Assembly: GCA_965225985.1 (NCBI GenBank)
Contig: OZ245330.1
Location: 2,111,848 to 2,175,847 of the forward strand
Direction: 5' to 3'
Source: a bacterium
GTDB lineage: Bacteria > UBA8248
DNA length: 64,000 bases
Translations under genes and position numbers: made by a program
Part shown: positions 1-64,000 of the stretch, one piece after another
Layout of the letters: every line of letters starts with the position of its first letter
Position numbering within the stretch: position 1 is the stretch's first letter
Notes under the pieces: model-generated
Told to the model about the DNA's origin: nothing
The model's input: the letters and a program-made list of their open reading frames with translations, nothing else
Database searches by the model: none

Positions 1-85
1 GGATCCAAAAGTCAAGCTGAAATAGATCCCGAGAAACCACCAGTCTCATAACTTTTCCATCTTGATTCACCGGGAGGTAATTGGT

Positions 86-1528
86 TTGGCCGACATTCTT
101 ATCAAGGGCGGGACAGTCATTACCGTTGACCCCACTCGCCGGGTCATCGAAAAAGGGGCCGTCGCCGTTTCAAAGGACAAAATTGTCGCTGTGGGGCCTT
201 CCCGCCAGGTAGCCCGAGAGCACAAGGCTCGCAAGGTGATAAATGCCCGAGGGATGGTGATTATGCCTGGGCTCATTGACACCCACGGCCACTCGGGGAG
301 CACGCTAACCAAAAACATCGGCGAGCGACTCACGGGCCAACCGTGGCGCTTCCTGCTCGACCATCTTCTCTTCCGGTGCGTAGACGAGGAATTTTGGGAG
401 GTTGAGGGACGACTCATGGCCCTCGAGCGCCTCAAGTTCGGCACCACGAACTTCGTCCACATGTTCGGTACCGCTCCGCGGGGGGACGACCCCATTTACC
501 CCGAGGTGCACATGAAGGGAATCGCCGATGTGGGGATTCGCTCTATCACGGGGGTGGGGCCTCCCCGGCCACCCTACCCCACCGTGTACTCCTCATGGAG
601 AGGGGGAAAGAAAACCGACAAAAAAGTTTCGATGGAAGAATCTTTCCGGGTGGCCGAAAAGGTGATCCGGAAGTGCCACGGCAGGGACAACGGGCGGACG
701 CAAGTGTGGGTCGCCACATCCCGCCCCCAAGCCCCATCGAAGTACGACATGATGTTCCGCCCCGAATACCTCAAGTACGGGTTCACGCAGTCGAAGCTGA
801 TCCGGCGGCTCATGGAAAAGTACGGCGTCGGTTTGCATGCCCACGCCTACGGCGGGGTCGTGAAGTGGTCCCACGAACGCTTGAAACTCCTCGGGCCGAA
901 TGTGCTCCTGGCGCATTGTACGGGTTTCACGAAACAGGAACTTAGATATATGCGGGACACCGACACCAAAGCGAATCACAATCCGACCGCACGGCGAATC
1001 TGGGGTTACGATACCGTTTGTAGTCTAGTGGAAATGATCGACATGGGGATTAGCGTCTCTATCGGTACGGATTGCACCGGTCAGGACCGGACCCAGGACC
1101 AATTCAAGGATATCAAAGTCGCCATCCTGCTCCAGAGGCAGCGATTTCACGATCCAGGCATCTTGCCCCCGGGCAAGGTAATTGAGATGGTTACGATAGA
1201 TGCCGCCAGAAACGTGGGGATGGATCACCTCACCGGCTCCCTGGAGGTAGGGAAAAAGGCCGACATCATCCTTATCAATATGGAGCAGCCCCACCTCGCC
1301 CCAATCTGGATGGTTCCCCAAAGGGTGGTTTATCAAGTGACAGGGCACGATGTGGACACGGTGATGGTAGATGGGAAAATCTTGATGGAAGGGCGGAAGG
1401 TGAAGTCCGTCAATGAGAAAAAGGTTTTGCAAGACGCCCAAAGGGCCGGCGAGCGAATGGTAGAGCGTAGCGGTGTCGCTCCATTTATGGGCATGCCCGA
1501 TAGATTCTGGGGCAATTCCCGGTACTGA
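86..1528 (+). CDS. TRZ/ATZ-family metal-dependent amidohydrolase, paralogue A1
   Basis: ORF 62..1528. Starting at TTG 86 (GGGAGG at 72-77) gives (M)ADILIKGG, matching the MADIIIKGG N-termini of the paralogues. Motifs: PGLIDTHGHSG (HxH), HAHAYGG, LLAHCTG, SIGTDCTGQD. Confidence 0.9.
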   Translation: MADILIKGGTVITVDPTRRVIEKGAVAVSKDKIVAVGPSRQVAREHKARKVINARGMVIMPGLIDTHGHSGSTLTKNIGERLTGQPWRFLLDHLLFRCVDEEFWEVEGRLMALERLKFGTTNFVHMFGTAPRGDDPIYPEVHMKGIADVGIRSITGVGPPRPPYPTVYSSWRGGKKTDKKVSMEESFRVAEKVIRKCHGRDNGRTQVWVATSRPQAPSKYDMMFRPEYLKYGFTQSKLIRRLMEKYGVGLHAHAYGGVVKWSHERLKLLGPNVLLAHCTGFTKQELRYMRDTDTKANHNPTARRIWGYDTVCSLVEMIDMGISVSIGTDCTGQDRTQDQFKDIKVAILLQRQRFHDPGILPPGKVIEMVTIDAARNVGMDHLTGSLEVGKKADIILINMEQPHLAPIWMVPQRVVYQVTGHDVDTVMVDGKILMEGRKVKSVNEKKVLQDAQRAGERMVERSGVAPFMGMPDRFWGNSRY

Positions 1529-1540
1529 GCCGGCAGGAAC

Positions 1541-2512
1541 ATGTCGATCAAAAAATACTTATTCATTCGATTGCTGCAGGCAATTCCCCTCCTGATCGGC
1601 GTGATCATCATCAATTTCGTCCTCATCCATTCCGCTCCCGGCGATCCAACCCACTATATCCTCGGCGAGGCCGACGTTGATCAAGATTTCATCGATCGCC
1701 TCAAGAAAGACATGGGATTAGATAAGCCCATCTACATTCAACTCTGGCTCTTTTTGCTGAGATTTTCCACGGGCGACCTGGGATATTCCCACATTTCAAG
1801 TGCCACCGTTCTGGAGCTTATCCTGGATAGATTGCCGGCCACCGCACTATTGATGGGCAGCCAGTACGTGCTCTCCGCAATTTTCGGACTTTTCCTGGGC
1901 GTCCTTTCGGCCAAAAAGCCAAATTCATTTCTCGACAACTCCGTGACAGTCTTCTCACTCGCCGGGTTCGCCATTCCTCTTTTCTGGCTGGGGCAGATGC
2001 TTCTGCTTATATTCGGATTTCATCTTGGATTGTTTCCCATCCAGGGCATGTTCAACCTCCGGGCGGGATATACCGGATTCGCATACTTTCTGGACGTTGC
2101 CCATCACCTATTTCTTCCCGCCCTCACCCTGAGCCTATTCAACATGGCTCTCATTGTGCGCCTGACGCGCTCGAACATGCTTCAGATTATGGGCCAGGAT
2201 TTCATCATGGTTGCCCGCTCAAAAGGAGTGTCTGAAACGGGTGTGCTGCTCCGGCACGGTCTCCGGAATGCCTTGTTGCCGGTCGTCACCATCATTGGAC
2301 TTCAATTCCGGACCCTTATCGCAGGGGCCGTTTTGACCGAGACCGTCTTCGCGTGGCCAGGTGTGGGCCGATTGACCTACGACGCAATTTTCGCACGGGA
2401 CTATCCGCTGCTCATGGGAATATTCATATTTATAACCGTCTTGGTGATCATCGGGAATCTGTTCACCGACATCGTATACGCCTATCTCGACCCCCGAATC
2501 CGGTATAAGTGA
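1541..2512 (+). CDS. ABC transporter permease, DppB/OppB-like (peptide/nickel/opine type)
   Basis: 323-aa polytopic membrane ORF. N-terminus MSIKKYLFIRLLQAIPLLIGVIIINFVLIHSAPGDP is typical of DppB-type permeases. Stop overlaps the next permease (ATGA-type junction at 2509-2512). Confidence 0.9.
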   Translation: MSIKKYLFIRLLQAIPLLIGVIIINFVLIHSAPGDPTHYILGEADVDQDFIDRLKKDMGLDKPIYIQLWLFLLRFSTGDLGYSHISSATVLELILDRLPATALLMGSQYVLSAIFGLFLGVLSAKKPNSFLDNSVTVFSLAGFAIPLFWLGQMLLLIFGFHLGLFPIQGMFNLRAGYTGFAYFLDVAHHLFLPALTLSLFNMALIVRLTRSNMLQIMGQDFIMVARSKGVSETGVLLRHGLRNALLPVVTIIGLQFRTLIAGAVLTETVFAWPGVGRLTYDAIFARDYPLLMGIFIFITVLVIIGNLFTDIVYAYLDPRIRYK

Positions 2513-3411
2513 TGGATACGCAAGTAAGCGAAACGCAAACGAAATTCGCGGAAGAGTTCGATGCAGAGCCGGAAGGTTTTGGCTTCCGGGAGTTCTGGCA
2601 GAACTATAAGAAGAACAAGGCCGCGGTATTTGGAGTTTGCATCGTGGCGTTTTTCCTCTTAGTAGCGATCTTCGGACCGGGATTTGCTCCATACGCCCCC
2701 CTGGAGCTTTCGGAAGAGGCTTTCCTGTATCCCTCTTTCACCCATTTTCTGGGGACAGACAACATTGGGCGTGACGCCTTCAGCGGGGTAATTTATGGCG
2801 CTCGCGCCTCCCTGATGGTGGGCCTCTTCGCGGTCCTGACCTCAAGCGTCATCGGGATCCTGGTGGGGGCGATCTCGGGTTTCTACGGCGGGAGGATCGA
2901 CGATTTCCTGATGCGGATCACCGAAATGTTTCAGGTGCTTCCCCGCTTCTTCCTGGCAATTGTTTTCGTCGCCATCTTCGGCTCGAGCTTGTGGAACATC
3001 ATCTTCGTAATCGGGATCCTTACCTGGCCCACGACGACGAGGCTGCTGCGCGCCGAATTCCTCGCCCTCGAAAAGAGGGAGTTCGTCGAGGCCGCCCGGG
3101 CCATAGGAAGAGGAGACATCGGCCTTATAGTAATGGAGATGCTTCCAAATGCCATATCTCCAGTCATCGTAAACGCCTCTCTCCAAGTGGCCGGAGCCAT
3201 ACTTCTCGAGGCCGGGCTCAGCTTCCTCGGTCTCGGAGATCCGAGCATCATTACCTGGGGCTTCATGCTTCACAATTCGCAGGAGTATTTCCATCATGCC
3301 TGGTGGCTGGCCGCTTTTCCCGGCATGGCCTTGTTTCTAACGGCCCTCGGTTTGAACCTGATGGGTGACGGCTTAAACGACGCGCTAAATCCCCGACTGC
3401 GAAGACTCTAA
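2509..3411 (+). CDS. ABC transporter permease, DppC/OppC-like
   Basis: 300-aa membrane ORF with the FLGTDNIGRD motif and a C-terminal LNDALNPRLR typical of DppC-type permeases. Translationally coupled to the preceding permease. Confidence 0.9.
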   Translation: MMDTQVSETQTKFAEEFDAEPEGFGFREFWQNYKKNKAAVFGVCIVAFFLLVAIFGPGFAPYAPLELSEEAFLYPSFTHFLGTDNIGRDAFSGVIYGARASLMVGLFAVLTSSVIGILVGAISGFYGGRIDDFLMRITEMFQVLPRFFLAIVFVAIFGSSLWNIIFVIGILTWPTTTRLLRAEFLALEKREFVEAARAIGRGDIGLIVMEMLPNAISPVIVNASLQVAGAILLEAGLSFLGLGDPSIITWGFMLHNSQEYFHHAWWLAAFPGMALFLTALGLNLMGDGLNDALNPRLRRL

Positions 3412-3483
3412 ATTCCCTGACGAATAGATTCGCGCGAGATTTATTCAAATTCATTTTCACTGAATTCATCGGAGGGCCTTCTC

Positions 3484-4926
3484 GTGGCCGACGTTATCAT
3501 AAAAGGCGGAACGCTGATTACCGTCGATCCTGACCGCCGGGTCATCGAAAAAGGAGCGGTCGCTATCACGAAAGATAAGATCGTGGCCGTGGGACCTGCC
3601 CGAAAAGTTTTGAAAGAACACCGGGCCCGGAAGGTGATCGACGCCCGCGGAAAAGTTGTGATGCCCGGTCTTATCGACACCCACGGTCACTCGGGAACGG
3701 TTTTGACCAAGACCATCGGGGAACATGTTGCCGGGGGCGCGTGGAGATACATCCAAGACCATATTTTTCTCCGTAGCATCACGGAAGATTACAGTTATGT
3801 GGACGGTAAGCTCATGGCGCTTGAGCGCCTCAAGTTCGGAACGACATGTTTTATGCACATGTTCGGTAACGCGCCGCGGGGAGACGATCCCATCTACGCG
3901 GAAGCACAAATGCGGGGGGTTGCCGAGGTGGGGATCCGCCAGAACACAGGCGTCGGCTCGCCAAGACCGCCTTACCCCACCCTCTACTCCTCCTGGAAGA
4001 ACGGAAAGAGGACTGACAAACTCGGAACCCTCGAAGAAGGCTTCAGGGTCGCCGAAAAGGTGATCCGCAAGTGCCACGGCATCGATGAGGGACGGACTCT
4101 GGTCTGGGTCTCCGTCTCTCGTCCGCAGGCGCCCTCCGTCCACGATCCCATGTTCAAGCCGGAGTACATGAAGTACTCGAAAAAACAGGCGAAGATCATT
4201 AAGCGGATCATGGACAAGTACGGGGTAGGATTTCATGCCCACGCCTATGGCGGGGTCGTGAAATGGTGCCACGAACAGCTCGACATCCTTGGCCCAAATG
4301 TCCTTCTGGCCCACTGCACCGGGCTTTCGAAGCAGGAGATCAAATACCTCGCCGAGACCGACACCAAGGTAAACCACAATCCAACCGCCCGCCGGATTTA
4401 CTCTTTCCCGGGCGTATGCCCGGTGATCGAGTTGCTTGAAGCGGGGGTCAGCGTTTCCATTGGCACCGATATCGCGGGGCTGGACAGGACCGCGGATCAA
4501 TTCAAGGACATCAAGGTTGCCATCATGCTTCAGCGCTATCGCTTCCGCGATCCTTCCTGCTTACCCCCCGGCAAGGTCATCGAGATGATCACTATCGATG
4601 CCGCCCGCAACCTGAGGCTAGATCACCTCATCGGCTCATTGGAAGTGGGCAAGAAGGCAGATCTCATTCTCATCGATATGGAGCAGCCCCATCTCAAACC
4701 CTTGTGGATGGTGCCGCAGCGGGTGGTCTATCAAGTAACGGGACATGACGTGGACACCGTGATGGTGGACGGGAAAATTCTAATGGAAGGTCGAAAAGTG
4801 AAGAGTGTGAATGAAAGCAAGGTGCTCGGAGAAGCCCAAAAGGAAGGAGACCTCATGGTGGAGCGGAGCGGCGTTGAGCCCTTCATGGGTATTCCCGACA
4901 AATTCTGGGGGCATTCCCGATATTGA
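3484..4926 (+). CDS. TRZ/ATZ-family amidohydrolase, paralogue A2
   Basis: 480-aa ORF with GTG start and GGAGGG upstream. MADVIIKGG..PGLIDTHGHSGT..HAHAYGG..LLAHCTG..SIGTDIAGLD. C-terminus FWGHSRY is shared with the paralogues. Confidence 0.9.
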   Translation: MADVIIKGGTLITVDPDRRVIEKGAVAITKDKIVAVGPARKVLKEHRARKVIDARGKVVMPGLIDTHGHSGTVLTKTIGEHVAGGAWRYIQDHIFLRSITEDYSYVDGKLMALERLKFGTTCFMHMFGNAPRGDDPIYAEAQMRGVAEVGIRQNTGVGSPRPPYPTLYSSWKNGKRTDKLGTLEEGFRVAEKVIRKCHGIDEGRTLVWVSVSRPQAPSVHDPMFKPEYMKYSKKQAKIIKRIMDKYGVGFHAHAYGGVVKWCHEQLDILGPNVLLAHCTGLSKQEIKYLAETDTKVNHNPTARRIYSFPGVCPVIELLEAGVSVSIGTDIAGLDRTADQFKDIKVAIMLQRYRFRDPSCLPPGKVIEMITIDAARNLRLDHLIGSLEVGKKADLILIDMEQPHLKPLWMVPQRVVYQVTGHDVDTVMVDGKILMEGRKVKSVNESKVLGEAQKEGDLMVERSGVEPFMGIPDKFWGHSRY

Positions 4927-4982
4927 GCGGGCGACAATAATTATTGCCGGTTAATTTGCTTATCCGTCTGGAGAAATTCGAC

Positions 4983-6425
4983 ATGGCTGACATCATCATC
5001 AAAGGTGGGACCGTGATCACCATCGATCCCGGGCGCCGAATCATTGAAAAGGGCGCCGTTGCCATCACAAAAGATAGGATCGTGGCCGTGGGACCTGCCC
5101 GAAAAGTTTTGAAAGAACACCGGGCCCGGAAGGTGATCGACGCCCGCGGGAAGGTGCTCATGCCCGGCCTCATCGACACCCACGGCCACGGCGGCACCAC
5201 TCTGACCAAGAACATCGGGGAGCACATCTCGGGAGCCGCTTGGCGCACTCTTCAGGACCATCTCCTCTACAGAAGCGTGACGGAGGACTATTGGCATGCC
5301 GAGGGAAGGCTCATGGCCCTCGAGCGCCTCAAGTTCGGCACCACCTGCTTCATGCATATGTTCGGCACCGCCCCCCGGGGAGACGACTCCATCTATCCGG
5401 AGGCGCATATTCGCGGCATCGCCGAGGTGGGCATCCGCTCCTTCACCGGTATCGGCCCTCCCCGCCCGCCCTACCCCACTGTCTATTCCTCCTGGAAAAA
5501 TGGAAAGAAAACAGACCGAAAATTCAACCTGGAGCACGGCTTTAAGACGGCCGAGAAGACGATCCGCAAGTGTCACGGCATGGACCAGGGCCGGGCGCAC
5601 GTGTGGGTATCGGTATCCCGGATCCAGGCCCCCTCGAAGGATGATCCCATGTTCAAGCCCGAGTACATGAGGTACTCGAAAATACAGGCTCGGAATATCA
5701 AGCGGATCATGGCCGAGTACGGGGTGGGTTTCCATGCTCACGCCTACGGCGGGGTCGTCAAATGGTGCCAAGAAGGGCTCAATATCCTCGGCCCGCGGGT
5801 CCTCCTCGCGCACTGCACGGGCCTCTCGAAGCAGGAGATCAAATATCTCGCCCAGACCGACACCAAGGTGAATCACAACCCGACCGCGCGACGGATTTAT
5901 TCTTTCCCTGGTATCTGCCCGGTGATCGAGATGCTCGACGCAGGGGTTAACGTCTCCATCGGAACCGACTGCACGGGCATGGATCGGACCCAGGATCAAT
6001 TTAAGGACGTTAAGGTCGCTGTTCTTCTGCAACGCCTTCGCTTCATGGATCCCTCCATCTTGCCCCCGGGAAAAGTGCTCGAAATGATCACGATAGACGC
6101 CGCCCGGAACCTCGGGATCGACCACGAGGTCGGTTCTCTCGAAGTTGGAAAGAAGGCCGATATAATTCTCATCAATATGCAACAACCCCACCTTGTTCCT
6201 GTCTGGATGGTCCCTCAACGGTTGGTGTACCTGGTGACTGGGCACGACGTGGACACGGTTCTCGTGGACGGGAGGATCCTGATGGAGGGTCGAAAGGTAA
6301 AGTCCGTAAATGAGAAAAAAGTGCTTCGGGATGCCCAAAAAGAAGGGGAGCTCATGGTGGAGCGAAGCGGGGTTGCCCCATTGATGGGAATGCCGGAAAA
6401 GTTCTGGGGGCACGCACGTTACTGA
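4983..6425 (+). CDS. TRZ/ATZ-family amidohydrolase, paralogue A3
   Basis: ORF 4944..6425. Internal ATG 4983 (GGAGAA 7 nt upstream) gives MADIIIKGG like the paralogues. PGLIDTHGHGGT, HAHAYGG, LLAHCTG, SIGTDCTGMD. Confidence 0.9.
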   Translation: MADIIIKGGTVITIDPGRRIIEKGAVAITKDRIVAVGPARKVLKEHRARKVIDARGKVLMPGLIDTHGHGGTTLTKNIGEHISGAAWRTLQDHLLYRSVTEDYWHAEGRLMALERLKFGTTCFMHMFGTAPRGDDSIYPEAHIRGIAEVGIRSFTGIGPPRPPYPTVYSSWKNGKKTDRKFNLEHGFKTAEKTIRKCHGMDQGRAHVWVSVSRIQAPSKDDPMFKPEYMRYSKIQARNIKRIMAEYGVGFHAHAYGGVVKWCQEGLNILGPRVLLAHCTGLSKQEIKYLAQTDTKVNHNPTARRIYSFPGICPVIEMLDAGVNVSIGTDCTGMDRTQDQFKDVKVAVLLQRLRFMDPSILPPGKVLEMITIDAARNLGIDHEVGSLEVGKKADIILINMQQPHLVPVWMVPQRLVYLVTGHDVDTVLVDGRILMEGRKVKSVNEKKVLRDAQKEGELMVERSGVAPLMGMPEKFWGHARY

Positions 6426-6478
6426 ACCACCGAAAGAGATTTGCTCGTCTGTCCCCATTTTATCAGGAGAAACGAGGC

Positions 6479-7921
6479 ATGGCCGATATCATCATCAAAG
6501 GTGGCACCGTGATAACGATGGATCCGGAACGCCGGATCATCGACAAGGGCGCGGTCGCCATTAAGAAGGACAAGATCATCGCTGTCGGCTCGGCCCGGAA
6601 AATATTGAAAGACCAAAAAGCGCACAAAGTGATAGACGCCCGCGGCAAGGTGATCATGCCTGGCCTCATCGACACCCATGGGCATTCCGGCACCACCTTG
6701 GCCAAGAACATCGCAGACCATGTTTCCGGTCACGCCAACCGCTTCCTGAAGGACCACATCCTCTTCCGGAGCACGACGGAGGACTACTGGTACACCGAAG
6801 GAAAGCTCATGGCTCTTGAGCGCCTCAAATTCGGCACCACTTGCTTCATGCACATGTTCGGTTTTGCTCCGCGGGGTGACGATCCCATCTACCCCGAGGT
6901 CCACATGCGGGGGATCGCCGAGGTGGGCATCCGTTCGTTTACCGGTGTCGGCCCCGCCCGCCCTCCCTACCCTACCGTGTACTCCTCCTGGAAAAACGGG
7001 AAGAAAACCGACAATCGCGTATCACTCGAAGAAGGCTTCCGGGTGGCCGAGAAGGTGATCCGCAAGTGCCACGGGATGGACGACGGGCGCACCAACGTTT
7101 GGGTATCGGTTTCCCGGCCGCAGGCGCCATCAAAGCAAGACCCCATGTTCAAGCCGGAATACCTTAAATACTCGAAAAAACAGGCAAAGCATATCAAACG
7201 GATCATGGACAAGTATGGAGTGGGATTTCACGCGCACGCCTACGGCGGAGTGGTGAAATGGTGTCACGAGCAACTGGACATACTTGGCCCTAAGGTCCTC
7301 CTCGCCCATTGTACTGGCTTGTCGAAACAAGAGATCAAATATCTCGCCGTGACCGACACCAAAGTGAACCACAATCCGACCGCCCGCCGGATTTTCTCTT
7401 TCCCGGCCGTCTGCCCTGTGGTCGAGCTGATCGACGCCGGGGTAAGCGTCTCCATCGGCACCGACTGCACCGGGGTGGACAGAACCCAAGACCAGTTCAA
7501 GGACATCAGGGTCGCCATTTTGCTTCAGCGCCTGCGGTTTACGGACCCCACGTTGATGCCTCCCGGCAAGGTACTCGAAATGATCACCATCGATGCCGCC
7601 CGGAACCTCGGGATCGATAACCTGGTCGGTTCCCTCGAGGTGGGGAAAAAAGCCGATATTATTCTCATCAATATGCAGCAGCCCCACCTTGTCCCAGTAT
7701 GGATGATTCCCCAACGGGTCGTCTACCAGGTAACGGGCCACGACGTGGATACGGTTCTCGTAGATGGGAAAATCCTACTCGAGGGAAGGAAAGCGAAAAC
7801 TGTGAACGAGAGCAAGCTTCTTCGAGACGCACAGCGTGAGGGAGAGCAGATGGTGGATCGGAGCGGCGTCGCTCCCTTTATGGGTTTGCCCGACCGTTTC
7901 TGGGGACACTCCCGCTTCTAG
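6479..7921 (+). CDS. TRZ/ATZ-family amidohydrolase, paralogue A4
   Basis: 480-aa ORF with AGGAGA upstream. MADIIIKGG..PGLIDTHGHSGT..HAHAYGG..LLAHCTG..SIGTDCTGVD. Confidence 0.9.
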   Translation: MADIIIKGGTVITMDPERRIIDKGAVAIKKDKIIAVGSARKILKDQKAHKVIDARGKVIMPGLIDTHGHSGTTLAKNIADHVSGHANRFLKDHILFRSTTEDYWYTEGKLMALERLKFGTTCFMHMFGFAPRGDDPIYPEVHMRGIAEVGIRSFTGVGPARPPYPTVYSSWKNGKKTDNRVSLEEGFRVAEKVIRKCHGMDDGRTNVWVSVSRPQAPSKQDPMFKPEYLKYSKKQAKHIKRIMDKYGVGFHAHAYGGVVKWCHEQLDILGPKVLLAHCTGLSKQEIKYLAVTDTKVNHNPTARRIFSFPAVCPVVELIDAGVSVSIGTDCTGVDRTQDQFKDIRVAILLQRLRFTDPTLMPPGKVLEMITIDAARNLGIDNLVGSLEVGKKADIILINMQQPHLVPVWMIPQRVVYQVTGHDVDTVLVDGKILLEGRKAKTVNESKLLRDAQREGEQMVDRSGVAPFMGLPDRFWGHSRF

Positions 7922-7927
7922 GATGTT

Positions 7928-8637
7928 TCACACCCGTGGAGGAACCCCGGGGCCAGGCAAAAGGTTGAAGGCCCGCATGATTCGATACTGAATGGCCGGC
8001 AAAAAGGCCTCGGCATATTCCACCTCCACCTGGCCCCCCCGCGAAGCGGTCCAGTGCCGCTCCCGCTCGATAATGCGCTCAACGTTCTCGAAGGAAATGG
8101 GTCCCGTCTCGACCGAGAGGCCCTTGTGCTCTTTTAGTGCCTCGAGCTTGGCCTCGATTGTATCGCTAATGTCCACCCCGACGCTTACCTCGGAGTTCAT
8201 CTCGGAAACCGTGTCGCAGTAATAAAGGTGCCCCACCTTGAAGGGGGGATTCTCGGTCTGGACATTTTCCAGACGGCCTTGAGGCAAGCGTTCAGGACGA
8301 CACCCGAAAGGACGCGGTGGTCGTTGTCGAAATCGGAGGGGTGCGTTGTGACGACGATATCCGGGCGCACCTCGCGGATCATTTCAACGACACGGTGGGC
8401 AAGCTCAATATCGCCTGTTAAGCGTCCCCCCTTGTAGTCGAAGTAGCGCGTCTCGGAGCCCAAGGCCGCCGCCACTCTATCTCCCTCTTCCGTGTTCCCC
8501 CCACACACCGACCCCATCACCACGCGGTGTCCCCGCTTGGCGTACTTGGCTAGTGTCCCTCCGCAAATAAATGCCATGTCAAATGGATTGGTGTGCGCTC
8601 CGACGCCCAGCATCGTCAGCCTATCCATTTTGTTCAC
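7928..8637 (-). pseudogene. PIG-L/LmbE-family deacetylase split by a 1-nt frameshift (or sequencing error)
   Basis: Two overlapping minus-strand ORFs, 8197..8637 (N-terminal part: MLGVGAHTNPFDMAFICGGTLAKYAKRGHRV, HPSDFDNDH) and 7928..8287 (C-terminal part). Together they make one LmbE-like protein of about 236 aa if one nucleotide is added within the overlap. Confidence 0.75.
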
Positions 8638-8654
8638 TTCACTGTGCTTCCGGC

Positions 8655-8687
8655 AAAAAAAAGGGCGGGACCTCTCCGGCCCCGCCC
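8655..8687 (-). terminator. Rho-independent terminator after the solute-binding protein gene
   Basis: On the minus strand: GGGCGGGGCC-GGAGA-GGTCCCGCCC (10-bp stem, one mismatch) followed by T8, located 27 nt after the stop at 8714. Confidence 0.7.
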
Positions 8688-8713
8688 CGAGGAAAAATTA
8701 ATTTTCGAACTCG

Positions 8714-10330
8714 TTATTTTACAAACCCGACATCTTCCATTCCCTGAAATTGGGTGGGGTCCGCCGGGAGGCCGACAAGCGTCTTTTTATGGGCGAAGGG
8801 ATAAAATCGATCCCAAACCCATAGCACAGGGACGTCCTCGCTCAGGATCTTCGCCGCCTCAGAATAAAGGACCTGCCGTTTACTATGCACCAGTTCCTTG
8901 GAAGCCTCATCAAAGATTTTGTCTAGCTTGGGATTGCAGTATCCCGAAACGTTTCGCGCGAAGAGACGCTGAATGTTCCGGCAAACGTACAGCCTCTCCG
9001 TGCCGATGGCCGGATCGGGGCCGGAGGAAAAAGAGCCGAGCGTCACGTCAAAATTCCACTTGATGAAGGCTGTATCCCGCCAAGCGGCCCCATCCAAGGG
9101 TTCAATCTTGACATCAATCCCGATCTTCGCCAGTTGCGCTTTTATGAGCTGTGACGCGTTTTCCAGCGCGTTTTGGGTTTTGTTGTAGCTGATCCGCATC
9201 TGGAAACGCATTCCGCCCGCTTTGGGAGGATAGCCCGCCGCATCGAGAAGTTGTTTCGCCTTCGCTGGATCGTGCGGATACTGTTTTCCCGCCGAGGTGT
9301 AGAAAGGCTTTTGGAGGGAAGATATGGGACCCACAGATACTTTGCCGTACCCGAAGACCGCCTTTTTCACAATCGCATCGCGGTCCATGCCGTAGTAAAT
9401 CGCTTGCCGGACTTCCTTTTTGCTGAAGGGCGGGTTGCGGGTGTTGATGAAGGCAACAAACAGCCCGGCAGCGGGCCGTTCGGCGTTTTGGACAGTGATA
9501 TTGGGGTTTTTCGCCAGGCGATTCACCTCGGCGAAAGGCATGGCCATATAGGGGATGAAATCAGCCTCCCCTTTCTCAAGAGCGAGCACGCGAGCGGATT
9601 TGTTGGGGATAATCTGAAAAATGATGCGGTCGAGGAGGGGCTTCCCCTTTTTGAAGTAATCGGGGTTCCTCACGAGAGTGATGTGGCTCCCCTTCTTATA
9701 TTCTTTGAACTTGAAAGGGCCAGTCCCGACAGGCTTGAAGTTGAAGGGATTCTTCCTCGGATCCGTTCCCTCGTAAATATGCTTGGGGATGATGGTGGAG
9801 GAAACGTGCATACCCAAAGCTCGAATCATCGGTGGGTAGGCGAATTTGAGATTAAATATCACCGTATGCGGGTCGGGCGCCTCCATGCTCGTTACACTCT
9901 TGAGGAGCGTCACGGCGTGCCCGCTGTATTTGCGGTTCACCTGGAGCAAACCGTGAACTACATCCGCAGAGGTAAAGGGTTTCCCGTCGTGCCATTTCAC
10001 ATCCTTTCGGAGATGGAAAGTGTATTTCTTTCCACCATCAGTGATCTCCCAGGATTCCGCCAGGTTCGGCTGGGGGTTTCCTTTGGCGTCCAGACGGACG
10101 AGGGTACTGTAGACCTGTCCCGAAACGAGCATTTGGAGAATATCCGAGGTGATGGCCGGATTGATGTTGGGAACGTCTCCGCCCAGGACCACCACCATGG
10201 TGCCGCCCTTTTTGGCCATCATGGCGGCATCCGCCGGTAGAACGGCCAGTGAAACGATTGTTAACAACGCAACCACAACCCCTAGAGTTTTTGGCACAAA
10301 CCACCGCGATTCCCATCTCATCCTGCCCAT
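8714..10330 (-). CDS. ABC transporter substrate-binding protein, family 5 (DppA/OppA-like)
   Basis: 538-aa ORF with an N-terminal signal-like segment (VVVALLTIVSLAVLPADA) and length and composition typical of SBP_bac_5. Divergent from amidohydrolase A5. Confidence 0.9.
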   Translation of the reverse strand: MGRMRWESRWFVPKTLGVVVALLTIVSLAVLPADAAMMAKKGGTMVVVLGGDVPNINPAITSDILQMLVSGQVYSTLVRLDAKGNPQPNLAESWEITDGGKKYTFHLRKDVKWHDGKPFTSADVVHGLLQVNRKYSGHAVTLLKSVTSMEAPDPHTVIFNLKFAYPPMIRALGMHVSSTIIPKHIYEGTDPRKNPFNFKPVGTGPFKFKEYKKGSHITLVRNPDYFKKGKPLLDRIIFQIIPNKSARVLALEKGEADFIPYMAMPFAEVNRLAKNPNITVQNAERPAAGLFVAFINTRNPPFSKKEVRQAIYYGMDRDAIVKKAVFGYGKVSVGPISSLQKPFYTSAGKQYPHDPAKAKQLLDAAGYPPKAGGMRFQMRISYNKTQNALENASQLIKAQLAKIGIDVKIEPLDGAAWRDTAFIKWNFDVTLGSFSSGPDPAIGTERLYVCRNIQRLFARNVSGYCNPKLDKIFDEASKELVHSKRQVLYSEAAKILSEDVPVLWVWDRFYPFAHKKTLVGLPADPTQFQGMEDVGFVK

Positions 10331-10756
10331 AGTGATACTCTCCTTTCATGAAAGGGGACTGAAAGCCATATTATTGTCTGATATTTACCCCATTTTAATC
10401 GCGCTCCCTCTCCCCGTCAATGAACAAAAGTACTCTTGTGATTTCCCTGACTAAGTGCGCTACTTCCCCAACATTCATGGTTCGTGGGGCATTATTGAGC
10501 CGGCGGAACCAGACTCTGGCGTTATCGGGCATTCTGCTAAAAGAGTTACTTGTTGACATTAATATTTGCACATAACTAAATATTATTATTGCATTTATTG
10601 GTTGCAACAGATTACCCTATTTGCCCGGGATATCTTCACGCAAAGTACCCATGGGATAACCGCGGACACTTCCGTCGAATTCTTTCGAATTCGGATGATG
10701 TTCCTCGGTTCCTCGTCTATGATTTAGCTCCCACTTCCTTTTCGCTGAGGTCCATC

Positions 10757-12199
10757 ATGGCGGATATCATCATTAAGAACGGAATCATCATTACCATGGA
10801 CCCGGCACGAAGGGTCATCGAAAAGGGGGGCATCGCGATTGAGAAAGATAAGATCACCGCGATAGGTGCTGTGAAAAAGATCGTTAAGGAGCACCGGGCC
10901 CGGAAGGTGATCGACGCGCGCGGGATGGTGGTCATGCCCGGCCTCGTCGACACCTACGGCAACGCCGGGCACGCCATTACGAAAAACATTGGCGAGCACA
11001 TCTCCGGGTCCGCGACGCGCCGCTTGGGCGAATTCCTCAACAACACCTGCACCAGCGAAGAGTATTGGTACGCGGAAGGGCAGATCCTCGCGCTCGAGCA
11101 TCTGAAATTCGGCACAACCTGTTTCATCAACCGCTTCGTCGGGGCCAACGTGGGCTGGGACACCACCCACCCGGAAATTAACATGCGGGGAATCGCCTCT
11201 GTGGGCCTGCGACAAATCATGGCGGTGGGAGCGGGACGCCCCCCCTTCCCGGTGGCCGGAACCTCCTGGAGAAACGGAAGGCGGCGCGACAAGCGCATGA
11301 GCCTGGAGGAGTGCTTCCGGGCGGCCGAGGGGATCATCCGCCGGGGCGACGGAGCGGACGAGGGGCGGACCCGCGTCTGGGTGGGGGCCCCTCGCCTGCA
11401 CGCCCCCACCAAGCTCGACCCCGTGTTCAAGCCGGAATACCGGGAGATCTCTTTCCAGCAGGCCAAACACGTCAAACGTCTCACCGAAAAGTACGGGGTG
11501 GGTTTCCACGTGAACGCCTATGGCGAGGCCATCGAGTGGGGACACGAAAAGCTGAAAATCTTCGGGCCGAACGTAGTCATCGGCCATGGGACGGGGCTAT
11601 CGAAGAAGGGGATCGAGATCCTCCGGAGGACGGACACCAAGGTTGCGCACTGCCCCACCGCCCGGCGGCACTATTCCTACGCGGAAGGTTGCCCCGTGGT
11701 CGAGCTCATCGACGCCGGCGTCACCGTCGGCCTATCCAGCGATTACACCGCCCAGGACCGGACGGGCGACAACTTCAGGGACATGAAGGTCGCCATCATG
11801 CACCAGCGCCAGCGGTTCCACGACCCCTCCGTGCTCCCCCCCGGGAAGGTCCTCGAGATGGCCACCATCGACGGAGCCCGGGTCCTAGGACTTGATCGCA
11901 TCACGGGCTCCCTTGAGGTCGGTAAAAAAGCCGACCTTCTCCTCATCAACATGGAGCAGCCCCACCTCAAGCCCCTCTGGATGATCCCCCAGCGGGTGGC
12001 TTACCAGGTGACGGGCCACGACGTGGACACCGTTTTGGTGGACGGAAAAATTCTGATGGAGGGCCGGAAGGTGAAGAGCGTGAACGAGAAAAAGGTCCTC
12101 CGGGACGCCGAGCGGGAGGGGGCGAAAATCGTCGAGAGATGCGACCTCAAACCCTTCTTGGGGATTCCGGATAGATTCTGGGGCCACTCGCGCTACTGA
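10757..12199 (+). CDS. TRZ/ATZ-family amidohydrolase-like paralogue A5 (metal-ligand motifs degenerate)
   Basis: ORF 10589..12199. ATG 10757 gives MADIIIKNG like the paralogues. The HxH position reads LVDTYGNAG and HAHAYGG reads HVNAYGE. The conserved C-terminal block QVTGHDVDTVLVDGKILMEGRKVKSVNEKKVL is retained. Confidence 0.88.
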   Translation: MADIIIKNGIIITMDPARRVIEKGGIAIEKDKITAIGAVKKIVKEHRARKVIDARGMVVMPGLVDTYGNAGHAITKNIGEHISGSATRRLGEFLNNTCTSEEYWYAEGQILALEHLKFGTTCFINRFVGANVGWDTTHPEINMRGIASVGLRQIMAVGAGRPPFPVAGTSWRNGRRRDKRMSLEECFRAAEGIIRRGDGADEGRTRVWVGAPRLHAPTKLDPVFKPEYREISFQQAKHVKRLTEKYGVGFHVNAYGEAIEWGHEKLKIFGPNVVIGHGTGLSKKGIEILRRTDTKVAHCPTARRHYSYAEGCPVVELIDAGVTVGLSSDYTAQDRTGDNFRDMKVAIMHQRQRFHDPSVLPPGKVLEMATIDGARVLGLDRITGSLEVGKKADLLLINMEQPHLKPLWMIPQRVAYQVTGHDVDTVLVDGKILMEGRKVKSVNEKKVLRDAEREGAKIVERCDLKPFLGIPDRFWGHSRY

Positions 12200-12293
12200 T
12201 CTCTCCTCAGTGTCTTTCTCTTTTATCTGACCCCCGCTCGGTGCTTGGGATGCGCCAAAACGTCCATCCTTGCACTAATGAAAAGAGACTTTC

Positions 12294-13736
12294 ATGGCGG
12301 ACGTTCTCATCAAGAACGGCATGCTCATCACCATGGACCCGGCTCGCCGCGTCATCGAGAGGGGCGCCGTCGCGATCGAAAAAGGGAAGATCTCCGCCGT
12401 CGGCCCCACCCGCCAAGTCGAGAAAGCGCACCGCGCCCGAAAAGTCATCGACGCGCGCGGAATGGTGGTCATGCCCGGCCTCATAAACACTTTTGTCAAC
12501 TCCGGCGCTAACATGGTCAAGAACATCGCCGAGCACGCCTCCGGAGTGGCGTGGCGCCATTTGATGGACCACATTCTTCTCCGCAGCGTAACCGAGAAGT
12601 TCTACCACGTCTCCGGTGAACTTATGGCGCTCGAGCATCTCAAGTTCGGCACCACCTGTCATTTGAGCAAATTTGGATCTTCCCCTCGGGCGGACGACCC
12701 CGCCTACGCCGGGGCACACATGGAAGGGATCGCCAACATAGGCATCCGCTCGGTAACGGGAGTGGGACCATTCCGGTGGCCCTTTCCGGAAGTCTGTTCA
12801 TCGTGGAGCAACGGAAAAAAAACGGATCGAATTGTTACGATGGAGCAATCCTTCCGGGTCGTCGAGAAGCTTATTCAAAAATACAACGGCGCGCACGGAG
12901 GAAGGACAAGCGTTTGGATCGGCCTTGCGCGTTTGCTGGCGCCCGCGAAGGTCGACCCTATGTTCAATCCCCGGATTCAAAAGTATTCAAGGAAGCAGGC
13001 AAATTTCGTGAAACAGCTCATGAAAGAGTACGGCGTCGGAATGCGCGTGAACGCTTACGGCGAGGCCATCAACTGGGCCCACGAAGTGCTGGAAATTCTT
13101 GGGCCAAAGGTAGTATTGGCGCATGCCACCGCTCTTACCGAAAAATCAATCCGGTATTTGGCGGATACGGATACCAAAGTTTCACACTGCCCGACAGCTC
13201 GGCGGATGTATATGTACGACAGCACTTGCCCCGTGGTAGAGCTCATCGACGCCGGAGTCACGGTTTCTCTTGGAACGGACTATACTGGCCAAGACCGGAC
13301 GGGCGATCTGTTCAAGGACATGAAAGCCGCCTTCCTCCACCAGCGCCAGCGCTTTTGCGACCCTTCCGTGCTCCCCCCCGGGAAGGTGCTGGAGATGGCC
13401 ACCATTGACGGCGCCCGCGCCCTGGGGATGGACCACCTTGTCGGCTCGCTGGAGCCCGGCAAGCATGCCGACATCATCCTCATTGATATGGAACAGCCTC
13501 ACCTCAAACCCCTCTGGATGATCCCCCAGCGGGTGGCGTATCAAGTGACGGGACACGACGTGGACACCGTCCTGGTGGACGGAAAGATCCTAATGGAAGG
13601 CCGGAGAGTGAAGTCCGTCAACGAGAAAAGGGTCCTCCGCGAGGCCCAACAGGAGGGAGAGCGCATGGTGGAGCGAAGCGGGGCCGATCCCCTTATGGGA
13701 ATCCCGGACGGATTTTGGAAAAAATCCCGCTACTGA
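12294..13736 (+). CDS. TRZ/ATZ-family amidohydrolase-like paralogue A6 (metal-ligand motifs degenerate)
   Basis: 480-aa ORF starting MADVLIKNG. The HxH position reads LINTFVNSG and the HAH position reads RVNAYGE. LAHATAL, SLGTDYTGQD. Confidence 0.88.
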   Translation: MADVLIKNGMLITMDPARRVIERGAVAIEKGKISAVGPTRQVEKAHRARKVIDARGMVVMPGLINTFVNSGANMVKNIAEHASGVAWRHLMDHILLRSVTEKFYHVSGELMALEHLKFGTTCHLSKFGSSPRADDPAYAGAHMEGIANIGIRSVTGVGPFRWPFPEVCSSWSNGKKTDRIVTMEQSFRVVEKLIQKYNGAHGGRTSVWIGLARLLAPAKVDPMFNPRIQKYSRKQANFVKQLMKEYGVGMRVNAYGEAINWAHEVLEILGPKVVLAHATALTEKSIRYLADTDTKVSHCPTARRMYMYDSTCPVVELIDAGVTVSLGTDYTGQDRTGDLFKDMKAAFLHQRQRFCDPSVLPPGKVLEMATIDGARALGMDHLVGSLEPGKHADIILIDMEQPHLKPLWMIPQRVAYQVTGHDVDTVLVDGKILMEGRRVKSVNEKRVLREAQQEGERMVERSGADPLMGIPDGFWKKSRY

Positions 13737-13771
13737 TTCTTTCATCGAGTAAATTGAACGAGGAGAACCGA

Positions 13772-14200
13772 ATGCCCTTCTATGATCCGAAGAAAATGAA
13801 GAAAAAACCCGCAGGATCGAAATACAGCCAAACTACGGGTGCCTGGATAACGGGAGAACGCATGCTGTTCGGCGAAATGCTTTCCCCCGCCGGAACAGGG
13901 AGTCTCCTCCACAGCCACCCCAACGAGCAGTTTATATTCGTCAAGCAGGGGACGCTCAAGGGGAACATCGAAGGGAAGAAAAAGACGGTGCGCGCCGGCG
14001 ATATCGTTCACATTCCCGCGAACGCTGACCACAACATGGTGGCAACCGAGGAGGAGGACGTGATCTTCATCGTCGCCAAGGATGTCTCCTGGGGGATCGA
14101 CGGCATTCCTGTGGACGACGCGCCTGCCCAGAAGGGAGGACGAAAGAAGGCGGCCGGGAGGAAGAAAACCCCGGAAAAAGCGAGAAGTAAAAAGCGATAA
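13772..14200 (+). CDS. Cupin-domain protein with a Lys-rich C-terminal tail, paralogue 1
   Basis: Within ORF 13715..14200. ATG 13772 has GAGGAG upstream. Cupin motifs LHSHPNEQFIFV and GDIVHIPANADHNM. Tail KGGRKKAAGRKKTPEKARSKKR. Confidence 0.8.
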   Translation: MPFYDPKKMKKKPAGSKYSQTTGAWITGERMLFGEMLSPAGTGSLLHSHPNEQFIFVKQGTLKGNIEGKKKTVRAGDIVHIPANADHNMVATEEEDVIFIVAKDVSWGIDGIPVDDAPAQKGGRKKAAGRKKTPEKARSKKR

Positions 14201-14257
14201 AAGGAAAAAAGCGAGAAAAACCGGGCCGGTAGCGCAGAACAAATCGTGAGCGCAACC

Positions 14258-14398
14258 CGGCGCGATTGGGCGTAGCGGTCCGGCGCGGGCATTCTCATCC
14301 AGAACGGCGCGATTGGGCGGAGCAGTTCGGCGCGAGCATTCTCATCCAACCCGGCGCGATTGGGCGGAGCGGTCCGGCGCGGACATTCCCATCCCGAA
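14258..14398. repeat. 3 x 47-bp tandem repeat derived from an amidohydrolase 5' end
   Basis: Units start at 14258, 14305 and 14352 (cggcgcgattgggcgKagcRgtYcggcgcgRRcattcYcatcc...). Each unit contains attctcatccagaacggcgcg (ILIQNGA), compare gttctcatcaagaacggcatg (VLIKNGM) at the start of A6. Confidence 0.85.
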
Positions 14399-14411
14399 CA
14401 GCGCCTTTTTC

Positions 14412-14516
14412 ATATGGACCCGGCCCGGCGGGTGATCGAAAAGGGCATATGGACCCGGCCCGGCAGGTGATCGAAAAGGGCATGTGGACCCGGCCCGGCG
14501 GGTGATCGAAAAGGGC
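14412..14516. repeat. 3 x 35-bp tandem repeat derived from an amidohydrolase 5' end
   Basis: Units start at 14412, 14447 and 14482 (atRtggacccggcccggcRggtgatcgaaaagggc). They translate as MDPARRVIEKG, identical to residues of A5 (ITMDPARRVIEKGG, nt about 10797). The period is not a multiple of 3. Confidence 0.85.
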
Positions 14517-14588
14517 GCGCCCGCCTTCGCGTGCGGGAAAACCGAAACACGCATTTCTTTTGCCTTTTTATCGACAAGGAGAACTTTG

Positions 14589-15083
14589 ATGCCTTTTTAC
14601 AATCCCAAAACGATGAAGCGGGACCGCGCCGGGGCCTCCTACAGCTCCTCGGAGGGGGTCTGGGTCACAGGCGACCGCATCATCTTCGGCGTGATCGACA
14701 AGCCCGCCGGAACGGGCAGCCGGCCCCACCGTCACCCGAACGAGCAGTTCATCTTCGTCCAGAAGGGCCGCCTCCGGGCAATGGTGGACGGAAAGAAGAA
14801 AACGATCTCCACCGGCGGAATCATCCACATTCCCGCGAACGCCCTCCACAGTATGGTGGCGGCCGACGAGGAGGATGTTGTTTTCATCGTCGCCAAGGAC
14901 ACATCGTGGGAGATCCACGGCATCATCGAGGACGCAAGCGCGCTCGGGGCCTACATCGGAAAAGGGGCAAGGAAGGGCGTCGCCGCCAAATTGAAAAATG
15001 TCGCGGCGAATTTGAAGGACGAACGGAAAGCGCCGAAAAAGCGCGCCGCGCCGAAAAGGAAAAAAGCCGCCGCGAAAGGATGA
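14589..15083 (+). CDS. Cupin-domain protein with a Lys/Ala-rich C-terminal tail, paralogue 2
   Basis: Within ORF 14484..15083. ATG 14589 has AAGGAGAA upstream. MPFYNPKTMK parallels MPFYDPKKMK of paralogue 1. HRHPNEQFIFV, GGIIHIPANALHSM. Tail ...KAPKKRAAPKRKKAAAKG. Confidence 0.8.
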   Translation: MPFYNPKTMKRDRAGASYSSSEGVWVTGDRIIFGVIDKPAGTGSRPHRHPNEQFIFVQKGRLRAMVDGKKKTISTGGIIHIPANALHSMVAADEEDVVFIVAKDTSWEIHGIIEDASALGAYIGKGARKGVAAKLKNVAANLKDERKAPKKRAAPKRKKAAAKG

Positions 15084-16333
15084 AGCCCCGCGAAAGGGAA
15101 TCCATGCCCCGCCACATTGATGAATCGCGCTTCGCGGGGCGGCTCCCGCCGTGGCCGCCCCACGATGCCTCCGAGGAGGAGGCGGCGCTCCGGGTGATCC
15201 GGAGCGGGCGCTGGGGGCGCGGCGAAGGGGAGGAGGTGGACCGGCTGGAAGCAGAACTGGCCGGTTTCATCGGGGTGGACCACGTCCGCGCCGTCACCAA
15301 CGGCACCCACGCCCTCGAACTCGGTCTGGCGTGCCTGGGAATTCAACCCGGCGATGAGGTCGTGGTTCCGGCCTGCACATTCATTTCCACGGGCTCCTCC
15401 GTTCTCAATCGGGGGGCGGTGCCCGTTCCGGTGGACGTTGACCCCGACACCCTCTGCATTGACGCCGAGCAGATCGAAGCGGCGGTGACGCCCAGGACCC
15501 GCGCCATTTTGCCCGTTCATTTCGCGGGCAACGTCTGCGACATGGCGGCGATAAAAAAGATCGCTGCCCGGCACGGATTGTCGGTCATGGAGGACGCCGC
15601 CCATGCCTTGGGCGCGACCCGATCCGGCGAGCGCGCCGGGGCCATCGGCCGCTGCGCGATTTTCAGCTTTCAGTCGAAGAAGCACATCACCGCAGGCGAA
15701 GGCGGGGCTTTCTGCACCTCCGATCCGGCGCTGGCCGAACAGACATATCCCCGGCATTCGGTCGGTCGCCCGCAGGAAGACCCCGGCTACACCCACCTCA
15801 TGCTCGCCTCGAACCTGCGGATGTCCGAGATTCACGCCGCCCTCCTCCGGGCCCAGCTGGCCCGCCTGCCCAGGCACATTGCGCAGCGCGAAAAAGGAGC
15901 CGCCCACCTGGATCGCTTGTTCGCGCGGGTTCCCGGCGTTCGCCCCCTTGTCCGGCAGCCCGGGGTCGAGATTCACAGCCGCTACATGTACATGATGTGG
16001 CTCGATCCGGAGGTCTTCCGGGAGCGCGATGCGGGGGCGGTTGCCCAAGCGCTGCGCGAAGCCGGGATCCCCGCCAACGTTTGCTATCCCCCCCTTCACA
16101 AGACTCCCATGTTCTCGCGCGAAAGTTTGGAGGCGGAAGGCTTTTCTCTCTCGCGGGGCCACCCCCTTCCCGACTACGCCGGCCTCTCCCTTCCGGTCAG
16201 CGAGGCGGCGAGCCGGGAGACCGTCTGGCTGCATCACTCCGTCCTGCTCGCGGACGAGACATTGCTGGAAGAAATCGCCGACGAGATCGCCCAACTGCAA
16301 AAACGGCCCGCGGGCACGTCGCGGGCCTCCTGA
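15080..16333 (+). CDS. DegT/DnrJ/EryC1/StrS-family PLP-dependent aminotransferase
   Basis: In-frame part of ORF 14531..16333. ATG 15080 overlaps the cupin stop (ATGA). An alternative start is ATG 15104. Motifs: TNGTHALELGL, VPACTFISTG, FSFQSKKHITAGEGGA (PLP Lys). Confidence 0.88.
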   Translation: MKPRERESMPRHIDESRFAGRLPPWPPHDASEEEAALRVIRSGRWGRGEGEEVDRLEAELAGFIGVDHVRAVTNGTHALELGLACLGIQPGDEVVVPACTFISTGSSVLNRGAVPVPVDVDPDTLCIDAEQIEAAVTPRTRAILPVHFAGNVCDMAAIKKIAARHGLSVMEDAAHALGATRSGERAGAIGRCAIFSFQSKKHITAGEGGAFCTSDPALAEQTYPRHSVGRPQEDPGYTHLMLASNLRMSEIHAALLRAQLARLPRHIAQREKGAAHLDRLFARVPGVRPLVRQPGVEIHSRYMYMMWLDPEVFRERDAGAVAQALREAGIPANVCYPPLHKTPMFSRESLEAEGFSLSRGHPLPDYAGLSLPVSEAASRETVWLHHSVLLADETLLEEIADEIAQLQKRPAGTSRAS

Positions 16334-16453
16334 AAATTTCGCCGAACAAATTCCTCTCCCCGCGATAAAAAAGGGAGGCGAATGTCAGTTCTTCCTGCAC
16401 TTCCCATTGTGAAATATAGAACACTCGGGCGCCAAAAAAACTGACCGGCCCGC

Positions 16454-16645
16454 TTGACCAATGGATTCAGCAAGAAAGCGGAGAATTTGGGGTATGCGGT
16501 GAGCCTATTTTGTATGCATTACAACTTCGCCCGGATTCATCAGGCAACGAGGGTGACGCCAGCCATAGAGGCGGGAGTGACAGACAGGGCATGGGATCTG
16601 GAAGATATTGCGAGATTACGAATGAAATTTAGTCGGATGAAATGA
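16454..16645 (+). mobile_element. Transposase C-terminal remnant (IS1/IS1595-like tail)
   Basis: 63-aa ORF ...SLFCMHYNFARIHQATRVTPAIEAGVTDRAWDLEDIA resembles the conserved C-terminal HYNF.RxH..L..TPAM.AG tail of IS transposases. No catalytic domain or inverted repeats were seen. Confidence 0.55.
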
Positions 16646-17330
16646 AAAGATTAACTTCTTTCCTGGTCCAAACGCGACGATTCATCGGGGAATTGCACTC
16701 AAAACTTAACCACCCTTTCCATTCATCCACTCGCATATCTACGTCTATTTTCAATACCAATGGGTTGGTATCGCTTACATTGACAGGATATTTCAGGGAA
16801 AATTCTCGCCCCCATCCAATGTCCTGTTCTTCTGTTACATTATACTGCTCGTGCCTACGCATTTGAAAAACTTTATCAATCACCACAATCGGGGCATCTT
16901 GATCTATTCTTCCCCCGTATCCATGTTTTTTGCACCAAAGATATTCGGGATTGGAGTGCACAAACCGTATGTTGAGATTTTTGTGAAGAGTAGAAGGAAC
17001 TTCGCTTTTTATGATCAGTTCTATTGTTAGTGATTGCTTATTAAGCCGTATCTCTCCCGATTCATTCATTTGCGTTATTTCTGAAAAACAGAAGTTTTTG
17101 TCGTCTTGAAAGAACCGCCACCAATTCCAAGCCATGTTGGCAATAAAGGCACCTACAATGGTGACGGCTAACCCGATAGGAACATCGACCGAGAGAATAT
17201 CCGCCCATTCTTTGCCAGCAGACACAAACCAGCCCCTTAGGAAGAACCAGTAAAAAGTCCAACCTATAACGGATCCTGTAATGGTAGGCGAGATCGTTCC
17301 GATAGTCTCATGAGATGGACTATTCATCAA
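16629..17330 (-). CDS. Hypothetical membrane protein (two N-terminal TM helices plus a soluble C-terminal domain)
   Basis: 233-aa ORF in the lower-GC islet. Hydrophobic segments ITGSVIGWTFYWFFL and PIGLAVTIVGAFIANMAW. No motif I recognise. Confidence 0.5.
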   Translation of the reverse strand: MMNSPSHETIGTISPTITGSVIGWTFYWFFLRGWFVSAGKEWADILSVDVPIGLAVTIVGAFIANMAWNWWRFFQDDKNFCFSEITQMNESGEIRLNKQSLTIELIIKSEVPSTLHKNLNIRFVHSNPEYLWCKKHGYGGRIDQDAPIVVIDKVFQMRRHEQYNVTEEQDIGWGREFSLKYPVNVSDTNPLVLKIDVDMRVDEWKGWLSFECNSPMNRRVWTRKEVNLFISSD

Positions 17331-17438
17331 ACTGACCCACTACCCCTTATTTCATGGAATTGTAGTTCCCCTTTGACAAGGGCGAACAAAAAACAGAAAT
17401 TTAAAACTGGGGGGGCGATTATATACTTGACGGGACCA

Positions 17439-17636
17439 TTAGCCGGGAAGATGGTTGTTAGCAGTATCCAATTCTCGTTGGGCGTCCTTTAGGTGCTCGA
17501 AGAAATTTCTCTGTAAAGAATTTCTCAGCTTCAAAAACTCGCCGTCAGTTCCAGCCATGCGAATAGCATTATCGATTTCATTTTTGGCATTTCGAATTTC
17601 CAGCCGAACGAATGAATAGTCCATTTCATCCTCCAA
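17439..17636 (-). CDS. Small hypothetical protein (65 aa, helical/charged)
   Basis: ORF only. Lies upstream of and co-directional with the membrane protein, in the low-GC region. Confidence 0.3.
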   Translation of the reverse strand: MEDEMDYSFVRLEIRNAKNEIDNAIRMAGTDGEFLKLRNSLQRNFFEHLKDAQRELDTANNHLPG

Positions 17637-17683
17637 AATGAATATGATCTGAGCGATTATATATTTGACAGGATCTAATCAAA

Positions 17684-18033
17684 TCAGAAGGCCTGGGCTA
17701 TAAGGTCGAGGATCCCCACGCCCACGCCCGCCATTACGACGGCGGCGATCAATGCGGCGCTCGCCGCGATGATGAAAAGAAAATCGCCTGTATCGTCGGG
17801 GCGATGGAGCGGGCGGCGAAAGGATTCCCGCATCCCGGGCAAGCCGCCGCTCGCGGGCTCACCTCCCGCCCGCAGTCGGGGCAGAGGGGAAGTTTCTTCT
17901 TTGCGGGCGTTCCCTCCGCTCCCGCGAACCGCGGGCCGCGGCGCCTTACGTTGAAATCCCGAATCAGCCCAAACACGACAAGTCCGCTCGTCGCGATGAT
18001 GATGAGCCAAACAAAAGTATTCCCCAAGATCAA
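17684..18033 (-). CDS. Zinc-ribbon membrane protein, possibly frameshifted
   Basis: ORF 17749..18033 has a TM helix plus CPDCG..(9)..CPGCG. The 3' end of overlapping ORF 17684..18142 encodes a GC3-rich TM helix (FLFIIAASAALIAAVVMAGVGVGILDLI) in the -1 frame directly after the zinc ribbon. Confidence 0.4.
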
Positions 18034-18138
18034 CCCTCCCGGCGTTTCGGCTTTTTCCCCTTGAGGCGCCCGACGAGCTTGATAACCTCCGCCCGCGCCG
18101 CGTCGGGAAGCGCGTCGATCCGCATTTACGTGAAGCGC

Positions 18139-18897
18139 TCAATCCATGGACACCCCGCCGTTGACTTCGAGGGTTTCGCCGGTGATGTATGCAGCCAAAT
18201 CGGAAACGAGAAAAAGAATTCCGTTTGCAATGTCCTCCGGGAGACCGATTCGCCCGAGCGGGACGTTCTTTGCGTATGCTTCCAGGTGCTCCGGGGGGAC
18301 ATCTCCTCCCATGTTGGGGGTATTGACCCGACTGGGATTGATGGCATTGACGGTGATGCCGTATGGCGCCGCTTCCCGCGCCATCACTTTGGTCAGACCG
18401 ATGACGCCCGCTTTGGACGCCACGTAGTCAACGGGCATCACAAATCCACCCGTCCGCCCCGCCCGGGAGGCGATATTCACGATCCGGCCGTACCCGTTTT
18501 TCATCATGACAGGCAGAATCAATTTGCAGCAATAAAAATACGCGGTGAGGTTCACCGCCAGGACGCGGTTCCACTGCTCCACGTCAAGATCCCAGATTTT
18601 CGGGGACTCGGCAGTTCCTTTCTTTTTGGTAATGATGCCCACGCAGTTGACCAAAATATCCGGTGCTTTGCCCGAGTCGATCAACGGTTTCAACCGGCGG
18701 TCAATCTCATTGTGATCGCCGAGATCAACCTCCACGCACTCTACCCCGTCATATTTTTTCGCAAGGTCCAAGCCAGCCTGGGTGACCAAGTCGCAGAGTA
18801 GAACCTTTTTCCCCAGCTTCAAAAATTCTTCGGCGACAACGATACCAATTCCTCCGCATCCGCCGGTGATCATCACCAAATCGCCGCGAACCTGCAT
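18139..18897 (-). CDS. SDR-family oxidoreductase (FabG-like)
   Basis: ORF 18139..18960. Likely start is M22 (18897), giving MQVRGDLVMITGGCGGIGIV (TGxxxGIG). Catalytic YVASK (YxxxK). NAINPSRVNTP. Confidence 0.9.
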   Translation of the reverse strand: MQVRGDLVMITGGCGGIGIVVAEEFLKLGKKVLLCDLVTQAGLDLAKKYDGVECVEVDLGDHNEIDRRLKPLIDSGKAPDILVNCVGIITKKKGTAESPKIWDLDVEQWNRVLAVNLTAYFYCCKLILPVMMKNGYGRIVNIASRAGRTGGFVMPVDYVASKAGVIGLTKVMAREAAPYGITVNAINPSRVNTPNMGGDVPPEHLEAYAKNVPLGRIGLPEDIANGILFLVSDLAAYITGETLEVNGGVSMD

Positions 18898-19080
18898 CTG
18901 AATCTCCTCATACGAGATTTTTCGAAATAATTCAGGAGGAATCCGTAAACGCACTTCCAATTGAATGTAAACGAGACGCGGTATTCAATGATTCGGAATA
19001 TCAAAAGGGGCCAAAACCCGTCAAGGGGTGAAGCAATTATGCTTGACCCATCCCAGCGAATATCCGTAGAGTCATTGGCT

Positions 19081-20031
19081 ATGCGATTCGGGATCTTCAC
19101 CGGCACGACCAAGGGACTCTCGTGGGAGGAAGTCCGCTCCCTCTGGATCCGCCTCGAGAAGACAGGGTGGGACGCAGCATACCTGGCCGACCATTTCATA
19201 CCAAACACGCCGGATCCGGTGGCGGATACTCTCGAGAGCTGGACCACCCTCGCGGGGCTGGCCGTTTCCACCCAAAAGATTCGCCTGGGCCATCTCGTGA
19301 GCGGGAACACCTACCGCCACCCCGCCATTCTCGCCAAGATGGCCGCCAACCTGGACATCATTTCTGAGGGCCGTCTCATCTGCGGCATCGGAGCCGGATG
19401 GCAGGAGAACGAGCACCGGGCCTACGGCCTTCCTTTCTACACCGCGGGGGAGCGGCTCCGCCGCCTGGAGGAAGCCTGCCAAATTCTCCTCTCCCTCTGG
19501 ACGCAGCCGAAGACCACGTTTGAGGGAAAGTACTACCGGCTAAAGGATGCCCCCCTATTCCCCAAGCCCCTCCAAAAGCCCCATCCCGAGCTTCTCGTCG
19601 GGGGCGGCGGGGAAAAAGTGACCCTCAAGATCGTCGCCCGCTATGCCGACCTCTGGAACGGTTGGGGAGGGGCCGAAATTATGACGAAGAAAATCCGGAT
19701 TCTGGAGGAACACTGCGCGGCGGTGGGCCGCGACCCGGCCGAAATCTCCCGGTCCGCCAATATGACGCTGCTCTTCACCGAGGACGAGGGCGAGATCCGC
19801 GAGCTGGTCAAATCCTTCATGAAGCGATTCGGCACCGACGAGGAAACTGCGCGGAGATCCATCTTGACGGGAGGCGTGACGAAGGTTCAGGACACCGTAG
19901 GGCGCCTTCGAGAGGCTGGAATCGACCAGCTTATCGTCCCCTCCTTCATGCCCCTTCCGATCTCACTGCCCTCCTGGAACTTCGATCAGCTCGACCGCTT
20001 TATCTCCGAGGTGGCCCCCGCCTTCCGATGA
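19081..20031 (+). CDS. Luciferase-like (LLM class) flavin/F420-dependent oxidoreductase
   Basis: In-frame part of ORF 18961..20031. ATG 19081 gives MRFGIFTG... Also GWDAAYLADHF, ISEGRLICGIGAGW and PKPLQKPHPELLVGGGG, typical of the LLM family. Confidence 0.85.
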   Translation: MRFGIFTGTTKGLSWEEVRSLWIRLEKTGWDAAYLADHFIPNTPDPVADTLESWTTLAGLAVSTQKIRLGHLVSGNTYRHPAILAKMAANLDIISEGRLICGIGAGWQENEHRAYGLPFYTAGERLRRLEEACQILLSLWTQPKTTFEGKYYRLKDAPLFPKPLQKPHPELLVGGGGEKVTLKIVARYADLWNGWGGAEIMTKKIRILEEHCAAVGRDPAEISRSANMTLLFTEDEGEIRELVKSFMKRFGTDEETARRSILTGGVTKVQDTVGRLREAGIDQLIVPSFMPLPISLPSWNFDQLDRFISEVAPAFR

Positions 20032-20238
20032 GGGTCCGGCCTATTTGCGAGCCCGAAGATCTCTGGGCGTGATTTTTTAATGAAAGTTGACCCCGCCGTC
20101 CACGTTAAGAATCTGGCCAGTGATAAAGTCGCTGTGCTCCGAGGCCAAAAACAGAAGCGCACCAGTCAGGTCTTCCGGATACTGCTTGCGCTGAAAGCAT
20201 CTGGCCGGGGGGGGTCCCCTTTCTGCGGATGCTCCGAT

Positions 20239-21225
20239 TTACTCGGATGCGACCACCGGATTGACGAGGGTTCCGATGCCGGACGCCTCACAGCGAACCT
20301 CGTCTCCGGGCTTGAGCCACCAAGGCTGGGGAGGATCGCGAAAAACTGCCACCCCCGAAGGGGTTCCTGTGGTGATGACGTCGCCGGGCTCGAGGCCCAT
20401 CCGTGAAAAGTGGGCAACCTGGAGGGACATCCCGAAGATCAGATGTTTGGTGTTCGAACTCTGGCGCGGCTCCGGCTCATCGTTGACGGTGCAGGAAATT
20501 TCGATGTCCTCGGGATTGGGCACCTCGTCGGCCGTGACCACCCAGGGGCCCATCGGACCGAAGGTGGGGAAGTTTTTCCCCAGGTTGAGCAAGCCCGATT
20601 TCAATTCGGGCAGCTGGACCTCCCGCTCGCTGACATCGTTCAAAATCGTATAGCCGAATATATGTTTTTTCCAATCCTTTTCGGCGATGTTCGCGCCTCC
20701 TTGGCCGACCACCATCGTCACCTCTACCTCATAATCCATCTGGGTCGATCCCCTCGGGATCCGAATGGGCTGGAGGTGTCCCGTGAGGGTGGTACTCACT
20801 TTGATGAAGGCCATGGGGAAAATCGGGGCATGGTGGAGATCGCCTCCTTCATCGAGATGGTCCTTATAATTCATCCCGAGGGCGATGATTTTGCCCGGCC
20901 GCGGAACGGGGGGAAGGAAGGTGACTTCGTTCTGCGAAAAAAGGATGGTTTTTCCCGCGGCTTGGGGAAAATCCTTCCCTTTATCCAAATCGCTCTCCAG
21001 GCGTTCCTGGAGAATCTTGAGCGCATCCAGGGCCTGGGAGCCGCCCCGGATGATACCGGCCAAGTCGGGAGGCGGAAGGGATCGCCCGGCTTCCGGCGCG
21101 GACGCATCCTCTGCCAATAGGGCCAAATATGCCGCGCGCACATCGGCGAGCCTTCCATCCGAAATGAGAAGGCCGGCCCGTTCCTCATGCGGCGCGTCAG
21201 GCGCAGTGAACGTCGCAAGCTTCAT
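20239..21225 (-). CDS. Fumarylacetoacetate hydrolase (FAH) family protein
   Basis: ORF 20239..21252, likely start MKLATF (21225). C-terminal catalytic-domain motifs: GKIIALGMNYKDH, DYEVEVTMVVG, GDVITTGTPSGV. Confidence 0.9.
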   Translation of the reverse strand: MKLATFTAPDAPHEERAGLLISDGRLADVRAAYLALLAEDASAPEAGRSLPPPDLAGIIRGGSQALDALKILQERLESDLDKGKDFPQAAGKTILFSQNEVTFLPPVPRPGKIIALGMNYKDHLDEGGDLHHAPIFPMAFIKVSTTLTGHLQPIRIPRGSTQMDYEVEVTMVVGQGGANIAEKDWKKHIFGYTILNDVSEREVQLPELKSGLLNLGKNFPTFGPMGPWVVTADEVPNPEDIEISCTVNDEPEPRQSSNTKHLIFGMSLQVAHFSRMGLEPGDVITTGTPSGVAVFRDPPQPWWLKPGDEVRCEASGIGTLVNPVVASE

Positions 21226-21345
21226 TTTGCGCTCCAATGAATGGGAATCCAACTTTTTTCATTATGAAGAGCTATATATCTTAACCGGAAAAGGGAGAAA
21301 GGCACTTCTGATAAATCCAGCACGCATCACGCGGGAAAAATGCAT

Positions 21346-21370
21346 AAAAAAAGGCTGGCCCTCGCCAGCC
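21346..21370 (-). terminator. Rho-independent terminator after tRNA-Gly
   Basis: Minus strand: GGCTGGC-GAGG-GCCAGCC followed by T7, 13 nt after the tRNA 3' end. Confidence 0.75.
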
Positions 21371-21382
21371 CTTTGATATCCC

Positions 21383-21457
21383 TGGAGCGGGAAAGGGGAT
21401 TTGAACCCCCGACCCCTGCCTTGGCAAGGCAGTGCTCTACCACTGAGCTATTCCCGC
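21383..21457 (-). tRNA. tRNA-Gly (anticodon GCC), CCA encoded
   Basis: The reverse complement reads GCGGGAATAGCTCAGTGGTAGAGCACTGCCTTGCCAAGGCAGGGGTCGGGGGTTCAAATCCCCTTTCCCGCTCCA. It has a canonical cloverleaf, anticodon loop TTGCCAA, and is close to E. coli glyV. Confidence 0.95.
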
Positions 21458-21518
21458 CAGCGAAACACCGATTCAAAAAAGCATACTGCGCGCCGCGGCG
21501 TCAACAGGCCCTGCGCCC

Positions 21519-22490
21519 TCACTGCAAATCCCGGTGGGCGGGGAGAATGCCGAAACCGTTCGCCTCTACGATGGAACGGCGGAGGGCGCGCCCCACGGCA
21601 TCCTGGGCCGCAGCTCCGGCCTCATCGAGGTTGGCCTGCCGGCGCCCGCAAGAGAGGGCGAAGGCCACGTCTCCGTCCACAGTCGTATAGGAAGGACGCA
21701 CGGTGAGAATCAATCCATTCGCCGCCATTTGGGCGAGCTTCTGGGTCTGGGTTTTCGTAAGAGCCACGTCCGTCGCCACCGCGACCAAGGTTGTGTTCCC
21801 CTCCGTGCCCGAAAAACCCTCAAAGGGCCGTCCCTTTGTCCTCAAATACAACGAGGTATCGATAAAACCTTCTTCGGGTGGCTCTGCGCGTGGCCCTGCC
21901 AGGATTTCCCCCGATTCGGCATTGTGAACTCCTCCGTAGGCATTCACCACTGTGAGCGCGGCGACCACCCCTCCTCCCGAAAGGGTGATGCTTGCCGTGC
22001 CGAGCCCTCCCTTCATGGCACGCTTCATTCCCAATAGCTTTCCTACGGTCGCGCCCGTTCCGGCTCCGACGCTTCCCTGCGGGCCCTCCCTATCGGCGGC
22101 CGCTTCGCAGGCGGCGCGGCCCATCGCCTCGTCCGGCCGCACGTCGCCCCGCCCGAAGTTAAGATCGAATACAACCGCCGCCGCCGCCGTGGGAACACGG
22201 TATCTTCCCGTGGACAACCCCCTTCCCCGCTCCTCGAGGTATTGCATCACACCGCCCGCCGCCGCGAGCCCGAAGGCGCTCCCGCCCGCGAAGACGATGG
22301 CGTCGAGGTATCCGGTTAAGTGCTGCGGCCAGCCAACGAGATGCTCCGGGCGAAGGGCATCGATCCCGCGGGTCGCGGTTGCCGTTCCGCGCAGTTCACA
22401 GGCGGCGGTTGTTTCGGCGGGGCAAAGAATGACCGTGACACCGGTGAATGCGTCCAGGTCGTGAAAGTGGCCCAGGGAAAAGCCGGGCAC
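21519..22490 (-). CDS. DmpA/P1 (S58) family aminopeptidase
   Basis: 323-aa ORF. MPGFSLGHFHDLDAFTGVTVILCP... and GNTTLVAVATDVALTK (self-processing GxT/S nucleophile region) are typical of peptidase family S58. Confidence 0.85.
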   Translation of the reverse strand: MPGFSLGHFHDLDAFTGVTVILCPAETTAACELRGTATATRGIDALRPEHLVGWPQHLTGYLDAIVFAGGSAFGLAAAGGVMQYLEERGRGLSTGRYRVPTAAAAVVFDLNFGRGDVRPDEAMGRAACEAAADREGPQGSVGAGTGATVGKLLGMKRAMKGGLGTASITLSGGGVVAALTVVNAYGGVHNAESGEILAGPRAEPPEEGFIDTSLYLRTKGRPFEGFSGTEGNTTLVAVATDVALTKTQTQKLAQMAANGLILTVRPSYTTVDGDVAFALSCGRRQANLDEAGAAAQDAVGRALRRSIVEANGFGILPAHRDLQ

Positions 22491-22576
22491 ATCGGTAATG
22501 CAGCCGGAAAGACCAGTATGATTCAGATTGCAATCCTCACCACGCGGGCGGGCAGACCTCGTACCGGCTCCCTACG

Positions 22577-23233
22577 TCATACCGTCGGCAGGTTGCCGGA
22601 GGGCTTTTTGGGAAGCTCTCCCGTTTCCAGGATGTTGTCGATCACGTACCGGTATTGTTCGCTTGGCACCGCGCCCACCATGACCGCCTCCTCGTTTACG
22701 ACGACGGAGGGGATCCCTGAAATGCCGTACCGGTTCACCGCCTCGACATACTCCTCGACCACCCGGCGGCGATTCACGCCGCTCTCAAGATCGTCCCGGA
22801 ATAAATCGACGTCCAGGCCGCTCTCCCCGGCGACGCCCATCAGTACGGTCGCGTCGGAGATGTTCCGGTTTTCGGTGAAGAAAGCGGTCAGAAGATTCAA
22901 ATGAAAGCGGTCCCAAACGTCCTTCCCCTGGTCGCGGGCGGCCAAGCCCGCCTCGGCCGAGACTATCGAGCAGTCGGGGAATTTTTCATCGCTTTCCCAC
23001 ATTCGGAAATCGCCGGATTCGGGCTGATCGTTTGCATTTGTCCAGTGCGTGCGCCTGTAATCGTTGAAAACGCAGTCTGGATCGGGCTCCGGGCGGAGGA
23101 GAAACGAGCGATACTCGATATCTACCTTGTCTCCATATTCTTCCTGAATATTGTTCAGGCGCACGGCCGAATTGAAGCACCAGGGTCAAAGAAAATCGCT
23201 GAACACCTTGAAGCTGACCGGAGCGTGGCTCAC
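22577..23233 (-). CDS. DsbA/FrnE-like thiol:disulfide oxidoreductase with an in-frame TGA at the first redox Cys (candidate selenoprotein, UPWC)
   Basis: ORF 22577..23164 lacks the CxxC motif. Reading from GTG 23233 (AAGGAG 7 nt upstream) gives SHAPVSFKVFSDFL-TGA-PWCFNSAVRLNNIQEEYG in the same frame. FSDFxCPWC is the family's active-site context. Confidence 0.75.
23186..23188 (-). other. In-frame UGA codon (putative selenocysteine) in the DsbA-like gene
   Basis: Codon 16 counted from GTG 23233. The + strand tca equals minus-strand TGA, and it is immediately followed by CCC TGG TGC (P-W-C). Confidence 0.7.
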
Positions 23234-23325
23234 CGAATCACTCCTTTCGAAAACGGGACGGACGGAAGTCGCTCCCGCCCTCCCCACCAGTTAGCTCATG
23301 CAATTATCCGGCAAGCGGAATGCCC

Positions 23326-24216
23326 TCAGGCGCTTACCTCGAATCGTACCGACACCGGGGCGCCCTTTTCCACTTGAATGGCTTGGGCGGCGTTTCCGGC
23401 CGGAACGAAAATCTCCAAACGGGACCAGCTATTGAAATGGGCGCCGATCTGGCCTTCCGGGTTCTCTTGGTAATGCTCACTCATGCCCTTGATAATATTG
23501 CCACCGATTTCAATCACCGGCATGCACTCATTCTCCTCCCCCCCCGCCCGGAGTTTCCCCTCCCAAAAAGCGCCCGTTTCGATGTTCGTAATCAAGTTGC
23601 CGAAATGGTCGACATATATCACCTCGCCCCATATCGTACCCTGGGAATCTACATCGGCTTTGACGTTGGCCAGTTTAATGGGATCGAACACGATAGGTCC
23701 GAACTTTTCGGCCGCCTCCCCCGTGGAAAGATACCCGGCGACGGGGGCGAAAACGTCACGGCCGTGAAAAGTTGAACTCACTTTATCCAGAAAGAAATCC
23801 ACCGTCCGCAATTCTCGTGTCCACAGGTAGGCGGGATCTTCTAAAGCGTATGAGAATATGCCGTTGTCCGGTCCGACAAAATAATAATTTTCGGTAACGG
23901 TGAGGATCCCCCGCCTATCGCTTCCCACGCCCGGGTCGACCACCCCGACATGAATTGTCCCCTTGGGAAAGTAGTGGTAGGCCGCAGCCAGGATTACAGC
24001 CGCTTCTTGAATCTCAAAAGGCCGGATGGTGTGGGTGATATCGATGATCTGGATATTCGGATTAATGTCAATCATTACCCCTTTCATGACTGACACATAA
24101 TGGTCCGATACGCCGAAATCGGTGAGAAGGGTGATAACCCGCCGCGGATCGGTGTCCCCCTCCAGCCCTCGGCCCCCTTCATCGAAAGGATCGAGGCGCG
24201 TCTGCTCGTCGCTCAT
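23326..24216 (-). CDS. SAM hydrolase / SAM hydroxide adenosyltransferase family protein (DUF62)
   Basis: 296-aa ORF. ITLLTDFGVSDHYVSVMKGVM, IIDITHTI, HVGVVDPGVGSDRR and DHFGNLITNI are hallmark DUF62/fluorinase-family motifs. Confidence 0.85.
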   Translation of the reverse strand: MSDEQTRLDPFDEGGRGLEGDTDPRRVITLLTDFGVSDHYVSVMKGVMIDINPNIQIIDITHTIRPFEIQEAAVILAAAYHYFPKGTIHVGVVDPGVGSDRRGILTVTENYYFVGPDNGIFSYALEDPAYLWTRELRTVDFFLDKVSSTFHGRDVFAPVAGYLSTGEAAEKFGPIVFDPIKLANVKADVDSQGTIWGEVIYVDHFGNLITNIETGAFWEGKLRAGGEENECMPVIEIGGNIIKGMSEHYQENPEGQIGAHFNSWSRLEIFVPAGNAAQAIQVEKGAPVSVRFEVSA

Positions 24217-25613
24217 GGGATCTCAACGCCCCAAAGCTTCTCAAAGCGGGAGGTTCGCGGCTGTCCTTCGACCTCGCTCCGCCCGACGGGCTCGAGGCGG
24301 AGCGGCACGGACCGCCCGATCCAATCGTCCGGCCCGTTGGCAAGAACACGGATGTAATTATCGGTCAGCCCGGCAAGAAAACCGCTATCTTTCACCCGCC
24401 GCTCGAACAGGACCTCCGCCCGCACCCCGATTTGGGATGCCACGAAGGCCGCCCACTTTCGATTGCCCAGTTCGCAGAGCGCCCGCACCCGGGCGCGGAC
24501 CGTTTCGGGTGAAAGTTTTTTTCCCATGGCGGCGGCCTCTGTCCCCTCGCGCGGCGAGTAGGGAAAAACGTGCATATACGCGAGCGGAACCGCTCTCACC
24601 CATTCGAGGGTTCGCTCGAATGCCGAGTCGGTTTCGCCGGGAAATCCCGCGATGAAGTCCGCTCCAAGACAAACGCCCGAAATCCTTCGTCCAATTTCTT
24701 CAAATTTGTTGGCGCAGGGTTCGGCTCGGTAATTTCGCCCCATTCGGGAGAGAACCTCATCATCCCCGCTCTGTACCGGAATGTGGAAATGTCTGCATAC
24801 GTATGCCCCTCCTTCAGTCGCATTTTCATACGAGCGAGTCGAAACCGTTCGGATGAGTTCACGCGTCAATTCACCCGGTTCGACAGACGAAAGGCGAAGG
24901 CGCCCGAGTCCCCTTACCTCGAGCAACCGCCGGACGAGCCGGCTCAGGGTAGTTCGCTCTTCGAGATCGCGTCCATACGCGCCGAGGTGTATGCCCGTCA
25001 GGACGATTTCGATGTGCCGGTCACCCACGAGTCTTCCGGCCTGGGCTGCGCACGCTTCCGGGTCGAGCGAGCGGCTGGGTCCTCTGGCGAGAGTCGTCGC
25101 GCAGAAGCTGCAAGAGAAATCGCATCCGTCCTGGACTTTCAGCAACGCGCGGGTGCGGCCCTCAAAATGCGGCAGAGAGAAGGCCTCAAATCGAGCGCCA
25201 TCTTTCATCGGCGCGACGCGCACCTCGGGCGACCGGGCCTCCCCCCCATTCCTCCGGACAGGCAGGGACAGATGATCTGGAAGATGGATTTTCTCCGCAT
25301 TTCCCAGAAGCAGATCCGCCTCGGGAATGAGCATTCCATCAGGATTGGCCTGGGGCGCGCAGCCGGCCAAGACGACCCGGCCCCATTCCGGCGCGAGACG
25401 TCTCGCCCGCCGGGCAAGCCGCCTTGATTCGCGATCGGCTTCCGCCGTTACGGTACACGTATTGACCACGTACACATCCGCCTCTTGGCCGAATGGCACA
25501 ATCTCGTAGCCGGCCTCGGCGCACCGGTGCCGCATCGCCTCGCCCTCGGCCTGGTTCAACTTGCATCCCAGGCTTGTGATTGCAATACGCTGCCGGGGTT
25601 TCCGAGCGCTCAC
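24213..25613 (-). CDS. mtaB: Radical-SAM methylthiotransferase, MtaB/MiaB-like
   Basis: 466-aa ORF. UPF0004 N-domain (ITSLGCKLNQAE, VVNTCTVT), radical-SAM CDFSCSFC and a C-terminal TRAM-like region. Stop overlaps the DUF62 start. Confidence 0.88.
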   Translation of the reverse strand: MSARKPRQRIAITSLGCKLNQAEGEAMRHRCAEAGYEIVPFGQEADVYVVNTCTVTAEADRESRRLARRARRLAPEWGRVVLAGCAPQANPDGMLIPEADLLLGNAEKIHLPDHLSLPVRRNGGEARSPEVRVAPMKDGARFEAFSLPHFEGRTRALLKVQDGCDFSCSFCATTLARGPSRSLDPEACAAQAGRLVGDRHIEIVLTGIHLGAYGRDLEERTTLSRLVRRLLEVRGLGRLRLSSVEPGELTRELIRTVSTRSYENATEGGAYVCRHFHIPVQSGDDEVLSRMGRNYRAEPCANKFEEIGRRISGVCLGADFIAGFPGETDSAFERTLEWVRAVPLAYMHVFPYSPREGTEAAAMGKKLSPETVRARVRALCELGNRKWAAFVASQIGVRAEVLFERRVKDSGFLAGLTDNYIRVLANGPDDWIGRSVPLRLEPVGRSEVEGQPRTSRFEKLWGVEIP

Positions 25614-25945
25614 AACCGCTCTCCAAACGGAAGAAAAAAGTTTGAGATGAGCAATAGGTATTCAGTAGAAGTAATTGACATAATTACGGATTTTACGCTT
25701 GCCTTCCCCCCTTTCGCAAGAGTCTGTGAGGTTGACGGCAACATGATTTGATTGATACTTTGGCCTCTTTATGAAGGCGGAAAACGTGATCTTTTCAGCT
25801 ACTCGAATCGGTGCCCGTTGACCTTCCAGTCCCTTATTCCGGCTCGATCGACCTCATTCGATTGCGTCATTTGACGTTCCAGGGCACAATTTACCGGCTT
25901 TTTGGGGAAGGCTAAAGTTCTTTTACGAGGATACGGATACGCCTC

Positions 25946-26818
25946 ATGCATGGATTTGATTTCGTCGCCCCAACCACCGTCAGCGGTGTGCTGAAATCCA
26001 CCGTCCGGAAAAAATACAAGTTTATCGCGGGCGGAACCAACTTTCTCCCCGACCTCCGTCACCAACACGAGGGAGGGCCCGAGCTCGTCATTGACCTCAT
26101 GCGGGTTTCCGCCCTCCGCGAAATCAAGAAAAGCAAGAAGAAAATCACACTCGGCGCCCTCACCACAATGACCGATCTGTTAGAAAACAAGCCCATCACC
26201 CGTGAAGCGCCGATCCTTTCCGCCATGTCCGCCAAATTCGCGGGCCCAATAATCCGGAATCGGGCCACCGTTGCGGGAAATCTCATAGATGGAGGTCCAG
26301 CGGCCGACATCGTCCCCCCCCTCCTCGCCCTCAAGGCGGACGTTAAGCTTGTCAGCCGAAAAGGGAAACGGACCTTGCCCCTCGATAAATTCCTGACCGG
26401 CTATCGCCAGACCGCCATCCGCTCCGGCGAGCTCATCACCGAGGTATCGTTCTCCCTGCCGGGGAAAAATCATAAATGGGGCTACTATAAGCTCGCTCGC
26501 CGCAACGCCATGGCGATCACCGTTGTCGGAGTGGCTATCGTGCTCAAAATGAAGGGGAAAATATGCCAGGAGGCCGGAATCTCTCTCGGCTCGGTGACCC
26601 CCGTTCCCATCCGTTGCTATGCGGCCGAAAAAATACTCGAAGGCAATGAAGTGGACCTCTCTCTCGTCCAGCGTGCGGCGAAGGCCTGTAAAGCGGTGGC
26701 GGAACCCATCGACGACATTCGCGCCTCAGCCGAGTACCGCAAGCTGATGTGCGAGGTTTTGCCGCGGCGCATGATTTGCCAGGCGTTGGATATTCCGCTT
26801 CCCTTGGAGGCGGATTGA
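25946..26818 (+). CDS. Xanthine dehydrogenase-family FAD-binding (medium, CoxM/CutM-like) subunit
   Basis: 290-aa ORF. KFIAGGTNFLPDL, NRATVAGNL and a C-terminal DDIRASAEYRKLM are typical of the FAD_binding_5/CO_deh_flav_C subunits. Confidence 0.85.
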   Translation: MHGFDFVAPTTVSGVLKSTVRKKYKFIAGGTNFLPDLRHQHEGGPELVIDLMRVSALREIKKSKKKITLGALTTMTDLLENKPITREAPILSAMSAKFAGPIIRNRATVAGNLIDGGPAADIVPPLLALKADVKLVSRKGKRTLPLDKFLTGYRQTAIRSGELITEVSFSLPGKNHKWGYYKLARRNAMAITVVGVAIVLKMKGKICQEAGISLGSVTPVPIRCYAAEKILEGNEVDLSLVQRAAKACKAVAEPIDDIRASAEYRKLMCEVLPRRMICQALDIPLPLEAD

Positions 26819-26843
26819 AGACCTGCCGTTTTCCGGATCAAGC

Positions 26844-27491
26844 GTGGAGAAATCGGCCATGATGGCGTCCTCGACGAAGGGCAAAAAAAAGAAGGTGGCG
26901 AAAAAAACCGCCGGTCGAAAAACGGTCCGGAAAAAGGCCGTGTCATCGAAAAAGAAACCCGCAAGAAAGCGGAGCGCGAAAATGACCGCCGCCCGAAAAA
27001 CGGCCTCCTATTCACCTCCCGTAAAACGTCCGATCTCTTTTCGGGTGAATGGACAAACGGTAGAGGCCGGGGTGGCCGCGCACACGACGCTTCTTTACCT
27101 CCTCCGCGACATCGGATTCACCGAGGTCAAGAACGGGTGCGAGGCCGGCGACTGTGGCGCGTGCACAATTCTGCTCGACGGCATCGCCATGAACGCGTGC
27201 TGCGCCCTGGGAGTCCAGGCCGAAGGACGCGAGATCACCACCGTCAAAGGTATCGGGACGGTGGACAATCTTCATCCAATTCAAAGGAAATTCATCGAGC
27301 ATGGCGGTATCCAGTGCGGTTTTTGCACGCCGGGCATGATCGTGGCGGCGAAAGCGCTCCTGGACAAGAACCCCCGGCCCACCCGGGAGGAAATTAAGGC
27401 CGGAATTGCGGGCAACCTTTGCCGATGCACGGGTTATGTGAAAATCATCGACGCAATCGAAGCGGCCGCCGCCGTTACGCACGCTTCGTAA
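26844..27491 (+). CDS. [2Fe-2S]-binding (small, CoxS/CutS-like) subunit with a Lys-rich N-terminal extension
   Basis: C-terminal 155 aa: GCEAGDCGACTILLDG and CGFCTPGMIV..GNLCRCTGY (two 2Fe-2S motifs). They are preceded by about 55 aa of SSTKGKKKKVAKKTAGRKTVRKKAVSSKKKPARKRSAK. Confidence 0.85.
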   Translation: MEKSAMMASSTKGKKKKVAKKTAGRKTVRKKAVSSKKKPARKRSAKMTAARKTASYSPPVKRPISFRVNGQTVEAGVAAHTTLLYLLRDIGFTEVKNGCEAGDCGACTILLDGIAMNACCALGVQAEGREITTVKGIGTVDNLHPIQRKFIEHGGIQCGFCTPGMIVAAKALLDKNPRPTREEIKAGIAGNLCRCTGYVKIIDAIEAAAAVTHAS

Positions 27492-27502
27492 GGAAGGAAA
27501 TA

Positions 27503-28453
27503 GTGTCGTCAAACCAAGTTAAAAACGCCAAACAACGCAAATTGCCGCTACCCGATCTATCCAGCGTTGACGCCGTTCAGGAATGTTTCAGGGAAAATAA
27601 ATACATCTCGGATCGGGCAATTGCCACAACGCTTTTCCTGGCTATCAAGCTAGAAAAACCCCTCTTCCTCGAAGGCGAGGCCGGTGTCGGAAAGACGGAG
27701 ATGGCGAAAGTCCTCGCCGCCGCCCTCGACACTGAATTGATTCGTCTCCAGTGCTATGAAGGTCTCGACTCAAACTCTGCCCTTTATGAGTGGAACTATG
27801 CCAAGCAGCTCCTCCACATCAAAACCGAGGAGGGTCTCAAAGGAAACACCAAACAGGTTGAAAAGGACATATTCAGTCCCGAGTACCTGATCGAACGCCC
27901 CCTGCTCCGCGCCTTGATCCACTCGAAAGAGCGGCCCATCGTGCTGCTCATAGATGAGATTGACCGGGCGGACGAGGAATTCGAAGCGTTTCTGCTTGAA
28001 ATCCTGTCCGATTTCCAGATCACCATTCCTGAGCTCGGACCCATCATGGCCGAGCGCAAACCGCTCGTTATCTTGACGAGCAACCGGACCAGGGAAATTC
28101 ACGATGCCCTGAAACGCCGCTGCCTATACCTTTGGGTGGACTATCCCAGTTTTGAGAAAGAGTTGGAGATTGTCCTGACAAAGGTGCCCGGAATCCCGCG
28201 ACGGCTCGGCGAACAGATCTGCCGTTTCATGGGTCAGGCGCGGACGATGGACTTTTACAAGCGGCCCGGCGTTGCCGAAACCCTGGACTGGGCACAAGCT
28301 CTCATCGCCCTCCACAAGGAAGAGCTCGACCCCGACTCCGTGAAAGAAACCATCGGGTGCATCCTGAAATACCACGAGGACATCAAGCAGATCAACGAGA
28401 ATGGGCTCGACCGCCTTGTGGGGACAGCCCAGTTGTCTCCTGAAGTCGAATAG
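27503..28453 (+). CDS. MoxR-like AAA+ ATPase (CoxD-like)
   Basis: In-frame part of ORF 27419..28453. GTG 27503 follows AAGGAAGG. Walker A GEAGVGKTEMAK, Walker B VLLIDEIDRADEEF, sensor LTSNRTRE. Confidence 0.88.
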   Translation: MSSNQVKNAKQRKLPLPDLSSVDAVQECFRENKYISDRAIATTLFLAIKLEKPLFLEGEAGVGKTEMAKVLAAALDTELIRLQCYEGLDSNSALYEWNYAKQLLHIKTEEGLKGNTKQVEKDIFSPEYLIERPLLRALIHSKERPIVLLIDEIDRADEEFEAFLLEILSDFQITIPELGPIMAERKPLVILTSNRTREIHDALKRRCLYLWVDYPSFEKELEIVLTKVPGIPRRLGEQICRFMGQARTMDFYKRPGVAETLDWAQALIALHKEELDPDSVKETIGCILKYHEDIKQINENGLDRLVGTAQLSPEVE

Positions 28454-28477
28454 CCGCATTCGCTCTCAGGGTTTCCC

Positions 28478-29734
28478 ATGAAAATCCGCCCTGTTGTTTC
28501 AGGCACCCTCCCCGGTCGGCGCATCCGCTCTCCCGGCAGCGGCATTCAAGGGGAGGTCACCGCCTTTTGCCGAATACTTCGGAAAACCGGCCTGAAGGCG
28601 ACCTCCGGCAGAATCATCGACCTCTTCCACAGTTTTGAGCACCTGGACATCACGGAACTGCAAAATGTCTATGTGGCGGCGAAATCCAACCTGGTCTCCA
28701 GCCAGGAGGAAAGCGTCATATTCGACGCGATCTTTCGCCGTTTTTGGTTTGACGAGCGCGGGAACGTCTCGGCCGGGGAGGAATCCCTTGAGCTCGACGC
28801 GGAGCTTGAGAACGAATTGGCCGAAGGCGCCGGCGAGGGGCCGGGCGACCCGCAGGACGACAAGGAGCCTGAGACTGATGAAACCAAAGCGGGCCCAAGC
28901 CTTTCCAGCGAAGAGGCGGAAGAGGGAGCCGAACCGGGCGAGGGGGGGGAGGGCGAAGAGGGCGTCCCCGCCTACAGCCCCGCCGAGGTATTGTCACAAA
29001 AGGATTTCTCCTCCATTCAGGCGGACCAGATCCACCAAATACGCCGGCTGATCGCCAAGCTGGTCCCGAAACTCGCCACCCGGCTTAGCCGCCGGAAAAA
29101 AGCCGCGGCGAGCGCGCGGGAGATCGACCTCCGGAGGAGCGTGAAGCGGAGCATCCGGACCGGCGGCGAGGTGATCAAACTCTTCCGCAGAAAACGCCGT
29201 ATTCAGAAAACCCAAATTATCCTTCTTTGCGACGTCTCCGGTTCGATGGACAGTTACAGCCAATTTCTCATTCGGTTCCTCTACAGTCTTCAAAACGAAA
29301 TCAAATCGCTCCGGACCTTCGTATTCAGCACCCGTCTCACCGACGCGACCCCCTACCTTCGGCACAAAGACGTAAACGTGGCCTTGTCGCGCCTCTCCCA
29401 CGAGGTTCATGACTGGAGCGGCGGGACCCAAATCGGAAATTGTCTCCGCACTTTCAACTACGACTACGGCAGGCAGATCCTCAACAGCCGGACCATCGTA
29501 CTCATCATCTCGGACGGATGGGACCGGGGGGACACCGACCTCCTCGCTCTCGAATTGGATCGTCTGAAGAAAAGGTGCCGTCACCTGATTTGGCTGAACC
29601 CCCTGCTGGGCAGCCCCGGATACCGGCCAATCGACCGCGGGATGCGGACGGCCCTTCCGTATTGCGACGATTTTTTGCCCGCCCACAACTTGGAGAGCTT
29701 GGTCAACATGACTCACAAGATTTCAAAGCTCTAA
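28478..29734 (+). CDS. VWA domain protein (CoxE-like)
   Basis: 418-aa ORF with an acidic central linker and a C-terminal VWA domain with MIDAS LLCDVSGSM and ISDGWD. Immediately follows the MoxR ATPase. Confidence 0.85.
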   Translation: MKIRPVVSGTLPGRRIRSPGSGIQGEVTAFCRILRKTGLKATSGRIIDLFHSFEHLDITELQNVYVAAKSNLVSSQEESVIFDAIFRRFWFDERGNVSAGEESLELDAELENELAEGAGEGPGDPQDDKEPETDETKAGPSLSSEEAEEGAEPGEGGEGEEGVPAYSPAEVLSQKDFSSIQADQIHQIRRLIAKLVPKLATRLSRRKKAAASAREIDLRRSVKRSIRTGGEVIKLFRRKRRIQKTQIILLCDVSGSMDSYSQFLIRFLYSLQNEIKSLRTFVFSTRLTDATPYLRHKDVNVALSRLSHEVHDWSGGTQIGNCLRTFNYDYGRQILNSRTIVLIISDGWDRGDTDLLALELDRLKKRCRHLIWLNPLLGSPGYRPIDRGMRTALPYCDDFLPAHNLESLVNMTHKISKL

Positions 29735-29828
29735 TCTGTTTTTCCCGAAAGCGGCGCATCGGTTAAAATTCACTGCAGACATACCCGTTACATTTCCGAC
29801 GCTTTATTGCACGCATTGGACGCCCGGG

Positions 29829-30497
29829 ATGGCAAAGCTATTAATCTATACGGCCGATGACGGATTCGCCGACGCCCTCATCCGCTCCCTCCGCCGCGAG
29901 GGACATTTTTGCAAAGTGGTCGAGGACGAAGAGACGGCCCTGCGGGAAATACGCGGACAAGGCTATTCGCTCATTCTTCTGGACGACGCCCCCGCCCTTC
30001 CTTCCGTGAATGACCTTCGGAACTGGAGCGCGATGCCCATCCTCCTTCTCGTGGAGCCCGCCCGTTTGCCGAGCCAGCCCACGCCCATCGAAGCCGACGA
30101 CGCGGTTGTGAAGCCGGTTCGGGAGGAAGAGCTCATTTTCCGCGTTCAAAACTTGTGTGCCCGCTCCCGCGATTCGTCGTACAAAACGGGGAATTCCCCG
30201 CGCGAGGTCGAGGGCCTGGCCCTCGACGAGGACCGCTACGAGTTTCGCCTTCACGGCGTTCCCATCAGCCTGACTTTTCGGGAATTTGAGCTTCTCAAAC
30301 TCTTGATGAAAAACCCGGGCCATGTTTTCGACCGGGAGCGGCTTCTCGATCTCGTTTGGGGCGCCGACTACATCGGCGGCGCGCGAACCGTGGACGTTCA
30401 CATCCGCAGAATTCGGTCGAAGATCGAGGCCGGTGGCCGGCCCTTCATCTCCACCATCCGGGGGGTAGGCTACAAGTTCAACGAAGGAACGAGATAA
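29829..30497 (+). CDS. OmpR/PhoB-type response regulator (receiver plus winged-helix)
   Basis: 222-aa ORF. Receiver with LILLDD. C-terminal LTFREFELLKLLMKNPGHVF.R..LLD.VWG....GGARTVDVHIRRIRSKIE..IST.RGVGYKF. Confidence 0.85.
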   Translation: MAKLLIYTADDGFADALIRSLRREGHFCKVVEDEETALREIRGQGYSLILLDDAPALPSVNDLRNWSAMPILLLVEPARLPSQPTPIEADDAVVKPVREEELIFRVQNLCARSRDSSYKTGNSPREVEGLALDEDRYEFRLHGVPISLTFREFELLKLLMKNPGHVFDRERLLDLVWGADYIGGARTVDVHIRRIRSKIEAGGRPFISTIRGVGYKFNEGTR

Positions 30498-30766
30498 GGA
30501 AAATTCCTCTCGAAACGCCGGCGCCCCCCTTCCCCATCTCGTTTCTCCCGTGGATTTAACCCCGGCGAAATCCCGCCGAAACGTTTCTGAAACAAGGCTT
30601 GATTAGCATGAGGACAATTGTGAGTCCCCCTCGCGGCGGAGCCGGTGCCGCTGGTTCGCCAAAAATCATCCGAAGGGGGGAGGATGCGGGAAAGCGGCCG
30701 TGTCGCCATCAAAAAACTCCGGCGGCGGGATGAAGCCGGAATCTCTTTCCCGCCCTCGCCGGGCAA

Positions 30767-32137
30767 ATGTATCGGGAATCGGAGAAGCGATTGACCCCGT
30801 CATCTGAGGCAAGGGACAAGGAATTTGTCCTCAACCAGGCGCGCGATCTGGATGTTCGCTTCATCCGGATGTGGTTCACAGACATTCTCGGCTTTCTCAA
30901 AAGTTTTGCCATCACCACCGAGGATCTCGAAACCGCCCTTTTTGAAGGACACCTATTCGACGGTTCCGCTATCGAGGGCTTTGCCCGGATCGAAGAAAGC
31001 GACATGTTCGCCCTGCCCGACCCAGCCACGTTTTGCGTCCTCCCCTGGCGGCCCAAAGACGGCGGAGTGGTCGCCCGCATGTTCTGCAACATCAACCGTC
31101 CGGACGGCTCGCCTTATCCGGCGGACCCGCGTTACGTCCTCCGGCGCGCCCTCGAAAAGGCCGCCGCCAAAGGTTTCACCTTTTACGTTGGCGCCGAATT
31201 CGAACATTACTATTTCAGATCGTCAGAGCCGCCCTTGGAAAAGCTCGACCGGGGAGGATACTTCGACCTCACCCCGCTCGACGTCGCCAGCGATCTCCGG
31301 CGGGACACGGTTCTCACTCTCGAAGGCATGGGAATCGGCGTGGAGTACAGCCACCACGAGGTAGGCCCCAGCCAGCACGAAATCGACCTGCGCTACGATG
31401 ACGCCTTGGCCATGGCGGACAACGCCATGACATACCGTCTCGTGGTAAAGGAAGTGGCGATGCGCCACGGCGTCTTTGCGACTTTCATGCCCAAGCCCCT
31501 CGCCGACAGCAACGGAAACGGAATGCACCTCAACCTTTCCCTATTCGAAGGCGAGCGGAACATTTTCCACGATACCTCGAAGGCGGACGGCCTTTCGGAC
31601 GAGTGCCTCGTGTTTATCGCGGGTCTGCTTCGGCATGCGCCCGAGTGCGCCATCGTTTTGAATCAATGGACAAACAGCTACAAGCGCCTGGTTCCCGGAT
31701 TCGAAGCCCCCATGTACATCTCCTGGGCCCACAAAAACCGGAGCGATCTTATCCGCGTTCCGACCCCCCGAAAGGGACGCGACTCCGACACCCGGATCGA
31801 GCTTCGCTCGCCGGACCCGGCGTGCAACCCCTATCTCACCTTCGCCTGCTGTCTTGCGGCGGGAATGGAGGGAATCGAGAAAGGATACCCCCCCGTGGCG
31901 CCCGTCGAGGAAAATGTCTACGAGCTCAGCCCGGAGGAAAGGGAGCGAAGAGAAATCAGGACGCTGCCGGGCGATTTGGGCGAAGCAATCAAATTTGCTG
32001 AAAACAACGAATTGCTGAAAACGGTGCTGGGCGAATACATCCTGGATAAGTTGATTGAAAACAAAAAGCTCGAATGGGAGCGCTACCGGGTCCACGTCTC
32101 CGATTTCGAGCTCAATGCCTATCTCCCCATCCTATAA
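30767..32137 (+). CDS. glnA: Glutamine synthetase, type I (alpha-like)
   Basis: 456-aa ORF collinear with Bacillus-type GlnA: FTDILGFLKSF, FDGSAIEGFARIEESDM, GGYFDL, SHHEVGPSQHEID, MPKPL...NGNGMHLNLSL, NSYKRLVPGFEAP, RSPDPACNPYL. Confidence 0.92.
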   Translation: MYRESEKRLTPSSEARDKEFVLNQARDLDVRFIRMWFTDILGFLKSFAITTEDLETALFEGHLFDGSAIEGFARIEESDMFALPDPATFCVLPWRPKDGGVVARMFCNINRPDGSPYPADPRYVLRRALEKAAAKGFTFYVGAEFEHYYFRSSEPPLEKLDRGGYFDLTPLDVASDLRRDTVLTLEGMGIGVEYSHHEVGPSQHEIDLRYDDALAMADNAMTYRLVVKEVAMRHGVFATFMPKPLADSNGNGMHLNLSLFEGERNIFHDTSKADGLSDECLVFIAGLLRHAPECAIVLNQWTNSYKRLVPGFEAPMYISWAHKNRSDLIRVPTPRKGRDSDTRIELRSPDPACNPYLTFACCLAAGMEGIEKGYPPVAPVEENVYELSPEERERREIRTLPGDLGEAIKFAENNELLKTVLGEYILDKLIENKKLEWERYRVHVSDFELNAYLPIL

Positions 32138-32443
32138 GCCCGCCACTCTCATTTTTCTCCGCAAATCGGCTGGAACAAACAGAAAAAAGCGAAACTACCA
32201 AAACCGAGGCTCTTCACTTCCAAACCCAGCGCGATTCTCCCCGCCGTCTCGAGGCGACGATCGATTGGGGGCGCCATCGAGGACTCGAAGCCGTCTGAAA
32301 ATGGCGAAAGAAATCCTATTGTGCTAGGATTTCACTCTCCAGCCCGCAAGAAGCCGTCAATTGACGGTGAAACCCTGAATTCTTTATGATTTTCCTCTGC
32401 ACGGGCGGAAGCCGGGCATCCAAGCGCATCGAGGGAGAAGAAA

Positions 32444-33115
32444 ATGGGCGCCAGGGCGCCGAAAGAGTTCGTCCAGCACCTTCGAAACGTCTATATGGAG
32501 ACGGTCTCCGATCGGAAGTTCGTCTACTCGGAATGGTTCAAAGAATCTGGGAACCGGCTGCGCGAGGCGTATCGGCAGCTCGCCTGCGCCTACTGGGCCA
32601 GCGCCGAGGTCCACGCCAAGGCACAGGTGCGGTTCGAGTGGATGCTGGACATCAACACCAAAATCAAGATCGCCCGCCAGGTCTGGGAGGAGGCTCGCCA
32701 CTGCAAGGACGTAAAAACCCTTATCAAACATACGTTTGGCGAAAGCTTCGAGGCGGACGATTACGAGCCCGTCCCGGAGCTGACCGAGTGCTTTTATCAT
32801 TACTACCTTCACATCGAGGAGCCGGGCGCCTACTTCGCCGCCCACAACGCCGCCGGCGAGCGGACCGCCCTCTACATGCTCGAGGAGTTGGCCGCTACGG
32901 CCCGCTCGGGCAGGATGGATAAATTCTGCCAGTTCGCCGAAAGGATCATTCCCGAGGAGCGGCTCCACGTCCGCTTGGGCGAGGTGGTGATCGAGCAGTT
33001 CGCCAAGACGGCGGAGGATCAAGAAAGGCTGGAGCGGTTCTTCCGTGAGGGGCTGGAGGCGCACTGGAAGTACACCGAGGGGGTGTTCCGGAAGATCAGC
33101 TCCATGAGCAATTGA
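32444..33115 (+). CDS. Ferritin-like diiron-carboxylate-type protein, paralogue 1 (first Glu ligand position is Tyr)
   Basis: 223-aa ORF with EEARH (81-85), AAGERTA (E138) and PEERLH (170-174). The position equivalent to E50 of paralogue 2 is Y (LACAYW). GC3-rich codons. Confidence 0.7.
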   Translation: MGARAPKEFVQHLRNVYMETVSDRKFVYSEWFKESGNRLREAYRQLACAYWASAEVHAKAQVRFEWMLDINTKIKIARQVWEEARHCKDVKTLIKHTFGESFEADDYEPVPELTECFYHYYLHIEEPGAYFAAHNAAGERTALYMLEELAATARSGRMDKFCQFAERIIPEERLHVRLGEVVIEQFAKTAEDQERLERFFREGLEAHWKYTEGVFRKISSMSN

Positions 33116-33232
33116 GCCCGGCTTTCCGGATGCGGCGGGTGACATTCGAATCTGCTTCCTTCCCTCCGGGGAAGGTGTGATATAAATTTCAAGTATTCGT
33201 CGATTGCTCGCTCCGGGACGGGAGGTTACCGC

Positions 33233-33901
33233 ATGGCTGCCATGGCGCCGAAAGAGTTCATCCAACATCTTCGGAAAATATACGACGATGTGATCTCAAC
33301 GAGAAAGTTCGTCTACTCCGAATGGTTCAAGGAAACGGGCGACCGGCTGAAAGAGGCCTACCGCCAGCTCGCCTGCGCCGAATGGGCGAGCTCCTACGTT
33401 CACGCGAGCCTGCTCGAGCGCTTCCCGGAGATGGACATCGCCATCAAGACCAAGGTCGCCCGCCAGGTCTGGGAGGAGGCCCGCCACTGCAAGGACGTGA
33501 AATCACTGCTTCACGAAGCCTTCGGCGAGGAGTTCAACGTCCACGAGTACAACCCGGTCCAGGAGATGACCGACTGCTTTTACAAGTACTACTACAGCAT
33601 CGACGACCCGGTCGCCTACTTCGCCGCCCACAACGCCGCGGGGGAGCGGACGGCGCTCCGGATGCTGGAGAAGGTGAGCATCTTCGCCCGGGAGGCGGGC
33701 ATGCACAGCCTGGCCCGGGTGGCTGAGAAGATCGTCCCGGAGGAGCGCTTCCACGTCCGCCTGGGCGAGGAGGTGGTCGAAAAATACGCCACCACCGAAG
33801 AGCGCCAGAAATCCCTGGAGCAGTACTTTCGGGATGGGCTCGACGCCCATTGGAACTACACCGAAGGGGTTTATGCGAAGATCAACTCCATGAGCGCGTG
33901 A
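33233..33901 (+). CDS. Ferritin-like diiron-carboxylate-type protein, paralogue 2 (full E..ExxH x2 pattern)
   Basis: 222-aa ORF. E50 (LACAEW), E82xxH85 (EEARH), E138 (AAGERTA), E171xxH174 (EERFH). The 32-33 residue spacing matches the classical duplicated E-(x)n-ExxH motif. Confidence 0.7.
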   Translation: MAAMAPKEFIQHLRKIYDDVISTRKFVYSEWFKETGDRLKEAYRQLACAEWASSYVHASLLERFPEMDIAIKTKVARQVWEEARHCKDVKSLLHEAFGEEFNVHEYNPVQEMTDCFYKYYYSIDDPVAYFAAHNAAGERTALRMLEKVSIFAREAGMHSLARVAEKIVPEERFHVRLGEEVVEKYATTEERQKSLEQYFRDGLDAHWNYTEGVYAKINSMSA

Positions 33902-33929
33902 TTTTCAGCGCAGCGGGGAGGATTCTTTC

Positions 33930-34202
33930 ATGTCACGCATCGTCGCCATCGAGGGCGCCCAGGCCTGGGTCTCCGACCTGCTCCACCTCGAGATCTTCAA
34001 GCGCGAGGCCGCCGACAGGGACGCCCTCGGCGAGGGGGAGAGCGCGCCCATGACGTGGTGGGAGATCTTCCAGGCGGCCGTCAAGGAAGGAAGCCTGACG
34101 GAAGAAGATGTGCCCTACTGGCTCGCGGCGGCCACGAAGGGCCAGCTGGAGGGCAACGTCGAGGACATCGAAAAGGACTACGAGGGCGGGGTTCACATCT
34201 AG
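33930..34202 (+). CDS. Small acidic hypothetical protein (90 aa)
   Basis: GC3-rich ORF with GGGGAGGA upstream, 28 nt after the diiron paralogue 2 stop. No recognisable motif. Confidence 0.6.
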   Translation: MSRIVAIEGAQAWVSDLLHLEIFKREAADRDALGEGESAPMTWWEIFQAAVKEGSLTEEDVPYWLAAATKGQLEGNVEDIEKDYEGGVHI

Positions 34203-34220
34203 CGAAACGGAAAGAGCGTC

Positions 34221-34517
34221 ATGGGCCACACCCGGGACACGAAAGCGTGGCAGGAGCTCTTCGGCCAGTTCATCGAGATGGACGACCACGACTGGAACGC
34301 CGCGGACGACCGCCTGGCGAAGGGTTGCCCGCCGGAGAAGGCGGAGGAGATTTTAGAGGATTTCGTTTCTTTCACGCGCTTCGTCTGGTCGAACTTCATC
34401 GACTTGAAGCTGGACTTCGACGACCACGTCATCGAAAATATCATCGAGGCCCGCGGGGCCGATTCGCTGGAAAGCCTCGGGGTGCGCCGGGAGAATCTGA
34501 ACGCCTTCCGGCCCTAG
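34221..34517 (+). CDS. Small acidic hypothetical protein (98 aa)
   Basis: GC3-rich ORF, 18 nt after the preceding small ORF. No recognisable motif. Confidence 0.6.
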   Translation: MGHTRDTKAWQELFGQFIEMDDHDWNAADDRLAKGCPPEKAEEILEDFVSFTRFVWSNFIDLKLDFDDHVIENIIEARGADSLESLGVRRENLNAFRP

Positions 34518-34546
34518 CCCGCTTTTTCTAAAAACCCTTCCCGGAC

Positions 34547-34897
34547 CTACTCCCGCCGGGCCGGCTGGGCGCACCCGGCCAGCCAGTCCAGATAGGACTC
34601 CCTTCCCCGGTCGAGGGCAACGGAAATGACCTCGGGCACATCGTAGCTGTGTTGCTCGGCCACCCGGGCGGCCAAATCATCCACTTTTGATAAAACCGTT
34701 TTCAGGAGAAGCAAACACTCCGGGTCGTCCTGCACCTTGCCATTCCACCGATAAATGCTCCGGATCCGCGGAATGATGTTCGCGCAGGCGGCCAGCCCCT
34801 CCTCGACCAAACTCTTGGCGATCCCGGCGGCCTCCTCCTCGGAACTGGTTGTCACCAATACCAGACGGAAATTCCCGGCCTCTCTTGTTTCAGCCAA
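34547..34897 (-). CDS. cutA: Divalent-cation tolerance protein CutA
   Basis: 116-aa ORF. LVLVTTSSEEEAAGIAKSLVEEGLAACANI..IRSIYRWNGKVQDD.E..LLLKT is typical of CutA1. Confidence 0.9.
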   Translation of the reverse strand: MAETREAGNFRLVLVTTSSEEEAAGIAKSLVEEGLAACANIIPRIRSIYRWNGKVQDDPECLLLLKTVLSKVDDLAARVAEQHSYDVPEVISVALDRGRESYLDWLAGCAQPARRE

Positions 34898-35034
34898 CTT
34901 TTCTCACCTCCTTTTCTCACCCCCGCGATACACACCGCTCATGTCCCGGAAAAAGGCTATTCTGTTCGAATATTTCGGTTCGCCCTTGCCGGCACAATAA
35001 GAAGAAGCGGAGCGGGGGCCTCCCGTGTATGCCG

Positions 35035-35991
35035 CTAGCTGTCCTGCAACATCGCCTCAGCGACGCCGTAAGGGTCTTTTTTTCGGACCACGATATCGTC
35101 GAGAACGGCTTCGAATGCCTCGCCACGCTCCGTCCATTTGAGAAAGCGTTCGGCCACTTTATCCTTCAATATTTCCATCAACGCGTATCTCGCCTTCTCG
35201 CGGCGGCGAAGACGCATGGTTTCGGGATGATCCGCGAGATAGCGGCGGTGCTCCTCGATACTTTCCGCCACCTCCCCGATTCCCTCGCCGTCAATGGCTT
35301 CTGTCCTGAGAACGGGTGGGCGCCAGGCGTCCTCCCCCGCGCCCTGTTTCGAATGGAGCATCTCCTCGATATTTCTCACCGTCCCTTCCGCCCCTTCGCG
35401 CTTCGCCTTGTTGACCACAAAGATGTCCGCGATCTCCATGATCCCGGCCTTGGCCGCCTGAACATCGTCTCCCTGGCCCGGCGTGAGCACCAAAACCACC
35501 GTATCGGCCACCCTCGTGACGTCTAACTCCGCCTGCCCAACGCCCACCGTCTCGACGATCACGATGTCGAATCCCATGGCGTCCAAAACCGTCACGGCGT
35601 CCCCGGTGGCACGGGCCAAGCCGCCCAGGTGCCCGCGCGTCGCCATGCTCCGGATGAAAACGCCCGGGTCGGTAAAGTGGTGGCTCATCCGGATCCGGTC
35701 GCCCAGAATTGCCCCCCCGGTGAATGCGCTGCTCGGGTCCACCGCCAGTACACCCACCCGTTTCCCCTCGCCACGATAATGGGAGATGAACCGGTCCGTC
35801 AAAGTGCTTTTCCCCCCCCCGGGAGGACCCGTGAGCCCGAGGATCGCCGCCCGCCCCCCATGCGCATAGAGCGAGCGAAGAACCGGCTGGACGGCCGTGT
35901 CCCCGTCTTCGATCTTTGAAATGAGCTGCGCCGCGGGCCGCGCTTCTCCGGCGAGAATGCTTTCGGTTACCGTTTCCTGACGATTGGGCAT
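35035..35991 (-). CDS. meaB: Methylmalonyl-CoA mutase-associated GTPase MeaB/ArgK
   Basis: 318-aa ORF. P-loop GLTGPPGGGKST, VLAVDPSS, IVIVETVGVGQ and FVVNKAKREG (NKxD-like). Confidence 0.9.
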   Translation of the reverse strand: MPNRQETVTESILAGEARPAAQLISKIEDGDTAVQPVLRSLYAHGGRAAILGLTGPPGGGKSTLTDRFISHYRGEGKRVGVLAVDPSSAFTGGAILGDRIRMSHHFTDPGVFIRSMATRGHLGGLARATGDAVTVLDAMGFDIVIVETVGVGQAELDVTRVADTVVLVLTPGQGDDVQAAKAGIMEIADIFVVNKAKREGAEGTVRNIEEMLHSKQGAGEDAWRPPVLRTEAIDGEGIGEVAESIEEHRRYLADHPETMRLRRREKARYALMEILKDKVAERFLKWTERGEAFEAVLDDIVVRKKDPYGVAEAMLQDS

Positions 35992-36007
35992 GGCGGGACC
36001 GTGAGTT

Positions 36008-37159
36008 TCAAACGCGCCCGCCGGAGACGGACCGCGCGATGATCATCCGCTGCACTTCGCTCGTTCCTTCTCCGATCGTAAGCAGGCGGGCGTCACGCCA
36101 AAAGCGCCCCGCCGGGCACTCGTCCATGTAACCGTACCCCCCGTGGATCTGAATGCTTCTGTCGCACACGCGGAGGGCGGCCTCTGTCGCGAAAAGCTTG
36201 GCCATCGACGCCTCTTTCTGATATTCCTCCCCGGCGTCCCGGAGGCGGGCCGCATGCGCGACCAACTCCCGCGCCGCCGCCAATTCGGTCACGCTCTCGG
36301 CGAGCATCTCGCGGATCGCTCCGTATTGGGCGATCGGGCCGCCGAAGGCTTCCCGCTCGCGGGCGTGCCCGGTGGCCGCATCGAGCGCCCCCTGGGCGAG
36401 CCCGACGGCGATGGCCCCCACCCCCACGCGCCCCCCCGTGACGGCCTCCATCGCCTGGACGAATCCCTCCCCTTCCCCCCCGAGGAGGCGGTCGGCCGGA
36501 ATGCGGCAATTTTCAAAAATCACCTCCGCCGTATCCATGGAGCGCATGCCCAGTTTTCCGTGGAGCGGGCGGCTCACCCGGCCCGGATCGCCGGGTCCAA
36601 CGACGAATGCGCTGATTTCCTTTTTTCCCCGTCCCGTGCGCGCCATGACCGTCATGGCCGAAAAGATCGTACCTTGTGAGATGAACATCTTCGTTCCGTT
36701 CAGAATGTAGGAATCTCCCTCCCGCTCGGCTCGGCAGCGCAGCGCGCCCGCGTCGCTTCCCGATCCCGGCTCGGTCAGCGCCCAGGCCCCGAGCTCTCCT
36801 TCGAGAAGGCGCGGAACCCACCGCCGAATTTGCTCTTCCGATCCGCCGCCCAGAATGTGCCCTCCCGTCAGGCCCGCGGAGGCGCCGACGGTCAGGGCGA
36901 AGCTTCCGTCCACCCGGGCCAGCTCTTCGAGAACGAGCTGGTTCTCAAAATGGCCGGCGCCGCCGCCCCCCAATTTTTCCGGGAAATGGATGCCCAGCAG
37001 GCCCAGCTCCCCCGCCCCCTTGTACAAGTCGAGGGGAAACTCGCAGGTGCGGTCGCGCTCGGCCGCCCCCGGGGCCAGGGTTTTTTCCGCAAAATCCCTG
37101 GCCAGCCCGCGGAGGGCGCGGCCTGCCTCATCGAGTTCGGGATGGGTGGAAACCGCCAA
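36008..37159 (-). CDS. Acyl-CoA dehydrogenase
   Basis: 383-aa ORF. ALTEPGSGSDAGAL, YILNGTKMFISQG and the C-terminal QIHGGYGYM...RFWRDARLLTIGEGTSEVQR. Confidence 0.92.
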   Translation of the reverse strand: MAVSTHPELDEAGRALRGLARDFAEKTLAPGAAERDRTCEFPLDLYKGAGELGLLGIHFPEKLGGGGAGHFENQLVLEELARVDGSFALTVGASAGLTGGHILGGGSEEQIRRWVPRLLEGELGAWALTEPGSGSDAGALRCRAEREGDSYILNGTKMFISQGTIFSAMTVMARTGRGKKEISAFVVGPGDPGRVSRPLHGKLGMRSMDTAEVIFENCRIPADRLLGGEGEGFVQAMEAVTGGRVGVGAIAVGLAQGALDAATGHAREREAFGGPIAQYGAIREMLAESVTELAAARELVAHAARLRDAGEEYQKEASMAKLFATEAALRVCDRSIQIHGGYGYMDECPAGRFWRDARLLTIGEGTSEVQRMIIARSVSGGRV

Positions 37160-37516
37160 CGGGACCTCCGGAGAAGGGAGAGAATTTTACCGTTTCGAGT
37201 ATATCCCTACAGAATGAGCGCCTCGAATGCTTTGAAATGCATTATGTATAGCATCTTATCGTATTGAATTTACAGTATATCTCTTTTTCAAGGGCCCAAT
37301 CTCAGAATCCGGCCCGGGCCTCTGGACAAGAAAGCGCCCGGGGGGAACTGAGGATTCGACTCCACCTCGCCCCGAGTTGCGGGGGAATGGCGTCATCGCG
37401 AAGAAGCGCTCGCGTACCCGTCCTGTCAGGGCCGGAGCCATTCTTCCGCAGCCGCCCGGGAAGAAAGGCTTTTGTCATGTATCGCGAATGGAATTCGGGG
37501 AACCCGGTGCGCAGGA

Positions 37517-38038
37517 TCACCACTCGTCGAGGGTCTTATCCACTTCGCTGGGACCCCGGTAGCCCGGCAGGTTTTCAACGTAGGGGCAATCCTCAGGGAG
37601 CCCCCCCATCATGACAATCTCGATATCAATGGGCATGCAGAGGGGCTCACGCTCAAAACGCTCGGCGTAGCAGGTGCACCGCTTGGTTTCCTTGTCGAGA
37701 AAAGAACAAACGCTCGTCAGAAGAACCAGCCGATTTCCCGACCACACTTTGTCGTTGCAGCACTTGCCGCAACCCGTACAGAGCGCCTCCCACTCGGGCG
37801 TCCCCGGCGGCGGGAGATTTTCGCGCATCCATTTCTCAATTCGGGCCCTCTCGCGCTGCTTTTCGGCGTTTTCCCTGAGGAGCGACCAGCGGTTTCCCTT
37901 CTTCGCGCCGTTTTCCCGGAAAAGGGGAAGGACGCTTTTTTTGTTCTCCACCGTCCCGTTTTTCGAAACGCCGCCCCGCCCGTTCAGATCGGCGTTTCTT
38001 TTCGCTTTGAGCGAATCCGTTTTCAGGGCCATCGGCAT
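37517..38038 (-). CDS. YkgJ/UPF0153-family zinc/iron-chelating (CxxCxxCC) protein
   Basis: 173-aa ORF with CTGCGKCCNDK and downstream Cys residues (CSFLDKETKRCTCY), plus a basic N-terminal region. Confidence 0.7.
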   Translation of the reverse strand: MPMALKTDSLKAKRNADLNGRGGVSKNGTVENKKSVLPLFRENGAKKGNRWSLLRENAEKQRERARIEKWMRENLPPPGTPEWEALCTGCGKCCNDKVWSGNRLVLLTSVCSFLDKETKRCTCYAERFEREPLCMPIDIEIVMMGGLPEDCPYVENLPGYRGPSEVDKTLDEW

Positions 38039-38041
38039 TCC

Positions 38042-38824
38042 TCAGGAGTCCCGGAAATTCGGCGGGCGTTTTTCCAGGAAAGCGGCCATTCCCTCTTTCT
38101 GGTCTTCGTTGTTGAAGGCGAGGGAGAAGAGCACCGATTCCAGCTCGAGCCCCGCTTCGATTCCCGCCTCCATGCCCTCGTTGCACGCCTTCAGAATCAA
38201 ATTCACCGCCGGAGCGCTTTTCGCGGCGAACTTCTCCGCGAGCGCCCGCGCTTCACCCATGAGCGTATCGGCCGGAACCACTTTGTTCACAAGGCCGATC
38301 CGAAGGGCCTCCCCGGCGGATACCATCTCGCCGGTCAGGCACATCTCCACCGCGCGGCCCAATCCCACGAGGCGGGTGAGGCGCTGCGTGCCGCCGTAGC
38401 CCGGAATGATCCCGAGGGAAATTTCCGGCTGGCCGAAGCGCGCGGTCTCGGCGGCATACCGGATGGAGCAGGCCATCGCCACCTCGCATCCGCCGCCCAG
38501 GGCGAAACCATTCACGGCCGCGATGGAGGGCTTTCCCAGTGTCTCCATCTCCCGGAGGACGTGCTGGCCAAACCGGGAGAATTCCCGCGCCTCCCGGGAT
38601 GTCATCCCGGCCATCCGCCGAATGTCCGCACCGGCCACGAAAGCCTTCTCGCCTGCCCCGGTCAGGATGAGCACCTTCAACTTCGGGTCCGTCTTCACGC
38701 GCCGCGTGGCGTCGGCCAACTCCTCCATCGTCTCCGGATCAAGGGCATTCAGCACGTCCGGGCGGTTGAAGGTCACCGTGGCGACCTCCCCGGCCGCCTC
38801 GAATAAAAGACGTTCGTAGCCCAA
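38042..38824 (-). CDS. Enoyl-CoA hydratase (crotonase family)
   Basis: 260-aa [73 protein letters not shown]. Confidence 0.92.
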
Positions 38825-38841
38825 CGCCTGTACCTTCCCGC

Positions 38842-40032
38842 CTACGCGGGAAACGCCTCAACGATCACCGACAGTCCCATCCCGCCGCCGATGCACGCGC
38901 CCGCGAGGCCGTATTTTTCGCCCCTCCGGCGAAGCTCGTGCAGGATGGTGGCGGTGAGCCGCGCTCCGCTCGCCCCGACGGGATGGCCAATCGCAATCGC
39001 TCCGCCGTTCACGTTCGTCTTCTCCCGGTCGAGGCCGAGTTCCTTCTCCACCGCAAGGTACTGGGCGGAGAAGGCCTCGTTTATCTCGATCAGATCCATG
39101 TCGTCGAGCTGAAGCCCCGCCTTCTTCAGGGCGATGCGGCTGCTCTCTGCCGGGCCGATGCCCATGATTTTGGGATCGCATCCCGACACCCCCCAGGCGA
39201 CCAGGCGGCCGAGGGGTTTGCGCCCCATCTTCTCCGCCGCCTCTTTTGACGCGATCACCATCGCGGCGGCCCCGTCGTTGATCCCGCTCGCGTTTCCGGC
39301 CGTGACCACCCCGCCATCCTTGAAGACGGGCCGCAGCTTGGCCAAGGTCTCCGCCGTGGAACCGGGGCGGATGTGCTCGTCCCGATCAAATTGTATTGTC
39401 TCTTTCCGCTTTTCGATCTCGACCGGGACGCACTCCTCGGCCAAGCGCCCGCTCTCCCAGCCCGCGTTCGCCCGCTCTTGGCTGAGGGCCGCGAACTCGT
39501 CGATAATCTCCCGGTGCAGGTCGTATTTCTCCGCCAGGTTCTCGGCCGTGATCCCCATCGGGACGTTCACATAGAGGTCGGTCAGGGCGTTGTAAAGGCC
39601 GTCCTCCATCGGAGTCTCAAAGAGGCCGATCCCCCAGCGCGTGTTGCGGATAACGTGGGGGGTGAGGCTCATATTCTCCGCGCCGACGGCGAGGACGACA
39701 TCCGCCTCGCCCGTCATGATCTCCTGAGCCCCGCTCACGATGGCCTGAAAGCCCGATGCGCACATGCGGTTCACGCAGTAGCCGGGCTTCTCCTGGGGAA
39801 CCCCCGCGGCGAGGGCGACGTGGCGGCCGATATAGGAGCCGTCCGCCGCGGACTGGATGACGTTCCCGACGATGGTGTGGTCGATCATGTCCGGCGAGAC
39901 CCCCGCGCGCTCCATCGCGGCTTTTGCGGCGATGGCGCCGAGCTGGGTGGCGGACATTTCCTTCAAAGTTCCGCAGAAGGTGCCGAACGGGGTACGGACC
40001 CCCGAGAGAAAAACAACGGAATCCAGCATCAA
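38842..40032 (-). CDS. Acetyl-CoA C-acetyltransferase (thiolase II)
   Basis: 396-aa [15 protein letters not shown] (active Cys), [26 protein letters not shown] and [12 protein letters not shown] signatures. Confidence 0.95.
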
Positions 40033-40202
40033 AATCCTCCTTGCCTAAGCAATCGAGGGATCAATAAAGCGGATTTTCGGTACGAATGGACCTTCCCCGC
40101 CACCTTACCGCTTGGGCAAAGGTCGCCGCAAGTGAGGAAATTTTTCCCTCACGGGACGGAGCCGGGAGCGATGGGCGCCGCCGCCTCGGGCTTTTGTTTC
40201 TC

Positions 40203-41237
40203 TTACATCCAGGAAAGGGGCGTTTTCCGATCCCCTTGCAGCCGGCGGGCGGCGTCCCGCGCGAAATAGGTGAGAATGATATCCGCCCCGGCGCGCCTGA
40301 TCGAGATCAGCGTTTCCATGAAGGCCCGCTCCGCGTCGATCCAGCCGTTCCGGGAGGCGGCGGCCAGCATGGCGAACTCGCCCGAGACGTTGTAGGCGGC
40401 GATGGGATTGCTCACCCGGTCCCTGGCCTGTGAGATGATATCCAGGTAGGGAAGGGCCGGCTTAATCATGATGATATCCGCCCCCTCGTCGAGGTCGAAT
40501 TCGATCTCCCGAAGGGCTTCCCGCCCGTTGGCGGGATCCATCTGGTAGGAGCTTCGGTCGCCGAAGGCGGGGGCGCTCTCTGCGGCATCGCGGAAAGGGC
40601 CGTAGAAGGCGCTGGCGAACTTGGCGGAGTAGGCCATGATGGGGGTTTGATGAAAGCCCTCCTCGTCGAGGGCGTGCCGAATGGTCCCGACCCGGCCGTC
40701 CATCATATCCGAAGGGGCGATGATGTCGGCCCCGGCGCGGGCGAGGCTGACCGCCGTCTGATCGAGAAGCTCCAGCGTCGGATCGTTGAGGATGTGCCCT
40801 CCCTCGACGACGCCGCAGTGGCCGTGGTCCATGTACTCGCAGAGGCAAACGTCGGTGATGACGCAAACCTCCGGGCAAGCCTCCTTCAAGGCGCGCACCG
40901 CCTTCTGGGTGATTCCGTCGTCGGCGTAGGCGCCCGAGGCGAGGTCATCCTTTCGGGCGGGAATGCCGAACAGGATGACGGCGGGAATGGAGAGGTCTGC
41001 CGCCGCGCGGCACTCCTCTACGGCCCGGTCCACCGAAAGCTGATGCTGCCCCGGCATCGAGGAGATCTCCCGTTTCACCCCTTCCCCTTCGACGATGAAC
41101 ATCGGATAAACCAGATCGTCGGGGGAGAGGCGGGTTTCGCGCACCATCCGCCGAAGGGTTTCTTTTTCGCGGGTCCGGCGCGTCCGGTGGAAAACATCCT
41201 CCCGCGAGCCGGTCAACAGAGATCCGCTCTCAGCCAT
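40203..41237 (-). CDS. hemB: Porphobilinogen synthase (Zn-type)
   Basis: ORF 40203..41369. ATG 41237 gives MAESG..., about 344 aa. DVCLCEYMDHGHCG Cys-rich Zn site, PSDMMDGRV, AYSAKFASAFYGPFRDA, IMIKPALPYLD. Confidence 0.92.
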   Translation of the reverse strand: MAESGSLLTGSREDVFHRTRRTREKETLRRMVRETRLSPDDLVYPMFIVEGEGVKREISSMPGQHQLSVDRAVEECRAAADLSIPAVILFGIPARKDDLASGAYADDGITQKAVRALKEACPEVCVITDVCLCEYMDHGHCGVVEGGHILNDPTLELLDQTAVSLARAGADIIAPSDMMDGRVGTIRHALDEEGFHQTPIMAYSAKFASAFYGPFRDAAESAPAFGDRSSYQMDPANGREALREIEFDLDEGADIIMIKPALPYLDIISQARDRVSNPIAAYNVSGEFAMLAAASRNGWIDAERAFMETLISIRRAGADIILTYFARDAARRLQGDRKTPLSWM

Positions 41238-42819
41238 GCCATATCTCCTTCCGTGACGCTCCGCCGAAGGGACGGTTGCCCTTTTTTCGGCGGGCTGGAG
41301 CGGCCCCCCGGTAAAAATTCGCGATGGCCCGCGCCAGCCCTTGTACGGTGGAATCCTTCGCCTCGACATTGGGCGCGAGACCGAATTCGCAAAGGGTGGC
41401 GCTCGTGACGGGCCCGATCGAGGCGAGCGCCGCTTCGACCCTTCCCCTCCCGGAACCCTCTCCGGAATCCCCGGCCCCCATCATATCCACGAAATTCCGC
41501 ACCGTCGAGGAACTCGTGAAAGTGATCATGTCCCACCTGTTCTCCGCCAAATCCCGGCGGAGGGAATCGGCCTCCTGGTCCTCGGCGCAAAGGGTCCGGT
41601 AGGCGGCCACTACCTCCACCACCGCCTCCCGCTCCCGCAGGGTCTCGGGCAAAACCTCCCGGGCCTCCAGGGCGCGGGGAATGAGCACGCGCTTCCCCCG
41701 TATCTCCTCCCCTGCCAGGGCTTCGAGAACCCCCTCGGCCACATATGTTTCGGGAAGGACATCCGGCCGGAGGCGGAGATGCTCCTCCAGGGCGTTCCCG
41801 GTTCCCGGGCCGATGGCCACGATGCGGGCGCCCTTGCCGAATGCCCTCGCATCCCGGCCCGCGTCTCGCAGCCGTTCGGCGAAAAAGCGCACACCGTTCG
41901 CGCTCGTGAAAATGATCCAATCGTACGAATCGAGCTTCGCGACGGCCGCATCGAAGGGCCCCCAATCTTGCGGGGCGGCGATCCGAATCGCGGGACATTC
42001 GCCGACTTCGGCTCCTGCATCCTCCAGGTGCCGGGCGAACTCGCCCGCCTGCTCGCGGGGGCGCGTCACGAGGATTCTTCGGCCGTGGAGGGGGCGCTCT
42101 TCGAGCCAGCCCAGCTCGCCGCGGAGGCGGTTCACTTTTCCCGCGACGATAACAGCGCTGCCATGAAGGGGCGTTTCTTTCACGGCGCGGGCCATTCCCC
42201 CGAGGTTCCCTTCGATAACGCGCTGGAGGGGAAGGCCCCCTTCGAGAATGACACTGAGATCCAGGTCGGGGGAGAAGCCCCCGGCCAGAAGGCTCTCGAT
42301 AAGCCGGGGGACGGACTCCGCCTCACCCTGGAAAACCAGGGTTCCTCCGTTTTTTGCGAGGGCCTCAAAATCGAGGGCGCCCCCGCCCGCGGGATTCGCG
42401 TTCACCACGGTGAACCGGTCCGCGAGTCCCTCGTGCAGAAGGGGGATGCCCGCGAAGGCGGACGCCGCCAGGGCGTGCGGGATTCCGGGAACGACTTCGA
42501 AGGCCACCCCCGCCCGGGCGAGGGCCTTTGCATCCTCCACCCCTTGGCCGGAGAGGAAAGGATCGTCCCGGTACAGGCGGACGGCGGTTTTCCCCTCCTT
42601 CGCCCGTTCCACCATTGCGGATCGGACACCGGCCGCCCGGGCTTTGTCCGCTTCAATGCGCTCGCAGCCTCCGGGACAAAGGCCGAGGAGACGGGGCGGG
42701 AGGGCGGCGTCGTAGGCGAGGAAATCCGCGCGGCCCAGGACCTCTTCTCCCCTTCGGGTCAGGAGATGGGGATTTCCAGGGCCCGCTCCGACAAGGTATA
42801 CGATCCCGGATTCAACCAT
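41230..42819 (-). CDS. cobA/hemD: Fused uroporphyrinogen-III C-methyltransferase / uroporphyrinogen-III synthase
   Basis: 529-aa ORF. The N-terminal half has IVYLVGAGPGNPHLLTRRGEEVL (TP methylase). The C-terminal half (from about LHGRRILVTRPREQ) is HemD-like. Confidence 0.9.
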   Translation of the reverse strand: MVESGIVYLVGAGPGNPHLLTRRGEEVLGRADFLAYDAALPPRLLGLCPGGCERIEADKARAAGVRSAMVERAKEGKTAVRLYRDDPFLSGQGVEDAKALARAGVAFEVVPGIPHALAASAFAGIPLLHEGLADRFTVVNANPAGGGALDFEALAKNGGTLVFQGEAESVPRLIESLLAGGFSPDLDLSVILEGGLPLQRVIEGNLGGMARAVKETPLHGSAVIVAGKVNRLRGELGWLEERPLHGRRILVTRPREQAGEFARHLEDAGAEVGECPAIRIAAPQDWGPFDAAVAKLDSYDWIIFTSANGVRFFAERLRDAGRDARAFGKGARIVAIGPGTGNALEEHLRLRPDVLPETYVAEGVLEALAGEEIRGKRVLIPRALEAREVLPETLREREAVVEVVAAYRTLCAEDQEADSLRRDLAENRWDMITFTSSSTVRNFVDMMGAGDSGEGSGRGRVEAALASIGPVTSATLCEFGLAPNVEAKDSTVQGLARAIANFYRGAAPARRKKGNRPFGGASRKEIWHG

Positions 42820-43795
42820 GCCGGAACTCCGCGAGAATTTCCCTTCCCCCGTCCGCCAGGAGGCGATCGGCCAAGGCCCCGCCCAGGGCGCAGGCCTCCC
42901 CCGGCGGGCCCTCGTTCTCCCCCTCGGCGACGCGCCTCCCGTCTTCGCTCGAAACGAGCGCCCGGAGGGTGAGGCGGCCCCTCCGTGTCTCGGCCAAGAC
43001 GGCCAGGGGAACCGAGCAACCTCCCTCGAGGCGTGCCATCACCTCCCTCTCGGCGTTCACTTCATCGTGCGTCTGGGGATGGTCGAGCGGGGCCAGAAGG
43101 GCGGCCGTCTCCTCGTCGCCGTCCCGGATTTCGATTCCGAGCGCCCCCTGGCCCGGGGCGGGAAGCATGAGCTCGGGCGCAAGGCTTTCGGTGATGCGAT
43201 CCGCCAGCCCCAGGCGGTTCAGGCCGGCCGCCGCGAGAATGGTCGCATCCACCTCCCCCTCCGCCACCTTCCGGAGGCGCGTGTCGACGTTTCCCCGGAT
43301 ATCGACCACCTCGAGGTCGCTCCGGAAGCGGAGCAGCTGGGCCTTCCGGCGGAGGCTTCCCGTCCCGACCCGGCTGCCTGGAGCCAGGCCGCGGATGGAC
43401 TCGCCCCCCCTGGACACGAAAACGTCCCAGGGCTCCTCGCGCTCGGGCACCGCGCCCAGGGCGAGCCCCGGGGGAAACTCGCCGGGAAGATCCTTGAGAC
43501 TGTGGACGGCGGCGTCGATCCGCCCCGCCAGGAGGGCTTCCTCGATTTCCTTGATAAAGAGCCCCTTTCCCCCTACCTGGGCGAGCGGCACGTCCTGTAT
43601 CTCATCGCCCCGGGTGCGGATGACGACCTCTTCCACCTCGCGTTCCGGATAAAGTTCCCGGAGGCGGGAAGCTATTTGCCTCGTCTGCGCCAGCGCCAGC
43701 CGGCTCCCCCGCGTGCCGAGGCGAAGGAGGCCCGGCCGGGAAGAATTTTCACCGGTCAATTTCCGTCCCCTGAGAAAACCCGGGCTCCCCTTCAT
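42812..43795 (-). CDS. hemC: Hydroxymethylbilane synthase
   Basis: 327-aa ORF. LRLGTRGSRLALAQ, GGKGLFIKEIE, RGNVDTRL, GQGALGIE, GGCSVPLA. ATG 43795 overlaps hemA by 47 nt. An alternative start is TTG 43759 with AGGGGA upstream. Confidence 0.9.
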   Translation of the reverse strand: MKGSPGFLRGRKLTGENSSRPGLLRLGTRGSRLALAQTRQIASRLRELYPEREVEEVVIRTRGDEIQDVPLAQVGGKGLFIKEIEEALLAGRIDAAVHSLKDLPGEFPPGLALGAVPEREEPWDVFVSRGGESIRGLAPGSRVGTGSLRRKAQLLRFRSDLEVVDIRGNVDTRLRKVAEGEVDATILAAAGLNRLGLADRITESLAPELMLPAPGQGALGIEIRDGDEETAALLAPLDHPQTHDEVNAEREVMARLEGGCSVPLAVLAETRRGRLTLRALVSSEDGRRVAEGENEGPPGEACALGGALADRLLADGGREILAEFRHG

Positions 43796-45110
43796 CGCGC
43801 GTTCGGCCTTCGCCGTCCCCGGTTCCGTGCGCCTTTCCGCCGGACTCCTCCTTCACCCCGAAGAGCCGCTTCACCATAGCGAGGGATTCGTCTCCGATCT
43901 CATCCGCCGCCATTCCGCGAAGAACGGAGAAGGGGTGATGCAGCAGTTTGTTCACCAGCGCGCGCGACATGGCGTCGATGGCGCTGCGCTCGGGTTCTCC
44001 GAGCGAGGCGAGGCGGGAGAACGTCTTCTGAAGCTCGCCTTGGCGTTGCGCCTCGGCGCCGACCCGGATGGCGGAAAAGGTTTTCGAGAGATCCTCCATC
44101 CGCATCCGGCGGACGAAACCCTGGATTTCGTCCTCGACGATCGCGCCCGCGCTCTCGGCCTCGGCCTCCCGGCCCTCCAGGTTGGAGGTGACGACCGCCT
44201 GCAGGTCATCGATGTCATAGAGAAAGACGTTCTCCAGGCCGTTCACCTCGGGATCGATATCCCGGGGGACCGCGATGTCGATGAGGAAAATGGGGGCGTC
44301 GCGCCGCTTCCGCAAGGCTTCCGCGAGCATTTCCTTTTTTACGATGAGATGGGGCGCTCCCGTCGATGCGATGACAATGTCCGCCCCGACGAGTTCCTCG
44401 GCGACGCGGTCGAATCTTACGGCCCTGCCGTTCAGCTCCGCCGCCAAGGCCTCGGCGCGGGCGTACGTCCGGTTCCCAACCAAAATCGTGCTCGCTCCGC
44501 GGCTCATCAAATGGCGGGCCGCCAGCTCGCACATCTCACCGGCGCCCAGGAGCAGGATGGTTCTCCCTTCCAGGCGGCTGAATATCTTCTCCGCCAACTC
44601 GGCCGCCACCGTACCCACCGATACCGCGCTTTCCCCGATGGCCGTCCGCTCCCGGACTTTCTTCGCCACCCGGAAGGCGCTGGGGAAAACCGCCGAGAGA
44701 GATTTCCCGGTGTGCCCGCCCTCGTTCGCGATCCGGTAGGCCTCCTTCACCTGGCCGAGGATCTGCGGCTCCCCCACCACCATCGAATCCAGGCTCGACG
44801 TCACGCGGAAGAGATGGCGAACGGCGTCCTCATCGCGGCAAACGTAAAGATGCTTCCGCAATTCCTCCGCCTGGATCCCGCGGGACTCGGAGATGAAGTC
44901 CCGGATGGAGCGCACCCCCGCATCGAATTCCTCGGCGAAGCTGTAAACTTCCATCCGGTTGCACGTGGAGAGAATCAAACGCTCCGAGAGACCGTTGTAG
45001 CGCGCCAGCCGAGCGAGCGAATTGTGAAGCCCTTTTTCGGCGAAATGCAGGCGCTCGCGGATCTCGATGGGCGTTTTGTGGTGGCTTACACCTGCGAGAA
45101 TCAATGGCAT
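43749..45110 (-). CDS. hemA: Glutamyl-tRNA reductase
   Basis: 453-aa ORF. MPLILAGVSHHKTPIEIRE, LSTCNRMEVY (active Cys), ILLLGAGEM (NADPH site), FLIDIAVPRDID. Confidence 0.93.
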   Translation of the reverse strand: MPLILAGVSHHKTPIEIRERLHFAEKGLHNSLARLARYNGLSERLILSTCNRMEVYSFAEEFDAGVRSIRDFISESRGIQAEELRKHLYVCRDEDAVRHLFRVTSSLDSMVVGEPQILGQVKEAYRIANEGGHTGKSLSAVFPSAFRVAKKVRERTAIGESAVSVGTVAAELAEKIFSRLEGRTILLLGAGEMCELAARHLMSRGASTILVGNRTYARAEALAAELNGRAVRFDRVAEELVGADIVIASTGAPHLIVKKEMLAEALRKRRDAPIFLIDIAVPRDIDPEVNGLENVFLYDIDDLQAVVTSNLEGREAEAESAGAIVEDEIQGFVRRMRMEDLSKTFSAIRVGAEAQRQGELQKTFSRLASLGEPERSAIDAMSRALVNKLLHHPFSVLRGMAADEIGDESLAMVKRLFGVKEESGGKAHGTGDGEGRTRDEGEPGFSQGTEIDR

Positions 45111-45128
45111 CGGGCTATCCCGTCCTTC

Positions 45129-45896
45129 TTAAATGTGGACAACCAGGGCAACCAATACGGCGAGGAAAATTACCATGGAAAAGATCGCCGACCGCATCCC
45201 CTTCCAGCTGCGGGTCAGGCGGCACGCAAGCAATACACTGTAAGCGAGCCAGATGCCGAGCAGCGGCCAGGTCTTTAAGGGCTCCGACACCCATATGGCC
45301 CCGTACTTGGACCCCGCCCACATGGACCCGAAGAAAAGGCTTGCCGTCAGAAACGCAAAGCCGAAATAGAGCGTCTTGTGGCTGAGATCGTCGAGCACAT
45401 CGAGCGGCGGGAGGCGGCGGAGCCAGGCCCCGGGCCGCTTTGATTTGAGCTCGCGGGATTGAACGACAAACATCAGCGCCACCGCGAAAAGGAGGAAAAA
45501 AGTGCTGGCGCTGAGAACGGCGAGAACGGCGTGGCCGGCCAGAAGAAACCCTTCAACCGTTTGCGACCCTTTTCCCCATATGCCGGGAGAAGCGGTGGCG
45601 TAGCCCGCAAGGGCGAAAGCGGCGGGAACGGCGAACCCGCCGAGGGCCATCTCCCGGTAGCGGAGGAAGACGATCAAATACAAGAGAACAATCGCCCAGG
45701 CGAGGGAGTTCAGCCAGGCGCCCCAATCATGTTCGTCGGTAGAGAGATAGTAGAAACCGAGGAGGAAGGAATGGAGCACGAACCCCGCAGTCAGAGTTCC
45801 GATGCCAACGTAAAGCAGGGCGTCACGCTTTGAATACAGGTTGTAGAGGTGGGCAATCGCCGCGACCAGATAAAGAAATATGAGAACGGAGACCAC
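45129..45896 (-). CDS. Cytochrome c assembly (CcsA/HemX-like) membrane protein
   Basis: 255-aa polytopic membrane ORF directly upstream of hemA, as for hemX/ccsA-like genes. It contains the Trp-rich GSMWAGSKYGAIWVSEPLKTW segment. Confidence 0.7.
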   Translation of the reverse strand: MVSVLIFLYLVAAIAHLYNLYSKRDALLYVGIGTLTAGFVLHSFLLGFYYLSTDEHDWGAWLNSLAWAIVLLYLIVFLRYREMALGGFAVPAAFALAGYATASPGIWGKGSQTVEGFLLAGHAVLAVLSASTFFLLFAVALMFVVQSRELKSKRPGAWLRRLPPLDVLDDLSHKTLYFGFAFLTASLFFGSMWAGSKYGAIWVSEPLKTWPLLGIWLAYSVLLACRLTRSWKGMRSAIFSMVIFLAVLVALVVHI

Positions 45897-46336
45897 GATC
45901 GTTTTTTCTCCTAATCGGAATTCCGAAAATCGTGTTCCCTTCCCCTTGGGGGCAAGGCCACCTCGGACACCGGCCTGCCGAAGCTGCGGGAGGAAATATC
46001 AGATGCGGGAAAACCCCGCAAGAAATAATAGCAAAAATAACAAAGCACAATTGCGCCGCTTGGGTGGAATACCCAGTCTAGGAAAATATTTTATTATTTT
46101 TATTATATGCAAGCCCAAACTTCCCGCTCCAACCCAATCTGTGATTTGAACTCCATGTATGAAATCTCTTTCTCGGAATTGACACGGTGAAGACGCCGTT
46201 TGTAGGCATTATATCTGTAACAATGCGCCCGATGCGCATAAAGAGAATGTAGAACTTTACCTCCCTCACCTCCACCATCTATACTATTTTTCTTGATGAG
46301 ACCGCCCTTTCCTCTCCCAGCCCCGGGAGAAGCTCG

Positions 46337-47278
46337 TTGATACCGCTGCCGGATATTCGCCCACCGCTTATCAACGCGAGCGGCATTTTAAGCTATCCCG
46401 AAGTTTTTTTGGCCTTCGAGCGCTCCGGCGCGGCGCTGGGCGGGTATGTGACGAAATCCGTCGGGCCAGTAGAGAAGGCCGGAAATGAAAATCCGGTTGT
46501 TGTCTACCCGGAAGACCCCGATGGCCCCGTCCTCAACTCTTTGGCCCTCCCGACCCAGAGCCCCGAGGATTGGATCCAAGACCTTTCTGAGACACGGTTC
46601 GAGCGGTCCAAACTCATCATCTCCGTCTACGGAGGCACGCCCGAGGAGTTCGCCTCTGTCGTGGGAAAAATGTCTCCTTTCGCCGACGCCATCGAACTGA
46701 ACCTGGGATGCCCGAATAAAGTCCCCGGCGAGGAAACCATTATGGAAAGCATCGGCCAGCATCCCTCCCTCGCAAGCGAGGTAGTCCGCTTGTCCAGGAG
46801 CGAGACCGACAAAGCCCTTATTGCCAAGCTCTCGCCCAATACCGACTATATGGCGATCGCCGAGGCATGTATCGAGGAAGGCGCGGACGCATTTGGCTGC
46901 GCCAACACTTTGGGGCCTGGACTCGCGATCGACATTCAGACCCGCAAGGCGATTCTCGCCGGGACTACCGGCGGGATCAGCGGCCCGGCGCTCAAGCCAA
47001 TAAATTTGCGCATGACATATGATGTTTATGCTCGGTTCAAATGCCCCATCGTGGCTTACGGAGGAATTTCCACTTGGCGCGACGCCGTGGAATACCTTCT
47101 TGCCGGTGCATGTCTCCTGGGAATCGGCACCGCCTTTCTCGGCAAAAGCACCGCTGAAGCGTCGGCCCTCACAAGGGATATTTGGGAGGGCGTTCTCGCC
47201 TATTTGGAAGGTGAACCCCTCACATCCCTTGTCGGCGGCGCCCATCGCCTGCCCGTTCTAGACGCTCCGCATGCGTGA
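46337..47278 (+). CDS. pyrD: Dihydroorotate dehydrogenase, class 1 catalytic subunit
   Basis: 313-aa ORF. LINASG, IELNLGCPN (catalytic Cys), IAKLSPN, GGISGPALKPI, GGISTWRDAVEYLLAGA. Confidence 0.85.
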   Translation: MIPLPDIRPPLINASGILSYPEVFLAFERSGAALGGYVTKSVGPVEKAGNENPVVVYPEDPDGPVLNSLALPTQSPEDWIQDLSETRFERSKLIISVYGGTPEEFASVVGKMSPFADAIELNLGCPNKVPGEETIMESIGQHPSLASEVVRLSRSETDKALIAKLSPNTDYMAIAEACIEEGADAFGCANTLGPGLAIDIQTRKAILAGTTGGISGPALKPINLRMTYDVYARFKCPIVAYGGISTWRDAVEYLLAGACLLGIGTAFLGKSTAEASALTRDIWEGVLAYLEGEPLTSLVGGAHRLPVLDAPHA

Positions 47279-47996
47279 GACAGTACGAGTCACCGAAAAT
47301 CGCCGCGAGAGCGACTACACCAGAACCATTTTTTTCAACCGCACGATCGAATGCGCCCCCGGCCGGTTCTTCATGGTTTGGCATCCCCGCGCCGGAGAAA
47401 AACCCTTCACCCTTTCCTATCCCAACGCGTTCACTTTAAAGCACGCGGGAGATTTCACCGGTGGATTATGCGAACTTTCCCCCGGCGATGAAATCGGCAT
47501 ACGGGGGCCGCTCGGCAAGGGATATCCCGACCTCGACCGCCCCGCCCTCATCGGAGGCGGGGTCGGGATCGCGGAGCTTCGGCTGCTGGCCTTCGCCACC
47601 CGTGAACCCTCTTTTCTCCTCGGCGGAAGAACGGCCGAGGAAATTCTTTTCTATGAAGAGTTCAAGGGCCTCGGCCCGGTTCGCGTCGCCACCGAGGACG
47701 GTTCCCTGGGCCATCGAGGTCTGATAACCGATCTTTTCCCCGCCGAGGCGGAACACTACGCCGTTTGTGGCCCGGAGCGTATGATGGCGGCCTGCATGCC
47801 CCACCTCCCTCCGGAAAGGACGTATTACGCCATTGAGCGTTATATGAAATGCGCAGTCGGCCTGTGCGGCCAGTGCAGCTGCTCAGGCTGGCGGGTATGC
47901 GTGGATGGCCCAGTATTCATGGGAACGGAAGTGGCCCGGATGACGGATTTTGGCCGGAGGCGGCGCGCAAAAAGTGGACGCTGGGAAAGAGCCTAG
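47271..47996 (+). CDS. pyrK: Dihydroorotate dehydrogenase electron-transfer subunit-like (FNR fold plus C-terminal 2Fe-2S)
   Basis: 241-aa ORF overlapping the pyrD stop. GEKPFTLS, IGGGVGIAELRLL and a C-terminal Cys cluster CAVGLCGQCSC...CVDGPVF. Confidence 0.78.
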   Translation: MRETVRVTENRRESDYTRTIFFNRTIECAPGRFFMVWHPRAGEKPFTLSYPNAFTLKHAGDFTGGLCELSPGDEIGIRGPLGKGYPDLDRPALIGGGVGIAELRLLAFATREPSFLLGGRTAEEILFYEEFKGLGPVRVATEDGSLGHRGLITDLFPAEAEHYAVCGPERMMAACMPHLPPERTYYAIERYMKCAVGLCGQCSCSGWRVCVDGPVFMGTEVARMTDFGRRRRAKSGRWERA

Positions 47997-48133
47997 AATC
48001 AAAGCGATAGGCGGGGCGACTTCCGAAATGGCGGACTTTATACTATACTTTAAGTGTAAAATTCCTTTTGAGGAATCGAGGGGGGAATGAGGTTATCTTT
48101 TAACCTTCATCCCTCTCTCGGGAGGATCCGCCC

Positions 48134-48895
48134 ATCCGTCTTCGAGTTCTTGGCTGCAGCGGGGGTAAAGAGCCCGGTTTCTATCTGCCATCATTCCTCA
48201 TCAATGACAGGCTCCTCCTCGATGCGGGAAGTGCGGCGTCCACCCTCTCAACGGCCGAACAAGCCGCTCTGGAAGGGATTGTTCTTACACACGTTCACCT
48301 GGATCATGTGGGCGACATCCCTTTCATCGCCGACAACATTTTCGGCCTTCGGGAAAAAAGCCTCCCTGTAATCAGTCTCGAAAGCATTTTGGGGGACCTC
48401 CACAAATATCTTTTCAACGATATTACGTGGCCAGACTTCTCCGCGCTCACATCGGGCGAGCACCCGATCCTCGAATTCCTAAGCATCCACGAAAACAATG
48501 AATTTTCAATCTCGGACGTCCGAATCACCGCTTATCCCGTAAGCCACAACGTCAATGCGGTGGGCTATATCCTGCGTGACGACAAGGGCGCGGTCCTTTT
48601 CACGGGGGATAGCGGGCCGACACAAGTGATTTGGGAAAAAGGACGAGACTGCACGGATCTTCATACGATTATTACGGAGGTCTCTTTCCCCAATCGCCTT
48701 CAGGATGTCGCGGACGCCGCCATGCATTTGACTCCCCGTACCCTCAAAGCGGAAATCAAGAAAATGCCGCCGGACGTACCGATATATCTGTTTCACGTGA
48801 AACCGCATTACCGGGACGAAATCAACGAAGAGGTGCAGGCCCTTTGTGAGCCACGCCTTCAGTGGCTTGTTCAAGGCAAATCGTATGAATTTTGA
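48134..48895 (+). CDS. MBL-fold hydrolase resembling class II 3',5'-cyclic-nucleotide phosphodiesterase (start codon uncertain)
   Basis: Listed ORF 48308..48895 begins just after THVHLDH. The same frame is open from 48104 and encodes IRLRVLGCSGGKEPGFYLPSFLINDRLLLDAGS..LTHVHLDHVGD with no ATG/GTG/TTG before 48308. 48134 is an ATC codon 7 nt after GGAGGA. Confidence 0.65.
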   Translation: MRLRVLGCSGGKEPGFYLPSFLINDRLLLDAGSAASTLSTAEQAALEGIVLTHVHLDHVGDIPFIADNIFGLREKSLPVISLESILGDLHKYLFNDITWPDFSALTSGEHPILEFLSIHENNEFSISDVRITAYPVSHNVNAVGYILRDDKGAVLFTGDSGPTQVIWEKGRDCTDLHTIITEVSFPNRLQDVADAAMHLTPRTLKAEIKKMPPDVPIYLFHVKPHYRDEINEEVQALCEPRLQWLVQGKSYEF

Positions 48896-48937
48896 AAAAC
48901 AAAGGGAGAATAGCCCTTCCTTGGAGAACGCGGACTA

Positions 48938-51900
48938 ATGGCCTTCAAGAACATATTCGGCCGGAAATCGTCGGAAGATATTTTCGATGACGATGACGAC
49001 TTCGAATACGATGATGATGACCGCCCGGCCCCGTCCCTAAAGCCGGAAGACGAGAGAAAAGTCTCGGAGATGAAGCTTCGTGCGCGGGCCTTTACCGCCT
49101 ACAACCTGCAAAAAATTCATTCGATCGAAGCCACACTCAACGAATTCGACAGGGAAATTTTTTGGCTCCTCCCTCCGTTGGTGCACCTGAACGCCGCGGG
49201 TCTCCCCGGATACATTGAGGAGGAAGAACGCCATCCCGGCGTTATCTGGAATTTCAGGCCGGACGATTCCATGTTGAGCCTGCTGCAAAGGTTTTTTCCC
49301 CGGTCCGGGATTTCGCCTCGAGATCTCAGACACACAAAATCCAAAAATATCATTTATTCGCTTTCGGCAATGGGCAGCCTTGCCACCATCGCCCAGACGA
49401 AAAAAAGCGATTTCGATATCTGGGTGTGCGTCAAGAAAGAGAAATTCACCGAAGCCCAACTTGACGGTTTGAATCAAAAACTCCGTGCGATTGAAAAATG
49501 GGCCGAAGAAACAAACCACTTTGAAACGCACTTCTTCATTACCGATATTGACGATGCGCGGAGAAACCATTTCGGAGCGGCCGATAAGGAAAGCGCCGGC
49601 TCCGCCCTCGGCAAACTCCTCAAGGAGGAATTCTACCGAACCCACACCGTGCTCGCCGGCCAAGCCCCTCTTTGGAGGATCATGCCGCCGAACATTTCCG
49701 ATGAGGAGTACGAAGGTTTTCGAAAACTTGCCTCCACAAGCTATGACATCGACACGAATTCTTATGCCGATATGGGAAATGCCCAACGAATCACCCTGGA
49801 GGAGGCGTTCGGCGCCGCTCTTTGGCAGTTGAACAAAGCCCTCGGCAGTCCGTTCAAATCAGCCATGAAAATGGCCCTCATCGAAGATTATATGGGCCCC
49901 GCTTCGGATTCCGTCCTGCTTTGCGACCACCTGAAGGAAACCCTTGCAAGGATCGCCTCGAAACCCGTTGCCAAAAATGCCCAGGGGAAGGCCGAGGCGG
50001 AGCCCCACACGATCGAGGAGCTGGCCGAGCGCGTTCATGTCGACGGGTACGTTCTCATGTTCAATCGCATTTCGGATTATTACCAGCGGAAAGCGCGGAT
50101 GGAGCTGCTGGGAATCCTGCGGAAATGCTTTTACCTCAAGGCCGGAACTTCGATTGCCGGGCTCGATGATCCTCTTCGCGAAAAGACCCCGAAGAAAGAC
50201 ATGATTGCGGAAATCGTACAGGGGTGGGGATGGGGAAACGATGAAATCGCCGATTCGAACGACTATAAAAAATGGCCGTTTGAAAAAAGCGTCGCCCTCG
50301 GCAAACAGGTAAACGGTTTCATCGTCGATTCCTACAAGCGCCTCAGCCAGTCCGGCGCCACCGAAAAAAACGAGAATCAATCCGACCGACATAACCGTCC
50401 TCGGGCGGAAGCTTTTCACTTTCTACTCGAAAAAAGACAACGAAATTGGTTTTCTGCCCAAGAGCTTTGAGGAAAGCCTCCACCAGGGCGACCTGACCTT
50501 CGCCTACGTTCCCATCCCCAATAAGGAGGGGATCTGGAAAGTGTACCGGGGGAATATCTCCCCATCCGAGATTCAAAAAAACGGAACAGAAGACCAGCTC
50601 CTCCTGAAATCGGCAAATCTGCCCGAGGTTCTCGTCTGGCTGGTGATCAACGGCGCCTGGAGCCGTGACACTTCCTTCAATCTTATCGCCAAGAACGTTC
50701 CGATCGCGGTCGCCGAAGTGCAGGATCTCCTCTCTCAGCTGCTGGGCTTCTTCCCTCCCGTACGGGTGGACGCCCTTTCCAACGAAGCCCTTTTGCGTGA
50801 GAGCGAAATCCAAAAAACCATGGTGCTCGTCAACTTCGGGGAGCTAAAGCAGGGCGGAAAAATCACCCGCCTGGACGTCACCTACGTCACCTCCTGGGGC
50901 GAGATCTTCTACCGGCGCGCTCCGGGAGATATATCCACGTCATCCGTGATCCAATTTTGCCTCAATTACCTGCCCCAGCGGGATTCGGTCGGAGAAGGAA
51001 CTTTCAAGGATTCCCTGAAAATTTATCTCCCCTCGGGCCGGGCCGGGCAATCCGAACGGCTCGTGTTCCGGGAAATCGAACGGCTCGTGCATGAAGCCGC
51101 GAATTTTTTCTTTTCAAAGCCCCTCCCGCCCGACTCGATCCGCACCTACATCTTCCAGGATGAGCCGCGCGTCTATTCGCTCACGTTGGAGGAAAAGAAA
51201 ATCCTGCGAAACCAGTACCTAAACATCGACGAATGTTTTCTCAAGCTGCCGCGCGGCGGGTTCCGGAAGAACCACGTCCTGCTCAGCGCCTCTCCGACCA
51301 AGCTTCTTCCCCACCAGGCCCTCGCATCCCACCTCGAGGAGGGCGTCGTCCAAGTTTTCGCGTTCGACGACGGGCTCCTCGCCCGGATTTACGTATCGGA
51401 TGAACTCGGCGGGACCTCCGCCTTCGACATGCCGCGAAAGGAGTGGGCGCATTTCCAGGGCAAGTTTTTCCTTTTCCTCGAAAGCGTCCTCGCCGAACTC
51501 GCCGAAGAGCCTCATCGCGTTCAGGAAAAGCTCCCCCTCCCGGAGTTGGTCTTTTACGATATCACCAAGAAAGGGACCTACCAAGATCATTTCGACATAA
51601 CAAACGTGACCGAGGCGGCCCGCGCGAGCAGCATCAAAAGCGCGCATGGCGAGAGGCTCACCGTGATTGAAACGGCCGCGCCGGGCGAAGGAAAACGAAT
51701 TCTCGAATTCCAGACGGGGGGTCAAAGCTTTTCAAGCGCGGAACACGGAGGGAAAATTTTTCAGACCGTCGCCGACCATGTTTACAAAAAACGCGGAAAC
51801 AAAGGAAAATATCCCATTTTTATTAACGCCGTAAATCTTCCCCAAAGCTATCGCCAAAAAAATTGCCCCAAAGGGGCCCAAACCGCGGATTTCATGACCT

Positions 51901-51953
51901 ACAAGAATCTTCTTGAAACGAAGCTGAACGAAGCGTTGCGAAAAATTTCCTAG
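48938..51953 (+). pseudogene. cyaA: Class I (CyaA-type) adenylate cyclase interrupted by a +1 frameshift at an A7 run
   Basis: ORFs 48938..50470 and 50541..51953 are collinear with E. coli CyaA (MGSLATIAQTKKSDFDIWVC, FFITD, LLKEEFYRT, FGAALWQLNKALGSPFKSAMK, RKCFYLK, WGWGNDE | DITVLGRKLF, LTFAYVP, LVWLVINGAW). The frames swap at A7, 50364-50370. Confidence 0.85.
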
Positions 51954-52244
51954 GCCCGCCCGCCGTCCCGGCCGCTTCCGATCCTTTTCGCCCCGCTTTC
52001 CCGTTCCCCTCTGAAAAGGATCGTTTCCGGACAACCGGAGCATGCGGAAAAGCGAAACGGTTTGGGCGAAAATTTTTGCCATAGCAATGCCGGCGCAGAC
52101 GGACCGGTCCGCGAGGGCGGCTGAAAGGCCAAAGGGCGCGGTCCTTGACAGCGAAACGAAGCAAAACTAACCTGCCTGAGATGTTGCAGCCGCAGGTGCA
52201 AAGAAACAACAAAACAATCCATCGCAACGGGGAGGTGAAAGCCG

Positions 52245-52496
52245 TTGAGTGACGTGGCGCAGCGGCGGCAGGAGGGACGCGTTCTCGTCGAGCGATTAAG
52301 CAAGATATTGGATAAGGGAATTCCAAACGTGGATTTGGATCTCCGCTTCACTTACGTAGACGATAGTTTTCGCGTCTGGTGGGGCGAGCGGGGGGATCCG
52401 GACACTTCCGCGCTCATCACATTCGAGCAATTAAGAACCCTGAACGACGACGAAACGCGGCAAATCATCCGATCCGCGGTTATCCGAAGCCAGTAG
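52245..52496 (+). CDS. Hypothetical protein (83 aa)
   Basis: ORF only, with a non-ATG start. Confidence 0.3.
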   Translation: MSDVAQRRQEGRVLVERLSKILDKGIPNVDLDLRFTYVDDSFRVWWGERGDPDTSALITFEQLRTLNDDETRQIIRSAVIRSQ

Positions 52497-52525
52497 GCTG
52501 ACAAGAGCGCGGAGCAGGCGGGCCG

Positions 52526-52987
52526 CTATTCCGAGAAGCTCGCCTCCACGAAGAAATCCCCGGAATCCGTGGTGAAGGGAATCACGAGGGTGGGGCCCTT
52601 CGAGATGTGTTTCACCGTGTGGCCTTTTCCCCGAATGACGGAGGGAACCGCGGCCTTGAACGCGTAGCCCATCTGTTGGAGCTGCGAGCGGGCGTCTCCC
52701 GAAATCATGTTTGTAAGCTCGCCCACCGCATCCGCCACTTCGTCGTTCAACTCCTCGTGCTTTTCCCCCAATATATTTTCAACGATCTTGAGCGCGCAGC
52801 TTGTGGAAAAGCTGACTGCCAGGGAACCCTCCTTATCCCCCGTCAAGCCGATCACACCTGTGATATCGCCCTTCGTCACCTCGCCCATCTTGAGATTCGG
52901 CTTTCCAGGCTCTGGAGTGAGCATCGCCATAGTACTCAAAACATTTACTGTGGCTTTCAAGAAAGGATTGACAAATCCCGCCTTCAT
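52526..52987 (-). CDS. cheX: Chemotaxis phosphatase CheX (CheC/CheX family)
   Basis: 153-aa ORF. FVNPFLKATVNVLSTM and GDITGVIGLTGDKEGSLAVSF...E..NMISGDA are typical of CheX. Confidence 0.8.
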   Translation of the reverse strand: MKAGFVNPFLKATVNVLSTMAMLTPEPGKPNLKMGEVTKGDITGVIGLTGDKEGSLAVSFSTSCALKIVENILGEKHEELNDEVADAVGELTNMISGDARSQLQQMGYAFKAAVPSVIRGKGHTVKHISKGPTLVIPFTTDSGDFFVEASFSE

Positions 52988-53134
52988 TCGTTTGGCTCCC
53001 TGCCCAGGCTAATCGATGGCTCATTGAACCGTTCACTCTTCGATTCCAATCCCTGCCTTTCCGGAAAACCTTACTACAACATCACATAAATGAAAATACT
53101 TGTTCAGGGAAAATACCTTTTCATTTTCACGCAA

Positions 53135-53985
53135 CTAAGCTCGTTGAAAGTAAACGCATTTTCCCTCCGTGTATCTTTTGAATTTATCGGTTACACCGAA
53201 AATTCCCTCCGAGGCACCGAGGAACAGATAACCGTTCGGTCCCAGTAGATGCTGATATTTATCAAATATTTCTCTCTTTGTTTTCACGTCGAAATAAATG
53301 AGGACGTAGCGACTCAATACAATGTCGAAACTCCCGAGCCCGGCGAAAGACCCCGTGAGATTCAGCCTCTTGAAAGTGACGAATCTCCGCAAGCTTTCGC
53401 AAAACCTCCACCCATTCGGCATTTGGGTAAAATACCGGGAGAGAAGATTCATGGGAACACCGCGCCGAACTTCCAGGTGAGAATAGAATCCTTCTCGGGC
53501 CCTATCCAGAATATCATCCGATAAATCCGTCGCCAGCAATTCGATTTTCCAGTTAAGCAGATCCGGCGTTTTTTCGGCCATCGTCATGAGAAAGCTGTAG
53601 ACTTCCTGGCCGCTGGAACAGGCCGCGCTCCAGATTCGGATCACCCTCGTTTGTTTCTTTTGCTCGCGCAGGGCGGGAAGGGCCACATCCCCGACAAAAT
53701 AAAAGGGCGAGATGTCTCGAAAAAACAACGTCTCGTTGGTCGTTAAGGCTTCGAGAATTTTCCTTTCAAGCGTTTCTGTCGGCGAATATTTCGCGGCCCG
53801 GTACAGCTCTGTGATGGAAGAATGTCCCAACGTTGTGGCCAGGCTTCCCAGGCGGTCGTCGATGAGATAGTTTTTGTCATCGTTTAAGGAGATTCCGCTT
53901 TTAAGGAGATTCCGCTTTTCGTGTAAGCGAAATTCCGAAAATAATTGTACACTTCAGGGAGAGGGGCGATAATTTCTTTTTTCAT
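53135..53985 (-). pseudogene. cheR: Chemotaxis methyltransferase CheR disrupted by a 17-bp perfect tandem duplication
   Basis: ORF 53135..53830 carries the SAM-MTase part (ETLFFRD, IRIWSAACSSGQEVYS). ATG 53985 encodes MKKEIIAPLPEVYNYFRNFAYTKSGISL and then hits a stop. Removing one copy of the 17-mer restores ...SGISLNDDKNYLIDDRLGSLATTLGHSS in frame (277 aa). Confidence 0.85.
53886..53919. repeat. Perfect 2 x 17-bp tandem duplication inside cheR
   Basis: aaggagattccgctttt occurs at 53886-53902 and again at 53903-53919. Confidence 0.95.
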
Positions 53986-54025
53986 ATTCGTGACGACCAT
54001 AAATACCTTTCCTTGCCGATTCTCA

Positions 54026-55099
54026 TCAATTCACTTGATTAACGATTTCGGCTCCAATCAGCCCAAGCGGCAAAACCATATCGGACAAGCCCGCATCCAC
54101 AACGAATTTCGGCATCCCGTAGACGACGCAAGTGGCCTCGTTCTGGGCAACGACGAAGGCGCCTTTTTCTTTTAGAAGTTTGGTGCTCGCCACTCCGTCT
54201 TGTCCCATTCCCGTCAACATAGCAGCCACCACCTTCCCCTTGTACAATTCGGCTACGGAGCGGAAGAGGGTATCTACAGCCGGGCGGCAACTGTTTTCGG
54301 GAGGGCCGGTGTTCAGGGACACACGTTTCGAGCCGTTTGAATTCGTTACGACCATATGCTTCCCCCCGGGGGCCAAAAGTACCGACCCGGCCCGGATTTC
54401 ATCCCCCTCTTCCGCCTCTTTCACCTTCAAGGCGGACAAACTGTCCAATCGATTGGCAAGCTGGGCCGTGAAGGTGGGGGGCATATGCTGAACGACGAGA
54501 ACTCCGACCCGCAATTCGGCGGGCAACGAGGGGATGAGTTGGGCAAGCGCAGTCGGTCCCCCTGTCGAAACCCCGATTGCGACCACCTCCCGGCGCAAAA
54601 TAATCGGAACGCGATTTGCCGGAATGCGCCGAACCGGCCGAGGGGCAGTGGCGGGTTTCAGTATTTTGGAGCTTGCCTTCCTGCTCTTTTGGGCACATTG
54701 TTTTACTTTGGGTAGCAGTTGTTCCCGAATGACTTTCTGGCTCTCCTCGTAGGAACCAGTTCCACTCGGCTTTGAAACGAAGTCGAATGCCCCGCTCGTG
54801 AGACAATCGATGGCAATCGAAGCGCCTCGCTCGGTTTGGGCGCTCACCATAATTGTTCCCACGTGAGGATGGAGCTGCGAAATTTGCTTCAAAGTTTCCA
54901 GCCCGTCCATCTCGGGCATTTCGATATCCAGAGTAACGACATCGGGCTGGTATTGCTCGATTCGCTGCAGGGCAATCCTGCCGTTTGAAGCGCTGCCCAC
55001 AACTTCGATCTCAGGATCGGAATCCAGAAGATCGCTCACTATTCGCCGGTACATCGCGGCATCATCCACGACGAGCACGCGGATCTTTTGCTGACTCAT
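54026..55099 (-). CDS. cheB: Protein-glutamate methylesterase CheB
   Basis: ORF 54026..55120, likely start MSQQKIRVLVVDD (55099). Receiver domain plus the esterase domain (IGVSTGGP, VVQHMPP, GMGQDG). Confidence 0.92.
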   Translation of the reverse strand: MSQQKIRVLVVDDAAMYRRIVSDLLDSDPEIEVVGSASNGRIALQRIEQYQPDVVTLDIEMPEMDGLETLKQISQLHPHVGTIMVSAQTERGASIAIDCLTSGAFDFVSKPSGTGSYEESQKVIREQLLPKVKQCAQKSRKASSKILKPATAPRPVRRIPANRVPIILRREVVAIGVSTGGPTALAQLIPSLPAELRVGVLVVQHMPPTFTAQLANRLDSLSALKVKEAEEGDEIRAGSVLLAPGGKHMVVTNSNGSKRVSLNTGPPENSCRPAVDTLFRSVAELYKGKVVAAMLTGMGQDGVASTKLLKEKGAFVVAQNEATCVVYGMPKFVVDAGLSDMVLPLGLIGAEIVNQVN

Positions 55100-55138
55100 G
55101 AGAAAAGCACTCTCCTGCATGCCACCCAGATGATGGTC

Positions 55139-55546
55139 CTAGGCGCGAATACTCTGGCGGGCGATATTCTCCCAGCGCTGAATTCGCTGTGAGGTGAATT
55201 CGATGATATCCCCGATCTGATCCAGATCGGCGAAAGGTTTTAAAATATAATCGGTAGCGCCGCTTTCCCAGCAGTCAATGGCTTTTTCGAGGGTGGTGAA
55301 GGCGGTGATCATGATGACCTGGGTTGTCGGTTTAATCGATTCCACATTTCGCAGGAGATCAATTCCGTTCATCTTCGGCATATTGATATCCAACAGCGTG
55401 ATGTGAAATTTTTCAATTTGAATTTTTTCTATGGCCTCATACGGATCGTCGGTCGTCACCGTTTCATAACCCAGAATGGAACAGTGAACCTCCAGGGCGG
55501 ACAGGATATCCGGTTCATCGTCGACGATTAAAATACGGTGTGTCAT
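55139..55546 (-). CDS. cheY: CheY-like single-domain response regulator
   Basis: 135-aa ORF. ILIVDDEPD, LLDINMPKMNG, ITAF, ILKPF. Confidence 0.85.
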   Translation of the reverse strand: MTHRILIVDDEPDILSALEVHCSILGYETVTTDDPYEAIEKIQIEKFHITLLDINMPKMNGIDLLRNVESIKPTTQVIMITAFTTLEKAIDCWESGATDYILKPFADLDQIGDIIEFTSQRIQRWENIARQSIRA

Positions 55547-57249
55547 GCGTTAGCTCCTGAAAGCGAGATCTCTTCCCCGTCGGGAACTTCGACGGGGAAG
55601 AACACCTTGAATGTGGATCCTTCATGCGGACTTGAAATGACCTCTATTTTTCCACTGTACTTTCCGATTATTCCGTGGCTGATGGACAGGCCGATGCCCG
55701 TACCGTTTCCCCGCTCTTTGGTCGTAAAGTAAGGCGTATAAATTTTAGATATCGTGGCGTCGTCCATACCGATTCCGTTATCTTTCACGCACAGGGAGAC
55801 GAACTCGCCTGCGGTTTCCAGCCACGCGGAGAGACGGCCCTCGAAATCATCCGGCCCGTTGTGCCGCATTTGTTCAATTGCATCCACGGAATTGGTGAGC
55901 AGGTTAATTATGACCTGTTCGAACTCCACCAGTGTTCCCCGAACCGGAGGGATGGGGTTCTCGGGCAGGCGAATCTCGGCCTCTTCCACCTGCTTGAGCT
56001 TGTAGGAAACGATTGCCGCGGCATTCTCCAGGGCGGCCGACAAATCCACATCTTCTGCTTCCAGGTTTTCCGGCCTTCCAAATGTTTTGAGACGTTCAAC
56101 GACAGTTGAAACCCGATCCGTCGCATCCAGAATGCTCTTCACCGCTTTGTTCAACTGCTGGGGGATTTTTTCAAAAGGCAACGTGCCCACTTTCAATTCC
56201 GAATCTTTTTTTATTGCCTCTTCGAAAACGGGTGCAAGATGCTCAAGTATCTTCCGGATGTTTCTGGCATTTACGCGAACAAAAGCATTCGGATTGTTGA
56301 TTTCGTGCGCTACGCCTACAGACAGGTCACCCAACGTGGCCATCCGATCCCGGTGGGCCATTTTTTGCGCGGCCTTCTTCTGGTCGGAAATGTCACGAAG
56401 ATCCAAAAGAAGCTGACCGGACCTGAGCGGCAATCTCGTGGCCATCGCCAGCACATATCGCAGGGCATCTCCATTTTCGCCGCCGGAAAAAGGAATTTCA
56501 TGGTGCTGGACATCTATTCCCTCGTGCAGCGCGCGCAGAAGTATATCCACGACCAAATTGTTCTGCCGTGCGCGCGCCCGGCCCAAGGCAGCCATCTCCG
56601 CGAAGCATATGTCCGAAAAATATTTACCTTCCATCATTTCCGACTCGCCGACATTCAAAAAAAGACGCTTGAACTGTTGGTTATGGCTGGTTATGCGAAG
56701 TTCTTCATCGAGCAGGGCCAAGCCCGAGGGAAGCGAATTCAAAATGGCATCAAGAACCTTTGCTTGGTCGGCAAGATATTCCCTTTGCTTTTCGACCTCC
56801 TTGTAGAGTCTTCGCTTCTCCAGGTGGCTTTTTACCCGGAGGGCGACTTCCATCGGTTCCAGCGGCTTGGAGAGGTAGTCGATGGCACCGAGGTCCAGGC
56901 CGCGTATTCGGTCGGAAATATCGGCGAATCCGGATACCAAAAGTACGGGAACGCTATCCGATCCGGGAAACTTCCTGAATTCATGAAGAAATTCGAATCC
57001 GTCCATATTCGGCATGAATACGTCGAGGAGGATGATGTCCGGCGTTTTTTGCTGAAACATCTCCAGCGCCTCAGCGCCGTCTCCCGCCCGGATGAATTCG
57101 CAATCTCCCAGGACCCCCAAGGCCGCCTCAAGCAGCCGTCTGCTCATGGGATCATCGTCGGCTATCAATATTACGGGGATCTCCTCCCCCCCGCCGGGGG
57201 CATCCGGCGGGGGGGAGGAGGTGCTGCGGTATCCGTTCCCAAAACTCAA
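55543..57249 (-). CDS. Hybrid receiver-histidine kinase (REC, sensory/PAS-like, HisKA, HATPase_c)
   Basis: 568-aa ORF. N-terminal REC (ILIADDDPMSRR, LLDVFMPNMDG, LSKP), H-box GVAHEINNP, N box NLLTNSVDA, G boxes DNGIGM and GTGIGLSIS. Confidence 0.85.
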   Translation of the reverse strand: MSFGNGYRSTSSPPPDAPGGGEEIPVILIADDDPMSRRLLEAALGVLGDCEFIRAGDGAEALEMFQQKTPDIILLDVFMPNMDGFEFLHEFRKFPGSDSVPVLLVSGFADISDRIRGLDLGAIDYLSKPLEPMEVALRVKSHLEKRRLYKEVEKQREYLADQAKVLDAILNSLPSGLALLDEELRITSHNQQFKRLFLNVGESEMMEGKYFSDICFAEMAALGRARARQNNLVVDILLRALHEGIDVQHHEIPFSGGENGDALRYVLAMATRLPLRSGQLLLDLRDISDQKKAAQKMAHRDRMATLGDLSVGVAHEINNPNAFVRVNARNIRKILEHLAPVFEEAIKKDSELKVGTLPFEKIPQQLNKAVKSILDATDRVSTVVERLKTFGRPENLEAEDVDLSAALENAAAIVSYKLKQVEEAEIRLPENPIPPVRGTLVEFEQVIINLLTNSVDAIEQMRHNGPDDFEGRLSAWLETAGEFVSLCVKDNGIGMDDATISKIYTPYFTTKERGNGTGIGLSISHGIIGKYSGKIEVISSPHEGSTFKVFFPVEVPDGEEISLSGANA

Positions 57250-57363
57250 GGACTTGCTCCTTTCACCCAGCGAAACGGATCAATCGTTTACTGCTTGTTG
57301 CGGGAGCGCTCGACCAGCTTCTGCGACTTGTTGGCCGAGAAGAGCTCCCGGACGGCCCGATCT

Positions 57364-59735
57364 TCAATTCCCGGAGACTGCGGTCCTTTCAGCGTCGGCG
57401 GGAGGGGAAGCGCTTTCCCCCGCGTGTTCTCCCGCCGGATTTTGGGAAAATCCGCCGTGGGAGCCATGCAAGGTCGTTGCATCATTTCGGCGGGCCGGCG
57501 GAACCTTCCTCGAATTTCCGTTCCCCCCGTTTTTCCCGCTTCCGGCCAGGGCTTGGAGAGCGCCGGCGGCGGAGAGCGTCTTTCTCGCCTCCTCCCCGGC
57601 GTTCTGGGCGGCTTTCGCCACCCCTGCGATATTTTCGGAAATATCGTTAGCGCCCCTCGCCACGTCGTTGACGTTGCGCGCGATCTCGTTCGTGGTGGCC
57701 GTCTGCTCTTCCACCGCGCTCGCGATCGTGGTCGAAATGCTGTCGATCTGCTGGATGGTATCAGTGATCTGGGCAATGGCGTCGACGGCCGATTTGGTGT
57801 CGCCTTGGATCGCCTCGATCTTCTGGGTGATATCTTCGGTGGCCCGCGCCGTCTCCTTCGCGAGTTCCTTGACCTCATTCGCGACCACGGCAAAGCCTTT
57901 CCCGGCCCCACCCGCTCTCGCCGCCTCGATGGTGGCGTTCAGGGCGAGAAGGTTCGTCTGCTGGGCGATGGAGCTGATGACCTTGATCACGTTTCCGATC
58001 TCGGTCGAACTATCGCCCAGCTTGGTGATGTTCTCGTTCGTCTTGTTGGCCACTTCCACCGCACCGCTGGCCACCGTCGCGGCCTTGGTGGCGTTGCCCG
58101 AAATCTCCTTGATTGAGGAGGTCATCTCCTCGGTCGACGTCGCCACCGTGGCGATGGAGCTGCTCACCTGCTCACTGGCCGCGGAGGCCGTCTGCGCCTG
58201 TTCGCTGGTCTGATTTGCCCCGGCGGCCATCTCCTCCGCGCTCACGTTGAGCTGCTCCGCAGTTCGGCTCAGGGTCTTCACCAACCCATTGGCGATGAAG
58301 TATGCGATGACCACGGCGATCAAGATGGTCACAACCGTGCCTCCCATTACGATATTTTTGGTTCTATCCCCGGTTGTCGCGGCTTCCGCTTTTCGTTCTT
58401 CCATAAGCACTCTTTCGATGCCAACAAATTCACCCAATTGTTTGCGCAGACCGTCCATGAACTGTTTGCCGGTTCCCGCTTCAATCAGGGCTGTCACATC
58501 CTCCATCGTCGCCGTGACTTTGTTCATCTCCAGGCGGGCTTCGATCTCCGGCCCGGCGGCTTCCTTGACCCAACGTGCGGAAAGTTCCTCCACTTGGGTC
58601 AAATCCCTCTTGGCACCATCGATAACGTAGGCATTCGAGATGAGCCTTCCCAGCTCACTCAAAGCCTTCGCCACACCGGTTTGCCCGCTGCGATAAGGCG
58701 CAAGGGAATCATCCACGCCCGTAAGCAAGAAACTCCGGCAACCCGTCTCCATGTCCACTAAATTCTTGGCGACATTGCCGAAGACGTTCAACGCCAATAT
58801 TGCGTCGGCCTTGCGAAAGGCGGCTTCCAACCTATCCATGTGGACTCTGTTTTCATCAAAGATCTTCTTGCCGGCTCCCGCCGCCACGAATCTCTGTAAC
58901 TCAGAACTTTCCTTTTGCCCCGCAACAATCGCCTTCTTGATTTCGATGCCGACTTTTGCAACCTCGTTATCCCATTTCTGTGCCAGGGCCTGGATCTTAT
59001 TCAAATTCTCACGGGTGGCCTGCCTGTCGTAGGCGTTGCCGAGCAATCGGCGCAGGTCCGCGACATGCTCCTTGATAGACTTTTGCCCGTTGCGGAAGGG
59101 CTCAAGGGAGGCATCCAGACCCGTCAGCAAAAACCCACGTTGGCCCGTTTCCATATTCACCATGTCCATGAGAATCGCGGCCGTAAGCTCGCTCGCTTTT
59201 GCATCGTCGGCTTTCTGAAAAGCGGCGTCGAGTTTGCCGACCTCTACCCGAAATTCGTCGAAGATTTCCTTGCCGACGATCCTTCCCTGCAGCTTCTTAA
59301 AGTGAGCGGTGGCTGTGGCTCCTTTGGCCACCTCTCTTCGCATGGCGATCTCTGGCTCGGCCGCCTTCTGACTCCATTCGCTGATCAATCTCTCGACGTC
59401 ATCCATCCGCTTCACTTGCGCGGGGTTGTCATTCAGCAGGTTTTTTACGGCCGCGATCTTGTCGACCAGCGCCTTCTTTCCTGCGATGTACGGCTCAAGA
59501 AACTCGTCCTTACCCGAGATCAGAAACCCTCTTTCTCCGGTTTCCATATCAATTATCAGCCTCTGGATCTCCCCTTGGCCCTCAATCACCTCGTAGTATG
59601 CTCAACCCAACCGCTGATCTCGAGCAGCGAAGTGATGCTCATCGTGCTGACGACACTCAGGATTACCACCAAGATCAAAGGACTGGAACTCCTCAATATG
59701 ATTCTTAGCCTCAACCCCATATTTCTAAAACTCAT
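57364..59735 (-). pseudogene. Methyl-accepting chemotaxis protein with a triple CHASE3-like ectodomain; N-terminus separated by a 1-nt frameshift
   Basis: ORF 57364..59589 has 3 x METG.RGFL(I/L)(S/T)G...LEP(Y/F), a TM helix and the MCP signalling domain ([35 protein letters not shown]). ATG 59735 (AGGAGGAG upstream) encodes a TM helix plus ...SGWVEHTTR-stop. Adding 1 nt gives the CHASE3 HTYEVIEGQ junction. Confidence 0.85.
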
Positions 59736-59960
59736 CACGAACTCCTCCTGGTTGGCATTTTTCCCAAAGCGCGAACTTCATGATTAGTACGGTTTCCCCA
59801 CCTAGGTTTGCTCATGTGATTGCCTATTGCAGCACATCGCAAATCTCTCCTTAATTCCCCTATTTCTCCAGCAATATTCCCATAAACGGATTCCCTCCTA
59901 ATCTCCGATTCACAGAACAATTCTCCTTCATTATGAGTTCTTCACTGTCGCCTTTCTCAA

Positions 59961-60437
59961 TCAAGCCTCGAGCAGTAGGTCTACGTCCAACATCACCAGA
60001 AGCTCGCCCTCCAGCTTGCAAACGCCTTGGACGTACTCCGCGATCGTGCCGGAAACCGTCGGTGGCGCATTCACGATATCCTTTTGCGCAACGTCGAGGA
60101 CATCGCCGATCTCATCCACCATCAGGCTCACCGGCCCCTCGGCCGAGTTCACGACGACGTTCATCGAAGCCCGTTGATCCTCTCTCGGAGGCAGCCCCAG
60201 CCGGGCGCGCAAATCCAGCAAAGTGACGATCTGCCCGCGCAAGTTGATGAGCCCCGCCACGTAGTCCCGCGCCAGGGGAATCCGGCTCATCTCCTGGTAT
60301 TTCATGACTTCCTGAACCCGGTGCACCCCTACGCCGAGAAGTTGGCCTTTCAGGTAGAAGGTGGAAAACTGAATGGTGCCGTTTGCTTGAATGCCCGCAT
60401 CTGCTTCCTGTTTCGATTCAATCATTTCCGATTCCAA
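59961..60437 (-). CDS. cheW: Chemotaxis coupling protein CheW
   Basis: 158-aa ORF. FSTFYLKGQLLGVGVHRVQEV, VAGLINLRGQIVTLLDLR, VDEIGDVL. Confidence 0.9.
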   Translation of the reverse strand: MESEMIESKQEADAGIQANGTIQFSTFYLKGQLLGVGVHRVQEVMKYQEMSRIPLARDYVAGLINLRGQIVTLLDLRARLGLPPREDQRASMNVVVNSAEGPVSLMVDEIGDVLDVAQKDIVNAPPTVSGTIAEYVQGVCKLEGELLVMLDVDLLLEA

Positions 60438-60494
60438 CGGTGCGTCCTCCTTTTGTCGGAAACTTTTGTCGGGAACCCTCTGCTCTTCCGGCCG

Positions 60495-63474
60495 TTAGTC
60501 CTTCGGAACCGCAAAAATGCTGTCCAGATACTCCTTCTCATTTGATTCGGATTTCTTCGACGCCGCCCCTTTTTTCAGGAGCCTGTCGACAGCGTCGAGC
60601 ACCTCTTCTCGATCGATCTTCACGCGATAGTCATCCACACCCGCCCTCTTTCCGCGCTCACGATCCTCATCGGAGGCGAGGGCGGTAAGCGCCATAATCG
60701 GCATCCCCTCCCAGCGGCCCGAAGAGCGGACCCGCTCGGTGAGTTCGAAGCCGTTCATCCGCGGCATTTCAATATCGGTCACAAGGAGATCGAAATTCCC
60801 CCCATCTTTCTCAAGTTCTGCAAGAGCTTCCTCACCGTCGCCCGCTTCGGTAACCCTGTATCCCGCCGACTCAAGATAGGATCGTGTCAGCGTACGGAAA
60901 AAGGGAGAGTCTTCCACGATGAGAATCCTTCCGCCTTGCGAGCCGTTTCCTATCGAGAGAGGGGTCTGCCGCTTTTCAAACCATGTGGGGAAGTTGCGCT
61001 CGACGACGGAGAAAATGTCGATGAATAGGGTTGTCCGATCGTTCGTGATCCCCGAACCGAGGATGGCGGGCTGATCGAAAGTCTTCTGGTCCATTTCCAC
61101 CGACGTGTCGACGACATCAAGAATCTCCGTCACGATGAGCCCCACTTCCTTCTCCTCGAAGTTGAAAACGACCACGTTGAGATCATCTTCCGTCGGGAGA
61201 GGTGAGGAGATGGCGAGCTGATTTTCCAGCCTCAGCAGCGGGAGAATTCGTCCCCGGTACTGGATGACCTCTTTGCCGCCGGCCAAGCCGAGCCCCGATC
61301 GGGGGAACTTCTCAAGCCGGGATACCAGCGCCAAAGGAACGGCGAACTGCTCGTCGGGGGCAACCGAGAAAAGAAGCAGGGATTGGCTGTCCTGGCCCAG
61401 CTTGTCCGCCACCGCCTCATCCGTCTCGGTCCCTTCCACACCCTCGACCTCCTCCATCGTCATGTGGGCCTGCTCGGCCAGGCCGCTGGCGTCCAAAATG
61501 AGGACCACCTTTCCATCGCCGAGGATCGTGGCGCCGGCGTAGGCCGAGACCGAGCTGACGTGTTTGCTCAACGCCTTGACGACGACTTCCTCGATGTCGT
61601 GGACCTCTTCGACAATGAGGCCGAACTGCGTTTCGCCCGAGGCGAGAACGAGAATGTTCAAACCGGTGTTCGACTGGTTTTGCAATCCGGCCTGACCATC
61701 CGCCTCGACGTGGGGTTCCTCGTGCGCTTCGGCTTTCAGGAAGCCGTTTTCCTCCTCCTTCTTCTCTGCATCGAGGGAGAGGATTTTTTTCAAGTGGATC
61801 AGGGGAAGCAATTGCCCGCGCAGACGATAGGTTTGCGCCTCGCCCACCCGTTCGATCCGGGAGGCGACGCCCTCATCTTCCATCCTGACCAGCTCCAATA
61901 GATTTACTTGGGGAATCGCGAAACGATCGCCCGCGGAGGAGACGATGAGCGCGGGGACGATCGCCAACGTGAGCCGAATCCGGATACGAAGGGTCGTCCC
62001 TTTCCCCATTTCGCTGAAAAGATCGACAACTCCGCCAATCTTTTCGATATTGGTTTTCACGACATCCATTCCGACGCCCCTGCCGCTCAGGTTTGTGACC
62101 ACCTCGACGGTCGAGAAGCCCGGCCGGAAAATGAGCTGGTTGATTTCGTGGGGGGGGCATTTCGTTGGCTTGCGCGAGGGAGACCACCCCGCTCTCGATG
62201 GCCTTCGCCTTCACCTTTTCTGAATTAATGCCGGACCCGTCGTCGATGATCTCGATTACGACTTGCCCTCCCTCGTGGAAGGCACGGATGAGCAATTTGC
62301 CGGATTCCGGTTTCCCGGCCGCGAGGCGGTCCGCCGGCTTTTCAATTCCGTGGTCCAAGGAATTCCGGATAATGTGCGTCAGCGGGTCCTTTATGGCTTC
62401 AATGATAGTCTTGTCTAATTCCGTCTCTTCCCCTTCGAGCTTGAAGTTGATCTCTTTCTCGCAGGCCCGGGCCATGTCCCGGACGATCCGCGGAAATTTA
62501 TTTAAAACCGTGCTGACGGGCTGCATCCGGGTCTTCATAATCCCCTCTTGCAGCTCGCTTGTGACCAAACTGAATACCTGACAGGCGTTCGTCAGGTCGT
62601 TATTCTCCATCACGTTCGAAAACTGGACGATTTGATTTCGTGACAGGACAAGCTCCTCCACAAGGTTCATCAGCTTGTCCAGAAGGGAAACGTCCACGCG
62701 GATACTTGATTCCGCCATGGAGGCCGTAGCGGGTCCCTTCGCCTCGGCGGCGGGAGAATTCGCAGCCGGCGCCGACTCCACCTTGGGATCGTTGGGGGGG
62801 GGGGGGGGGGGGGGGGTAGCGGAAACCGGGACGGTGGTCTCCGCCGCAGGTGAAGCCGGCGCCGGGATATCTTCAGAAACGGATTCGGTATCGCCTGGAG
62901 GGTCCTCCGCCGCCGGGGCGGGGGGCCGCTCCTCCTCGGGATGCTGCTCCTGGGCCTTTTCGGTTGATTCCTCTTCCGCGTTCTCTGTCTTTGCCGGTTC
63001 GGATGTTTCAGGAGTCGTAGTTCCGTTCTCGGAGACATTTTCATCGGACTTGGATTTTGGGGACTTGGATTTCGGCACTGAACCATCCTCCCTTTGGCTT
63101 GCATCGCGTAATCTCATTACCGGATCGACGTAATCCGCATCGCCTTCGACACCGCTTTCGACTAGATTCGAGATGATTTTGTCTACTGCGTCGACGCCCT
63201 CAACAAAAATGGAGTGACGATCCGGCGTCAGCGGGAACTTTCCGTCGCGAACCTTGGACAGAATGTCTTCGCAAAAGTGAGCGATTCCCTCGAGAGTGGA
63301 AAAATTGAAGAATCCCGACGCGCCTTTGATGGAATGAATGCTGCGAAAAGTGCCCGCAATGAGATCCTGGCTTTCCGGGTCCTTCTCGAGACCCGAAAAA
63401 TTCTTGTAAATTGCCTCCATGTTTTCCTGTGCTTCCACCAAGAACTCGTGAATCACTTCATCCATTTCTGACAC
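60495..63474 (-). pseudogene. cheA: CheA-type histidine kinase with two CheW-like domains and a C-terminal receiver; interrupted by a +1 frameshift at a C8 run
   Basis: ORF 61873..63474 has Hpt (FRSIHSIKGASG), a Pro/Glu-rich linker, the dimerisation domain and the HATPase start (IRNSLDHG, IIDDGSGI). ORF 60495..62102 continues with SGRGVGMDVV, 2 CheW-like domains and REC (ILIVEDSP, VTDIEMPRMNG). The frames join as EMPPHEINQLIFRPGFSTVEVVTNLSGRG if one C of the run at 62149-62156 is removed. Confidence 0.88.
62794..62816. repeat. 23-nt G/C homopolymer inside the cheA linker (encodes Thr-Pro7)
   Basis: Uninterrupted G23 on the + strand. On the coding strand it reads ACC(CCC)7 followed by AAC GAT. 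Confidence 0.95.
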
Positions 63475-63729
63475 GAGCCTTCTCCCGTATTTTTGAGTTT
63501 CCGATGTGGTTTCCTATCAGGAAATGATTTTTCCAGCGCTGAAGCCCGGCTGCGCGAGTGCGGTTTCTTCGGTCCGATGACCTGCGGAGAAATAATTCAG
63601 CGCCGACATGCGCAAAGTATGTGAATAATTTCCGTCCTGAAACACCAGGGCCGCAACCACCGAAATTCCCTTTTCACTTTGAGACTGAAGTTCCGAACGC
63701 CCTGCCTTACGGGCGCTGACGCGCGCTGT

Positions 63730-64000
63730 TTACAAGGAATCCGCCGGGAGCGTCGCGCTCTCCATTCCCGTATCGCTTTCCTGCGGAATGGGCATGTCGA
63801 AGCGTTGAAGAAAATCGATGAGTTCTTCCAAAAGCACTCTTCGATGTCCGCTCGGCAGCTTAAAGGCCTTCAAATCCCCCGACTCGATCCACCGGATGAT
63901 GGTTGTGGGGCTGACGCCGCAGAGGTTGGCGATCTTACGCGTGGTGAGATAGCCTCCCCGAGGTGTTAAGGGGCGGGGTGCCTTCCCCCCCCATTTTTTC
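63730..64000 (-). CDS. Excisionase/MerR-like helix-turn-helix DNA-binding protein (5' end unresolved at the window edge)
   Basis: Minus-strand frame open to the window end: ...YLTTRKIANLCGVSPTTIIRWIESGDLKAFKLPSGHRRVLLEELIDFLQRFDMPIP..., stop at 63730-63732. ATG 63994 is out of frame by one nucleotide, across a G8 run (63985-63992). Confidence 0.6.
   Translation of the reverse strand, partial: KKWGGKAPRPLTPRGGYLTTRKIANLCGVSPTTIIRWIESGDLKAFKLPSGHRRVLLEELIDFLQRFDMPIPQESDTGMESATLPADSL

Follow-up and report, generated by a model that had tools for sequence, protein, structure and literature searches.

The gene on the minus strand at positions 22577..23233 of the stretch of DNA analyzed here (64 kb; hereafter the window) very probably encodes a 218-residue cytoplasmic DsbA/FrnE-like thiol-disulfide oxidoreductase, in which an in-frame UGA would specify selenocysteine (Sec) to give the active site U-P-W-C. 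A first-pass annotation had proposed a selenoprotein of this UxxC type on the basis of the sequence alone. The proposal is supported by a TGA that occupies the position of a Cys codon, by coding evolution on both sides of this TGA, and by a covarying RNA constraint immediately downstream. The main features of the gene are the following.

22577..23233, minus strand: predicted full-length selenoprotein coding sequence, 218 codons plus a terminal TGA at 22577-22579, with a GTG start and the putative Sec codon as codon 16
23231..23233, minus strand: GTG start codon, aligned with the ATG that 31 of 37 close homologues carry 15 codons before the TGA
23241..23246, minus strand: Shine-Dalgarno-like AAGGAG, 7 nt before the GTG start
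23186..23188, minus strand: in-frame TGA, the presumed Sec codon, residue 16 and position 1 of UxxC
23177..23179, minus strand: TGC for the second (resolving) Cys of U-P-W-C, an invariant Cys encoded by TGC or TGT

The frame extends from GTG 23233-23231 to TGA 22579-22577 and contains 218 sense codons with a single internal stop, the TGA at 23188-23186. These coordinates, and the presence of AAGGAG at 23246-23241, agree with the first-pass description. The full translation is VSHAPVSFKVFSDFL before the internal stop and PWCFNSAVRLNNIQEEYGDKVDIEYRSF after it, which places the stop in the active-site context FSDFL-U-PWC; the portion following the stop begins with PWCFNSAVRLNN, and the protein ends ...LPTV. 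If Cys is substituted for the stop, the product contains a thioredoxin-like DSBA domain (PF01323; E=2.4e-20). The match is continuous across the TGA, since it runs from residue 9 to 198 and from profile position 3 to 190 of 191. In the mechanical list of open reading frames, only 22577-23164 is given for this gene. This 195-aa frame lacks CxxC, as had been pointed out, because its GTG start comes after the CxxC position.

The same interruption is present in the close relatives of the gene. A search of a library of 5.8 billion proteins returned 49 relatives, 46 of them close (49-91% identity). All 46 are only 152-197 aa in length (most are 190-196), spanning ~70-89% of the query, and all 21 that were aligned begin at or just past MRLKK, directly after the CxxC position. 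Because every close homologue is short and the aligned ones start just past the CxxC position, we conclude that all carry the interruption. Full-length proteins with CPWC are represented among the 49 only by the distant relatives P0047 and P0049. When 50%-identity representatives were searched, many more relatives starting with [MVL]R[LI] were recovered, along with 22 full-length CPWC forms.

The corresponding DNA was read upstream in frame at 44 homologous genome loci (L001-L044) from MAGs labelled Nitrospinaceae, Nitrospinota, Tectomicrobia, Deltaproteobacteria, Binatia, and Myxococcales. A TGA is found at codon 16 in 43 of these 44 loci, within the sequence ...PVRFTVYSDFL-stop-PWCFNSAVRL. 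The remaining locus, L041 (Myxococcales), has TGT for Cys at this position. Six divergent truncated metagenomic homologues (~30-40% identity) were also fetched, and in all six a TGA lies eight codons upstream of the start that had been called, in the context SDY(L/I/V/Q)-U-PWC. In the 43 loci and the 6 further homologues the stop is always TGA, never TAA or TAG. Recurrence of this one codon at 43/44 loci and in 6/6 divergent homologues, always as TGA, is far beyond what is expected by chance. In Cys-containing homologues, the first Cys of CxxC aligns with the UGA. This Sec/Cys pairing is seen with L041, P0047, P0049, P0051, P0058, and FrnE (5cnw), in line with the earlier claim that the stop falls on the N-terminal redox Cys.

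The 15 codons that precede the TGA behave as coding sequence. The peptide M..PVRFTVYSDFL is kept and synonymous sites vary, with Leu15 encoded by TTG, CTC, CTG, or CTT, Val10 by four codons, and Thr9 by three. Because the amino acids are kept while the codons vary synonymously, this stretch must be translated in frame with the downstream part. In many loci (e.g., L004, L005, L013, and L019) in-frame stops occur a few codons above the start. The UGA is thus retained among orthologues (49 TGA-bearing genes) with coding conservation on both flanks, as would be expected of a DsbA-like selenoprotein.

These data bear on two simpler accounts of the internal stop. One base change can turn TGC or TGT into TGA, and L041 does carry TGT, as would be expected if the TGA had arisen from a Cys codon by nonsense mutation in a pseudogene, or through a mistake in sequencing or assembly. 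However, the same TGA exists in 49 independently assembled homologues that share ~30-91% protein identity, and the frames are intact on both sides in these genes. Because the TGA is shared and the upstream stretch is translated in frame, nonsense mutation, pseudogene formation, and sequencing error are ruled out for practical purposes, and we give them a negligible probability. The first-pass annotation had already judged a random nonsense mutation to be the less likely explanation, and the 43/44 loci and 6/6 divergent homologues bear out this judgment. An alternative genetic code in which UGA specifies Trp or Gly was rejected as well. TGA ends the selenoprotein gene itself and several Pfam-complete genes of the window, and since TGA is otherwise an ordinary stop in the window, a reassigned code is excluded.

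Another possibility is that function resides in the annotated 195-aa protein, which starts at GTG 23164 and has no CxxC, and that the upstream 15 codons form a leader or are untranslated. Gene callers choose this start in every database entry, and a GTG is available there. However, the GTG at 23162-23164 is the codon for the conserved Val24, and it resides inside the apical loop of the RNA hairpin described below. Moreover, the 15 upstream codons are under protein-level selection, and together with PWCFNSA they match, without a break, the first strand and the active site in the Cys forms, in FrnE, and in the Pfam profile. The Shine-Dalgarno sequence precedes GTG 23233 and not GTG 23164, which therefore counts against a start at 23164. 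For these reasons, the shorter protein is very unlikely to be the functional product, and the reading that begins at GTG 23233 and continues through the UGA is preferred.

Selenoprotein mRNAs in bacteria are expected under this reading to carry a SECIS element just past the UGA, and three features of the downstream RNA are relevant. Hairpin positions are numbered with the U of UGA as 1.

23154..23171, minus strand: candidate SECIS apical hairpin, +18 to +35, UUCGGC[CGUGC]GCC(U)GAA, with the loop at 23161-23165, the invariant G25-U26 at 23164-23163, and a bulged U32 at 23157
23156..23170, minus strand: codons 22-26 (TCG GCC GTG CGC CTG), +19 to +33, with almost no synonymous variation
23143..23185, minus strand: span of the putative extended SECIS stem, in which +4-15 pairs with +36-46; degraded in the window

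Codons 22-26 are subject to the strongest nucleotide-level constraint in the gene. The mean pairwise third-position identity among 37 unique coding sequences is 0.58. Nevertheless, synonymous variation is entirely lacking at codons 22, 23, 24, and 26, and at no others among the 82 conserved codons that are at least four-fold degenerate. A score as low as that of codons 22-26 was reached by none of 200000 random five-codon sets. Five Cys-form homologues that have the same A/S-V-R-L/I residues vary the codons used for them (GCC/GCG/TCG/GCA/AGC; GTA/GTG/GTC; AGA/CGG/CGC). Because varied codons are used at this site by the Cys forms, the constraint is specific to the TGA-bearing genes.

The constrained codons fall within the hairpin spanning +18 to +35, and comparative data indicate that this hairpin is conserved and that its pairs covary. 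Among about 40 distinct sequences, 85-87% of cells are paired, compared with 22-62% when the 3' arm is slid. Compensatory changes are evident in four of the six pairs (19-34, UA to GC; 18-35, UA to CG; 22-30, GC to UA or UG; 20-33, CG to GC), and the covariation score was reached in none of 500 shuffles. A hairpin centered on the invariant G25-U26 is the minimum free energy fold of the divergent members L038, L039, L043, L044, and L047, where its energy is -8 to -14.5 kcal/mol and its register is sometimes shifted. The window preserves this apical hairpin completely, including the GU loop, with no difference from relatives, and the energy of the hairpin alone is -4.1 kcal/mol.

Support is also found for the extended stem across the family, where 80.6% of cells are paired vs 37-54% in slid controls. 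It is the minimum free energy structure in L002, L004, L020, L023, and L030 (-8.9 to -19.5 kcal/mol). In the window, 13 of its 17 pairs can form, at a model energy of -1.9 kcal/mol; most of the lower stem seen in relatives has disappeared both here and in the closest relative, L001.

The published bSECIS model describes a loop of 3-9 nt, a stem of 4-16 bp, a spacing of 16-37 nt, and a minimum free energy of -7.5 kcal/mol or lower, with a G in the first two loop positions that is often followed by G or U (PMC13188914). The window hairpin fits this model in its 5-nt loop CGUGC, with G at position 2 and then U, in its 6-bp bulged stem, and in its spacing of 20 nt. The energy threshold of -7.5 kcal/mol is satisfied by many relatives, whereas the window hairpin lies above it (-4.1 alone, -1.9 extended). 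The hairpin at +18 to +35 is therefore best described as a candidate bacterial SECIS whose position and loop match the model. The 76-nt region as a whole is no more stable when folded than shuffled versions of it (z=-0.08), and for this reason thermodynamics alone is uninformative. No matching Rfam family was detected, either in the whole window at the gathering threshold or in 23050-23300 under permissive settings; the searches returned just a tRNA-Gly and noise.

The conserved element is a third hairpin, distinct from the two that the first-pass annotation had named as candidates. Both of those do exist in the window sequence. The GGUGC/GCGCC hairpin, formed by +8-12 and +27-31, is 93% paired across the family, but it shows no covariation and breaks in divergent members that have CGG at +28-30. 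The loop of 14 nt and the spacing of 9 nt are also outside the bSECIS model, and the hairpin competes with the +18-35 fold in the main group of sequences. The CCUGAA-CAAUA-UUCAGG hairpin (+30-46) is confined to the window, apart from a weakened 4-bp version in L001. Neither was retained as a SECIS.

A close point of comparison is the SECIS of E. coli fdhF, in which a 17-nt upper stem-loop located 11 nt from the UGA presents G23-U24 in its loop and includes a bulged U. The upper hairpin is essential and the lower stem contributes ~25% of activity (PMC8659212). In both RNAs the UGA is followed directly by a hairpin whose loop contains G-U (+23/+24 in fdhF, +25/+26 in the window). The essential upper stem-loop of fdhF also has a parallel in the window family, where the upper stem-loop is conserved and the lower stem is variable. 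Each upper stem has a single bulged U, although it is located in the 5' arm in fdhF (U17) and in the 3' arm in the window (U32). The upper hairpin of the window starts 14 nt past the UGA rather than 11 nt, and the two elements have no sequence similarity.

Genes for Sec incorporation were sought in the available DNA. A Pfam scan of ~50 open reading frames of the 64-kb window revealed no SelA, SelB, or SelD, and selA, selB, selD, and tRNA-Sec were found neither in the window nor in the 44 genome loci, where ARAGORN was used to search for the tRNA. Read-through of each TGA flanking the called frames of the window yielded no other convincing selenoprotein gene. BSepDB, which analyzes only genomes that have at least two of SelA, SelB, and SelD, lists the MAG FO_M_Nitrospinota_01 with 54 selenoprotein genes (PMC13326102). 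Locus L027 comes from this MAG and carries the TGA-containing gene in a matching gene order, which lends indirect support to the presence of Sec machinery.

The lack of any Sec machinery gene or tRNA-Sec within the window would be compatible with UGA codon 16 being read through as Trp or Cys by a near-cognate or suppressor tRNA, or with a genome that has lost the Sec machinery, such that little or no full-length protein is made. The weakness of the SECIS-like hairpin in the window and the degradation of its lower stem point in the same direction. However, the apical hairpin and GU loop remain intact and identical to those of relatives, and the nucleotide constraint is specific to TGA-bearing forms, as a SECIS predicts. 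One relative that carries the gene is on record as using Sec heavily, and the E. coli lower stem provides only a minor share of activity. We consider read-through without Sec to be quite unlikely, and Sec insertion remains the favored explanation for the conserved UGA.

If this explanation is correct, then the hairpin at +18-35, with G25-U26 in its apical loop, would act as a bacterial SECIS and recruit SelB-GTP-Sec-tRNASec to the ribosome paused at UGA 23188-23186. Sec would be inserted at this codon instead of termination, and the terminal TGA at 22579-22577 would still be read as a stop. The inserted Sec would replace the attacking N-terminal Cys of CxxC and serve as the nucleophilic active-site residue. 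The protein could then cycle between a selenolate/thiol form and a selenenylsulfide formed with Cys19. SelB binding, selenium incorporation, and action on a cellular substrate are what we infer from these comparisons.

The gene joins a selenoprotein family that has been known since 2005, when a 'DsbA-like protein' family (COG2761, UxxC) was defined in a study of the Sargasso Sea with nine sequences and a SECIS figure (PMC1088965). DsbA-like selenoproteins were also found in the genomes of Anaeromyxobacter, Desulfovibrio, and Desulfotomaculum (PMC1794560), and a 2026 review has the entry 'DsbA-like protein form 1, PF01323, UxxC' (PMC13188914). With UxxC DsbA-like selenoproteins on record since 2005, the general picture of selenoproteins does not change. 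The window gene resembles form 1 in its PF01323 domain, in Sec at the first position of the CxxC equivalent, in having Cys homologues, and in a small-loop hairpin with G just past the UGA, a likeness drawn from the published descriptions of the family, whose representatives include NIP15863.1 and AACY01178397. Form 1 has been reported from Deltaproteobacteria and marine metagenomes. The window clade, which comes from MAGs labelled Nitrospinota or Tectomicrobia, may belong to that subfamily or to a sister group of it.

Among proteins of solved structure, the best match is FrnE, a cytoplasmic disulfide isomerase of Deinococcus radiodurans (PDB 5cnw and 5cp1; E=3.9e-10). The FrnE motif IWSDIACPWCY aligns with VFSDFLUPWCF of the window protein, such that U falls on the first Cys. 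The two proteins share the DsbA fold, a CPWC-type motif, and the absence of a signal peptide. They also have in common a conserved G-I-P motif (ITGVP / ISGIP), which we take to be the cis-Pro loop of the family. FrnE differs in that it has Cys rather than Sec and is 260 aa in length, 42 residues longer than the 218-aa window protein, and overall similarity is low. In D. radiodurans, the C-terminal tail of FrnE includes an extra Cys pair. Unlike this tail, the C terminus of the window protein (...ETGELPKKPSGNLPTV) contains no Cys.

There are only 15 residues ahead of the active site, and in-frame stops are located just upstream in many homologues. Because of this arrangement, a signal peptide is absent, and the protein is therefore predicted to be cytoplasmic like FrnE, and not periplasmic like classical DsbA. 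The periplasmic DsbA of E. coli (CPHC) belongs to the same Pfam family and likewise combines a thioredoxin fold, interrupted by a helical insertion, with an active site of the CxxC type. In contrast to DsbA, which has a signal peptide and CPHC, the window protein has no room for a signal peptide and carries UPWC. It probably works as a reductase or isomerase in the cytoplasm, and not as an oxidant in the periplasm.

The wider family is structurally diverse. Distant relatives, including P0053, P0054, P0057, P0061, and others, include proteins of 600-1160 aa. P0053 (974 aa), for example, has a hydrophobic signal-like N terminus as judged by eye and five tandem DsbA-like domains, each with EFSDFECxxC. 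Such multi-domain proteins have no bearing on the Sec question. In some branches of the family the second redox residue or both have been lost, as in the full-length relatives P0077, P0137, and P0183, whose active sites are degenerate (CPWR, DPWS, and CPWS).

The genes that surround the selenoprotein gene are also conserved, and the following neighbors were identified by Pfam matches.

24213-25613, minus strand: MiaB-like radical-SAM enzyme, adjoining in 37 loci; forms a block with SAM_HAT at 23326..25613
23326-24216, minus strand: SAM hydroxide adenosyltransferase family protein, the upstream neighbor in 37 loci
21519..22490, minus strand: peptidase S58 (DmpA-like), the downstream neighbor in 36 loci

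The co-directional order MiaB-like, SAM_HAT, DsbA(Sec), and S58 peptidase is kept in ~36 MAG loci (L001-L037), and no convincing terminator was found between these four genes. A divergent block of CoxM, CoxS, AAA (CoxD-like), and CoxE-OmpR-GlnA is located upstream, and the conserved region as a whole corresponds to 21519-32137 of the window. No CoxL-like large subunit was noticed directly beside CoxM/CoxS in the window.

A more ambitious interpretation is that the clade constitutes a distinct and almost obligately Sec-using FrnE-like subfamily, with the conserved four-gene arrangement and, in the window lineage, a SECIS that is minimal at about -4 kcal/mol. A hairpin of this energy fails the standard bSECIS energy filter. 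We regard this interpretation as doubtful. If true, it would suggest a role for the protein as a dedicated redox partner of the neighboring enzymes, as well as a SelB that tolerates a very weak SECIS. Such a SelB might help to account for the great size of the selenoproteomes that this lineage is reported to have.

The analysis also accounts for the way in which these genes are annotated. At least 55 cluster representatives in public protein libraries (clusters P0001-P0175) start at [MVL]R[LI] because gene callers take the Val24 GTG in the SECIS loop as the start. NCBIfam offers no model that captures the gene and gave only sub-threshold matches, including one to an unrelated selenolipoprotein model. 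The truncated annotation is thus systematic, with callers beginning at the GUG of the SECIS loop and the family absent from the NCBIfam models. Correction is warranted both for the window call and for dozens of public protein clusters, from which the half of the protein that bears the active site is missing. Beyond this correction, the covarying SECIS of the clade, the cause of the truncated annotation, and the conserved neighborhood are a modest addition to the known family. For a lineage that is reported to rank with the bacteria richest in selenoproteins, they supply a well-supported selenoprotein and an alignment that documents a covarying SECIS.

Several other regions of the window merit brief description. 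Positions 62-13736 include five paralogous Amidohydro_1 genes (62-1528, 3484-4926, 6479-7921, 10589-12199, and 12294-13736). The C termini encoded at 62-1528, 3484-4926, and 10589-12199 share PF(M/L)G(M/I)PDRFWG(N/H)SRY. Between the five genes lie Opp-type ABC permeases (1541-3411) and, on the minus strand, a family-5 solute-binding protein (8714-10330). A low-GC island at 16450-17700 (0.39-0.46 vs ~0.66 in its flanks) is probably the remnant of a horizontally acquired insertion. It contains a frame (16454-16645) that by eye is a candidate for a C-terminal transposase fragment and another (16629-17330) that encodes a predicted membrane protein of 233 aa with no Pfam match.

A class-I adenylate cyclase at 48938-51953 appears to be split into two adjacent frames (48938-50470 and 50541-51953) in different reading frames, and this may reflect a frameshift, a pseudogene, or a genuinely split gene. 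A heme biosynthesis cluster occupies 40203-45110 on the minus strand, with HemA at 43749-45110, HemC at 42812-43795, a CobA/HemD fusion at 41230-42819, and HemB at 40203-41369. A chemotaxis cluster at 53135-63474 encodes CheR, CheB, response regulators, CHASE3-MCP, CheW-REC, and a CheA-like protein.
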